64,000 bases of DNA from Xylographa opegraphella (GCA_022813865.1 JALDZX010000015.1:1-64000), one strand, 5' to 3'. Counted from the stretch's first letter, positions 1-64,000 are shown. Numbers and translations are program-made. The notes: generated from the sequence alone by a model not told the origin.

Positions 1-490
1 TAGGCCTAATCGGCTATAGTAAAGGACCAACAACACAGACTGCTAACGCCCTGATGTTCAACAAAAACAACGTAATGTGCCTTATTGCGAGCTTTGATTG
101 GTAGAGGCTAGAGTCTAACTATAATCTATACTCGAATAGGTTTGTCGTACCAGCTTTAGTAAATATGTTAATGACATCTACGCTAGGTAGTGCTGCTGTT
201 AAGCTAGCTGTAAAAGGTAAGGCTGAGCTACAATAGATCTAGCTTAAGATAGCCCAAAACCCTGCAAAAAGCCCCAATTAGTGCAGGATAAGCTATTTTT
301 AGCGGAGAGCTAAAAGAAATGTGACTCTTTCCAACCATAAAAAACTCCAGATGTCCTTACGCTATATTTTGCAAACCCATTTACTTCATCGCCTCGCATT
401 TCTAGTCGGGCTAGGTACTTATACTCCTTGATTGCTGGCAGTGCTTGCAAAGGTACTCCCGGGTCTTACGCACCTAACCCCCCTCCCTTT

Positions 491-2014
491 ATGCCCAAAA
501 AACACAATCGAATCCAGTACAGCAAGCCGAACATCCCCGTCCACCCCTCCCTCTCCTCATCCACCGGTCCCACTCATCATGGCGCCCACGCGCATGCTCC
601 AGAGTCCTCCACGAGCGTCAACGACCTCATCCAGCGCCTCCGCCGCAGCCAGGCGCCGTCCACCGTAGAGCGAAACCATAGTGACTCCAACCCCCACCCC
701 TCCGTCCATCCCTCGCTGAAATCTATCCTCCAAGTCCCCGACACGCCCGCTCCCCGACCTAGACCACAGGCGGCTGCTGCGCGCCGAAGACAGCGTGGAC
801 CGGCGGGGCCGCCGCCCCCGCGAAGCTGGCTGGTCGACAGCATACACGCTCCGAGATCACTGCGGGCCGCTTCCGCTTCGGCGGAGTCGGTTCACGATGT
901 CTCGCGGCGGTTGGATCGCCTGCCGGGTCTATATCTCCCTGATGAGCGCTCGCTGATGCACCAGACCCTTAAGAGCATGGCGGACAACTGGGCGTGGCAT
1001 ATGGAATACGACCAGTACTACCTCGCCACCCTGCCCGAGCTCCTCAAACAAGCCCTGCTGGCCTACATCGCCGTCTACAGCCCCCAGCCCACGACGCGCG
1101 CCGCCCTCGAGCTCCTCTTCCTAGACGACACCACGCTCGAAGACGCAACCGGCTGCGAGGCCATCACGCACCTCGACCTCAGCGGCGCCGCCACCCTCAA
1201 AGACCTCTCCAAGATCTTCGAGAAACAATCACCCGCGCTCACGTCCGCCGGACCAGCGGCTCCGATCCCCGACACCTGGGACACCCTCGCCCCCAGCCCC
1301 TTCACCACGCCGACGACCCGCTTCCCGGCTCTGACCCACCTCTCGCTCGCGCACCCCCCCTCCCCCTCCTGGCGCCCCCTCCTCTCCACCCTCCCGCACC
1401 TCCGCTCCCTCACGCACCTCTCCCTCGCGCACTGGCCCGCCCCCTCCCTGACCCCGAACGCCAAAACCGCCACCCTCGCCTCCCCGGCGGGCACCGTCCG
1501 CTACGGCGCCAGCGACATGTACAGCGCCTCGGACGGCGACTGGAGCGAAGCCGCCGGCATCCTCCGCCGCCTCGGCCGCGGCACCCTCTGTCTCAAATGG
1601 CTCGACCTCGACGGCTGCGTGGCGTGGATCCGCGCCCTGGCTTGGACGGACGCCGACGGCGCCGGCGGCGTCGACTGGACGGGCGCCTGGCGCGGGCTGG
1701 AGGCCGTGAGGTGCGCCCAGGGATGGCTGCCGCGGGGCTTGGACGGCGACCGGGACGGGGCCGTGTTGCACGTCGGGGACGAGGGCCGCGACGGGGCCGA
1801 GTGGGATGTGGAGGGTGAGAGGAGCCGCTATCGCGAAAAGGTCACTCGGGAGGCGTGGGTGGAGCGCGAGGTGGAGGTTCGTAGGGTGGAGACCTTGGTG
1901 GGTGCGAAGCGGAGAGGTCGCGCCGGGAGAGTGGTGTTTGAGAAGACGGAGGTGGAGGAGTGGGTGGATAGGATGCTGGGGGAGAGGAGTCGGGGGGGTG
2001 GGGATGTGGGTTAA
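491..2014 (+). CDS. Hypothetical protein with Pro-rich N-terminus and LRR-like segments
   Basis: Intronless ORF; first ATG at 491 (MPKKHNRIQYSKP). LRR-like repeats AITHLDLS, PALTHLSLAH, RSLTHLSLAH, CLKWLDLDGC; strong GC3 codon bias. Confidence 0.7.
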   Translation: MPKKHNRIQYSKPNIPVHPSLSSSTGPTHHGAHAHAPESSTSVNDLIQRLRRSQAPSTVERNHSDSNPHPSVHPSLKSILQVPDTPAPRPRPQAAAARRRQRGPAGPPPPRSWLVDSIHAPRSLRAASASAESVHDVSRRLDRLPGLYLPDERSLMHQTLKSMADNWAWHMEYDQYYLATLPELLKQALLAYIAVYSPQPTTRAALELLFLDDTTLEDATGCEAITHLDLSGAATLKDLSKIFEKQSPALTSAGPAAPIPDTWDTLAPSPFTTPTTRFPALTHLSLAHPPSPSWRPLLSTLPHLRSLTHLSLAHWPAPSLTPNAKTATLASPAGTVRYGASDMYSASDGDWSEAAGILRRLGRGTLCLKWLDLDGCVAWIRALAWTDADGAGGVDWTGAWRGLEAVRCAQGWLPRGLDGDRDGAVLHVGDEGRDGAEWDVEGERSRYREKVTREAWVEREVEVRRVETLVGAKRRGRAGRVVFEKTEVEEWVDRMLGERSRGGGDVG

Positions 2015-2511
2015 GTAAGGGTTTGTGAGGCTGGTTTTTGGGGGATATGGGACCGCGGTTCGAGGATCCGGTGATGCACTGGACACGGTGGAATTTTTTA
2101 CGGCTTGTATGATGATACGGGAGGAAGGCTGTTACACGCGTGCACGAGGCGAGTGTCTTTCGTGGTGAGTAACAGGGATGGAGAGAATGTCACCGCTCCA
2201 CTTTTGAGTCCCAACCATCTATGCACACTCCGCGCTACAGATCAGGATCTGTCCGACCAGCGCGACCAGAGACTCCCCCAAGTGCCCCTAGACTCTCCAC
2301 TGCCCTCACTCGTCTCACTACGCTTGCTGCCCTTACTCCCCTCGCTACCCTCGCGGCCCTTACTGGTATCACTGCCTTCACTCCGCATCCCCTCCTCAAC
2401 CCAAACACTCACCTCAACCTCCCATTCCCCCTTCCCCAAAACCTCCACCTCGATCCCTACCACCACAAAGACTCCTTAGCCCCCGTGCCGGACACACGAA
2501 CGACGCACGGA

Positions 2512-5142
2512 CTAACCCGCTCTATCCCCCATACCAGTATCCTTGTCCACCCTTCCACCTTCCACCCCCCCTTCCGCTACCCCATCCAACTCCCCCTCCA
2601 CAGCAGGCCGCGCAAACCTCCACGGGCACCAGACGCCGCCCTCCATCCTCAAGCGGGCCGTTGCCATTGGCGCCGGGCCACGGGTCGACTTGCACGGTGG
2701 ATCAGGCAGGGCGGCCTGGCCGGAGGAGACGGATTTGTTGCTCGGGGCGCAGGCGCCGTTCTGCCAGTGGGCGAGCGTGCGGGCGCGGCCGAGCCCGCCG
2801 AGGTAGAGCGCGGTCGCCGCGGCGGGGTCGGGGCCGATGCCATCGGGGGGCTGAGGGAGGATCCAGGCGGCGGGGTCGATGCCCGTTTCGGCGGCGAGAG
2901 TGGTGGAGGTGGGTGCGTGGGGGCGGAGCTGCTCAATACCAGCGCGGGAGCGGAGGCGGTTGAGTTTGGTGCGCCAGGAAGTGAGTTCCGGGGACGGGGG
3001 CGCGGTGGAGCCGGGAGGGTTGTGAAGGCTGGCGGTCGATCGGCGGGGAGGGATGCTAAGGTGCCTAGGGCTGTGGCGTTTTCGGAGGGGCATGCTGAGC
3101 TTGTGAGGGCCTTGGGACCAGATGGGCGTGTTTTCGTCGACGAGTTTCCAATGCACGGGTGCGGGGGAGCGGAAGCCAGGAGAGAGCTCGTAACGAAGTC
3201 GGTCTAGCTTGGTATGGAGGCTTTGCACGAATAAATCGTTTGCTGCCAAAGCGGAGTCCTTCTGGTCTGGGTTGAGAGCCGCATCGGCACGTTCGTTTGG
3301 TATGAAAGTAAGACCGTTTGGGGACCTTATTGGCAATTCGAAGCTTTGGGATTCCGTGTGTGGTAATGAACAGAGCAATGGAGCTTGGAAGTTGTGCGGC
3401 TTATCAAAACGACGCTTCATAAGGGGCATATAATCAACGCCAGCGCCAGGATCAACGACTGGGAAAAACATAGATGGCTGAGGCACGTTGAGCTCGTCTT
3501 GTTCGGTTTCGGATTCGTGCTGCATCGATACATAGATTCCTCTATCAACGGGTCTTTTACGCATAATTGGTCCGAGCGTCGAATTGGGCGTGGCAGATGG
3601 TGCTTTGACGGTGGGAGTAGCAAATTGAGATAGTGAACTGCGAAGCGTTTCTTTACCCATCAAATGAGAGCTTCGCAGAGGCGGCATTGACTTCGACAAC
3701 GATGGAGACTGGGAGAGCGGGAGATCGTCCCACAACTTGCGATATTGTGAGAGATGTAGCATGTCCATCCGGATTGAGGTTGTACTCTCTTGCCAAGATA
3801 TGGCTCCATCAAGAGAACCTTCCACTTCATAAGCGCTCATATCGTCGACAAACATGGCTGGCGATGTTGGTCCGTAAGTGCGAGGGGTGAAGGGGCTCCC
3901 TGATCGGTCAATAGTGCCACAGTATTTGCTTCCAATAATTTTTGAATAATTATATCCATTTTGCGAGACCAGCCACTTTGGTCGGTCATCAATATGATTC
4001 CAAAGATTTTGATCGTAAGACGTCTTCGAGGCATCAAGGAGAGACATCGACTTACTTCGGGTTGGACGGCTCATCTTGCTCTTGCGGCACGAGTTGAAAT
4101 CAGATGTGTCTTCTGAGTTTGGAGGAACATGTAGCTTGTATGAACCTAGACTTCGATAGGGCTCTGGTATCGATGCTTTCTGAAGCGACAAGTGTTGTTC
4201 TCTCGGCTTTTGAGGGTCACATTGGAGCTTCATCAACGCAGAAGTGAGAGGCAGCGAAGTTATCCTTCTCGTTGCAACTGATTTTAGTCTGTCAAATTTT
4301 GCGGCAAAGCTCAGGTTTTGCTGACGAGCAGGAAATGCCTGAAATCCTTCCGAAAGCCGTTCGTTTTCTTGGCCGGATATAGGTACACCTAACTCTCCGG
4401 AAGTTGCCCTGTGAATTTCCTCGGTGTCGGATTGTAAGAACCACAAATGTCTGTTCGTGACATGGCGTCGTCTGACCGTAGGCATATTCTCAGGGTCACA
4501 TGGCATCGATAGAGCTCCACTCATTACAGGCGCAGCGCCATTGTGACGTAAGATGGGCAGTCGGGCGTGATTCGTTTCAAGGCTGGTCTGGTCAAATCGA
4601 CGATTTTGGGTGTCCGGCAAGGAGTACCTCGACAAGCCTTCTTCTAGCTCATGTTCAGTATTTCTTGATACGCTTGGACTGATTTGCCGTGGCCGAGAAC
4701 CGAGTCTGCTTGACCATTCCGGAGAAGCATATCGAGCAGAAAACACATCATTCCGCTCCTCCGCTGTTACTGTCCCTAGCTCTTCAGGGGCCCAGAACCA
4801 AGCTGTATAGTCTGTAGCGATGTGTTTGATGCCAAGCTTGTTCAGGACGGCTGACCATCTGCGTTTCGGATGCGGCGAGTGGGTGAGCCGACGCCTGAAT
4901 CCTATCAGGTTGTACCAGCTACGGAAACCTTGTATCTGCGCGCCATCTCTGGAACGTTTGTGATTTCTCCATGCCGATGTGATAATTCTATTGAGAAGCA
5001 ATAGAAGGAAAGGAATTAGTATCATAGCCAGTGCAACACCGAGAAATGTTGAGAGCCAAGTCAACAACCATCTGTTGCTTGCAGAGGACGTGGAAGCTGT
5101 ACCATTAGCGGCTAGTAAGTCTGGTAAATCGATCCTCGACAT
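2512..5142 (-). CDS. Hypothetical single-pass membrane protein, mostly disordered
   Basis: Long uninterrupted ORF; first ATG at 5142 (MSRIDLPDLL). One hydrophobic segment (WLLTWLSTFLGVALAMILIPFLLLLL), Ser/Pro-rich body, possible small C-terminal motif (IDPAAWILPQPP). Confidence 0.65.
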   Translation of the reverse strand: MSRIDLPDLLAANGTASTSSASNRWLLTWLSTFLGVALAMILIPFLLLLLNRIITSAWRNHKRSRDGAQIQGFRSWYNLIGFRRRLTHSPHPKRRWSAVLNKLGIKHIATDYTAWFWAPEELGTVTAEERNDVFSARYASPEWSSRLGSRPRQISPSVSRNTEHELEEGLSRYSLPDTQNRRFDQTSLETNHARLPILRHNGAAPVMSGALSMPCDPENMPTVRRRHVTNRHLWFLQSDTEEIHRATSGELGVPISGQENERLSEGFQAFPARQQNLSFAAKFDRLKSVATRRITSLPLTSALMKLQCDPQKPREQHLSLQKASIPEPYRSLGSYKLHVPPNSEDTSDFNSCRKSKMSRPTRSKSMSLLDASKTSYDQNLWNHIDDRPKWLVSQNGYNYSKIIGSKYCGTIDRSGSPFTPRTYGPTSPAMFVDDMSAYEVEGSLDGAISWQESTTSIRMDMLHLSQYRKLWDDLPLSQSPSLSKSMPPLRSSHLMGKETLRSSLSQFATPTVKAPSATPNSTLGPIMRKRPVDRGIYVSMQHESETEQDELNVPQPSMFFPVVDPGAGVDYMPLMKRRFDKPHNFQAPLLCSLPHTESQSFELPIRSPNGLTFIPNERADAALNPDQKDSALAANDLFVQSLHTKLDRLRYELSPGFRSPAPVHWKLVDENTPIWSQGPHKLSMPLRKRHSPRHLSIPPRRSTASLHNPPGSTAPPSPELTSWRTKLNRLRSRAGIEQLRPHAPTSTTLAAETGIDPAAWILPQPPDGIGPDPAAATALYLGGLGRARTLAHWQNGACAPSNKSVSSGQAALPDPPCKSTRGPAPMATARLRMEGGVWCPWRFARPAVEGELDGVAEGGVEGGRVDKDTGMGDRAG

Positions 5143-7869
5143 ATTGATTGGCTTCTCGATATTCAATCGAGACCAGTGAAGCAGAATACCACCACCACAA
5201 AGATAGCGTGCTTTACACCCTGGTTTTTCGTCTTCCACTGCAGCAACTTGCGTTCTATTGGTGCTTGTCTCAAAGGCTTAACCGCCAGCTGAATTGAACA
5301 CAGGGTCAATCAAGCGTACCGCGATCACTCTAGCAGCCAGCTTGTCCATCTCGGCAAGCACATAACGCAATAAGAGGTACTCGTTAGTGCAAATGACAAA
5401 TGAATATGAATCCACAAGATACAACAAACACAGACGGTACCCTCTACTAGACATAAGATTACCAGAGGTGCTTCAAACAAAGTGCATGAAGGGATTGGTG
5501 CAATCGAGCGAAGCCCCGAAGCCCCGGAGAGTGAAGACAGGGGACGAAATGAGGCAGGTGCGTAGTGCGTGCCGTGTCATTGAACAAGACCGGGGAGGAA
5601 CAAGGCGAGCACGACTGCTCTCATTGAAGCTTCCTACTTGGACCAGATAGAACCGGTGGCTGCTAAGCAGAGTGCTCTACAGCAGTCGCCTCCAATAGCC
5701 TGAATGGCTCATGGGGGAGAACGACACTGAGAGGTCGACAATATTTCGATAGCCATCGGCGGACACCGTGGTAGTGTGACACCTTCAGAGGAACATCATC
5801 CACCATTGCGTGCACGCGATTGCGATGTGTAGGATTTCAGACACGGATGAAGTTCCATGGTATCTTCCGTGCAGGCTCTGATAAAGCGCCGGAAAATCAA
5901 ATTCCCACGTGCCTAGGCGAGCGCGGGATGCGGTCGAGCGCAACTCTGCACGTTCATTCGCGACCAGCTGGTCGCGCGGCAGAGACTATATGTCGTGGAG
6001 GTTGTCAATGGCACACCGTTGCCTCGTCGACGTACCTAAGGTAAGTCGTCCTTTACTAATTAAGTACGAGATCGCTCTCGGGGCGGGCCAAAGTTGACAT
6101 CTTCCCGGATTGGGATCGTGGCCGCTTCATGTGGCCTAAAGCGGGCCGCATTGGGCATTAGAGGCGCGGTGGTGGCGGCGAACGCCCCACGCTTACACGA
6201 TCCAGAAGCAGAGAGCCGCGGACCCTGAGAGGCTAGTCGGTTGCAGTTGACTGCCCGGCAATTGAAGATGCGACGTCGGAAGGAATCGTGAGAGGTCGAG
6301 AGAGTTCGTCGATGACGCGGGTGAGGGGCAGAAAAGGGTGCGACAATCGTGGTGACATAGCTGATCTCCCGCTCGCTACACGTAGTCAGATGCGAAAGCT
6401 GCAGAGATCTGACAGCTGGACCCGAAATAGATCTCCGTCCCCAAGGGTCATGGCCATCGGTGTCCCGCCCATTGGCCATTGGCTACAAGCCACACATCCA
6501 TACATCCATCTTGCCTTCACCAACGCTAAATCCACCCGCGGGCCAGCCTACGATCGTGGCGCTTATATGCCTGAGGTCGGCCCCCGGCGGCCGCCAGCCT
6601 GGGCGTCATGGTGGCATTCTCTGAGAAAGCCTAGTATCCCTTAGTCGTGTGTAGTCGAAAACTCTACTGAACAGGACCCTCGCACATTGAGCTTAGAGAC
6701 CGGACTAGCGAATAACGCCGGCATCCTTGCTCCGTCGCAGTGACCCTCTTTCGGCCCAGAGGAGATACGGTTCTGGGGTGGCGGGCGAGAGATGTGAGAC
6801 CTGGCCGCACTCCCTGACGCTATCTGCGCGATTGCCGGCTGTCCCGTGAATAGTCCTGACCGACCGAGCTGAGGAATGAGGAATGACCATGAGTGTCATG
6901 ATGCTCACGAACAACAATCCTTGCGGGAGTGCTGTTGGTGTTCCAAAGCTCAATTGCCGAATCCTGTCCACGCCAATCGACCCTTCTGTATTCCGCACCC
7001 TCTGCCTCGCGGAAGCGGGACATACCAGCGAGGAGCCCGGGGTCAGAGGAGCCCCAGGTCGTTGTGAAGCTATCGGGATCACGGCTCATTCCAGAGGGAT
7101 GCTTCACCCTTGCAGTTGTAACAGTCCAGCCAAAACCGGTTCTGCTCCGCCGAGTACTATCTTTTAGGAAACATGACCTGGGAAGAAAGTAACATCGGTG
7201 ATTCGATTGTCAGAGCTATGCAGTCTCTCGTCCTGTGAACGCCTTAGATTTCCGTGAGGCTGGATTCGTTGCTTTCTTCTCCACCAGAATGCCGTTTACG
7301 ACATGTCTGGAGGATTCTGATCGCATGATCAATGCCGTATTCTGCACGGAGGCGAGCTCAATATTGAAGCCCCTGTTATAATTCCCGTCATCGTAGATGT
7401 GCAGCCCTCGCCAGGACTATAAAGTCAACCGAGGGAAGCCTATGGTCTGGCATCGATCTCAGCACTCTATCCTTGTATCTGAACTCTGAACTGCATAAGC
7501 AAGAACGTATCTGAACAGGAACAGTACTGGTGGAGTGCAGGAGTTCAGGACGAAAGTGAATGATCAACAATGTTAGTATCTTCTCCGTCAAGTTTGCATC
7601 TTTTCCAGTGTAGCGATAGAGTGGTTGATACCCTCACGCTCTCCCATGACAGTGGCACCTGGATAACTGTGATGGACAAGATGTTGTAGTGTTGTTGGCT
7701 TAGTGATCGAGTTGCCTGTTGTGCTTGCAATTCGTCCTTGAAATCAATCAACATCCTCCAGCTCTTCGTGGTTGGGCTGTAATATCTTACTCCTTTTGTA
7801 CCTTTCGATAATGTTGCAACAAACCCTAGAACGAAGTTAACATTCCGAAGCTAGTGGAGGAAAACATCG

Positions 7870-8833
7870 ATGCCCAGTCGAGGCCGACCGAGAGGAACCA
7901 GTCAAAGTAATATCAATACAGTATCAGGCAGTCAAATCAGGCGCTCGAGCACCCTTCGTGGACCACGAGCAACCCTCTCTACTCAGAGACGATCTACACG
8001 TCTGTCCAATCTGTTTGCGGCGAGTGAAGGCGAGCTTCCGAGTATATCAGACACCAGTGGTACACAAGTAACGGAAGCCAGCTCGCAAAGTTGTGCTTTA
8101 ATTCCTGAGCAACAAAACGAAGAACCTACTGGTATTGAAAGACCACAGACTCATATCGTTGAAGACGAGTTCGACCAACATCTCGAAGATCAGACATCAA
8201 GACAGCATCAGGTCATCTTGACTGAAGAAGATTATTTGATGAACGGAATTGTTCTGCAAACAGATAATTCATACACCATGAGAATCATCATAGAACCACC
8301 TCTCCGAGCACGACCAGGCGAAGTCTTGACACCACCTCTTGTCATGAGTCTCGAAAACGATTCAGGTACAAACTCGCCAGCACGGGAGCCGGTTGACCCA
8401 GCCCTACTCTGGGCGGTGGTATCAGTTGTGTCGGAAGATGATCGGACACCGCTGGCGCCTCCTCGGACAGACTTGTTGAGAGGTACGATTGCAGACTCAG
8501 TTCACCCACTGACACCACCCGATCATGCAGGCCAAATTGGACTTGTGGCATTTCCAAATTTAATCATTCGGGAGCCTGGACGATACAGACTCAGAGTGTC
8601 TTTGATCAAGATGAATGCGGTTGGAGCAACCAGGACACCGTCATACGAAGGCGGCACGGCTGTTCAGAGCATGTCAAGCAGAGTGATTGATGTAGCTCCC
8701 ACTGCGGAGGCTTTGGTACCAGGTTTGGGTCTTTTGACGTACTCAATAAGGACGGAACTGACAGAAATCAGGAAGAGACGAGCGAAACTTGTTGGCAGCT
8801 TTGCAACAGCGTGGATTACAGTTGGGGCACTAA
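7870..8833 (+). CDS. Divergent velvet-domain protein
   Basis: YTMRIIIEPPLRARPG..LTPPLVMSL and AFPNLIIREPGRYRLRVSL resemble velvet motifs (Y.L.V.QQP.RAR..PPP.VQL; F.DLSVR.EG.YRL.F.L). A predicted intron at 8723-8771 (GT..ACTGAC..CAG) gives the C-terminus GRDERNLLAALQQRGLQLGH*, similar to the velvet terminal helix. Confidence 0.65.
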
Positions 8834-9678
8834 GCATGCTGGATCTAGAACACGAGGCTGGAAATACATTTGGGTTTCATGAGATATGATCTGACTGAAT
8901 TTTTGATATTAGAATGCTGCGATGATTGATTTGAATCTTGTAATAATGGATCGATGAAGCGATAAATAATTGTTGTTGTAGCAGGAATAGAGATTGCACT
9001 TTCTAGCGTGCTAGATTTTGACTTTGATCTGCCCCTCGTGATGTGAAATACTCGCACTTAATTCCATTTCTCAACCCCGTAGCGCTAATTACTTAAGCGA
9101 ACCCCGTTCTTACCGTTCTGATATATGCGCAGCAATCTAAGATATACCGTGAATAGGGACGTGAGTTAAAGTGCCTGTTACGATGATTCGAGTCGCTGCC
9201 TTGTCGTGAGCTAAATAACGACCCAGATGGGTAGTAGCGGCAGTATATCCATAACGGCATGGCAATACATTATATGATAAAATCTATTCGGAAGAGAGAA
9301 CTGTCGTCGTCCGTTAGCTGTGCTCGGTAGACTAGTCCAGAATTTATCTAGCACACCACAACTGTATTGACCGGTTTGCCTCATGAGTCACCTGAACAAC
9401 CCGTCACATTCGTGTTTTACCGCACCTTACCCTGTCAATATGTCACGCAGGGCTTCCAGCTGCACCCGGCTAGGCAACACGCGGCTCTTCGAGTCATCAC
9501 TGAACATACATAATCATCGTGTGCAGCCGCCCGCCCGCCCTCTTTCATTAAGGCGGTGCATGATTGCTGTGCTCAGAAACTTCCACATGACTCCTGATCA
9601 GAAGCTTCAGGAACAAAACCCATAACATCATTATGATTTCCTTTCGCACTCCCTTTGTGCAACTGTACTTTCCCCTAG

Positions 9679-10230
9679 ATGACGCCAAGAATATTGACTG
9701 GCGTCCATCATCAAAGGAGCCATTCATGGCCACCTTTCCGACTGCGCTCGTCTCAACCTCCGAAGGATATCGATGAGAATCCGTTTGCTTTCTTCATCAC
9801 CACTACCGGCGGCGCCGACGAGATCCCCGAAGATTCTATGTCCGCAGGGATCGAACAAAGGCCACGCTCTAGATCGCTATCACCGTTACGTCTCCGTGTA
9901 AAGCACAACCCAGACTTGGCGTCACTCACAGTGCCCAACCCCTTTTCGAGACTAAAGCGATGGATACAGAAAATGGAAAAACAATACTTCCACCAGGGTT
10001 CTGTCAGTCCACTTGAAGTGCCTCAGAATACACCAGTGTCCATTTTGCCGCGATCGCCCGCATCGCCACCTTCGCGTGGTCGTGGAAGCATCCGGGGTAG
10101 TCCCAGGAGCCTTAGATCCCCTGACAGTGGAAGTCATTCCGGACGACCACGTGTTTGGAGAGAGCCTAGTGAGGATATCTGGCCAGTAGTCGAGGAACAG
10201 GAAGAGATCGGGCTTGGTATTTCCCTATAA
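9679..10230 (+). CDS. Small hypothetical Ser/Pro/Arg-rich protein
   Basis: 183-aa ATG-initiated ORF with motif-like blocks DIDENPFAFFI and VWREPSEDIWPVVEE. Confidence 0.55.
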   Translation: MTPRILTGVHHQRSHSWPPFRLRSSQPPKDIDENPFAFFITTTGGADEIPEDSMSAGIEQRPRSRSLSPLRLRVKHNPDLASLTVPNPFSRLKRWIQKMEKQYFHQGSVSPLEVPQNTPVSILPRSPASPPSRGRGSIRGSPRSLRSPDSGSHSGRPRVWREPSEDIWPVVEEQEEIGLGISL

Positions 10231-10310
10231 TGCTCGGCGTCAAGGTAGGTCTGTCGACTTCTCAATTTTTGGCATATCCGATACTCTATGCAGTAGACCT
10301 CAGTGACTGA

Positions 10311-10998
10311 TCAGAGAAACTTCCTCCCCGCAGTCACCACCCGCGCCTTGAACACAGGGCTGCCGAGTGTCTTATTGATGCTCTGGAATGGATTCATCAC
10401 CGCTTTAACCCACGCTTCATATACCTCCGTAAAGAACAGGCGTAGTGCCTCTTCAGCTTGCGGACTGGTCGGATTATTGGGTATTGCTGCCGTATTCCCG
10501 GTAGAAGAGGACGTGGAAGCTCGGAGAAGCGAGGATGGAGGGGTGGTGGTTGTGTAAGGACCGAATGGTGGAAATACATTAGGATTCTGCGAAGCCGAAA
10601 CGGTGGATGGGGCCGTGTTAGGCGGATGGGGAAGATGAAGTAGCATAAACTTGACCGAAGTTGGGGTGAGAAAACAGGAGACGTGCGACGATGCAAAGTG
10701 GTCTACACGTTTCAAGTACCTAACGTTGTGACACCATGGTCAGCACAAGTGAGCACTGGCAACTTGCTTTTCATATCAGGTATTTAGCTCTGATTCGTAG
10801 GACAGGTACTGACATCTGACTATTCAACCATTGTACTTCTTCCACAATGTCTAGACTAGCATGTACGATGAATGGATTCAGCTGCCTTGCTTCCGTGGGA
10901 AAGCGTGCAATTCCATCTCCGCCCTGTTTTGAGGTTCCAAATTCTAATTCGAAAAGCGGGTTGTCCTTCGTGCCAACGATGCAGAAGTAATAGGACAT
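10311..10998 (-). CDS. TRS20: TRAPP complex subunit Trs20 (sedlin family)
   Basis: MSYYFCIVGTKDNPLFELEF, FIVHASLDIVEE, MYLKRVDHF, FFTEVYEAWVKAVMNPF; one intron about 10720-10813. Confidence 0.95.
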
Positions 10999-11255
10999 GT
11001 TAGTCTCAATTCATGCTCTTGAAAGCTATCAAAGCTTAGACAATCAAACGGCACAAGCCCTCCTAAGGAAAATAGGAAGGGCGTTACTTTGAAGTGTGAT
11101 GCGTCAGGTCGAGGAATATGCTCCGTGCGGCAGAACTACGGAGCTGCTCACCAGTTTTGAACTCGGCTCTGATTGGCTGACATGTTTTGAGCGTAACCCT
11201 GAGCTCATTGAACAACTTCTAGGAGATATTCCAAGCAGATCACCAAAACCCCATC

Positions 11256-11768
11256 ATGTTTGGTCCGTTCAGAGCTTCTTCTCCCCTTTTAGGAGGTCTA
11301 CTATGGTATAGTTCTACATCTCTATACTAGAATTCCCCAACAGTACTAACAAGCCGTGCAGGAAAATCCCTTGGCGACTTTCCAGACCACAGAAAGCGCG
11401 GCAACGGAAACGCCTGCGAGCCGTGGATACAGTGGTATCTGTTGTCGACAATGCGCTTGCCAGGGCCGGTCTCGTAACGAAGGCGGTGGAGAGGTGGAAG
11501 GCGGAGATGCCAAACGAGGCGGAGATGGTGCCGAAAGACAAGTACACGATGTTTGACCGGAAGGAGAAGAGGTATCGGAAGGGTGTTCACAGTACGTGCC
11601 GTTTCTGTTTTACCCTCTCGTGCCGAGGCTATGGGCAGAAATCTCGAGACGTCGAGAAGCTGCGCTGTCGATCATCGATATATTACCGTTTCGCTAATGC
11701 GCGAATCTACTACAGAGCTTCCGAAGTGGACGAGAGTCAGTCAAAGGGTTAATCCTCCAGGCTTCTGA
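11256..11768 (+). CDS. MRPL31: Mitochondrial large-subunit ribosomal protein L31 (mL60)
   Basis: Three exons: MFGPFRASSPLLGGLLW / KIPWRLSRPQKARQRKRLRAVD...PKDKYTMFDRKEKRYRKGVH / KLPKWTRVSQRVNPPGF*. Confidence 0.93.
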
Positions 11769-12493
11769 ATGGAACGGATGGGCTCTCTAGCCGGTGGTGT
11801 CTTAGGAATATATTGTTAATTGTGCATCGATGGCGACTCGTCTAGCATTAACGGCGTCTTGGAATTGGAAGGTCACATTTGTTTTCATACATAAGTGGAA
11901 CACCCAAGAACCATGTGATGAAATCTCCGGCAAATTCTCTTGCGTGATCATGTTATCATCACGCCTACTTGCCTCATTCTGTGGATCTTTATTCTTAAGT
12001 TTACCCTGAGGGTGCTGTCGATGCAAATGTACGACAAGGTGCTATTATTTATGATGTTGAGAAAATCTTCAGTCGTTATTCAGCCCAACGATCAATTCAA
12101 CAGTTATTTGAAGCGATTCATTGAATGTACACAGAATATTTCAATGAATTGGTTTCACGGAGTAGCAGGTGAGCCTACCTTCGAGGTTGGACAACGCTCT
12201 TATGGCCACTATGCTTCATGGGTGAGCATGATGTATAACACGTCATCCATATTGATAGGCTGAACCGGCTGGCACTAAATATCATTTCCTCCGTGAAGAG
12301 CAGCAAATTACATAGAACTACCTCGGACATGACCTTCGTTACCCGATTCCGACCTTCTTACCCAAACAAGCAAGTAGCCAAAACAGCTGGGAGTGGTACA
12401 GCGTAGGATCGGTCATAGATGGTCATGCCCGGAACAGATTTATATGAAAAATCCGCAATCTGGAGAAGGATGATTCAGTTCTCAACAAAGACC

Positions 12494-15400
12494 TCATCCA
12501 TCAACTGCAGTTAAAGATGAAGGCAGCTTCGAACAAGCCAGCTTAATCAATTCTGAAGTCGAAGCAGCGTTGAGGACAGCAGACACAGCGACATCGATCG
12601 ACAACTCTACGAAATGATCAGTCACCAAATCAAGGTAGGCAAAGCACGTCACATACCTCTGTGGAACCAGTACTGACACGACACCGCACTCAGCGAATCT
12701 AGTCCGTAAATCGCGAGTGACGAGGCAGGATTGAAGACCGACTCGTCGAATCCCAGCAGCTGAGCTACGAAAGTAAGGAAAGCGTCCTGCATCGCGGCGT
12801 GCACGTCCTTGGTTGGAATGTCCGCAAGCTGTTCTCGAACACTAAGCTGCTTTTCGCCTTTGCCTGCAGCGCTGCTAAGGCTGTGATGCTGCAAGAACCC
12901 GAACTCTGGAAGCTCGGTCCAATATAGTTGGGTCTGATCCTGAGATCCGACAAGCTTGCCATCGATTCTGTCAAACATTTCGAGACCAGTGAGGATGAGA
13001 GAGCGCTCGGAGCGGTGGGATTCGACGATGGCGGCCTCCATGATCTTGGCTAGGTCTTCCTTGCACAACGGAGAAAGTCCGCTTCGCAACAGCGTTTGGA
13101 GAAGATCCTGTTTTCCTAGGTCGTGAAGAATGCCAATGTCGGCTATGAATAGTTAGGAATGCGTCTCTCGTCCAAAGTAGACAGGAAAGAAGTACTTACT
13201 CATAGCACCTAAAGCAATCGAGATTGCAGTTCGACCAATTGACCGCCTGTACTCAGCTAAGGCGTTCAAGAACGTGTTTCCGACATTGTAGCCTCCCTGG
13301 TTTCTATTACCGAGCACACTTGCAATCGAAGAAAACATAATAAAGAAGTCCAAGGGGTCATTCAACGTCTCTTCATGCAATATCCAGCTTGAGTCGATCT
13401 TCAGCCGCAGAGCTATGTCCCAATGCCATCCTTCCATGACTGCCATTGGAGCATCCCCAAGCAGCATGACCATGTTGATAATTCCCTTCAGAGTACCTGT
13501 CTTCCGTATTCCGGAAAGTGCTTCGCTCATAGCTTTCCGGTCGCAAGCATCTGCCCTGATTGCTTCGAATGTGATTCCCATTGCCTTGATGTCCTCCCAT
13601 GTTTGTCGTGCTTCATTTGACTTTATTCCGCTTCTTGAAATAGCGATAATTCTCTTTGCACCGTTCTCAACCATCCAACGACACACAAAACGTCCCAGTC
13701 CACCGAGGCCTCCGATAACGATATACGTGCCGTCGCCAGTCAAAAGCCTCGTGGCCTTCTTGTAGATGAGAGCGCTTTTGAGCGCCTTTTCTGGATTGCG
13801 ATTCGCATATAGTAAGGCAGTCGAAGATGGAGTCTCTTGCGCAGCTTGGAATGCCCTATCAATATCCGCCAAGTCAAATGCCTCAAAAGGCTCGGTTAGC
13901 TTTATTTTCTTGTCCCATGCCTGAGCAATCATATATATGCCCCGTTCAGATTCAAGGTAACCTCGGATGTCGACACTTGTTCCGTTAACTCGAAGCCCAT
14001 CACTTCCAGTTGACGTTATCACAAAGTCTGCAGATTTAGCTGAGTCTGGCGTAAGGAAGATCAAGCCTATTTCCTCGCCCAAATTCCTTATCGCTTGCTT
14101 TAAACCCCTTCGGACAGACGATTCAATAGTGTCTCCTCGTCGTGCTCTCGCAGTCCCATCGATGATGCAAAGGGCCATAGCAATGCAAGCGAAGGTGATG
14201 CCCGCCTCTTCGGGTGAAATTGGTTCTGTGTACATTTGAATTTGATTTGAGACGACGTCTAGTACATTACAGTGACCGCCATAAGCAAACCCGACTACTT
14301 TGGTGCCTTGAGGAAACTCGTTGCTAAGTTCCGAGATCACACGGCCAGCAAAGAAAGTTCCAAGGCTCGACTTCGGTTGATTCGGTCGTTTTCCGTTGTA
14401 ATTCGAGATATCGACAATGCCAATAATCGAGGCTTCTACCTCCACATGGATCTTTCCTGGATCATCACCATGGAATCTGTTTTGGTGAAAGGCCAATAAA
14501 ATCGGAGTCTGCCTTGATGAAAGCGAAAGCTCGTAGTCCCTGTTTACTAGGGAAACTTGGTTACTCTGAGGAGGGATAAGACCCATAGAAGCAGAAAGCT
14601 CGTCGTCAGGCAGATAGCGTAGAATATTTGTCGTCAAACCTCTGACTTCCATCTTGATCTCATTTTCTCCACTCAGCAGTGTAGCATAAGCGTGCTGTAT
14701 GGAGTCCTGTATGGCAGACTCCAGTTGATCATCTGAAAGAACGAGCCATGATACTTTGATAGAAGGTTGTTCGGATTGTATAGTACGCAATAAAGTACCA
14801 GCGATATTGGTGTAGGGATTTTTTTCTCTCTGGTGCGTTACCCACAGAATATTGTCGGCGTACTCCAAAAGATTCTGCAGCCATGGAACCAAGTTATTGC
14901 CGGGCCAGGTGGTGATTATAGATTTCTCATTATCGTCATAAACGATTGCACTATACCGCTCTTGCTTCCGCTCGCAAAAGTTCTTGACCGAAAAGGGTGT
15001 CAAGTGTACGTACTCGTCAACTTTGATTCTGGTAGCAGGTTGTGACTCCGGGCTTGAGTAAATGATGGTTGTCAGTTTCGGGGATAAATTATGGTTTATC
15101 TTGTCCGGTTGAGCTCGAAAAAGCGTCCAAACTTCTTCACCGATTCCTACCAGATCGCAGACTCTGCAGAAACGCGAGGGAAATTGTGCGTCGACTTGCA
15201 ATTGCTGAGTACTTATACACACGATACCGCACGGCAGGAGAAGCTTTCCTAAATCATCAAGATTGGTCATATTGCCGGCGAAAAGCAGGTGGAATCTAGT
15301 AGTGTCGATAAAGCTCTCGACTAGCTGAACTCGATCCGGCATGAATCCACTCACTTCCCCGATAATTTGAAAGGACCTAAAGCGGGGCCTCTCTCCTAAT

Positions 15401-18400
15401 TGTGCCCCTGGGAGACCTTCCAGTATCTCACTCAAATTTTCGGGCCTCATATCAATTGCAGCAATGTCGCACATTGGCCACTTATGAGTGACAAGCCTCA
15501 GACATTCGCTAACACTTAGGGAATCTTGAGGCGGCATCCTGGATAAGTCAGGCATCGTGACAGGTTTGAAATATAACGACTTCAGCGCCGGTGGTACATG
15601 CACGAACTCATCAACCTCAAAGTTCACATCCGAGAGCACTATGTGCGTGTCCCCTAGCGCCATGTTGATATCGCAGCGGCTCCCCAGAGCGGTTTCCTCA
15701 CTATTTAGCACTCGGAAACGACCAGTACGAGTGTCTGGCGGGACAGCTGGAACTACTACCGCATGTACAGATGAAAGCTTATAAGTGGCTGGCAAATTCC
15801 GTCCGGAAAATATGTGTGGAGGGCTTCGCAAAATGGACTCGAATACCAATGGGTCCACAAAGTCCACATCCGGGAGTCCCGAATCAGTCTCAAAGCTACC
15901 AGAGATACCAGCCGAGGTAAGAGCGAAGTCCTTGAGCCTGCTAATCATAGAATCATCGTAGCTGGGTGACTGCTGTAGTGAATGCTGATCATGAAGCACA
16001 TCTGAGTTTGGCATATAGCTTCCTGGTCTGGTATCTGTCCATGTAAACTGTCCGGAACAGTGCTTCTTGGAGCCTCTAAGCTGATCCGCTGTGAGAGAAA
16101 GTATCTCGAACCAATATAAACTAGAGTCATCCATCTTGCGAGCACGCAAGTGCATTTCGATAGTCGCTTCTAAGTCTCGGAAGGACGAAAATGACAAGGG
16201 CTCCCAGAACTGTACTTCCGAAAGGTGGAGGTAGCTTGATTTGCATGGTTCCACAATCTGACTTTGCTGCCTCGCGGCTTCGAGTGCCATCAATAGATAC
16301 ATAGTCGGAGGTAAGTTGTTGGCTCCTTCATCCTAGGGGAGTGTCTTGTCAGCCAGAAATTCGAATCAGACTGTACATCCAAACTCTCCATGGTTGAGAC
16401 GTCCTGGTCAAGTATCGAACTATCCGAGAAGGTGTACGAACGCAATCAAATGGACGTGAACTACAACAATTAGGTACTGTACTAACAGACGGTCCCCGCA
16501 TTATCAAAATTACATCGAAGGACTGGCCTTGTTTCTCGCAGCTTATAACGGGGTCGGAGCGTTTTATCGACTCACTTTGATTTTCACAAGCCACGGTACT
16601 TCTTTCAGCATGAGATGATTGCGCCAGCTCGGACGCAAGGGCACATCTTCTGAGTATAGAGATCCAAGCAGTTCATGACGCAAGGTCTTTCGGAATCGTA
16701 TGTTGCGGCTGATTCTTGATTCAGCCCAGAATGGAGTCTTATGATCCCACGAGTATATGGGAACATCAGTGAGCACTGTCCCATAGTGATAGTTTACCTT
16801 CTGACCGTGTTCGCTCTCTTTAGCGTTAATATTTGCAGTATTCAGTTCTAAACCACTGGCTATGAGCGCACCAGCGCTCTCCAAGAGCGTTTGAAAGCCC
16901 CCTTCCCCTCGTAAACAGGAATGAAAGTAATTGACGTTGGCACGGCCAGTACTGCGAACTGTCTCTTGAGCCGGTCCCCTCAGAGCTGGATGTGGTCCAA
17001 TTTCAACAAAAATATAGTCCTCACCAGCACTGCTGACACAGGCTCGTAGTGCCGAGCAAAACTCGACAGTTGAGATCATATTCTCCTTCCAGTACATGGG
17101 TGAGCAATCCTTCGCTTTAACTTGCTGGCCAGTTACCGAAGAAAACATATCACATTCCGTGCTTGAGGGCTGCGGTGCGATATCTGCGTCTCGCAGTGCT
17201 TTCTCGTAAGCCTGAGCCACGTGGGTCATATGATGCGAATGATAGGCAATCTCAGACCGTAATGATCGACAAAAGATCTTCTCTTTTTCGCAGAGCATGG
17301 CAATCTGCTGAACTGCATCATCATCCCCTGAGAGAGTGCAACTGGTCGGTGAATTGACCGCAGCCAACTGGACACGATTTCCAAAACCTTCAAGCAGAGT
17401 ATTCGAGTCTTTCTCACCCAGTCCCACTGCACACATGGCTCCCTTATAGGAACCGTTCAAGCAACGAAGGTATAAGCCACGGTAGAAGGCAATCACCATG
17501 GCATCCCTCAACGATATAAGCCCAGCGGCATGAGCTGCAGCAATTTCACCACTAGAATGACCAACCACAGCCTTTGGTGTCAAGCCCCAGTGCTTCCATA
17601 GCGCTACCAGGCCCAGTTGAAGCGCTGTGCAGAGTGGCTGAGAGTAAGAAGCTTTATAGATGTTCGAGCAGTCGGCCGGTTTCAACAGCTCTTCTTTCAA
17701 AGACCAAGATGGTCCATCGTGTAGTGCCGTTAGCGCATCCTCGCATTCGTCAATGATTCTGCTGAATAATCGTGAGCTCTCTATAAGAGCTTTGCCCATT
17801 GCAGGCCACTGCGCCCCCTGGCCAGTAAAAATAAAAACCACTCTCGATGCTGAAAGGTTACTCCTGGTGTGTGATTGTAAGGTCTCGTCCTGAAACTTCT
17901 TGACGGCTTCCGTATTTGTGCGAGCAGAAAAGAAAAGCGAATAACTGAGTGTCGATCGACGAGACAGCAAAGTGAATGCTAAGTCGTGAAGATCAGGACT
18001 TTTGCTGCTTAGGTAGTCGGCATACCGTATAGATAGTCTTCGAAGGGCATATTTGTCCTCGGCAGAAACTTTGAAAAGCAATGGAGCCTCCGTAGCGTTG
18101 CCTTTTGGGCCAGGCTTTGGATATGACTCCAGAACGCAGTGGCCGTTTGTTCCACCAGCACCGAATGTATTCACTGCGGCGCGCCGTATTTTGTTCTGGG
18201 TCTTAGGCCATCCAACCATCACTGTCGGAATGTGAACGTTATTGAAATCTATCTTCGGATTGGGCGTCACGAAATGCATTTGTGGAGGTATGCTTGCCCT
18301 CTCTAAACACTGGACGGTCTTGATGATAGCTGCTAGTGCAGCACAGGCTTCAAGATGCCCAATGTTGCTCTTCACGGATCCAACAACAAGTGGCTCTGGC

Positions 18401-19611
18401 CTGGGAGTAGTGCCAAATACAGCATTGATGGCAGAGAACTCTAGTGGGTCACCAACAGCAGTTCCTGTGCCCTAGATTGTGAAAATATCAGAACTCGGTC
18501 AACTCTGGAATACTCGGGGACTTCATACATGAGCCTCAACATATTGAATATCGCTGGGAGAAAGGCCCACACGTTTGTAAAGACACTCCATGTTTTGTTT
18601 CTGGGCATTTGCAGACGGCAAAGTAATGCCTTGAGTCCTGCCGTCCTGATTGAGCCTTGTGCCTCTGATCACGGCTCTAATTGGATCATGATCGGCCAAA
18701 GCACTTTCCAGTGGTTTAAGGAGAACAGCAAGAACCCCTTCACCACGACCATACCCGTCACCCTCTGCGTCAAAGCTTCGGCACCTTCCGCTAGGACTCA
18801 GAAATCCCAGTTCGGAGGACGGCATAAACATGTCAGGATTGATGATGAGCTTAGCTCCACAAACCATCGCCATGCCAGCTTCCTTGCCCTCGAGTGATCG
18901 CACTGCCTGGTGGAGAGCAGCCATTGTCGAAGAACAAGCAGTGTCAACGGTAAGGCTAGGCCCAGATAAATTATAAAAATAGCTTATCCTGTTGGCGCCC
19001 ATGCAGGTTGCCTAGTTGAAGTCAATTTCCAACTGATACATATTCACTAACTCGGGCCTCACGGTCCCAGTTGCGAGATATCTGGGCGTAGCATCAATAT
19101 CTCTCGCTAAGACTGTGTGGTAGTCGGTGCCCTCCATACCTACAATATGTCAATATGCCAATCTTGTCAAAGTCTCCCTTGGCGCTCTGGATGACTGGTA
19201 CAGGAAAGCACCTTTCTCACCTGCAAATACGGCGGTATCAGATCCAACAAACTTTTCAAGCGGTATGCCAGCATTTTCAAGCGCTTCATAGGATATTTCC
19301 AGAAGTAATCTCTGCTGTGGGTCGGTAGCAATGGCCATCTGGGGAGACATATTGAAGAAGGCGTTATCAAAACGATCAATGGCAGCGTTATCCATCATGT
19401 AAGCATCCTTCACATTAGTCATTCCTTTTTGAGGACCTCCATCTGGATGGTAGTAGCCTCTGGCATTGAAACGTGTGATCTCGCTCTGGACGTCTTTGGA
19501 TGAGGCTAATAAATCCCATAATTCCGAGGCAGAATCTGCACCGGCCACTCTGCAAGCCATACCGATGATGGCGATTCCTCCCGCTGGCTCGTAAGCAGCG
19601 CTTTGAGACAT
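12494..19611 (-). CDS. Iterative type I reducing-clade PKS: KS-AT-(DH dead)-(pseudo-MT)-(ER dead)-KR-ACP, 7 exons, about 2,200 aa
   Basis: KS triad DTACSS / EAHGTGT / KSNIGHLE; AT GHSSGE and AYHSH; KR GGLGGLG and SSIAS..GN..QGGYN; ACP GLDSL. Approximate exons 19611-19221, 19139-19063, 19011-18529, 18471-16576, 16332-13200, 13142-12657, 12608-12494, all with GT-AG introns. Confidence 0.95.
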
Positions 19612-20395
19612 AGTAGCCGAACACTCAATTCTGTGCAGTCGCTGCTCACACCAAAGAGCGAGATTCCCCGCGCCACCTTATATGGTCTGAACAGGATTGA
19701 GCGACCCATCTTTAGCCGCACGCGTAGTTGTAATCGTGTATAATCAGAAGCAGACGCGTGTATTCGGTGTCGCCGACTCGCCGTATCTAACGATGTGACG
19801 TATTCGACCTGAAGACCTTTCTGCCGCCTGCATCCAAACCCCACTCGATGTCGTGACACCTGCGAGGGCAAGATAAGGGCTGCCTTCAGCCGCGAGAAGC
19901 CCCGGTGTCGTATCCAGAAGGGGGAAGTAGTCCGATGGGGATATTAGTCCGTCTCAGGATTGAATCCATGCTATTTGACTTTTTCAGTAACCGCCACGGA
20001 GTCGGACAGCTGCTCGAGTCCTCAACGAAAAGGGCTGGAAACAATTCTGCTTCGAAGCCGCAGCCACGCCACTATTCTGGTATATTGAGGAACACCGCGC
20101 ATATTTCCGAACGCTTGGAATAGGGTTAATTAACTGATACATTAGTTACCTTGGTACAAAGTGCAGAATATTTCACCTTATCGAGTGCAGATTTATTTCT
20201 CTATCTATCAAAACGAAGTGCTTGAAGCTATAGCCATATCTACAGCAATCTGCACATGCAAATATGTATACACAGGTCTATACAAGATAGCCGTCCATTA
20301 AATGGCCAGATTCACAGCCAGATCCACCAAAGCCATTTTCATTGGCCGGGTCCTTCAGCCAGTTTCGCAGCTTCCCCCACCGCAGCCAGTCGTTA

Positions 20396-20455
20396 GTCGT
20401 TATACAGCCAGTCGCTATACAGTCCATCACTACACAGCGCGTCACTATGCAGCAA
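20396..20455. repeat. Degenerate 15-bp tandem repeat, 4 copies
   Basis: gtcgttatacagcca / gtcgctatacagtcc / atcactacacagcgc / gtcactatgcagcaa. Confidence 0.6.
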
Positions 20456-22159
20456 AACTCTGTTGTATGCACACCGAAGTCATTTTTATTTAACACAGTA
20501 AAACAAAAAGCCAATACAATTAGCCCTCGTCTGAGAGTGACGCATCCCGGTCGGTAATTAAAAGCTCTTCGCCTTCCGCGGAATCGTTGTTATCCACTGC
20601 AGCAGCATTATTGTGATCGTCCTCGTTATCTGGATCACCAATGGTGTTGACCTCAGATGTCACTCCTTCATTGTTCGGCTCGAAAGTATGTCGAGCTACT
20701 GTCATATCATCTACCGATCCATCTGAATCGTCATCTAGGTTGACGACTTCTTTTGCCTTACGAGTGGGCACAGTTGTCGTGCGTTGTGGAAAGTCGTTAC
20801 CTTATGGTTACGACATCACGGATTTCTGCTTTATCGTACAAAGCGCTTATCATCCGAAACATATGATCCCGAGTGTATTTCCTCAGAAACTCATCATACG
20901 TCGACGTTAACAGGTACCTCAGTCGCGCGTGAAACCGCGATCTGAATAAAAGTATGTATAAATCGTCAAGTCGCAATATAGATCTATAAACTGTCAAAAG
21001 ACTTGACCTCTATGGACCGAAAGCAAGGCTTAGCTCCACCCAATCGGCGGAGCGTAGCTCTACATCTCGGCAGAAGAGGCCGCTCAGGCCCATCAACCAT
21101 TCCGATCTGCGTGAACTGCACCTACACCAGCGTCAGTATCCTTACACAAGCCCAGAGTTCTTGACCTACCAGCCCCACAGCTTCCACGCTCGCACGACGA
21201 GGCCATCGAAAAGGTCCGCTCGACTCTTGCGCAGAGGATTCGAAGCCTTCCAGGTCCGGGGCGGAAGAACGGGTCTGTGATACGGGTGACTACTACCGAT
21301 CAGCCGTGCAGGAATCTCCTCAAGACGACCATATCAACAGAAATTTTAAATGCTGAAGGTAATCAGTGATTTTGAAAGTTAAAGCCGAATATCTGCCTTC
21401 AATATTCCAAAGTTCTTGATATAACATAACGCTTCGTTTTGTTCTACATACTGGTTCATCCAAACTTCTGCGTTGAGCGGCACCTTATTTTTCCATGATA
21501 TATGAAGGTTCCCCACCTTTGTGCGATAGTCATTGTAAAGTGCCGTGGTTGTCTTTAGAATGCATTAAAAGATTGAATAAGTGTTTCCATTGTTTCTACA
21601 CTCTCTATACATCATACCAATAAAGCCCCAGAGGGCTCGCAGCTCGAATCCGTGATGCCCACGATTACGAAAGCCCTCCCATGAGCACATGAATGCGGAC
21701 ACTGCAAAGATATAAGGCCAATGGACTGTCCGTGGCCCCCTCGTGACTTGTGTATATACTCGGAACGAAAGTGACGACCGTGACGATTCGGACCATGCTG
21801 CAGGGAAATGGTATATTGAGCTTATTCAAGCGCAGAATGGTAACCTCTCGTGGATGCGCACATAAGGTTTCAGAAGCGAGTAGATCAAGAGTGAAGATCG
21901 AGCGGCTCGCATTTGAGTATGGGATTGGGGAATGATGGAAACGAATGTGGATCATATATATGCTAAGTATAGACAGTAGAAGGAAAACCTGCCCCAATTC
22001 TTTCTCGCTGCTCCTCCTTCCTCAACACTGAAGCTATGAAGTTCATACATATGAATCGAAAGCGAAGCTATTGATGATTTCTGACGAGCATATGCAACAA
22101 CAAGCTCAAAGAAAAATTCCCCAAGTTTCTCCTTCGGGTCATTCGACGTAGCATGTCGC

Positions 22160-25061
22160 TTAACTCCTGAATAAGGCGATCGTGTCGGGGAAGACATTGA
22201 TGTTCTGTGCGTACCCAGCGTAGCTGGTGCCTCCGATCTGGATCATCTGGTTCGAGCCAACCGTGTTGAGGTTATACACACTTACACTGCTGGCCGTGCT
22301 GTCGACGCTGAAGATTGCGTTTTGGCAGTTTTCGCCGGCGCCGACAGCGGAACAAGCTAGAAATGTCAGTCATAAGCAAGTGACACAGAGAGTGATGAGA
22401 CATACCTGTACTATAGTTATTGAAAAATGAGTAAAAGCCGGCACCGTAGACAAGAATGTTAGACGATTTGAGAATACGGAGGCCCCACGCATCGCTTGTG
22501 GCCGATAGGGTTGGATCGTTGAGGGAAGCGACGACAGGGAAGGGGCTGCTCGCTCCTGGGTTAGGTTGGTAATAACTGTCCGTTACGTCAGAAGATTACC
22601 AGAAAGGGACACTGCGATAAAGAACTCACGGCGTCTCGGTCTGGATCTGGCCCATGAAGATATTCTTCGTGTTCGCCAATTGATACTGATATAGGGTATG
22701 GTGCTCAACTGCGGTACCCACACTGGAAATGATAAAGTCAGTCGTGATTGGCCTTCTATCATGCGTACCGGTAAAGCAGTACTCACAGCCAGAACGTTCC
22801 AGCTGTACTGGCAATGTAAAGCCCTCGTCCGTTATAAATGGTGAGCTGGCGGTTCCCTGGGTCATCGATATCATGGTCCGCAGTCCATAGCCAGCAGTTT
22901 TCCATGTACAAGCCTTGGGCGCTAGCAGTAACATACATGCTCATATAACCACCGATGCAGTTTGCGTTGATTGGGTTAGCGCCAGTTGTGGTAGGACAAT
23001 TGGCAATTGATAGATCCGATCCGGTGAAACCGCCGATACGTGTATGAACATCCCACATCCCGGAAGGTGTGCCTGATGGGGTAGCCAAGTTCCATTCAAT
23101 GAGGATGGCACTATCTCACATATTAGTATATACATAGAACTTTCACGAGACACGCAGATCTTACCCAGCTTGAGCTCCCTGAGTTGAAACTCTGTTGACG
23201 ATTAACCTTGATATCATACAGTAATATAGTTAAGGAACACTTACATCATGTCGGACCATTCGACTTGTCCTATCTGTCCAGCAGTACCTACTTGGACGAC
23301 TGGTTTAGGGCTCGACATACTGTTAAAGAAGCTTCCCCTTGACATGATTACCGAGTAACTCTCTCCAACCCACTTGGAACCCGGGGGCATGGTGAGAGTT
23401 GATGTGACTACGTAGGTCCCCGCGTCCCAGAAAAGAACTGCGCCTGCAGCAGCAGCATTGTTGATGACCATCTGAAGAGCATAAGTATCATCCGTAACAC
23501 CATTTCCAGCAGCTCCACTGCTACGGGTGCTCTGGAATGCGGAAACTGGAAGAGTGTTGTATTGCGGCTTAGATCGTTGATAGTAGGAGCTTCCACTGAC
23601 AAGCGGTGCAGGTCGAGAGTTCCCAGCGAAGGAACCCTCAAGACTCGTGGGACCATTTGGGGTATATGCATGACCTTGGCCCCATGCAGCAATCGTTTGA
23701 GAGCCAGCAGTACCTGCCAACGTCGTTCCACTTGGGCCTTGTACCATGACAGGAACATTTGTGATTCCAACATTCTCAATAATCACGGAACCTGCGGCAT
23801 TTCCAGCTGAGGACGGCGTATATGCTGTGGTAATGCCAACTGGCACATTTGTGAAATGGCTATCGATCAAGGTAATGGATCCTGTTTCTGGACTGCTTGT
23901 GCCACCAGCATTGATGGAAATTCCTGTACCACAGTTGTTGATGTTGATGCCCTCGTAGGTCCAGCCCCAATCCCAAAAATGAGAGATACTATGACAATGA
24001 ATTAGCATGCAGGATTCGTTACAATGTGAGTAATGATTAGACTAACGCCGTAACACAGTTGTTGAAGGTCAAGTTCCGCATTGTAAATTGCTGATTTCCA
24101 AAAGCTCCACCCTTCAGTCCACCATTAAAGACGAGATCGGTCATGAATCCGGCAGATCCTATATAAATTAAGTCTCTGGTTCACAAACAAATGCAAAAAA
24201 TGTCTCTAAAAGCTTGATTGGTAGAGGAGGTCGATATTCGTGTCAATGGGGACGAACATACCACTTTCAATAAATAGTCCTATATGCTGCGTGCCGGATG
24301 CTGTACTCAAGGTGAAAACAATGTTTTGTAGGGATGTTGCCTGTGCGGTGGGCCAGTGAATACCAGTAGCAGCTGAACTTACTGGCATGTTAGTGGTATC
24401 AATGATGAAATTCCTGATTTGCCGATAGAAAACGTTGGTAGAACCCCAGTTGAGGTTGGATGTGTAGTATGGGTCAGCATCGATAAGGGCAAAACCACCG
24501 AAGCCAGCGGTTGCTTTAATCGTGGGCATAGCATTGGGATTCCCAATGAGTTGGGTATAGTAGGCAGGATTTATGGGAGATGAGATTAAATAGGTTCCTG
24601 CTGGGAAGTATACGACTGCTGGTGTGGTCGTTGAACTCGCACAGCCTTGACCACAGCGGCCGCCGGCATTGATCGCAGCGTTGATGGCGGCCTGGTCTAT
24701 GTGAGAAAAGCTCCTGCCAGTACCGAGTGCGATTGCTTACGGTATCATCAGTGACCCCATTTCCGGTTGCACCATAGTTCTTGACGTTACGAAAGACAGT
24801 ATATCCACTGGGACCAAATGCCGAAATGCCTTGGTGATTGATTGTCTCATACCAGTAAGGAGTCGCGCCCGCCTGAGCAACATAGGACTGAGGGCCTACA
24901 TGCGGTGGAGGAAGATGTGCAGGAGTCTTGTAGTCGACATAGGATGAAAGATTATGGAGCATCGACTGCACAGCTGATTCCACTTCAGGGATCACGAGCT
25001 GCATGGAGGAAGCACGTGAAAGCAGCGGCAGGAATGCCAGACATTGTTTGAAGAAACGCAT
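22160..25061 (-). CDS. Secreted GH55 exo-beta-1,3-glucanase
   Basis: Signal peptide MRFFKQCLAFLPLL. Two pectate-lyase-3-like repeats (FRNVKNYGATGNGVTDDT, GAAGNGVTDDT), plus TNVFYRQIRNF, GIHWPTAQATSLQN, MWDVHTRIGG, WLWTADHDID, GTAVEHHTLYQY, QIQTETP. Multiple introns. Confidence 0.95.
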
Positions 25062-25416
25062 GATTAGATGTTTCTAAGCAAGGGAGGTCCTCACCTTCGA
25101 CGAGACCGACGAGTTTGGGGGAACGAGGAGCGAATATATGTACATTTCTGGAAAAGGACACGGAAGCAGCTTTTGTCTCCATCTCGTAAGACAAGGTCTT
25201 ACACAACATATCGAGAAGTGTGCCTGCAATGCCTATGGGTCCCTCCATTGTCGTCCGAGCAATTTGAAGCTGACGGCAAGAAATGGGGAACGCAACACCT
25301 GTCCAAGTCATCGGACTGCATGGGGAGGGGAGATGAGAGGGTCGGCGCTGGGCCGAGAAGTAGCTCGGGATGGTGGATGTCGCAGACCGAGCGACAGTGA
25401 CTGGAAGAAAGCTCAA

Positions 25417-25459
25417 GTGAAGCGTGCAGCGTGAAGCGTGAAGCACGAAGCACGAAGCA
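25417..25459. repeat. 7-bp tandem repeat (GTGAAGC/ACGAAGC, about 6 copies) upstream of GH55
   Basis: gtgaagc gtgcagc gtgaagc gtgaagc acgaagc acgaagc read directly from the sequence. Confidence 0.7.
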
Positions 25460-27905
25460 AGAGGCAGGAAGCAAAAGTTGGCGATGTTCTTTCAAGCTCT
25501 GACAGTCACACGCTTGGTGAGAAGGGGCAAGGATTCGACTAGCCTGAGCCGAGGCCGAGGGTGGATAAGGTAGGGGGAAGCAGTCGAGGCCCGCAGCTTG
25601 CAGCCTGCACCCCGCAAAAAAGCGAATCTTCCATCTTCCGTGCAGCACGCTAGCAGAAAAGACGGTGGAGCTAAAATGACCTTATTAAACCACGCCTGGT
25701 TGGACAACCAGTAACCTGATCTCAAAGGCCAGGAAAGTGGCTGCACACTGCACGCGGGCACCACCGTCAAGTCTGCTCCACAGCCGATGCCCGAGCCTGG
25801 GAAAAGAGCCCGGCGAACCTTGTCCTGTGCTGGTCTGTGGGGGTGCCGTCTTGCGCATGACATTCACACATCATCTCGGAGGCATCACCAATAACAGTGC
25901 GAGATCAGTAGACAAACGACCTTGCTTTTTGCCGCTGGCTTGAGCCAGATACTCCGCACGTACAACCATCTCTATGAAGTGTTCACCCCTTCCCTGTTCT
26001 GGTGGCTGCTCCGTGGTCGCAGCAAATGGACAAGGAGCCAGTGGTTTCACAGTACACTAAGCGGTTGGCGGTCAAGGTACCTCTTCTCCACCATCAGTAA
26101 GATGATTTACCTAATATCTCCGCTGACGATTTCCTTTGGACATGCACAGGCTCTTCGCCTCACCTCGACCAGGCGCTACCCACAAACTGAGTTTCCAAAA
26201 CACTAGTCGACGCTTGGTATCAGATGGCCCGCTGCGTCACGGCCGCTCCCTTCCAATGGTTAGGCTCCCGAATCTGGAGATGGTGGGATCATATTACTAG
26301 TAAGTCGGCTCGATCTGCGGGGTAGTTTGCTTCACAACGGTCACGACCCGCCGCCGTCATTCCGTTGCCACGGAAGACTTCTGTGGGCACGCGTTCCTGG
26401 AGGAAGGGCGATGGAAGGAGGAAGAGATTACCAAATCTTGGTAGAGCCACGGGGCCGGTTGAAATCCCTTGCATCCCGGCAGCAGTACCACTCCCTTCAA
26501 CTTCTCAATCTTTGCTTAATGTTCGTTGAAACATCCAGGTCAGGGCCGGCTGCTCAGAGGGTACTGCAGACCATTTCTATTCGCTACGATGGGCAGAAAT
26601 TGTTCTGAGAGCTGAACCACTCATGAGACGATCTACGGAAGCTTCCATAGGATGGATGAGTGAACGCAGTCATCGTCAGCCACCAGCCACCGGCCAGTGC
26701 GCAGGTGTCTGCCAGTTGACACTCTGGTAATGCACAATCATATGATCCCTTTTCCCGGACCGGCTTGATCCTCCGTCTTCGCAAATTCAACGACAGCAAC
26801 GTATAGCCTGTATCGATGCTGGGACATCATCAATATGCAGTCAGCGGAACATCCTCCAAATTTCGACCAATCCCCGTCTCATTTCAACAGTACTCCTTCG
26901 AACGGATTGTCTGATGACCGGTTTGATGTGCTCCTGATGACACTCTCGACTTGTGAGTATTTGTGGGTGCCCGGTCAGGTCAAGGCATCACTAGTAGGAC
27001 TCTGCGTTGAACTGGACCAAGCATCCTGCATGGCCTCGAGGCTAGGATGTCTGTCCTTTTGACTTGCTCCATGTATCGAATATCTTCGGTCGATTGAATA
27101 CATGGTATTCGCCGGACTAACGGGTATCATACTGGTTTTGTTTCGAAATATCTTACGTTGGACGAAGCAGTTAATCATGATGAAGACTCTCTTCATGCTG
27201 TGTCATCATATATCTGTCTTGACAGAACCGCGAAGATGTCTTTTCAGTCGACATGCATTACCTGCAGTTTGTCACTTGCGTAGTAAGCCTGTACTGTAAT
27301 CTTCGTTTTGGGCTTTTAGTTCATTACGCTGTACTCTTTGAGATTGCAACCACTTGTGTCCGATTCAGCTACACTTCCGGAATTTTAGTAATTGTGTATC
27401 TGCCAGCACCTCCTTTCTTTGTTACTTCCACATGCCGAGATCGCCACTAATGCAACTACAGCTTGCTTGCGTGCTTTGGAGCTTCTAGACGTTCGGAGTA
27501 CTCTTCTTTGCCTTAGTTACCACACCTTTCAAAAATGCCTCAAACCCGTGGCTATATTCTAGTGGCCATGGAGCACATCCAGGATGCGGAGGCCAAACTC
27601 CATCGACTTGACACTATCAACTGGACTTCGAAATCCCTGCACTGCTTCGTTCCTCATTGTCTGTCTGTGTGCTTCTGGTATAGAGCAATTTTGGTGGTGC
27701 ACTGAATCCCTCGAGAGTCAGTTGTCGATACAGCAAAGCCTGTGTATCCAGTGACTATGTCAAGAGAGGGAGCTGTGCAGCCCCTCGACTTGTGAAAAAG
27801 TGTGGACGGAGGCAGGTGATGCATCTCTCCGTAGTACTGCAGTTTTGTCACGCAGTCTGGTCACTGTCATACCTCACATATCGCGGACTCTCGCACAGCA
27901 CATGT

Positions 27906-27914
27906 CTATATAAG
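27906..27914 (+). promoter_or_regulatory. TATA box of the GH16 gene
   Basis: CTATATAAG about 60 nt upstream of the ATG at 27970. Confidence 0.5.
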
Positions 27915-27969
27915 TTCCGAGATTACGGAAACATGTTCTCCGCCTCACATCTCTTCGTCCCTCGCCAAG

Positions 27970-29464
27970 ATGCTTTCTCTTGGCCCTATACCGCGTCATG
28001 GTACCATATTGATCACTTTCTTCGCCGTTGCCTCTCAAGCATACACTCTTGTGAATAACTTCAATTCGGCGAATTGGATGAGCTCGTTCCAGGTCCAAAG
28101 CGTACGTCTCTTCTTCTCGAAGCGATCCTGATCTAACCGCAAGCACCGAAGATCCCCGATCCTACCGGCGGCTTCGTGACATACCTTACGCAGGCTGAAG
28201 CCGAGGCCGATGGGCTTTACAAAATCCAAGGAAATCAAGTGTATTTCGGGGTGGACAATACCCATGTCATCTCGCCAACCGGGCCGGGCCGCAATAGCGT
28301 TCGGCTCCAAAGCAATGCCGCATACAATAACGCACTGATCATCGGTGACTTTGCGCACATGCCAGGTAGTGACTGTGGCATCTGGCCGGCATTGTACGTA
28401 TTGCACTGCATATTAGCAATTTCATCTTTCTTGGTGCTTTATTTCGATGCTCATATCGACCATTTTCCACGTGCTTCTTCGGTCATGCACGGTTCTCCTG
28501 GACACTCGTTTCCAGTGTAAAGCAACGCTGACCCACATACAGTTGGGTCGTCGGCCCCAACTGGCCTTCGGGAGGCGAGATAGACATCAGTGGGTGAACT
28601 GACTATTTCTTATTGAAGAGAGGAATAGATTTACTAAACAACCGTTTTCTTACACTAGTCGAAGGCGTCAACATTGGGGTTCAAGATCAGGTTACGCTGC
28701 ATACCAGCCCAGGCTGCACTGTCAACGTTGGTACCCAGGGCCAAACAGGTATGTCCCTTAGAAACTGCGGTTTCACACCTATTGCGTCTGCCAATATTCG
28801 CACTAACATGCTACGTTCCCTTTAGGTACTAGCACCGGTGATCCCAGCTGTGGCGACGGTGGTGGCTACAACGGCTGCGCTGTCGTCGACTACGTCGGGA
28901 CCTCCTACGGTACAGCCTTCAACTCCGTCGGCGGTGGAGTGTACGCCACTCTGTGGAACGCCTCGGTCATCGAGATCTGGTACTGGGCGCGCAATCAAGT
29001 CCCCGCAGATGTGACAGCCGGCACGCCAAACCCCGCGAGCTGGGGCTCTCCAGCAGCGGACTTCAGCGGGTATGATTTCTCGATAACCCCCGGTCTCTGC
29101 CCTGACCGTTCGTCAGTCGATCGAACTAACCACTGGCATCTGGCAGCTGTCTCTTCGACACCTATTTCAAGAACATGAATATCGTAAGCGCTTCCCTCCC
29201 CTCTCCCCCGCTGTGGTCCTCCTCAACCACTTATACTCGCCATTGTCTAGATCTTCGACACCACCTTCTGTGGCAGCTGGGCCGGCGCCGTGTGGGGCCA
29301 GTCGTACTGCGCCACCGTCGACGCCAGCTGCTCCGACTACGTGGCGAAGAACCCGCAGGCGTACGCGGACGGCTACTGGCTGGTGGTATGGCGCCCTTGC
29401 CCTGCACGCTTTGCAACGCGGCTGCTGACCAAGAGCACAGAACTCCGTCAAGGTATACCAGTGA
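27970..29464 (+). CDS. Secreted GH16 endo-1,3(4)-beta-glucanase (Lam16A-like)
   Basis: Signal-like N-terminus; DPTGGFVTY, GRNSVRLQS, HMPGSDCGIWPA, WPSGGEIDIIEGVN (catalytic ExDxxE split by an intron), GGGVYATLW, FDTTFCGSWAG, ends NSVKVYQ*; about 7 introns. Confidence 0.93.
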
Positions 29465-29661
29465 CCACGGGCAGGAGAGCAGGTAGGGCGGCCGGCGAGC
29501 GCGCCGGATGTGTGCGGACAGCCACTCGGCGAGGCTTCCGCAGTGTATTTCCAACGGCGTGTGCAACGATATATAGAGTCCGCGCGAACGAGCCCGTGTG
29601 TCTGCGACCGCATGTAACGAATGCGTTCCACGTAGGTGGTCTAGAATACACACTTTTGAGA

Positions 29662-29685
29662 CAGATCCAGATCCAGATCCAGATC
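29662..29685. repeat. (CAGATC)4 microsatellite
   Basis: Read directly from the sequence. Confidence 0.75.
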
Positions 29686-30493
29686 GCTCGGTCGCTATCC
29701 CAGCCCGGAACGCCGCCACGTAGCACCCCGTCGAGTCGTACGCGCGCAGCCCTTTTCCAGCGTTTTCGTTCGCGATGTATCACGTGCGCGTGCGTTGACT
29801 TCCCCCGTCCTGTGCGCTGCAGGTAAGTCGTACCTATCGAGCACAACCCGTTCATATCCCCGAGTCGCTGTGGAGCTGCCTCAGTGGCACCCTGCGCTGG
29901 TCACCACTCCCTATCCCTCGCGCTGTCCATAGCTGTAGACGTAGCGGTCGGTCGATGCCCTACCCTAGCCCTGCCCTACCCCTCGCCCCGGCCGGGCCGG
30001 CCGTACCCTCCCATTCTCCCACCCACGCCTCGCTACCGCGCAGCCGACACGCTCGCGGCATGACTCTCTGGGTCCTGACACCTTGACTACACCCATCCAT
30101 CCATCCATTCATATGGAGTACATAAGCGGCGTGCCGTAGCAGAAGGAACTTCTCATCGTGAGGCCGCTCGTGCGAGGTCCGGAGGGAAATGAAACCGACG
30201 GTCGTCGTTGGCGCTGTGTTGGGGTCCGGAGGGCGGGTCTGGCCGCGCTGTGGGAGGGGGTGGGATCGTGGGCGGAGGTGCAAGGGGAGAGGAGGGGGAG
30301 CGGTGCGGCCGTGGAGGGATCGGGCGTGGTGTTTGAGGGGTGTGGGGAGAAAAGTATACGGCGAGAGTGTGATCACTGGCGTGAAGGGTGGGAAGCGCGA
30401 CGACCGAGAGAAAGCTTCGTCATTACGCAATAACCATTATTTTTGTCGTAGATGCAAGACGTGCACGCTCATTGGAGTCTATATCCATCCTGT

Positions 30494-32347
30494 TTACAAC
30501 AGGCAAGCCAATCCCACAATCGCTACCAAACAAGCTTTTAAGAAGTGGCCATTCAGACGCGAAGCCATCGCTTTGGAAGTGGCCGCTGTGGCCGCTGTGG
30601 CCGCCGCAGCCGCGCTCCCTGTGGCCGTGGCTGTACTTGTGGCTGTAGATGAAGCTGCAGTCACCTTGCCAGTTCCTGTAGGGGCGATGCCGGTCGTCCC
30701 GGCTACCTTGGGCGCCCCGGTCGCGGAGACGGTGGTGGAGACCGTCTCGTAGAAGCTCCAAGTCCCCGTTGCCGGAACATCGTAATTGGCGACCGCAGTC
30801 TCGTTTTCGAATGCGCGAACTGGGTTCACGACTCTCGTAGCACCAGGCACCGAGTTCTTTCCAGACGTAATCTCTACAATATCATCCGCCTGGGCACCGA
30901 CATTGGCTTGCGCAAGAGAGATTTCGTTGTTGTCGAGGTCGAACACCATGTACGCGCTGCGCATGAAGGTGTCGCCGAGAATCATATCCTCGCCGCTGGG
31001 TTGCATACCTAGAAGACAAGCTGGGGTCTTACCGTCTCGGAGGGTGGGAATGTAGTTGTCATACGCCAAGAAGTCCTGGGGAAAGATAAGTTCGGTGAGT
31101 GGGATGGAGATTGAGAAGGATGTGAACTCAAAATCGATAGTAGATGTATTGCTGGTCATCGAGCATGGGACCATTGCGTACTCACTGGCAGCTTCGTACT
31201 CTGCACCGAGAGCTGTGAGGATTGGCTGCAGATGTGCAAGGGGCAATTCGATATTGTAGGTGCCGGAGTCGATGAGAAACGGATCAGCACGCTTTGTCAC
31301 AAGGGGTATGGAAGTGTTGGCTTTGGCATTTGTCCTTGAATCTGCAGAAAGCGTGAGACCTATGCCTGTGACCGTAACGATAAATCCGGACGGGGTTGTA
31401 TAATTCGGGTTGTTCTCGATTGGGATTGTATTCAAAGGCCCACTGTATTTCCCCTTGTTGACCCCGCCAAAAATGAGAGATCCTGTGGTGGAGTTTTGCG
31501 TGTTTAGCCATAAACTGTACGCATTTGACTGTATAGCGCCGCTGGACACCATGAGTTCGGAGATCGAAGGATATTGGTTTTCTCCTTTGTAGGTTCCCTG
31601 CTCTCCAGCTGAGTATGAGAGCCCCCAGATGCTGTCTGTGCATCTAGTCAATTGATGGATTCAGTCTTGCTATGCCTTCCTAACCCACCAGGAGTTGTTG
31701 TATTGTAAGATAGAACCATTTGAACATCATTTAACGAAGTATCACCGAAGCGGACTGTGTCCATTGCATAATCCCCACTCGTTAAGTCGCCTCCGCCATA
31801 GCCCAAGGACGCATTGCTCGAGAGATACTGATAAGTAGAGGAGGAATTTGCACTGTCTATATTTAATCAGTCCTTTGAAATCTTCTGGGAAGACTAATGT
31901 ATCAACGACTCACAGGTAGCTCCTGCACAAACAGAAGGCTGCTCTTCACAAAAAGCCGACTTTGCGGAGTTGAGGACAAGGTCATTGCTTCCAGTATCAA
32001 GTTGGACCGTGACCATCTGCGTGGGAGTTCCAATGGTAAGATTTACAAAATATTGTGCGACGGGATTCTGTAATAAGAATTAGACGATACGAGGATGTAA
32101 AAGCCGGTTTCGTAGTGAGCGGAGATCTCCATACCGCTACCTCAAGAAGACCATTTTGAACCCCGACTGTAACGTCACCACCACCGTGCTGCCGTCGTCG
32201 TAGCTGTGACGGTATCGAAGACCTTGCTCTTGTCGTGTCGAACGAGACTACGCTGTGCCCATGCCTTGGTCCCAGCGATCCTTCGAGCAAAGCGGCATCA
32301 ACAGCCGTGACCAGTAAAACACATCCGAGCAAGCTACATTCTCGCAT
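30494..32347 (-). CDS. Pepsin-family aspartic protease, yapsin-like, probably GPI-anchored
   Basis: Signal peptide MRECSLLGCVLLV, prosegment RRR, catalytic LDTGS and IDSGT, ILGDTFMRSAYMVFDLDNNEISLAQA, Ser/Thr/Ala-rich tail and hydrophobic C-terminus; 3 introns. Confidence 0.92.
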
Positions 32348-33617
32348 TGTGCTGAGATGTGATGTATAGAGCTCCTCCAAGCTGAATATGAAAGAGAACA
32401 GGGATTATTGGGTCAACTCGAACGAGGAAATAAGGATCCTGTCTGAGCAATTATGTAGCCCATGGGCAAGCCAAAGATCAACAACGTCCGAGAACGTTGG
32501 TCCAGAGAACTGCCTCGTGCAAGCCAAACGAACGGCGAGTTGGGAGGATTCGATTGACAGACCTCCCAACGTACAAGAAGCAAGTGCTTGCATTTTGTTG
32601 ATGTGTTTCAGCGGGAAGCCCTGGAGGCCGGCATAGGAGCGTACGAACACGGAGATTGGAGCAAAAGAATTGAAGGAACTCCTGAGGCTAAAGTTAGTTG
32701 GTTAGCCGGGGCGCAAGTGACAAGGCGAAGGCCAGCAGCGGCCGCTATCCCCTATGCACATGTGGCCAAGCGCCTGCGAGCCAGCCCCCAACTCTATTCT
32801 TAGAGCTGTGTTCTCCGTTCTCCGTGGATAATACTGATGCTACGGTGCGGTGGCTACCCACGCTTTGCAGTGTGACTGTCCGCATCTGTGTGGTACGGCC
32901 AGCGTGTGCATCAACGTGTTCAGCGATAACGAGGACTTACCGTTGCATTGCAGGGGTCATTGATCCGGCCTGAAACAATCACATATTGGCACTTCAATCG
33001 CTTGGTCACTATCGGCGTGGTAAGCGAGGCTTGAGAGCTTAACAAATCAAATACAACTTACCAGAAATACGTACGTGCTCACGTACAACGCACGAACAGG
33101 ACTTGAATTGAAAATAGCAAGGGAACATTTATCCGAAATGCATTGAAGGGGCGATGGTTGAATCGAAGGTCTTCACGAGGTTGCAACAGTGCCTGCTGTA
33201 GCAGTTCGGGAATGCAGTTCACCTAGAAGTACTCAATCTTCTCGCTCCTCCACGACTGGTTGAGATAGATTCCTCCAATTCATGTTGTTATGAAGGGAGA
33301 GAGAAACTCGGAAAGGGGCTTAATGGGACAAGAGTCAATTTTTCCTCATGCTGTAGCACTTAGATACTACATAAACAAGGAACGCTGATATTAACTAAAC
33401 CCTTCAAATTATTAGGCATTCGGCTTAAATCGCTACCAACTGACCGAGGAGGATATCACCAAAAACTGATTCCGTAGCAACTCAGAACGCAGCACAGGCT
33501 CAAAACATGATGTCAAGCGGCACAAGCTGTACAAAACGTCCATCATTCAATCGTCTGACACTTCCCGCACGTATCTCAATCCCACACTCTTACTGAACTT
33601 CGTCCAAGGCCAATGCT

Positions 33618-36600
33618 TCAGAGCTCATCCTTGATCATGCTCGTCGCGGACGAGACGGCACTGCTGATGCTACTCGCCATATCCTCTACCCCACTCTGGG
33701 CCTTCTGTATAGCATCACCAGCACCATCGCCAGCTGCGACATACATCTCTGCCAGTCTTACTCTCGCACTTTCTACCGCCATACTGAGTCTATTTTGTGC
33801 GCTTTCGACGGCACCTTGCTCGGGTCCATAGACGGCCTCGCTGACCTTAGCATGGGCATTGGAAAGAGTGTCGCCAATGACCGAAGTTGCGACAGAGATG
33901 TTGTCTTGTACTGCAGACGTCATCGATGAATATGCATTTGCAGCTGCACTTGTAATTGAATCCGCGGTTCCAGTAGGCGTACCATAGATAGCAGCAGAGA
34001 TTGCGTTCTGCGCCGACGATGCCGCACTCTGAATTGAGCTCTGAGCGGCCTCCACGTATCCTGTCTGTGAACCGTATATCCTTGCGCTTACCTGGGACTG
34101 AACAGCGCTATAAGTGCTCGCAGCTTTATCATACACTCCTAGTGTTGTGCCATAAAGTTGAATACTAGCTGCTTCGACTGCAGAGTTAACTTGCTCACTT
34201 GCACTCTCAAGAATAGCTTCAAGTGTTGCGGGAGGAGTGAACACAGAGGATACTACTGATGATGCGGAAGCATAAGCTTCGCTGGCATAACTCGACGCCG
34301 ATGAAGCAACACTGATATGATAACCGGTATTGTAGGCCGAGCTAAGTCTGCTCATCACACTCTCTGTAAAATCGGGCTCCTTTCCAACAACGAGTTCCGA
34401 AAACAATGCTTGCACAGCAGCGAATTGCGAGGCGGCAGAATCAGTAGCTTGAGCGGCAAATTCGCCAGCCTGTGATAGTACTGATTGTGAAAATGGTGTG
34501 GGTGCCCCGTAAACTTGCTCACTGGCCTTGGAGACTAGCACTTGCCAATTTTGGGATGCCTGGCTGGCCACCGATTCACTCCATGGGACCTCAGATCCGA
34601 CAAGACCAGTACTTGCAGCAGATGATATGGAAGCAGCCTTAGCAGAAATTACGGATGCTACAGACTCTATGCTCCCGATAGAAGTTCCATATATCGCCGA
34701 GCTAGCAGCGACAGAAGCCGACGAAAGCGACGCCGATGCCGCTGACAGTGCTGCACTATATTGTGATGATGCAGAATCAAGGGCGCTCTGAACCGGTGAC
34801 TTGATGCTCTCGTCCGCAGTTGTACCTGCAGGGCCTATGATTTTGTGGTAGTTCTCCGATGCCTGTGCTATCGCACTGCTATACTGAACCTGTGCTAGAC
34901 TCATCAAGCTGTGATGTACTGGGATAGGAGTACCGTATACGGCTCCTGAAGCAGCATCATACAAACTTCGGTGGACGGGAGTTGCTGTTCCGTATACTGC
35001 TTCTGATGCCGCATTATAGAGACTCTGATGAACTGGTGTTGGAGTGCCATATACAGCACTAGAGGCTGTACTGATAAACTCAGAATACCTTTCGTGAGCA
35101 ATACCTACTGCTTCATAATAATGTCGTTGAGCATCCATGATGAATTGCTGATGAGCTGGAGTGGGTGTGGCACCAATCGCTCCTTTAGCATTTGAATACT
35201 GTGCAGAGGCGAGGCTGAGACCCTCGGCGAGGCGTGAAGACGCCATTGCGCTAATGGACGCCAGGACACCCGGTGTGGGGCCGTAGATCATGTTGCTAGC
35301 AGCGCTCGTAGCAGACACATGTTGCATTCTCGCAGCATCCATAAGATCGGAATAGCTTTTCGCTATGGCATCACTGTATCCCGTGGTTGAGGAAGGTGCT
35401 ATAACGCTCTTGGCAGCGTCATATTGTGAGGAGGCAGCTGAGATTGCAGCAGAGTATTTCTCGTTCGCAGCCATAACGAGAGACTCTTGTGGACTTAGTG
35501 AGGCGCCATAAACACCAGTGGATGCCGCGCTGATGATAGACTCGAGACGACTGCTGGCAGCATCCAGCGAGCCCGAATACGCACTTTGGATAGACGCAAA
35601 GACCTGTTCATGCACTGGTTGTGGAGTACCAGATATCTGCTGAAGTGCAATTGACATGGCATGTGAATACTGCACTTGTACCTGGCTGACAGCTTCCGAG
35701 TATTTCGAGCTTGCCTGTGCAGCCAGCGATCCTACGACCGGAGTAGCAGTCCCATAAATGACCGACGACGCCCTATTCATAATCAGCATACAAACAGGTA
35801 AGGAGTTTAGCTATACTAACGCTGCTACCGCAACAGAATATCTGCTTGATGCTACACTGGACACTAGCTCCACAGTACCTTGCTGAGTACCGTAAATTGC
35901 CTTTGAAGCCGCGGCGAGTGCACTACTGTACTGTTCGCTCGCTATCGATGTAGCACTTTCAACAGATCCTTGTGGTTGTTTCGAGAGTCCAAGCGCTTCA
36001 ACTACGGCTTTTGTGACATCAGCATAATTATCTCCTGCTTGGCTTATTATGTTCTGTATCTGCTCAGAGTATGACGAGTCCTCGTCCTCGTTCACAAAGT
36101 CATCCAAGATTGGAATGTGCTCCTTGACCTCCTGTGCCATAGCGCCACCAAAGACTTTCTTAGACGCTTGACTTGCAGCAGATGAAGCACTTGCACTGAC
36201 AGAGCTTGCTACACTAGCGGCCGTTGCTGATAAAGGTGCTGAAGATGGCGAGATAGCATCGGTAATAGCAGACGATACCGACATAACACTTTTGGAAACC
36301 TCAGAAGCAATGGACTCATAAGCTGGAGCTGGTGTGCCTATAATCGCTTCACTGGCCCCATGAACAGCTTCATTCGCCTTCTTACTGGCTGCTGAGACAA
36401 CACTTTCGGCTTTTGGCTGCGGCGTACCCATTACTACCTTCGAGAGCTTTGCGGTTGCCGAGGATATAGTCGCTTCTATAGGTGTAGATGAGCTAAATAG
36501 AGCCTCGGAGATGTAGTTTGATGCGTCTGCAGCTTTCGCACTCAGGCCACTTGCAATGGACTCCTGAACGGGTACCGGAGATCCACTAACTGCTTCTGCC

Positions 36601-38849
36601 GCTTTGCTTCCGGTATGTTCAATAAAGTCTGCTTGTGTGCCAATAACCTGAGCTGATGCACTCGATGCAGCGCCCGCAATCGCGTGTGAAGCTTGCGCAG
36701 CTAGAGACTCCGCCTTTCCACTAGGACTTCCTATAATGGATTCAGTAACTGAACTGATTCCCTGCATGACTTGCTGGCCAACAAGCGCCACTTTGGCGGG
36801 CATGATCTTAGTGCCGAAGTCGTCAGACTGATCACCAGCTTCAAGTTTCCATGCGGCTACTTCCTTCAGTCTTGTCAATTCTTTGGCGGCGTTTTCAGCT
36901 ATTGCCATACCCTTTTCCTCAATATCTTCTGCGGCAGACCGTGCGTTGAGTAAACCAGGATGGTCCTTGGCAACGGCTTCGACCTCATTGCGCCATTTAT
37001 CAAACGTTTTCTTGACAGCGTTGTAATTAGTCCAGTCATCGTAAGTCACGCCTTCTATCTCTGCCCAGCGTAGACCAACTTTTTGGAGTCCGAGGTCTCG
37101 AATACTATCAATCACTTCTAGCGTCGAGTCGGAAGCGGCAAGAACTAGCGCCTCCGTCTCATTGTCGAATCTTAATTTCCATGACCTTAAGACCTGAGCC
37201 TTAGACTTCACCGCCTGTCCTGACGTCCGAACAGCTTTAGCCACTTCTTCTTGGGCCTTCTCGAAGTCCTTCTCTAACGGCTCCTCAGGAACGGATTTGA
37301 CGATTTTGTTGATATTCTTTTTCAGTTTTGCGTATTCACCATTCGTGGTTTCCTCAAGCTGTACTACAAGCGCACCGCCAACTCCATTGACTTGGGTCTC
37401 GATCTGACGGTCAGTGATCTCTTTAATGCGTCCATCGAGCTCTTCGGTGCCCTTTCTGGCGGCTTTTGCAAACTTTTCTTGCCAGGTCTTCAGGTCGTCA
37501 GCAATCTGTTTCCGAACCTCCAAGGCCTCTTCATCCGGCGTCGACGAAGGTGAAGCACTTTCAAGTGAGGAAGTGGACGTCTGCGTGAGGATAGCGCTGC
37601 CTGTTGATTGAACGGAAGAAATGATGCTTGAGGACGCTGATAGGATACTAGAAGACAGTGAGACTGAATCCGGAGAGCTGTGGCATACCAGTTAGCTATG
37701 GAGGTCTCGGGGAGCAACTGCTACAAAAATTCCCTCTCTCTAATCTAAGTCAAGCAATACAATCAACATCCAACACATTAGCTGGGATGAATGAGATGAG
37801 TTTATCCATCAGTATCCTTACGAGGTCTTGGGTTCATGATAAAATGACCAAATATAGCCAATCATAGAATAGGGAGCGCCCATTAAGCGTCGAAAGACGA
37901 ATTATGGAAGAGTAGCATACCTGTCAACCTCCTTCACAGCAGCCATCAGCTTCTTGCCATCTCGATATCTACCAAGCCGCTCTCCAATCCTCATCAACTG
38001 AGGTTCGACATTCTCTCCATAGAGCACCCTCAGCTTTGGCCACAAAGTTCGATCAATGAAGATCAAAGACGAGCCCCATATCCATTGAGCATAAGGCAGA
38101 CCAGTCTCTACCACAGCCTTGTGACCCAGCGCATAGGATTTTTTGACGTATGGTTTTGAGATCATGTATACCGGAAGAAGTGTCGACTTATAGGTCCGAA
38201 GCACATTGTCCCGCCCTGCCGTAATGTAGGGTGCCGTAGCAGTTGCGACCTTGCTCACGTGGGGAGCCAGTGATACTTCATATTTTTTGTGAACCTGTGC
38301 TTGGGCTGTTTCAATCTGGGGTCTTAGGGTCGTTTCCCATTGCGCTTGTCCATACCCACGTAGCTGGTTGACCCGAGGTGCACCATATGTAGAGTAGCTG
38401 TGCTTCCCAAGATCAACCACCGGAGTATATATATGTTTATCAAGCTTGTTTACGTAAGGTCGACTCGCATTTACGTAGGGCGCTGCATATGTATCATAGT
38501 AAGGAGTAAGGTAAGGCTCGACATGTGACCGCACTGTCAGATATGGTTTGCATACTACCGACGATTGCTCATTCAGGTTATCGAGTGACGAAGGACATTG
38601 GAAAACGGCGACGAATGCCGTATACCACACCAGCAATCTATTCTACAATGTCAGCCTTAGCCAATACGCAATGTAAGGGTATTTGAATTCCTCTGACCTT
38701 GCCACCATGCTGGATACCCGATTTATTGCGTTTGGCTTCTTAACCGGAGACTGGGAAGGTCGGCCAACTATGTGTCCATTCGGCTCACTATTAGGGAGCT
38801 TTGATTCATCGGAGGGCTCTGTAGGTCGGCCGTTGGCTTTGACTCCCAT
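33618..38849 (-). CDS. She10-like large Ser/Ala-rich membrane/ER protein with C-terminal KDEL
   Basis: Four exons. N-terminal TM segment then FQCPSS..VCKPY, helical coiled-coil region (LKTWQEKF), many A[VI]YGT repeats, ends MIKDEL*. The family assignment is from recalled motif similarity. Confidence 0.7.
34905..35061 (-). repeat. 57-bp coding tandem repeat (about 2.7 copies)
   Basis: AVYGTPTPVHQSLYNAASE / AVYGTATPVHRSLYDAASG / AVYGTPIPVHHSL. Confidence 0.75.
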
Positions 38850-39877
38850 TATCGAATCGCAAGTCGGATTGAGAAGATAAGATCAAAAGATATCAATGCG
38901 AACCACAGGTAAAAAGTGGCTTGACTAGAATAACCCGAGAGCGGACAGGTATACGATAGTGAATGCTGAGCTGTAGCTGTGTCCGATGAGGTCCTGATAA
39001 TCGCGGCAGTGCGGAAACAGGAACAAGGTTCAAAGAACGGTACCGCCCAGCGTATGCCGGAAACGCAATGCCATTTGAGTTAGAGTACCTAAGGTCGATT
39101 ACAGGTCTTGGTGAGGTAAGAGTTTATCTTCTGAGGAGGATTCACGCCAAGGACGGGTTAGGAAGAACAGGGAAGCGAGAAATCGTCGCGTGCCCCCTGT
39201 CACCGAAAGGAGAAAGCGCTGCCGTATCAACACGTCGTCCAATCCAACACAGCCGATAGAGAAATATAGAGCTCGACTACTCGTTGGTGTCTCTGCCAAC
39301 GTCTCTACGACCGACTTCGTCACTCTTGCAAGGCACTCTTGGAAGGTCTCTTGAGAATACGAAGGAGAGGACTTACTACGTCATAATCACCAACGCGAAA
39401 AAAGGAAGTGGAGCTAAGGAACAATCTTGCACAGCCACACTTTACTCTAACCTACTGAATACGTGCTCTTTATGTGCTGCTTTTGACACGTGAAAGAAAG
39501 CTGAGTCACATGACTGTCAGATGCGTGGCTTCCCGGAAAGCCGATAGTGAGCCGACATATCAAAACGATTGCAGTCTGCCGTGAAGGTATGTAATCCAGT
39601 TTGCACAACAACGGTGGAGAACATGCTCCTAGACCAGTACACTTTACATCGTCTCTTCCGTTCTTCCTTAATACTGTCTTTATCAAGACTGGTCTGATTA
39701 ATACAGTGCATCTGATTGCTGCACGAGCTCGCAAGGTGCCATTAATTTGGTGACTGAGTGAGGCTCCCGATTACTTTGGCTACTTTTCCAGGTCGTTTCA
39801 ACAACTCGGATCTACTTTGCATATAGCGCACCAAATTCTCACTTTTCGAACAGTTTGACTTCACGACGATCACCACT

Positions 39878-42800
39878 ATGCCTTCCACGGAGCCAATTGC
39901 TACCGCCATGGGCGAGCCAGACATCATGAACGACCCTACTTATCAAACGAATTCGAAAGGCAAAGAGAATAGTAGTGATGAGCTAGATACTTGTAGGATA
40001 TGTCGAGGTGAAGGGTCCACAAATGAGCCGCTGTTTTACCCTTGCAAATGCAGTGGTAGCATCAAGTTTGTTCATCAGGGGTGCTTGATGGAATGGCTCT
40101 CACATTCTCAAAAGAAGCACTGCGAACTGTGCAAAACATCCTTTCGGTTCACCAAACTATACCACCCTCAGATGCCCAGTACAGTTCCTTTACCGATCTT
40201 CCTCCGCCAAGCTGCGGTGCATACCTTCAGAAGCTTCCTCACCTGGGCACGGTGGCACCTAGTTCTGTTCGTTTGGCTAGGCTGGGTGCCTTGGTGTATG
40301 CGAACCGTCTGGCGTGGTCTCTTCTGGATCGGAGATGGTGGTTGGGTTGATTGGACAGAGATTCAGAAAAAATCAACAATAACTGCTCAGGAGCAACTGG
40401 AGAAGTTGATGACTTCTGCCACATCCTTTGCAAGCCCAGTTGGGCTCACCTCAAATAACGCTGCAGCAACTCACGTTGCATCGGTAATTCCGGAAGTTTT
40501 ACCATCAAAGTGGGCATCTCTAACGGTCGGCCAAACACAGAGTTTCTCGGGCGTTGAGCCTCGCATTTTTCGATTCACAAAAAAGCTCCTTCGGGGGATC
40601 TTCTACCAGAAATGGAGTGGAAGCGTATTTTTGGACTCCACTGCCTCTCAAAACATTACTGGACCGATTAGGCTTTCTTTGCGGTCGCCCTCGTTGCTCT
40701 CCGATCTGAACTTCCTTGGGACTTTAACGAGGTGGCCGATGATAAACAATTTGATCATTGATGTCCTCGAAGGACAGCTTATCACACTTCTAGTTGTTGT
40801 TGCCTTTGTCTTGATATTTCTCATCAGAGAATGGGTTGTACAACAACAACCAGCAATCAATATGGGCGAAGCTTTCAACGCCGCTGTTGTTGCTGTCGAA
40901 GGTCGAGAAGCGGAAGAACCTGTGCAATTGCAGATAGGTAATCCAAATATAGAACAAGGTCCTGAAGTAGCTGCGCAAGGGGACAACGATAACGCTAATG
41001 GAAACGGTATGCCTCCTCCAGCTGGTGCAAGGCGTGCAAGATTATTGGCCATACCCAGACCTGCTCGTCGACTCAGGATACCGCCTGGCGGTCCTGATCG
41101 TGAGGATAACGGCATGCCTCCTACTGATGAACCTGCCGAAGTTACAGGTCCGGAAGGGCCATCTGGTATTTCATTAAGTCCAGCGAACTCATCTATGCCT
41201 GAACGCCCACGAAGCGTAAGTGATGCTGGGCCATCTACAATTTTCCAACGACCTGTCATGCCGACTAGAGATGCTCTAGCTTGCGCAACGGAGATTCAGC
41301 GCACTATGGAAGAACATACAAGAGCTTCCGGTCAGGATTGGCCTGGTATCAATGTCTTTATGGATATCTGGAATAGAGCTGAAAGTAAGCCCAGCGGAGT
41401 ATTGAGAATAATAAGAGACGAAGGCCGAGAGGAAGAATTAGGTTGGATAGTCTTAGCAATGAGGCGGCTACAAAGTGCTGACTCGGAAGATGCTTTGGGT
41501 AACGAGAGCCACGAAGCCAACGGATCTTCTTTGCTCACGACTGAAGGCCCTTCCAGTGAGCAACAGAGCGATGCCAGTAACGAGAGTTGGCAAGTAGTCG
41601 AGGATGTCGCGTGCACTAACCGTAGTACATCGCCAACTACTGAGCATCCAAGTGCTTGTGATGCCTTACAGGAGCAACAAATGCCGCTACTGAAACCAGA
41701 ATCTCAAGATCACTTGAATATGGCATACGAAGCGCTCGATACAACGGACGACACAATAGAAAATAACAACCATGATACCCCAGGGCATTCCCACCGAACC
41801 ACAAGCAACACTGGCACGGCGAATACGGATGTGGCTATCCTTGATAATATCCCAGAGATCCCGACTATACATGACGAGTCACTTCGGAGACTGGAAAGTC
41901 ACCAGAATGAACAGCAACAAATTTCGCAACAAGAATTGCCCGATGATAGTGTTCGCAATAGTTCTGAAGAACCACCACGCACAATAAGGTTATCAGACAT
42001 AACAGATATTTCGGACGGAAGCATGAATGGTATACCAGAGCTCATTCAAAGTACACCGTCACAGCAAGATCTGGACTCGTCTCACACCCCGGATCCATCA
42101 ATGAGCTCGAACACTACTACGGAAGTCGCAAGCGCAGCAATCGGCGCTCAAAGCCTAACAGAAACAGTGATGGAATGGCTATGGGGTGGTACAGCTCAAG
42201 CTGGGCTCCCGCCTGAGGACCAGGGTGAAGACGACGAGCACGTCGTACGTGATGTACAAGAAGAAGCACCCTTCGTTCATATGGCTCAAGGGCAATTAGT
42301 GCTTCATGGTGGTAACGATATTCATAATGTCGGCCAAGATCCTGAGGTGCTTCGCGCTGCAGCCGAAGCAGGCCTTGACCCTAACGATGCCGAAGCAATC
42401 GATGATGGAGAAGATCTGGAAGGTGTGATGGAGCTTATTGGTATGCAAGGCCCAATAGCTGGTCTCGTTCAGAATGGCATGTTCAGCGCTGTACTCATCT
42501 CCTTGACGGTTTTCTTCGGTATATGGATTCCCTACATCGCTGGCAAACTCTTCCTGGTTTTTCTAGCCAATCCTATCTCGCTATTGGTGAAATTGCCTCT
42601 TCGCTGGGCGTCAACGATAGCAGATTTCATCATCGACACTTGTGTTTTTGTTGCGGCATGCGCATTCTACTGGACCGACACTGTTATTAGGTGGATCATT
42701 AGCCCTGTCGGTTTGTTAGTGCCCTTCTTGGCAAGAATCAACAGCAATAGTGCTCTATCTGCTACTGCATGGAGCTATGGAAGTGCAGCTAGCGAGCGTC

Positions 42801-45224
42801 TTGTTAAGATGTTTGAATCGACCAGTGACAGCTTTGTGGAGTCGGATATTCCGGCCTTTTCAATCATAGCCCACGAATCACTGAAGAAAGCAGAACAGCG
42901 ATTGACAGAATTTACTGTCGGCTCCGTGACTCTCATGAGAAACATGACATCTATTCAGTCCAATCAGACGGTCAGTGTACAAGAGAGCTGGAATCAGCTT
43001 GCCCATATCGTGCTTGTCGGATTCAGTGAAGTACTTTCGCTCATTAATCGGAAAACACTGAATGCTGTGAAAATGGCGCCATCGTTACTGAGTATCAATC
43101 CGCTCCGCATCAGCCTGGACATACCTCAAAGGACTCAACCACTGGATTACAGCCTTGCCAGCTGGAATACAAGAGATCGCATTGTTGCTATCTTCCTAGG
43201 ATACGTCTCATTTACCATTGCGGGCGCTCTATATTTGCGGATACGAGCTGTTTTTCAGGATAAGCGTGATCCAGACCAAGCTCAAGGTACTTTTGTCGAT
43301 ATCCTGAATCAAGCGGCAGGCGTTATGAAGGTGATACTGATCATCGGAATCGAAATGATTGTGTTTCCTCTCTACTGTGGTTTGCTTCTGGATGGTGCGC
43401 TTCTACCGCTCTTCGACAACGCATCTGTACTATCGAGGATCAGGTTCACCATGGACTCTCCATACACTTCCATATTCATTCACTGGTTTGTGGGAACTTG
43501 TTACATGTTTCATTTCGCATTGTTCGTAGCTATGTGCCGCGAGATCATGCGAACTGGGGTACTTTGTAAGTCCGACTCTGGTACTATTCTAAATGAATTG
43601 ATTAACGGAAGTGCCAGATTTCATTCGCGATCCTGACGACCCGACTTTTCATCCCGTGCGAGATGTTCTTGAACGTAACGTTTCAACCCAACTCCGCAAG
43701 ATAGCATTCAGTGCTCTGGTATATGGTGCTTTGGTTATTATTTGCTTAGGAACCATCATCTGGAGTCTCGCATTTGCAGTGGATGGCGTATTCCCTATTC
43801 ATTGGTCGTCTAACGAGCCAGTTCTAGAATTTCCGGTTGACCTCCTCGTATACAACTTTCTTATGCCGCTTGCTGTCAAGTTTTTGAAACCATCAAACGG
43901 GTTGACCAAAATGTATGACTGGTGGTTTCGAAAATGTGCTCGGATGTTGCGATTATCACACTTTCTTTTTGGTGAGCAGAAGGACGACGAAGAGGGACAT
44001 CATGTTCGTCGAACATGGTGGGATGTTCTGGCTGGCAAAAGAGGTGATCCGACAATGCCTGTCCGAGAATGTCGGAAGTTCCTCGCAGAAGATCGTGACA
44101 CGGACGCCTTCTTCCTCCGAGACGGCCGCTATGTCCGTGCTCCCGCTTCTGATCAGGTTCGAATTCCCAAAGACTCGGATACATTTCTTGAAGTCGATGA
44201 AGACGGAAATCGAATCGACGGTCTCCCAGATAAGGACGACGGATTACATGGTCGCGGAAGCAAGATGTTCACAAAAATCTACATACCTCCATACTTTCGC
44301 TTCCGCATCGGCGCTTTCATTGTTCTGATCTGGCTCTTTGCCTCCACCACCGGTGTCGGCATAACCATTATTCCTCTACTCTTTGGCCGCTACGTCTTCG
44401 CGCGCCTCGTTCCGAACCATCTTCGCATGAACGATATCTATGCATTCTCGATAGGCATCTACCTCCTCGGCGGCCCGATTTACCTCCTATTCCACTTCCG
44501 CCAACGCTTGTCGTCCCTTGCGAACAATACTCGCCATCTCATATCTGCTTCTCCCCCTTCCTCCTCTACGCTTCTCGAATCGTTCCGCCGCACAGCTCCA
44601 TGCGCCATTCTCGCCACGCGCTTTCTCTACTTCTATTTCACCCTCACCATCCTCCTCCCCTCACTCTTTGCGCTCCTCATGGAAGCCTATCTCGTCATCC
44701 CCCTCCACACCTACTTCTCACCACCATCCCCCACTTCAACCCCCCATACCATCCATTTTGTCCAAGACTGGACCCTCGGCGTTCTCTATCTCAAAATGGC
44801 AGGCCGCCTCGTCCTTTGGCACGCCAACGCCCGACCCGCCATAGCCATGAGAGCCATCGTCGCCGGCCCCGCCCACAGCTGGTTGAGGCCCGACGTCCGC
44901 CTCGCCACTCGGGCCGTTATCTTCCCCGCAACGCTGGTGATGGTGCTTGGCTTAACGGCGCCTTTGGGAGTTGGTTGGCTGGCCAATAAGACCGTATTTA
45001 CTGGACTGGATGCCACCGTACACCAAGTCGTCTATCGATACAGCTACCCCGTGGTGGCGGGATTGGCGGTCGGCTCCGCGGGGTGTGTAGCGCTGGCGAA
45101 GGCACTGGGTGGGTGGAGGGGTAAGGTTCGGGATGAGGTCTATTTGATTGGGGAGAGGCTGCATAATTTCGGGGAGCGGAGAGGGGGCGTTGGAGCGGGG
45201 TCCAGGGTGGCGGTTAGTGGGTAG
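39878..45224 (+). CDS. SSM4: ERAD E3 ubiquitin ligase Doa10/Ssm4 (MARCH6), RING-CH plus multi-TM
   Basis: CRICRGEG..PLFYPCKCSGSIKFVHQGCLMEWL..CELC; TD-domain GPIAGL, HWFVGTCYM, GVLYFIRDPDDP; ends DEVYLIGERLHN. One intron 43566-43617. Confidence 0.96.
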
Positions 45225-45948
45225 CGGAAGGGGGGTGGGATGGGATGTTTTGGGGGCCCGACGAGTCGAGAGAGCGGTCAAGCTTTGGGGTCGACGGCGA
45301 CGGCTTGGGAAGAGGTGCAGTCGCGCCATTAGGTTGCATAGATGATGCAGAATAGTGCCAGTACCTTTACGTGTGATGACACTATCTAGAATGCAGCTTG
45401 TTTACAGATGCATCCTTATCGTCGTCTAGGGTTTTCCTGTAGCGGGCATTTTGAGATACGCAGTTACTTCGGCCACACAGATACCCGCCTCTCCCTAGCC
45501 ATGATAGCTGACACGAGAATCACTCGACCGTTGTGATACGAGCTACGTGGGACCGGAGTGTGCTGGCAGTTCTACTGTATAACAGATCCTCCCGGATCTT
45601 TGCTTCCGTGTCCGATTTTCACATCCTCACGTTCTGCAGTGCTCCCCAGTCCTGAAAAAAAACCTTTGATAGAGAAATATAGGTACTCAAACTTTCGAAT
45701 TCGGCCATATTATTCTGCAGATACAACGATGACTGGCGTGTCCACTACTTCCCGTGATGCCAACAGTACATTCGTGAGCTTCCGGCCGAGCCGCGAGAAA
45801 GGGACCGCATGGCCAGGCGGCCCATTATGACATCACGGGCTCTACCTTGTAGGCTGCGCGTCGGATCACAGCTTGAGGTCACCGCCGCGCGCTCGCGCTA
45901 TCTGCTCGCCTGCACGAATCGTCTCAGCATCGCAGAAGCCATCGCCGT

Positions 45949-47375
45949 CTAGGACGCCACCTCCGTACCTCGCGCGCACGACCGCGCCATCTCGAACTGC
46001 ATCGATGGTGAATTAGCCATATGTCTAATGAAGCACGAGTGCATATATAACGAACCTGCTCGTCCGTCTGACACACCAGCGTGCGGTGCCTCGCGTCCTC
46101 CTTCCCAATATCCTGCACCATACGCTCGATCGGGGCGCCGTTCCGCGCCTCATCCAGCTCGAAGCCGAGACAGCGGCACTTATCGACGATGGCGGTGCGC
46201 AGGGAGGCGCCCTTCTCGCCGATGCCGCCGGCGAAGACGAGGGCGTCGACTTGGCCGTCCAGTTTCACGTAGTAGCTGCCGACGAAGCCGAGGATGCGGT
46301 CGACGACGATGGCGAAGGCGAGCTGGCATTCCGGGGTGGAGGAGCCGGAGATTTGCCCGAAGTCGGTGGTCCCTGTGAGAGCTTTCCAGCCGGATTTCTT
46401 GTTGAGGATTTCCTCGGCCTGGGGAGGGTTGTTACTTAGGATTTTTGGGGGTGGGGGGTAGGGTTACGTGCGGTGCTGATGTGTAGTTCTTTGGAGCTAC
46501 TGGGGCTTGGTTTGCCGGCGTCGTGTGTGAAGTGGAAGATGAGACTGTCGATGGTGAGCATTCGGCTCTCGTCGTATATTGTGAAGTTTGGGGCTGATAT
46601 ACCTCGGATCAACACTGCCACTTCTTGTTGCACCAGGCAGCCCTTCGAGCGGCGTGAGCCCCATGCTCGTATCTACTGATTCCCCGTTTTCGATCGCACA
46701 TGCCGAAGCGCCGCTACCGAGATGTAACGCGATGATTGTGGTATCTTCCGGTTTTTTATTGAGGTATTCCGCAACAGTGCGCGTAATGAAGGCGTAGCTG
46801 ATGCCATGAAAACCATATTTCCGAAGCCCGTTTCTTTGCGCGATCTTTGGGTCGATGAGGTAAGTTCGAGCTGCGGCCGGGATGGTCTGATGGAACGACG
46901 AGTCGTAGTATGCAATATTAGTGGCTTTGGGCAACGCTTTCTGGCATTCCTTGACTATGGACAGAGCGCCCGCGTTGTGCAGCGGTGCAAGATCCATGAG
47001 CTCTTCGAGACGATGATATGTTGCCGAGTCAATGACATGTGCGGTGGGCGCATCGCCTCCATGAACGACTCTATGACAGGCGTGGGTGATGCTGTCTCTG
47101 TCGGAGATGTCCTGCAGCTCATGGTCGTCCGTCAGGTGGTCGAGAATAGCTTCAAAAGCAGATTCCTGGGAGTCCACTCCTTTGGCTTCTTGATCTTTGC
47201 AGATAGTCTTGGAGGCACGTTTGTAATCTAGAGTTGCTGGTGGTGCTGTCAGTCCTGATATCTGGGCTTCGGCGAGCTGGGTGGGCGGCTTGGAAGCGTC
47301 CTCGGACTTGTAGACGGAGACCTTGACACTGCTTGAGCCGGCATTGATGGCGAGTATGATCTTTTGTTTCGCCAT
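45949..47375 (-). CDS. ackA: Acetate kinase
   Basis: ILAINAGSSSVK, HRVVHGG, LAPLHN, YGFHGISY, HLGSGASACA, TSMGLTPLEGLPGATRSGSVDP, LVFAGGIGE, QTDEQFEMA; 3 introns. Confidence 0.96.
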
Positions 47376-48122
47376 TGGGATGTAAAGGCAGGCTACAGCT
47401 GGGTTATGTCCTCATCGAACGCTACCAAAGTAGAGGTCTTCCATATCCTATCTCTTCCACCGTTCCGGCCCGTGTTGACGTTAAGCCATGTGACATCATT
47501 GTTGGGTATTGTAGCTCCGTACCGTGCTCCGTATGGAGGACGCGTATATTATTCCGAGCCAGTAGGATAATACGATACTGTTGAGTTTTTATTGGCAAGC
47601 AGCCCACCGACATCGATGTAGGGCCGGTAAGTCCGTAAGCATTGGTGCAGCTCACACCATCCAAGCGTGATATCCAGCTGGGACGCACCTGTGATTACGC
47701 GACGTTCACGGGTTGGAGGGGCCCAGTCAAGGGCATATTAGGGACATTAGGGGGGTTTTCAAGGGCGCCAGGGGCTTCGGAACCACGCGGTTCGGGGTGT
47801 CGGCGGTTGGGCATCCGATGGTGGGGTTTTCCGGCTAGATAGCTCAAGGAAGCCCCACCATGGAAACAGCTCGGTGCTGCCATGGTGGTGTCGTGGTGTG
47901 ATGTAGCCACAAGGACAAGGCGCCTGCCGTCAATAAGGTAGGCATTGACACGCTACGGTTGTGAGGCTTGTGCAGCTCCCTAGACTACTTCACCAGCTCA
48001 GAGCCCTGCTCTTTTATGCCTGCTGCTCTCACCTTGCCACAATTTCCCTGCTTGCCATTGTGCCAGATCTCCGCCATCAAGGAGTAAACCAGCTGAAGAA
48101 CAGTTGTCTCAAACGCGAGAAG

Positions 48123-50899
48123 ATGCCGGGTGAAGTGATTGACCGCCCGAATCCGCAGGCTCTGCCCTCTCACATCCCCGACGATGTGCTCAAGCTGGCA
48201 GTCCGGCTGGACAAGAGCAAGCTGGACGAGACTGACTACAATGGACTCAAACAGTTCAGAAGAGCTGCGAACTATATCGCGGCAGGTAGGTCCGGGCCAG
48301 CATGGGAGCAATGCCTAATCGCTAATCATCTCGATTAGCTATGATATTCTTAGGAGACAATGTGCTTCTCGAGAGAGATCTAACCTTCGATGACATCAAG
48401 CCGAGGCTCTTGGGTCCGTTATCATCCTCTCCAGGTCTTCGAAAGTGAGCCGTCACTGATCATATTGAGCAGGTCATTGGGGAACGTGCCCCGGCTTGAT
48501 CCTGGTGTATTCCCACCTCAATTTTCTGGTAAGGAAGTATGATATAGATATTATCTTTGTCGTGGGGCCTGGCCATGGAGCTCCGGCCATTCTCGCCTCT
48601 CTTTGGCTCGAAGGATCCATGGGTCGATTCTATCCCCAATACAGTAGAGACCGCAAAGGACTCCACAATCTGATCACGGGTTTCAGCACACCACACGGTC
48701 TGCCGAGTCATATCAACGCCGAGGTGAGTTTTGCTACTCATGTGTCTCATTCTCAAGTACTGATACTCCAATTAGACACCCGGAAGTATTCATGAAGGAG
48801 GAGAGCTTGGGTAAGAAAACACGCACAACTGTTCCTGGACATCAGCTCATAGCCAATATAGCTATGCCCTCTCGGTAGCCTTCGGAGCGGTTATGGATAA
48901 GCCAGACCTTATCGTTGCATGTGTTGTTGGCGACGGAGAAGCCGAGACTGGACCAACAGCCACAGCATGGCATGCGGCCAAGTATATAGATCCAGCCGAG
49001 TCCGGCGCTGTCATCCCAATCTTGCACGTCAACGGATTCAAGATCAGCGAGCGGACCGTAAGCGGCTGTATGGACGACAAGGAGCTTGTCAGTCTATATA
49101 CAGGCTACGGATACCAATGCCGCATTGTCGATGACCTAGAGGATATTGACGCTGACATGCATCGGTCCATGGAGTGGGCCTTGAGCGAAATTAGGCATAT
49201 CCAGAAGGCAGCTAGGTCTGGGAAACCGATCATGAAACCACGCTGGCCGATGATTGTCATGCGGACACCCAAAGGTTGGGGTGCTCCAAAGAAAGTGAAT
49301 GGAGAATTCATGGAAGGCTCCTTCAGAGCCCACCAGGTGCCTCTCATGGCCGCCAAGACTGACGATGCGGAGCTGAAAGAACTCCAAAAGTGGCTTGAGA
49401 GCTACAACGCGAAGGAGCTGTTCACAAAAGAGTGCGATATCAACGACACCATTGCCAGCATCATCCCGCTTGACGACAAGAGAAAACTTGGTCAGCAACC
49501 GATCACCTACGATGCCCATGAGGGATTGAAGGTCCCAGATTGGCGTCAGTACGAAGTCAAGAAGGGCAGTTTGGCTTCGTGTATGAAAACGATTGGGGAG
49601 CTTCTTGATCAAGTCCTTGTTGACAACCCTCATTCGATGAGAATCTTCTCTCCGGACGAGCTTGTCAGCAACAAGCTTGACGCCGTCTTCCGACATACCG
49701 GACGCAACTTCCAATGGGATGAGTTTTCCAACGCACGTGGTGGTCGAGTTATTGAGATGCTCAGCGAACACAATATGCAGGGATTTCTCCAAGGGTATAC
49801 TCTTACTGGCAGAACAGGCCTCTTTCCATCGTACGAGAGTTTCCTTGGCATCGTACATACGATGAGTATGATGATCTCCACAAGCCTTCCGATTGAGCTC
49901 ATACTGACGCACGTTAGTGATTCAATACAGTAAGTTCAACAAGATGGCCCGAGAATCGACCTTCCGCAAGGATATCTCCAGTATTAACTATCTCGAGACG
50001 AGCACATGGACCCGTCAGGAACACAATGGCTTTTCCCACCAGAACCCGTCCTTTATTGGAGCAGTTCTCAACCTCAAGCCATCGGCAGCGCGAGTTTACC
50101 TGCCACCCGATGCAAACACATTTTTGTCGACCATCGCACATTGTTTACGTTCAAAGAACTATGTTAACTTGATGGTCGGGTCGAAGCAACCGGCGCCAGT
50201 CTTTCTCTCCGGCGATGAAGCCGAGTCACATTGCCGAGCAGGAGCTTCCGTCTGGAAATTTGCAAGCGTAGACGACGGTCTTGATCCTGACGTCGTCCTT
50301 GTCGGCATTGGTGCGGAAATCACCTTCGAAGTTATCGTAGCAGCGGCGATGCTCCGAAAAATGGCACCAAGTCTCCGTGTTCGTGTCGTCAATGTGACAG
50401 ACTTGCTGATCCTGGAGCTTGAAGGCTCCCATCCTCACGCTCTGACACATGCTGACTTCGATGCACTTTTCACGGCTGATAGGCCGATCCACTTCAACTA
50501 TCATGGCTATGCCAAGGAGCTGCAGGGTTTGCTGTGGGGTCGGCCAAACTTGCAGCGTATTTCAATCGAGAGCTACGATGAGGAAGGTTCCACCACAACG
50601 CCTTTCGATATGGCCCTGAGAAACAGAGTCAGCCGATACCACGTGGCTGAAGCCGCGGTTAAGGGAGGCGCTACTCGCAACGAGAAAGTTCGATTAGAGC
50701 AGCATGAGCTACTGAGTACGATTCGCCACGAGATCACAAAGACGCAGGAATACATCATGAAGACTTCGAAAGGTGATTCATCAAGCTTATTGTTCCATCG
50801 GATCTCACTAACGTGCTTTCAGATCCCGACGGAACATTTGACGTTCCAGATTTTGAGTCTGGAAAAACAGTCCAAAGAGAGGCAGGTTATGCTGATTGA
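48123..50899 (+). CDS. xpkA: Xylulose-5-phosphate/fructose-6-phosphate phosphoketolase
   Basis: RAANYIAA, GHWGTCPG, GPGHGAPA, SIHEGGELGY, TPP motif VGDGEAETG..NGFKI, FSPDE, LSEH, RQEHNGFSHQNP, EEGSTTTPFDM; 6 introns. Confidence 0.97.
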
Positions 50900-51714
50900 T
50901 CGAGCTCGAATAAGTACGCAGGCTATGGACCTTGATGAGGTTATGTCTGGCCGAAAATTGGGGACCGGGAGCATTTGCATATTCGAAGAGATGTGCTCTG
51001 CATTTTTTGAGCTAAATGTGACCTAAGAGTAATCATCTAATAGGCCTGGCAGTATCGCTATCAGCTGTGACTGCTGTGATCATTGATGACTTTTGCTTCC
51101 CTTCAGCTTCTAACGGCAGCTTACTTGAAATGGATGACATGAGACATATGCCAAAAACGTGATACAGCACCAACCGGAGAAGAAATCATGCTTGGGGATT
51201 TGTCCGCGTGCTAGATAACCCTTGAAACAGATACGGAATACACTTGCAAATGATCTATCGGGCAATTCGGTAAATGCAAGTAAGTCACCAGAACAGCGAA
51301 TGTCTTCGAAGGCCTTTCTATGCTTGACGCTCGAGTAATACTGCATGAGCATGTAGTACCACGAAACCAAAGTAGATAGGAACGGAAATGCTCCCGAGGA
51401 CCACTCATGGGGTTAGTATTCTATACACATCTTGTGTAGTACCTAGAGCCAAACAAATAAAGCACACATGTTGTGCTTGCTGTCAAAGGGTTGCAGTCGC
51501 AGGTTCTGTTCCTACAGCAAATCTGCGCTGTGCGGCCAAACGCCGATGCAATTTCCGAGCCTGGCCCAAAACAGTAACCACAACCAATTACCCGGCCACC
51601 AACTAGCGCCCTCACCGTCTATATATTCAGCTTCCCCTACCATTTCTGTTCTGCATACTTGTACGTTCTCCTCCACCACACCCCTATGTTTTAATAAGTC
51701 CTCAAGCTAATAAT

Positions 51715-51885
51715 CTCATCAGACCTTCTTGGAAGAACCGCGATCAAGCAGGCGGTCTCTTACAAAGCAAGTCCTCCATTGCACAGCGGGGCGACGAGCT
51801 TTGTCGAGTGTCCTTCGGGGCCCTCGCTGGGGGAATTTTTGATGGTCTTCCTCACCTAGAGGTTTCCTTTTTTCATCACGGTGTT
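51715..51885 (-). ncRNA. Putative box C/D snoRNA (about 165 nt)
   Basis: Minus strand: box C GTGATGA (51879-51873), box D CTGA (51722-51719), internal stems ACAAAGC/GCTTTGT and ACCGC/GCGGT, upstream TATAAAT near 51955-51961; no convincing ORF. Confidence 0.5.
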
Positions 51886-52531
51886 AGCCTCGTGCTATGC
51901 TGTGGAGAAGAAGGGGTTAGATATGGTGGTTGTTGTTGGTACTTGTGGTGGACCATTTATAAAAGTGCTTTGGGCTGGTGGTGGGAAATATCAATGCAGG
52001 ACAAGTGGTTTCACATCATAGGGTTGAACTTGCTCCTTATCGGTTCTCTGAATATGCCAGTCTCGCGAATTGTGAAAGCAAGTAATATCACTATTGTGCG
52101 TCGATAGCTAGAGTTATGATGTGCCCTCAGTTCTACAGACCTACGAAAGCTTCCATTGGTGATTGAGCTGCCTGATTACGCACAGCCGTGCTTCTGAGCT
52201 TGACACGCTTGTAGTTCCTGAAGATTTCCGAAGCTGACGTGCAATTACCGCTCCTCGGTCTGGCCAACTGTTGATTTGAATACAAATGTAGAAATTGTGC
52301 TTAGCTAAGGATCACGCGGTCAGACTAGCCGCCTCCATAGCGCAGCTTCGTGAAACTCAATTGAACAGAGGCGCGCTTGTACTGTGAGAGTACAACAGCT
52401 ACTTTCCGCCCCAGTCACTTGATACTCTGCGGACCCTCGAGGCACACTGCATACGGATTTCTTCTACCCTGCGCTCTATATATACCAACGCAACTGCCTT
52501 GCCATCGGCATCCACGCTCCCCACCCCAACC

Positions 52532-53475
52532 ATGGACGCCCCCCCACCCACCCTCCTCTCCACCACGACCCTCCTCTCCCTCCTCACCACGCTCCTCCTC
52601 CTCCTAACCGCCTACCTCGCCTCCCAGCACCTCCTACCCACGCACACCGCGCGCAACCTCCGCCTGCTCTACATCTGGCACCTCTTCTCCGGCCTCACCC
52701 ACCTCACGCTCGAAGCCTCCTTCCTCTACAACTGCTTCTTCACCTACATCCCCCTCGCCCTCTCCGCGGACTACCCGCACCCGGCCAGCTCCTCCTCCTC
52801 CCCCGCGGGCGCCTTCCTCGCCCGCCCCGACCGCGCTTACGGCTCCGCCCACGGTGATAACCCCGCCGCCCGCTTGTGGCAGGAGTACGCCCGCGCCGAT
52901 AGGCGCTGGGCTGGTGCCGACCTCACGGTCGTGAGCTTGGAGCTGCTGACTGTGCTGGTGGCGGGGCCGTTGGCGCTGTATGTCGCGGAGGCGATCAGGA
53001 AGGGAGCGGCGGCGTCGGGGAGAGGAGGGGCTGGGCTGTGGTTCTGGGGGACGGTGTTGGCGACGGGGGAGTTGTATGGCGGGTGAGTTGGTTTTTTTTC
53101 TTTAGCTTCGGTGGAGTGTGGGGAGGTGGAAGGAAGAATTACGCAGGGGGGTGGGCAGGGCAGGGACGAGAGAGCGAGTGTGCTGATGGGATTGCGTAGG
53201 TTTATGACTTTCATGCCAGAATGGCTGAGCGGGAGCCCGAATCTAGATACGTCAAATTTCATGTTCTTGTAAGTTCTATCCTACGCCGGGGTGCGGTGAG
53301 AGAGGGAGATGGGAGCTGGCTAACGGTGGACGGGGTGCGCAGATGGGTGTATCTGTTCTTCTTCAACACGTTGTGGGTGTGGTTTCCGCTGTATATGCTG
53401 TACGAGGCGTATGGCCATATGGTGGAAGCGTTCACGAGTGCGGAAGGGCGGGAGGCGAGGAAGAAGTTGACGTGA
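52532..53475 (+). CDS. EBP/EXPERA-family membrane protein (sterol isomerase-like)
   Basis: WHLFSGLTHLTLEASF, LWQEYARADRRW, VVSLELLTV, ELYGGFMTF.PEW, WVYLFFFNTLWVWFP; C-terminal KKLT ER-retrieval signal; 2 introns. Confidence 0.9.
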
Positions 53476-53670
53476 TGCATGGGTATGACTAGCTTGATAA
53501 GAATTGAAGGTAACTTGATATGTGATATATATCACGTAAGCTGAAAAGAAACGAGTACGGCAGGATATATACGCCTGATATAAATAATTGGGAAAAGCTG
53601 CCCATGGGATTACTGGATACCAGACCGTCCAAGAACCGTGTACCGTCCATATATTTCGTCCCATAACTCA

Positions 53671-56520
53671 TCACATCGTAGCAACAGCCAACACCTTGAC
53701 ATACGGCGCCGGGAAAAGCGCCTTGGCACCCGCGTAACACCCCCAGAACCAGTCCCCATTGATATCCTCCGCCTCTCGGATTTCCGCGCCTTTCGGAAAC
53801 GAGAGTTCGTCCGTGGCGCCTTCCTGTGGTAGATACGTCCAAAGCGCGAGAACAATCATGCCGACGCCTCCGTCGGGAGGAAATTTCTGGAACAGTGGAG
53901 CGGGTGCAGCACTGTTTCCTTCCAAACCTCTGGGCACCTGCCTCGACACCGTCCGCTTCTGTCGCTCGTGGCCCTCTCGCCAGCTCCATTCTCCGTTGAT
54001 GCTGGCGGTGGCGCCAGCCTCGTCCTTCAAAGCATGGCCGCCAACCAGATCCCTGACGATAAGCCGCCTTTGTCCCACCGTTGCGTCCTCAAACCCAGCC
54101 ACAATCATTCGATGGCCTTCGAGGCACCTTCGCCAGCCTCTTTCACCATTGTCTCTGCTGATGCGGCCGCTTGCGGCCAGCTTCGAATAGCAGGTCGTGT
54201 GGATTTCGTAGTCGCCATCGTTGCACTGGTAGCAATGAAAGCGAGTTTGACTTGGCTGAACTGGGTATCCACAGATCTTGCAATTTGTGCTGAATGTCAG
54301 TGGTCTATATTGACCTGATGAAGTGGGGTCGAATGGCGGGAAAGATTGTACCATGCGAGGCGAGATGATAGGTGCAAATGATGCCTCCGTGGCCGCAGTG
54401 CCGCTCGTGTTGGTTTCTTGTGGATTGACAGTGGAGACATGAGCGACAGGAAGCAGGGCATGCGTACAGCATTTGCCTTGGTTAACACACCGATTGCAGA
54501 ATCCCCACTCCCCATCATTGCAGTAATCGCATTTCCAGAAGCAGTCGTTCGCGAACGCGGCGCAATTTGAGCAGAAAGCGCCTGCCTGAAGCCTCGTAGA
54601 TGGGTCTTCAGTTGACACCCGTTTTCTGTCACCTTCAGTATTTGGTTGTAGACTTTCTTTCCTCGGCTTTTGATAACGATGGCCAGTCAAGGTGTGAGGC
54701 AGTGAAGTCGTAGAAGATGCCTGGTTCTGGAAATGATGCCACGCCGACTGGCCGAAGCCAAACCAATGGAGACAGCCACGTCCGAGCCTGTAGCAACGGT
54801 GGCATAGGTTGTAATTACCGTCATTGCAAGTAGAGCAATGCTCGTGCAATTCGTATTCTATGTCTCTCTTGCCACATCTGTCACATGTGACTAAAGGCTC
54901 AACGTAAAGAGGGGGGTGGAGCCTTGAAGCTGCAGACGAAGAAGAAGCCGGGCGACTCATCGCAGAGCTCGATGCCTCAAAGGGACGAGTTGAGATCCGT
55001 GGGCTAACATTCGGGGATGAATCAATAACGATGGCCCTTGTCGATTCTCTTTGACGAGATACCGAGCTAATATCAGAAACATTGTGGCGAGGCGCTGAAC
55101 TAATATCAGAAACATTTTGACGAGACGATGAACTAATGTCGGAAACACTTTGACGAGACAATGAACTAATATCAGAAGCATTATAACGAGACGACGAACT
55201 GATATCAGAAACATTATAACGAGATGACGAACTGATATCAGAAACATTTTGCATCGGAACAGATCTTGAGGGAGAACTTCCTGTCATATCCCCGGACCTC
55301 GAAGGTGGTTGACCATCAGTGTCTTGCCGTAATCCTATTTCTTCACTGGGACGATGCGGCCGCGGATCTGTGGCTCTTCTTCCTTGACTAGACATATCAA
55401 GTGGTCTGGGTACTCTTGACTCGGAAGAGTGCGGTCGACCGGACAGTTCGCCAGTTGAACGAGCCGCCTCATGTCGAGTTTGAGGTATAACGGGAACAGG
55501 ACTTGTCTGTCTTCTTGACTCACTGGAGGTTCTCCGCCGGTGACTCGAGTGTGTTGGATGGGCATCAAGTAGATGCGGTCTTGACACTGGAGGATGTAAC
55601 GAATGGGTAGTCTGCTCTACGGTACTGGTGGATCTTGCATGCTGGCGCCGTGCGGCATGAGTGCTTTGTGGCTCGACTGGCCGTGTTGCGTTACCTCGAC
55701 TTACTCTGGGATTTTCTTGACGAGATGACCGTGAGGCAGAAGATTGCGAATGATGTCTACGACGGTATGCTTCTGCAATATGCTCGCTGAGCTCGTCCTC
55801 TTGCAAAGTGTCGAGGTTGTTCAGGTCTATACCATCCAGTAGGCCTTCATCCATGATTTGTCTCAATATCTCTTCCTCAATATCCGCAGCCTGAGCATCC
55901 GTACTCAGCAGAGAACGTAAACTTGATTGATGCCCAAGCTGTCGTGCTTGCGCCCTCGAATCCCGTGGTGAAAGCCCAGTGTGCTGCGCATCGCGCCTCC
56001 TCCTCTGCCTCACGCCTTCGTCTCTCGAGTCCGGGCTTCTGTTCCTATGCCTTGTGCCTCTTTCGTATGATCGTGGTCCCCTAACGCCAACCTCTCTCAA
56101 GCTCATTTCCCTGATCTCTTCAACCATTCTGCGATCTTCATCGTCGCCAGAATCTGCCTTCCTCTCCAATCTAGGCGCAACATTCTCACCTGGCGTATAC
56201 TTGGCTCCGCGCTCTTCTTTCTCGCCCGCTGTCTTTCCTTTTTCTGGATTGGCCTGGAGATACATGTCCAGCAGAGTCGTCACCTTGGCATCCGGCCTCG
56301 TCTCGCGAACACCGGAGCGACATGATGGACAACTGTACGGTTGTGTAGATGAGTTGGAATTATGTGAACCTTGGAAAGCAAACCATTCTTTTAGACAGGA
56401 GCCGCAGAATGTATGGAGACAGTCGAGGAGTGTGAGGGGTTGGTAAAGCACCTCAGTGCATATCGAACATGTCAACTCCTTCTCCAGGTCAAGTAGACCA
56501 GTCTTAGCATTCTCTGCCAT
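53671..56520 (-). CDS. RING-HC protein with ZZ-like zinc fingers and a C-terminal SH3 domain (putative E3 ligase)
   Basis: CSICTEVLYQPLTLLDCLHTFCGSC..CPSC; three CxxC...CxxCNDG clusters; SH3 ALWTY..DELSFPKGAEI..DWFWG..LFPAPYV. Confidence 0.88.
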   Translation of the reverse strand: MAENAKTGLLDLEKELTCSICTEVLYQPLTLLDCLHTFCGSCLKEWFAFQGSHNSNSSTQPYSCPSCRSGVRETRPDAKVTTLLDMYLQANPEKGKTAGEKEERGAKYTPGENVAPRLERKADSGDDEDRRMVEEIREMSLREVGVRGPRSYERGTRHRNRSPDSRDEGVRQRRRRDAQHTGLSPRDSRAQARQLGHQSSLRSLLSTDAQAADIEEEILRQIMDEGLLDGIDLNNLDTLQEDELSEHIAEAYRRRHHSQSSASRSSRQENPRVSRGNATRPVEPQSTHAARRQHARSTSTVEQTTHSLHPPVSRPHLLDAHPTHSSHRRRTSSESRRQTSPVPVIPQTRHEAARSTGELSGRPHSSESRVPRPLDMSSQGRRATDPRPHRPSEEIGLRQDTDGQPPSRSGDMTGSSPSRSVPMQNVSDISSSSRYNVSDISSSSRYNASDISSLSRQSVSDISSSSRQNVSDISSAPRHNVSDISSVSRQRESTRAIVIDSSPNVSPRISTRPFEASSSAMSRPASSSSAASRLHPPLYVEPLVTCDRCGKRDIEYELHEHCSTCNDGNYNLCHRCYRLGRGCLHWFGFGQSAWHHFQNQASSTTSLPHTLTGHRYQKPRKESLQPNTEGDRKRVSTEDPSTRLQAGAFCSNCAAFANDCFWKCDYCNDGEWGFCNRCVNQGKCCTHALLPVAHVSTVNPQETNTSGTAATEASFAPIISPRMVQSFPPFDPTSSGQYRPLTFSTNCKICGYPVQPSQTRFHCYQCNDGDYEIHTTCYSKLAASGRISRDNGERGWRRCLEGHRMIVAGFEDATVGQRRLIVRDLVGGHALKDEAGATASINGEWSWREGHERQKRTVSRQVPRGLEGNSAAPAPLFQKFPPDGGVGMIVLALWTYLPQEGATDELSFPKGAEIREAEDINGDWFWGCYAGAKALFPAPYVKVLAVATM
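55051..55248 (-). repeat. 33-bp coding minisatellite, 6 copies (NVSDISSSSRx)
   Basis: Repeated atcagaaacatt cores at a 33-nt period; visible in the translation. Confidence 0.9.
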
Positions 56521-56927
56521 CACAAAACCCACTCCGCCTGTTATGAGTATATGGTGTACCTTTTACATGATGCTTTGGCTCCTGCTGTACAGCTGTGAGC
56601 TCAAAGTATAGGCGCATTCAGCGCTTCGCCCGCTTACTGTACTGTTTCCTCGGGAGCTACGAGTACCAAACTTATAGTAGATTTAATAGGTGTAAGACTG
56701 TTTGCAGCTTGAGTGGATTTCCTATTGACTCAGATTTCATTCCAGCCCAGACTCTCTATCACATTTTGATCCGAATGAATGGCTGACGCCAGTACCACTC
56801 TCGCTATGCGTAGACTCTTTGGCTGCATTGGAGATTTCTATCTAAGAGCTCCACAGCTGCTATCTATGATTTGCCACCATTGAGACATTGTCAAATTAGA
56901 CTCCGAAAAATGCAAGACACGGACTTC

Positions 56928-58383
56928 CTAAGCCTTTGCGGCCAGAAAGCTTAGTAAACTCCCTATTGTGAGACCCCATACAAGCATCAGCCCCATAAAG
57001 CCACCAGCGGCCTCACGTTCATCGGGTTTGACCCATTCTGAGGCTCCCATCATGCATGTAGACCCGACATATCCATTTGTCATGCCAAAGAGAAGCTGGA
57101 TAACCAACAGGTAGAAAACGTCGCTCTGGACAATAGCACCACGATCACGAATGTTACAAAGTAGATATAGTGGAACAAATCCAACGCGCAAAAGAGATAA
57201 AATAAAAATGAATCGTGGATAGAGAACCATGTTCAACTTGGTCGATAGTGTTAATAGTCTGCCTGCAAGATCCCCAAAGTTCCAGACTAGAAAGGCAAGA
57301 GGGATGAAGCATGCCGGCTTGAAGACGCGCGAAGACTTTGAATGAGACTGGTTGCTGGTAATCTCCGATGTGAAAACCGGAAATACCATCGTGGCAGCGA
57401 AACAGACAAAGACTCCCATAGCCAGCCATCTGAGCTTCTTAAACAGGGTCACCATCCCCACCACCTTCCGTTCGACATGCTCTTCCTCCTCCGCCCCTTC
57501 AATTCCCTGCACTGTTTGTTTGGATGTGCTATTCTCGCGATGCCGTCTGGCGAGGAAGACGAAAGCGGTCAAGGCAAGCGCCGAAACCCCGGTCGCGGTC
57601 ATGAAGTATGCGAAAGCAGATGTGGGACTCTCTTGGCCTGCCCCTCCTTCGGCATTACGATCAGGCACTGAAAGTACTGACACTATTTGTGCAATGCAAG
57701 GTAGTATGCCAGCGACAGCCTGCCCAGTCATGATTGCCTGTGTATATTCGCTCATCCCGAACCCCGCTACAAATGCAAACAGCCCATTTTGGCACAAACC
57801 AGTGGCCAAGCTAGCCGTGAAGACTATAAACATGAGGAACACAAAGTAACCCATTGCGGATATACCTTTGAAAAGAGTCGTTGATAAAGCCAGGAGTGTG
57901 AAGCAAATGATGTTGAGGACGAGAGACGCAACTATTCGCTTTGGATACGAAGCTTTTTGCTGCAGATGAGTGAGAAGTAGCATAGATCCCAAATTTGTAA
58001 CAGTAGAGACGGTAAGAATGGCAGACTGAAAGTGTGTCAAGATCCACTCGTCAGATGAAAAACGTGACTGGAAATAGGGCGCCGCGGCGAGAAACATATT
58101 CCTAGAGACCAGCACTTGTCAGTCGCATGGCGTGGGTAGGTAGCAACGAACGATAGACTTGAAGATTGAGGAGGGATTGGTGATTGGAGTAAAGACGGTC
58201 TTACCATGCCCAGAGCATCGAGATACCAAGAAGCAGGAAGATATAGTATTCGAGCCATGAGAATTGCGTCTTCGAGGGGGACCTTCGTGCATCGTCCTGG
58301 CCATCAGTGCTGCTGTCCTCCAGAGGTTCATATGTGTGCGATGGACGCCGCTGCCATTTGAGAGCTTTGACAAGCTTGTCCAT
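56928..58383 (-). CDS. Equilibrative nucleoside transporter (Fun26/ENT family)
   Basis: FLLLGISMLWAW/NMF, YTQAIMTGQAVAG, VFPVFT, WNFGDLAGR, FGMTNGY, EREAAG, GLTIGS; about 11 TM segments; 1 intron. Confidence 0.92.
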
Positions 58384-58693
58384 TTTTGCTTCAATTCAGT
58401 GGATAGACATGGAGAACGTCTACGAGCAGGCCAGACGGATATTCAGGCGGAGTAGATCAGCCATAGCGTCAGGCCCAGTATTAAATATGACAAGTACTGC
58501 AGATGACTTCAGTTGAGATCGTATACGCCCGCGTGAGCTTGTCCCGAGGAAGGTAATGACCGAAGCACTATGAATAAGGTTCGGAGAGCCGGTCGGCCCG
58601 CAAAGCCCTGGTTAGCTCGGTTAAGCACCTTATCCTACAGAATGACGATCGTCTGCATGCGGCCTCGCGCCGATATCAATTCTCATCTTTCCA

Positions 58694-59586
58694 ATGACTA
58701 CTACAGCTATTGTTGGTGTACTGGCTCTTCAAGGCGCTTTCCACGAGCATATCAAGCTCTTAGAAGCTGCAACACTTTCAGACAAAGACCTCGAAATAAG
58801 ATGGAATTTTATTGAAGTCCGTACCGGTGTTGAACTATTGCGATGCGACGCCCTGATAATCCCTGGTGGTGAGAGCACTACCATGTCCTTGGTAGCTGCT
58901 AGATCGGGCCTTTTAGAACCATTAAGAGACTTTGTGAAGTTCGCGTTGGGTTAGCATAGACTAGAGTATCAGAGCTGATTTTGTGCAGGGTGTATCGTAA
59001 GCCGACCTGGGGTACTTGCGCCGGATTGATATTACTATCGGAATCTGCGAATCGCACCAAACAGGGCGGCCAGGATCTCATCGGGGGTTTGGATGTCAGA
59101 GTGAGTAGGAATTACTTTGGAAGACAAACAGAGAGTTTCGAAGCCGATCTCCATTTGCCGTTCCTTGCGCTGGCTAGCAGTGGTGATGATGCGTCCAAAA
59201 AACCATATAGAGGCGTCTTCATCAGAGCACCTGTAGTAGAGAAGATGCTGCCCACGTTGGCCGGAGAGCAAGTAGGCGAAGCTGCCAAGGAAGACACTGT
59301 CGTTGCACCTTCACGAACTCCTGTAGACGAATTGGCCAAAAAGATGTTTGCTATGCCAGTGGAAGTCCTGGCAACTTTACCGGGCCGGAAAGCAAAAACA
59401 ATACAGAAGTTATCCCAAACAAGTGGGGACGACGAAGCTGAAGATATCATCGCCGTTCGACAAGGAAATGTTTTGGGTACGAGTTTCCACCCGGAGCTGA
59501 CAGGGGATGCACGAATCCATGCGTGGTGGTTGCAAGACGTTCGCAGGTTTATCAGATCGAAAAGAACGCTGGAGCTAGGATCTTGA
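58694..59586 (+). CDS. PDX2: Pyridoxal 5'-phosphate synthase glutaminase subunit
   Basis: GVLALQGAFHEH, IIPGGESTT, WGTCAGLI, RNYFGRQ, FIRAP, SFHPELT; 1 intron 58940-58989. Confidence 0.96.
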
Positions 59587-59751
59587 GACATATGGAGTAT
59601 CTACACAAAGCAGGAGTTAAAGTAGAAGATGGTGGTAATAGAAGATAGACTCCATCCTCGATCATGAAGAGAGCCTGCAAATCACGTCTAAATTGGATGA
59701 GATGCGCCTTTGCGCCTGACGCCATGCTAATATCACATCACCTGCTTTTTT

Positions 59752-60510
59752 CTACCTACCTTTCCCGTACTCTTCCTCTTCTTTCAGTCGCTCGTCCGCG
59801 ATAGCTCGGCCATATCCCCCTCTTCCGGGATCAAATTCGTCCCGGTACTCGTCACGAACTTGACCTCCAGACTTTCCTCTTCTGAACTGTCTGTTAACAA
59901 CTTCGACCACTACCTTGGAGCTTCACGAAGACCTACCCATACTGCCTGCCCTCCTGAAATCCAGGATCTAGATCTGTTCTGATTATCCGCTCATCAAGCT
60001 TGGTCCCCCCTATATACTTCATACAGTCTAGAGCATCCTGGTGATTGTAGTACTCAACAAAGCAGAATCCGCAAGGTGTCTTATTGAAACGGTCCAAGCC
60101 CATTACAAGCCTTTTGATCTCGCCACACCTGTTTTGTGTTAGAATACGCATACTTCGGCCGCATTAGTCGCACTCACTTAGAAAAGAGCTCATGGATCTG
60201 CTCTTCCGTTGTATAAAACGACCTGGTCGCTAGTGAGCTTGCAGTCATGAATATTTGAGGTCGACGGACAAATTCCCAACATATAAAGTAGTAGCATCTT
60301 TTAACGGATCTTCTACTTGCTCTGGTGTTCTCTCTCGCCCCTCTCGATCGTCTCGATCCTTGTCATACTTGCGCTTCTTGTTCTGTCCAGACATTAGCGG
60401 TCGCAAGGACATTGTAGTTCTGGAGTAATTTTAGAAATAGACACCTTGCCTAGATAATAAGCACTTGGTTTATCCAGTCTGTCGACAGTACTACGCATGA
60501 ATACTGGCAT
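59752..60510 (-). CDS. CBC2: Nuclear cap-binding protein small subunit (CBP20)
   Basis: [65 protein letters not shown]; 4 introns. Confidence 0.95.
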
Positions 60511-60732
60511 CGTGGCGGCTAGCGTGCAAGTTCTTTGTTGAACTTGAAGCTCCGCTCTAGGATAACGGAACGGAATTGAAGCTCGCGCCAGCAATTTTAA
60601 AAGCGCGTAGCTAACCCTCTAATGGGCCCTGTGTCAATAACTTTGCCCGTATGGCTGTGAATCAATCAACACGTACATGGACTTTGAAGGTAGTGCAACA
60701 AGAGACAACATAGAGCATTATCCGAAATCAAA

Positions 60733-63673
60733 ATGCCTAAGGTGCTGACCTACACTCCGGCGTGGCTTTCGCGGCCCTCGCCTGGATTCGATCTCTTTCA
60801 AGGCAACGACAGAAAGCTCTCTCACAAAGCTTCTGAGTTCGGCAGCAAGAAAAGCGAGCAAGGCACTCGGCGGATCCTGGCGTACCGACGGACTGAATAC
60901 TGTAACGAGATCTTTGTGGTTGTTGGCAATACTATCCGATGGGCGAATCTAGGTCAAATAAAAGACGATTGGGAAGAAGAGGCACATGACCGGGACGTTA
61001 TCAAGAGTATAGAAACTGGCAATCAGGAGACGAAGAAAAGCTATAGAGTAGGTCTATCACTAAAATACGCTCTTTGTCCTAATGAATTATCCATAGACTC
61101 TCCAATTGTCAATCCATGAACAGATACACAAGTTGATACCATCGCCCAGTGGAGATCTCCTTGCCGTCCTAACAGCACATACTGCACATATCGTCGTTCT
61201 CCCCAATCCTTCGCACCTCGGCCAAGCAGATACTGGCCCGATCTTTCCAAAAAGGTTCACCCTCGGCCCTACCACCCATGTCTTATCACAATCCCCCATT
61301 GCCAGTGCGCTTTGGCATCCACTCGGGGTTAATGGGCACTGCATTATCACTGTCACAAAAGACGCTGTCGTGCGGCTCTGGGAGCTTGATACACATAACA
61401 GGTCGTCTTTCGATAGTCCTGCTCTCGCTATCAATTTGAAAAAGCTTCAATTTGGCAGCAGTGCTGAGGAAGACTTCAGTCCGTCCAAGCTTGGCACGAA
61501 CCGAATTTTTTCGCTTGATGCCATGGACATGGATGTCGTGTCTGCTTGCTTTGGTGGTAATGGTTTGGAAACAGAGTCCGGGTGGTGTCCGATGACACTG
61601 TGGGTAGCTATGGCCGAAGGTGATATCTATGCGCTCTGTCCACTGTTACCATCTAGACTACAGCCCTCGCAATCTCTTGTCCCTAGCCTGACGACGATTG
61701 TTACCACTCACAGAAGCTTTCTGGACCGAGAAATGCTTAGAGCATATAATGAGAGCGACCTCGAACAAGCAAAGCTTTTTTCTGAAGAACAACAGCAGTG
61801 TGAAGACCAATTCGAATGGCTGGCCGAGATTGATAAACAGGACCCTATCCTTGCCACAGACGAAGCTGATTCTTCAAACGGACCGTTTATATTCAACCGT
61901 CCCTCACGATTGGGACCGATCCCAAAATTACAAGGGCCTTTCCGTATCACCCCTGAGGAGATTGAAGATGAATTAGAGCTATCTGACATTCATGTTATAG
62001 CCTCACGACTAAGTACACGGGATTACATTGATGCTGACGAATCTGACGATGAGTTGAGTGAGCTGTCTATGGGCGACTTGTCATCATCTGTGGTGTGCCT
62101 TTTGACTCGAGCTGGGAGGGTCTACGTCTGCTTAGATATCGAAGGCGTAAAAGCACAGTGGCTCCCGAAAAGAAAGGTATGCTAGCTCATAATTGTAGGA
62201 AGAGCGCTTTTTGCTGACAATTCTGAGCATTCGAAATCGACAAACGAGCACTTGCTCCGTTCGCTCCACGATCTTCTTGTCATTGAAGCAATCGACACCA
62301 AACAAGCTGAAGAAGGACATGTCACGGATTGGCCGACCTTTACCGCAGACGTGCACTCGAATTACTCATTCTTCGTCAGTCACAAAAGAGGCATAGTCTT
62401 CCTCTCACTTGATCCGTGGATAGGGAAACTCGAAGCCGAGTTGCGGAATAATGGTAATGAGGTTGTAGGTACAGAGTTTCGGGTGGAAATTTTGGCCGAA
62501 ATCGCCGAATCCTATCGCGAGCAGATACTGAAGTATAATCACAAGGAAGAGGATGGTCGTGCTCTATACATCACTGCTCCAGTCGTGCTCCAAGACTCGG
62601 GCCTGGGATACTTCCTGCTAACTATCCAGGATGACCAACCTCAAGCCGTGATATTAGATTCGCCCTTCGATCAAATTACACAGGACCGGGACTATAGCTC
62701 AGGGTATGAATGCGAGCCTGATTTGAAGATGCTTACGCAAGGTCCGGCCAAATCTGCATATCAACCACCCCAAACTCTTTGGGCAGAGTCCGCCCTTACA
62801 AGATTCATGGACACCCACGTGCAAAGCCGTCACAAGAAGCTACTAAAGGAAGAAATCCGTCTTTCTTCCGCAACACTCGACATAATGACCGAAGCCCACC
62901 GTGTCCTCAGTGAAGAAACTCACCAGCTTGGTATTGCCGCGTCCGACCTATTTCGGCGTTGTGAGCGTCTCCAAGAGGAATTCCGCGATCAGATCAGGAG
63001 GGCAAACGAGATCGCTTCTCGTGTCGAGCGACTGAACGACGAGGACGCAGACGACTACAGTGACTCGGACTCCAACTCAGCACGAGGAAGTGCAAGGCTC
63101 GAACGACGTTTGCTCAATGCAAGGGAGAGGCACGACCATATCAGCGCTCGGCATGAAGCCTTGAGGAAGAAGTTGATACGGGCGGGAAATCGAGATCTCA
63201 GCGATAAGGAGAGGTTATGGGTAACGGAGATGCACAAAATGGCATCGTCGATACTAAGCACTGGGGGTGACGACGAAATCACTTCGGAAGAGCAGAAGCA
63301 TGATCTCGTGGATAGATACAATGAGGTATCGTCTGCACAACGATCCGTGTCCCGAATCTCGCTAATTGAATGTGTCACAGGCACGAGGTCTAGTGGAGGA
63401 TCTGGTCGATCAGGCTAAAGATGCATCTAAAAGCAGCGAATCCGAAGGTAAATCCATTGGCATGTTCAAAGTGCCACCGGACATCCGCAAGGAGAAGGTC
63501 GGTAAAGTGATGGCTTTACTCGAACGAGAGTATGTACTATGATCCCCCCCCTGCAAATCACTCTTCTTGCTCGTATTCACCAGCTGGGCCATGCTGATCT
63601 TTCTTTTGCAAGAACCGCACTGGTGGGAGCTGTGCAGGAGCGGCTGGAGCGTATCAGTCTATCCGGGAACTAA
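60733..63673 (+). CDS. NUP82: Nucleoporin Nup82/Nup88 family
   Basis: MPKVLTYTPAWLSRP, beta-propeller motifs (SPSGDLLAV, ALWHPLG, VTKDAVVRLWE, GDIYALCPLLP), C-terminal coiled coil; 4 introns. Confidence 0.85.
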
Positions 63674-63698
63674 GCTACTCTCCATCGGTGCACATTCA

Positions 63699-64000
63699 TC
63701 AACGGAAAGTGAGGTTTTCATGGCGGCATGCGGGTAACTCCGGTTCCTCCCGAACATGCATGCTCCTGCTGCTGACCTGCATGGTGCCAATACCGCCGCT
63801 GTGGTTCCCAGCATCTACGTTACGGCAAGGTGAGCGCCGCACTTGCATACTTTGGTAAGCAGTGCATACGAGATTTCCCACGGTCGCTTGTACGACCATC
63901 CAGTCCCACTATTGCTCTTCATGACGACGCTCTCACCTTCATATTCCAACTCGGTTTCCAAGGCTCCCAGAACCAGGGCTATGTTGCACGCTCGGTGGAT
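63699..64000 (-). CDS. Possible 3' end of a gene entering from beyond the window
   Basis: Frame is open from the window edge (IHRACNIALVLGALETELEYEG...) to the stop at 63699, with a possible donor GTATGC near 63868. Product not recognisable. Confidence 0.35.

Follow-up and report, generated by a model that had tools for sequence, protein, structure and literature searches.

The LovB/PsoA-type clade of polyketide synthases (PKSs) corresponds to Kroken reducing clade II. In enzymes of the 6-MSAS type, the catalytic His of the DH/TH domain is required, and the stretch from DH/TH to KR is free of MT and ER remnants. For LovB, the available part of PMC7870829 describes an active DH (H985/D1174), an active CMeT, a psi-ER devoid of active-site residues and with an 'architecture-fixing role', and the recruitment of LovC as trans-ER. 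A different organization, KS-AT-X-Y-KR-C-A-PCP-TD, is described for ClsI in the portion of PMC6891565 available, its link to the cladosins of Cladosporium sphaerospermum being a proposal of that literature. In this case, 'X' is weakly DH-like and 'Y' is without MT motifs I or III, the hexapeptide TPMAAD is reported for ClsI/CluI as the putative cladosin/cladosporiumin PKS-NRPS, and the polyketide part of the cladosins is a 1,3-dione-5,7-diol.

In lichens, the group R-X (Orthogroup 9) has the pattern KS-AT-[DH]-[ER]-KR-[ACP], DH and ER going uncalled in most members (Gerasimova et al. 2022, PMC9146135); the accessible text describes this group as lichen-only and places it beside group R-II (LovB type). 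Also, Men1/TpeA have an HR-PKS architecture that, in the part of PMC9318984 at hand, is stated to perform beta-keto reduction only, leading to a 3-hydroxybutyryl product that is handed to an adjacent NR-PKS. These proteins of about 2500 aa keep recognizable DH and ER domains, including the HxxxSxxxxP motif with its His.

The PKS gene of Xylographa opegraphella lies on the minus strand (19611..12494) of a 64-kb window, which is the whole stretch of DNA analyzed, and is composed of seven exons and six introns of 81, 51, 57, 243, 57, and 50 nt, all of them bounded by GT..AG. The CDS of 6579 nt encodes 2192 aa in one spliced frame with zero internal stops, and the layout of the enzyme is KS-AT-DH0-psiMT-psiKR-ER0-KR-ACP, with the following features:

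19221..19611, minus strand: exon 1, ATG at 19611, KS N-terminus (Pfam ketoacyl-synt, E = 5.9e-27)
19063..19139, minus strand: exon 2, KS; GT-AG junctions read, frame closed
18529..19011, minus strand: exon 3, KS, with the codons of Cys182 (18934-18936) and His317 (18529-18531)
16576..18471, minus strand: exon 4, KS C-terminus (His356), KS-AT linker, AT, first 44 residues of DH0
16843-17832, minus strand: AT, in exon 4, with Ser623 (Pfam Acyl_transf_1, E = 7.9e-57)
16333..16575, minus strand: intron 4, 243 nt, the longest by far
13200..16332, minus strand: exon 5, remainder of DH0, then psi-MT, psi-KR, ER0, and the larger part of KR; 1044 aa
15535..16707, minus strand: DH0, aa 906-1215, split by intron 4; fold of the hot-dog type, His/Asp dyad missing
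14890..15534, minus strand: psi-MT, aa 1216-1430, truncated methyltransferase remnant
14500..14889, minus strand: psi-KR, aa 1431-1560, structural half of the KR, from hhalign and the model
13765..14499, minus strand: ER0, aa 1561-1805, MDR-fold remnant
13138..13764, minus strand: KR, aa 1806-1995, spanning intron 5 (13143-13199)
12657..13142, minus strand: exon 6, KR end, post-KR linker, ACP with Ser2143 (12694-12696)
12494..12606, minus strand: exon 7, last ACP helices and stop codon (12494-12496)

Intron 4 separates codon 949 from codon 950, a single codon past the lost DH His, and an in-frame TAA occurs three codons into it. The peptide across this junction is uninterrupted in the single ORF of a Ptychographa relative (P0002) and identical in the public X. 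opegraphella model (P0151). This public model is 100% identical to our reading, has 2007 aa and begins at Met186, and it needs correcting: the first 185 residues, the KS active-site cysteine among them, are missing. At the other end, the stop codon lies 50 residues past the ACP Ser, with no release domain after the ACP; the ORFs of 11802-12357 give no Pfam match, and nothing coding was found in this downstream segment.

The catalytic residues of four domains are present, being Cys182 (DTACSS), His317 (EAHGTGT), and His356 (NIGHLE) in the KS, Ser623 (GHSSGE) in the AT, and Ser2143 (GLDSLS) in the ACP, whereas the complete KR set consists of GGLGGLG 1823-1829 (13693-13713), Lys1927, Ser1951, Tyr1964 (13288-13290), and Asn1968. 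Pfam places only KS, AT, KR, and ACP above threshold in the whole protein, calling no DH, MT, or ER and giving no ADH match; in exon 5 the KR is the only match (E = 4.3e-52), and a sequence search of the PDB also matched the KR alone. Every string quoted in the first-pass annotation was found in this one spliced minus-strand frame, and its description of intact KS, AT, KR, and ACP motifs in an unbroken frame is confirmed by the 2192-aa reading and by Pfam.

In the DH, the position of the catalytic His is occupied by Ile948 (codon 16579-16581, exon 4) and that of the Asp by Glu1114 (15838-15840), the DxxxQ/H motif reading E1114...R1118. A gapless alignment of PWLVKIKDEGANNLPP from DH0 with PWVRDHVVDSNILYP from the canonical HR-PKS P0177 puts the His opposite Ile948. 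For the psi-MT, hhalign aligns THKWPMCDIAAIDM with AHKTPGANILEIGGGTGG of P0177; DIAAIDM (15448-15468) stands in place of the C-MT motif I, with the conserved THKWPM just upstream, and the stretch from the end of the DH to the psi-KR is ~200 residues shorter than in P0177. In ER0, 'IES-SVRRGLKQA' is aligned with LIHAAAGGVGQA and the glycine loop is missing, SSVRRGLKQA (14092-14121) sitting where HAAAGGVGQA is expected; the gaps in the nucleotide-binding (Rossmann) half sum ~79 residues compared with a canonical ER, one of them being of 52. No SAM or NADPH glycine motif is left in the protein, and the sole Pfam match of the middle region, PKS_DH_N (E = 0.031), is under threshold.

Comparison of the family profile with P0177 by hhalign gives 100% probability through psi-KR, ER, and KR, and also through DH and MT over the portion of the alignment listed. 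The DH, MT, and ER domains are therefore derived rather than foreign, and the degenerate positions are truly homologous ones and not chance look-alikes. The dead DH, the short C-MT with DIAAIDM at motif I, and the ER that keeps its scaffold without the NADPH loop, all three proposed earlier, are thus borne out by the alignment and by the missing Pfam calls.

The predicted structure is in line with this picture. The AlphaFold2 model of the modifying region (exon 5; pLDDT 85, pTM 0.76) has PsoA (E 6.5e-54) and LovB (E 6e-46) as its top Foldseek matches, and VIA-align superposes it on LovB over 967 residues with a Z of 23.1. Moreover, model residues 597-843 match the CurK ER (PDB code: 5dp1) with a Z of 21.5 and an rmsd of 2.8 Å for 239 aligned residues, which supports the retention of the ER scaffold. 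The ESM Atlas offered leads below 0.9 only (DH/ER/psi-KR-type clusters). In the AlphaFold2 model, the DH/MT/ER region still folds as the modifying regions of PsoA and LovB do. A comparison with both enzymes (PDB codes: 7CPX, 9X2A/B) shows the same order and fold of DH, MT, psi-KR, psi-ER, and KR, with 948-967 residues aligned and the ER being an inactive MDR-fold scaffold in each. However, in the X. opegraphella PKS the DH and MT, active in LovB, are dead too, no LovC-like gene is present in the window, and the C-terminal NRPS module or condensation-domain remnant of the LovB/PsoA-type clade is absent; a placement near this clade, based on the best structural matches, would be tentative. Animal FAS (2VZ8/2VZ9 and others) likewise retains as structure a methyltransferase remnant, truncated and cofactor-less, together with a half-KR, and the model superposes on its modifying region over 860-864 residues (Z 22.5-23.3). 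Nonetheless, DH and ER are active in animal FAS, and with 12-14% identity the two are not close by sequence.

The apparent KS-AT-(DH)-KR-ACP string with a single reductive activity recalls the 6-MSAS type, but this is a separate lineage without the MT and ER remnants that the X. opegraphella PKS carries, and therefore the resemblance would be convergent at most. Men1/TpeA differ in their recognizable DH and ER and in the adjacent NR-PKS, no second PKS existing in the X. opegraphella window, and they are absent among the close relatives. On the other hand, the enzyme agrees with R-X in Pfam pattern, lichen host, and relatives, and by the published description it probably belongs to this group, although the available text of PMC9146135 gives domain calls only and not DH/MT/ER remnants, non-lichen fungi, or PKS-NRPS kin.

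The relatives are of two types: PKS-only orthologues (about 2160-2194 aa), which occur in Lecanoromycetes, Geoglossomycetes, and Leotiomycetes, and a sister group of PKS-NRPS hybrids of ~3700 aa with a C-A-T-R module, found in Dothideomycetes, Eurotiomycetes, and Orbiliomycetes. ORF fragments ending just past the ACP were rejected as evidence of the PKS-only type because their 'YWFFK' end is a conserved intron position. The DH His is present in none of the 22 relatives with the site covered, no GxGxG or GGVG appears in the dead domains of the aligned relatives, and THKWPMxDIG and ARARxGD...G-xL recur in the PKS-only orthologues of the three classes and in the PKS-NRPS hybrids. Moreover, the dead region is alignable end to end at 24-30% identity in other fungal classes, with K284, W285, F661, G663, and G681 (exon-5 numbering) invariant. 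In the KR, conservation is nearly complete (Lys 68/68, Ser 68/68, Tyr 67/68, Asn 66/68, glycine loop 69-70/70). The losses of DH, MT, and ER are thus ancestral to a whole fungal family, and old rather than a recent decay. In consequence, two claims of the first-pass annotation are not supported, namely that an HR-PKS was reduced in this lineage and that its programme is unusual for the clade: the same losses and replacement motifs are found family-wide, and the idea of a KR-only programme has published precedents in Men1/TpeA, ClsI, and R-X. As to the branching, the 11 sequences known to be PKS-only in a 29-row tree all join in one group (SH-aLRT 94, not decisive; the tree has one long-branched outgroup), and eight of the nine PKS-NRPS rows form a second group (SH-aLRT 97). 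The X. opegraphella gene nests there with those of Xylographa, Ptychographa, and Trapelia, in agreement with vertical descent.

We consider it probable that the gene encodes a functional iterative type I PKS of an old LovB/PsoA-derived family, in which DH, C-MT, and ER now serve as scaffold and the KR is the only processing activity. The family would descend from a LovB/PsoA-type (PKS-NRPS) lineage, and the three domains would have become non-catalytic scaffold before the split between PKS-NRPS and PKS-only enzymes, being kept since they would hold the modifying region and the dimer together, like the psi-ER in LovB. KS and AT would extend an acyl starter with malonyl units, and the KR would reduce some or all of the beta-keto groups. 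As proposed earlier, this is predicted, from the catalytic residues, to be the only beta-carbon processing that the enzyme itself can do, and conservation of these residues in 66-68 of the 68 relatives argues that the KR is used. With no dehydration, enoyl reduction, or C-methylation, the chain would therefore bear beta-hydroxy (1,3-diol) and/or beta-keto groups, and, there being no TE, R, or C domain, release would occur by lactonization of a 5-hydroxy thioester, by hydrolysis, or through an unlinked trans enzyme.

A comparison with ClsI gives this chemistry a counterpart, given that a 1,3-dione-5,7-diol chain is what a KR-only programme gives. The PKS-NRPS relative P0050, whose alignment to exon 5 covers residues 3-1044 (29% identity, E 2.9e-102), carries TPMAAD and falls in the same 90% cluster as a Cladosporium halotolerans protein. 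In both ClsI and the X. opegraphella PKS the region from AT to KR is unassignable while KR and ACP are kept. However, ClsI runs on into C-A-T-R, forming a tetramic acid by condensation of the chain and valine, and adjoins a P450, whereas the X. opegraphella PKS has neither this module nor a partner in the window.

It is unlikely, in our view, that the enzyme goes beyond ketoreduction, either by a non-canonical role of DH0 or psi-MT (e.g. cyclization, release, or dehydration by other residues) or by unlinked trans-acting dehydration, enoyl reduction, or methylation of the LovC kind. Trans-ER use is indeed described for LovB-type enzymes in the available part of PMC7870829; however, the window contains no ER-like, MT-like, or hydrolase gene, and none lies beside two PKS-only relatives (L005 and L002). 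The THKWPM of the psi-MT is nearly invariant (its K and W are invariant across 37 sequences), and DH0 has a dN/dS of 0.34 (0.21-0.56) in one measured pair, L002 versus L019, as low as that of the KR (0.35). Nevertheless, the SAM and NADPH glycine motifs are gone, and the near-invariant residues of DH0 are Met, Glu, Glu, Ile, and Gly, with no conserved His, Cys, or Asp. The Asp of DxxxQ/H is kept in 18 of 66 relatives, but it is lost in both Xylographa proteins. Also, the product proposed for the ClsI relative requires no dehydration (PMC6891565, available part).

Somewhat less likely still is that the PKS is a relic on its way to a pseudogene, the NRPS module and partners being lost, the enzyme unused, and its open frame temporary. 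The gene is solitary among housekeeping genes (sedlin, mitochondrial L31, and a glucanase-like gene), and the 40 ORFs of the window include no other KS or PKS, no tailoring gene, and no trans-ER, which agrees with the orphan status given by the first-pass annotation. However, L005 and L002 are equally alone among housekeeping genes, so a solitary location is the normal state of the PKS-only branch. The public annotation did not find the first three exons, but these complete a reading of 2192 open codons with six GT..AG introns and all the KS, AT, KR, and ACP catalytic residues, and three fungal classes have orthologues of 2160-2194 aa in which these residues are found too. Moreover, the comparison with the X. 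bjoerkii orthologue (2191 aa, indels almost nil) shows identities of 88% for KS (over 440 positions), 78% for AT, 88% for KR, and 87% for ACP, against 66% for DH0, 61% for psi-MT, and 63% for ER0, with 78% for psi-KR. Such a difference between KS and KR and the dead domains is the pattern expected under selection on activity.

Decay is seen in a distant PKS-only metagenomic sub-lineage, where the middle region is disrupted in two of four close copies, L001 by a 4-bp deletion and L019 by a TAA. There, the dN/dS between L002 and L019 is near 1 for psi-KR (1.05, bootstrap 0.48-4.49) and ER0 (1.06, 0.46-2.88), the intervals among L002, L003, and L019 being wide, and L005, L006, and L007 are too similar for this measure (dS ~0.01) save where the beginning of the ORF is poorly aligned. 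These disruptions suggest that family members can decay, or that the constraint on the scaffold is weak. However, the identity of these loci to the X. opegraphella protein is only 37%, and therefore their dN/dS says little about the X. opegraphella gene, for which incipient pseudogenization is unlikely.

Finally, a KR that is rarely or never used, in a partially or non-reducing mode giving a small pyrone (triacetic-acid-lactone type) or a 6-MSAS-like aromatic acid, is very improbable: the KS-AT-KR-ACP Pfam pattern does resemble a partially reducing PKS, and pyrone formation would release the chain spontaneously where no release domain exists, but the psi-MT, psi-KR, and ER0 remnants are homologous to HR-PKS domains, outside the 6-MSAS lineage, PsoA and LovB are the best structural matches, the DH/TH His required in the 6-MSAS type is missing, and the KR residues are those conserved in nearly all relatives.

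A KR-only PKS has, then, a place in a known but uncharacterized kind, the lichen group with this domain pattern (R-X) being already published, as far as the available text goes. No functional study of this family was found in the literature, and the accessible part of PMC13062703, on Xylographa and polyketide synthase, does not mention this gene; almost nothing is known about the products of lichen-fungal reducing PKSs. The family is widespread and easily recognized by THKWPMxDIG, the absent DH His, and the truncated ER, and it offers a natural example of how far FAS-like DH, MT, and ER domains can decay and yet serve as scaffold. Because of its simplicity (a single reductive activity, with neither partners nor a release domain), the enzyme would be tractable for heterologous expression, and from its connection with the cladosin enzyme of Cladosporium comes a prediction that can be tested, 1,3-diol chains.

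A more speculative extension, which we regard as rather doubtful, is that the whole PKS-only branch is a stand-alone, vertically inherited beta-hydroxy/1,3-diol acyl synthase, which would have a single origin, in a PKS-NRPS that lost its NRPS module, and would be cluster-free in Lecanoromycetes, Geoglossomycetes, and Leotiomycetes. Instead of a secondary metabolite specific to one lineage, the branch would make a single small compound, a conserved hydroxy-acid or delta-lactone whose role would be physiological (as a signal, in an osmolyte-like way, or as a building block of lipids), and the dead domains would be purely a dimeric frame for the KR.

The polyketide synthase (PKS) encoded by the window is predicted to be an active iterative enzyme in which ketoreduction is probably the sole processing of the β-carbon. 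A single minus-strand gene fills 12494..19611, as read from the stop-to-stop frames and the junction sequences, and both of its ends agree with the coordinates proposed in the first-pass annotation. It is composed of seven exons:

19611-19221, minus strand, exon 1
19139-19063, minus strand, exon 2
19011-18529, minus strand, exon 3
18471-16576, minus strand, exon 4
16332-13200, minus strand, exon 5 (DH0 to most of the KR)
13142-12657, minus strand, exon 6
12606-12494, minus strand, exon 7

The six introns are all GT..AG (81, 51, 57, 243, 57, and 50 nt), and the exons, joined by script, give 6579 nt and 2192 residues with no internal stops. This model is supported by the Xylographa bjoerkii orthologue, which has 2191 residues and a KS 88% identical to that of the window over all 440 positions. 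Also, the peptide at the exon 4/5 junction is unbroken in one ORF of the Ptychographa relative (P0002). Intron 4 (16333-16575) is, at 243 nt, three to five times as long as any of the others and sits one codon past the site of the missing DH histidine, where P0002 has no intron. The public Xylographa opegraphella record (P0151) is 100% identical to the gene product, but comprises only 2007 residues; it begins at Met186, four residues past the KS active-site Cys182, and of exons 1-3 (window 18529-19611) it lacks the first two and the opening 29 codons of the third.

Every motif quoted in the first-pass annotation is found in the spliced frame. The KS (Cys182, His317, and His356), the AT (Ser623), the KR (GGLGGLG at 1823-1829, Lys1927, Ser1951, Tyr1964, and Asn1968), and the ACP (Ser2143) are intact, and the same four domains are detected by Pfam, with nothing above threshold from AT to KR and PKS_DH_N at E = 0.031 only. 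The family profile was aligned with P0177, a canonical HR-PKS with Pfam DH, MT, ER, and KR domains (100% probability, 1339 columns), and a second profile alignment run takes in the whole ψKR-ER-KR part; the homologous positions of the DH, C-MT, and ER sites are fixed by these alignments. At the DH site, PWLVKIKDEGANNLPP stands opposite PWVRDHVVDSNILYP of P0177, a gap-free pairing that places Ile948 at the position of the catalytic histidine, and the DxxxQ/H position reads Glu1114...Arg1118. At the C-MT site, THKWPMCDIAAIDM stands opposite AHKTPGANILEIGGGTGG, in a remnant about 200 residues shorter than the P0177 domain. Finally, at the ER site, IES-SVRRGLKQA stands opposite LIHAAAGGVGQA; this domain falls short of its P0177 counterpart by about 79 residues, 52 of them in a single gap within the nucleotide-binding half.

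When 1.84 billion representatives were searched with exon 5, at least 56 fungal-type proteins aligned across the dead region, mostly along the whole of exon 5 and with 25-63% identity; beyond rank 56, the matches are mainly multimodular PKSs aligned to the KR only. The PKS-only members (2162-2194 residues) come from X. bjoerkii, Ptychographa, Trapelia, Pycnora, Kuettlingeria, Glutinoglossum, and Coleophoma, with a further Circinaria model fused to a helicase, and the PKS-NRPS hybrids (about 3700 residues) from Aplosporella, Orbilia, Aspergillus karnatakaensis, Ikaeria, and Cladosporium. Among 12 members scanned, none has a Pfam MT or ER, and seven have a weak PKS_DH_N. In a 70-row family alignment (fast MAFFT, where single counts may shift slightly), the DH histidine is found in 0 of the 22 rows covering the site (five Ile, four Leu, three Met, three gaps, two Thr, and five singletons), the DH aspartate position holds Asp in 18 of 66 and Glu in seven, including the window's protein, and the glycine motifs of both MT and ER are missing. 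The KR residues are kept (Lys 68/68, Ser 68/68, Tyr 67/68, and Asn 66/68). The best-conserved element of the dead region is a family-specific signature, THKWPMxDIG, which corresponds to AHKTP in a canonical C-MT and in which K and W do not vary across 37 sequences:

15469-15486, within the minus-strand gene, THKWPM, directly before the lost SAM motif

An AlphaFold2 model of exon 5 (1044 residues, from the 37-sequence alignment A1) has a mean pLDDT of 85 and a pTM of 0.76, the dead parts being as confident as the KR. With this model, Foldseek places the PKS-NRPS PsoA on top (E 6.5e-54) and LovB next (E 6e-46), followed by the modifying regions of FAS and MAS. In VIA-align, 967 residues align with LovB (Z 23.1, rmsd 8.8 Å) and 948 with PsoA, and model residues 597-843 align with the CurK enoyl reductase (Z 21.5, rmsd 2.8 Å, 239 of 332 residues). 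Model confidence and both structural comparisons indicate that the three dead domains persist as predicted folded remnants, which would act as a structural frame. For the LovB ψER, active-site residues are described as absent, with no space for NADP+, and an "architecture-fixing role" is assigned (PMC7870829).

ClsI, a PKS-NRPS from Cladosporium sphaerospermum, is described as KS-AT-X-Y-KR-C-A-PCP-TD, where X is weakly DH-like with TPMAAD replacing HPALLD, and Y is without MT motifs I and III; it is put forward as a candidate for making the cladosins, in which the polyketide portion is a 1,3-dione-5,7-diol (PMC6891565). The Cladosporium PKS-NRPS relative P0050 falls in the same 90% cluster as a Cladosporium halotolerans protein, and among the proteins compared only this cluster has TPMAAD at the expected place; from these sequences, the family almost certainly contains ClsI. 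Moreover, we infer that R-X, a lichen-only reducing group reported as KS-AT-[DH]-[ER]-KR-[ACP] beside the LovB group (PMC9146135), is the PKS-only branch of this family. In the HR-PKSs Men1 and TpeA, DH and ER are reported to be non-functional, and these enzymes are therefore stated to carry out ketoreduction alone (PMC9318984).

In a 29-row tree of the DH0-to-KR region, with one canonical HR-PKS as the outgroup, all 11 known PKS-only rows lie inside one 16-row group (SH-aLRT 94) and eight of nine PKS-NRPS rows inside a separate one (support 97), the Orbilia hybrid forming part of an unresolved base. The window's gene joins X. bjoerkii (100), next Ptychographa (98), and next Trapelia (99), in agreement with species relationships. 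The PKS-only branch likely arose by loss of the NRPS module, a direction not proven because the root lies on a single long branch. The first-pass annotation proposed an HR-PKS reduced to its KR; its observations are correct, but the reduced state is of long standing, shared across the family, and already has precedents in print, and for this reason the gene is assigned to a known but biochemically uncharacterized kind of PKS.

Among the 40 long ORFs of the window, there is no tailoring enzyme, trans-ER, hydrolase, second synthase, or cluster-type transporter or transcription factor. On the 3′ side of the gene (lower coordinates) lie mitochondrial ribosomal protein L31, sedlin, and a velvet-like protein; on the 5′ side, about 2.3 kb without recognizable coding precedes a glucanase-like gene. 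The small flanking ORFs have no Pfam matches. PKS-only relatives in other genomes also lie among housekeeping genes (aldolase, aldo-keto reductase, and a transporter at L005; malic enzyme and GH76 at L002), which makes an orphan position the normal state of this branch. A PKS-NRPS relative is accompanied by P450, SDR, and MFS genes, and its pairing with the P450 resembles that described for ClsI in Cladosporium:

L011:6570-22160, PKS-NRPS, KS-AT-dead region-KR-ACP-C-A-T-R, with the MFS transporter upstream and the P450 and SDR downstream

With these neighbors and site residues, hidden or trans activities beyond ketoreduction seem unlikely. Of four readings, the most likely is an active PKS that only ketoreduces, whose activity, product, and release we infer. 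Its chain would be a short β-hydroxy or 1,3-diol acyl, possibly with a terminal β-keto group, and, with no release domain after the ACP, it would leave by lactonization, hydrolysis, or an unlinked enzyme.

Decay of the gene is rather improbable. Compared with X. bjoerkii, there are almost no indels, and identity is 88% for KS, 78% for AT, 88% for KR, and 87% for ACP, and 66% for DH0, 61% for ψMT, 78% for ψKR, and 63% for ER0; between classes, the dead domains are 22-41% identical and still alignable. This pattern points to a relaxed but real constraint. For L002/L019, a pair of metagenomic loci from a distant PKS-only sublineage and not the window's gene, dN/dS is 0.34 (0.21-0.56) for DH0, 0.51 (0.21-1.51) for ψMT, 1.05 (0.48-4.49) for ψKR, 1.06 (0.46-2.88) for ER0, 0.35 (0.11-1.18) for KR, and 0.11 for post-KR/ACP. 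In that sublineage, two of four close copies have middle-region disruptions:

L001, about 11620, 4-bp deletion in the ψMT to ER0 region
L019, 11798-11800, TAA (AAA in a relative) in the ψMT to ER0 region, inside a lineage-specific 16-residue insertion

Either genuine decay or faulty assembly could explain these disruptions, which caution that constraint on the scaffold is weak and that members of the family can be inactivated. A pyrone or aromatic programme is very improbable.

Elsewhere in the window, positions 1-5300 have a GC content of 58-62% versus about 49% for the rest, with long open frames at 341-2014 (plus strand) and 2512-5277 (minus strand) and no Pfam matches. Two adjoining minus-strand ORFs at 33618-37691 (730 and 626 residues) have no Pfam match at E ≤ 1e-4. 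At 45924-51026 lies a primary-metabolism pair in divergent arrangement: an acetate kinase on the minus strand and a phosphoketolase (XFP) on the plus strand, each split over two ORF pieces.
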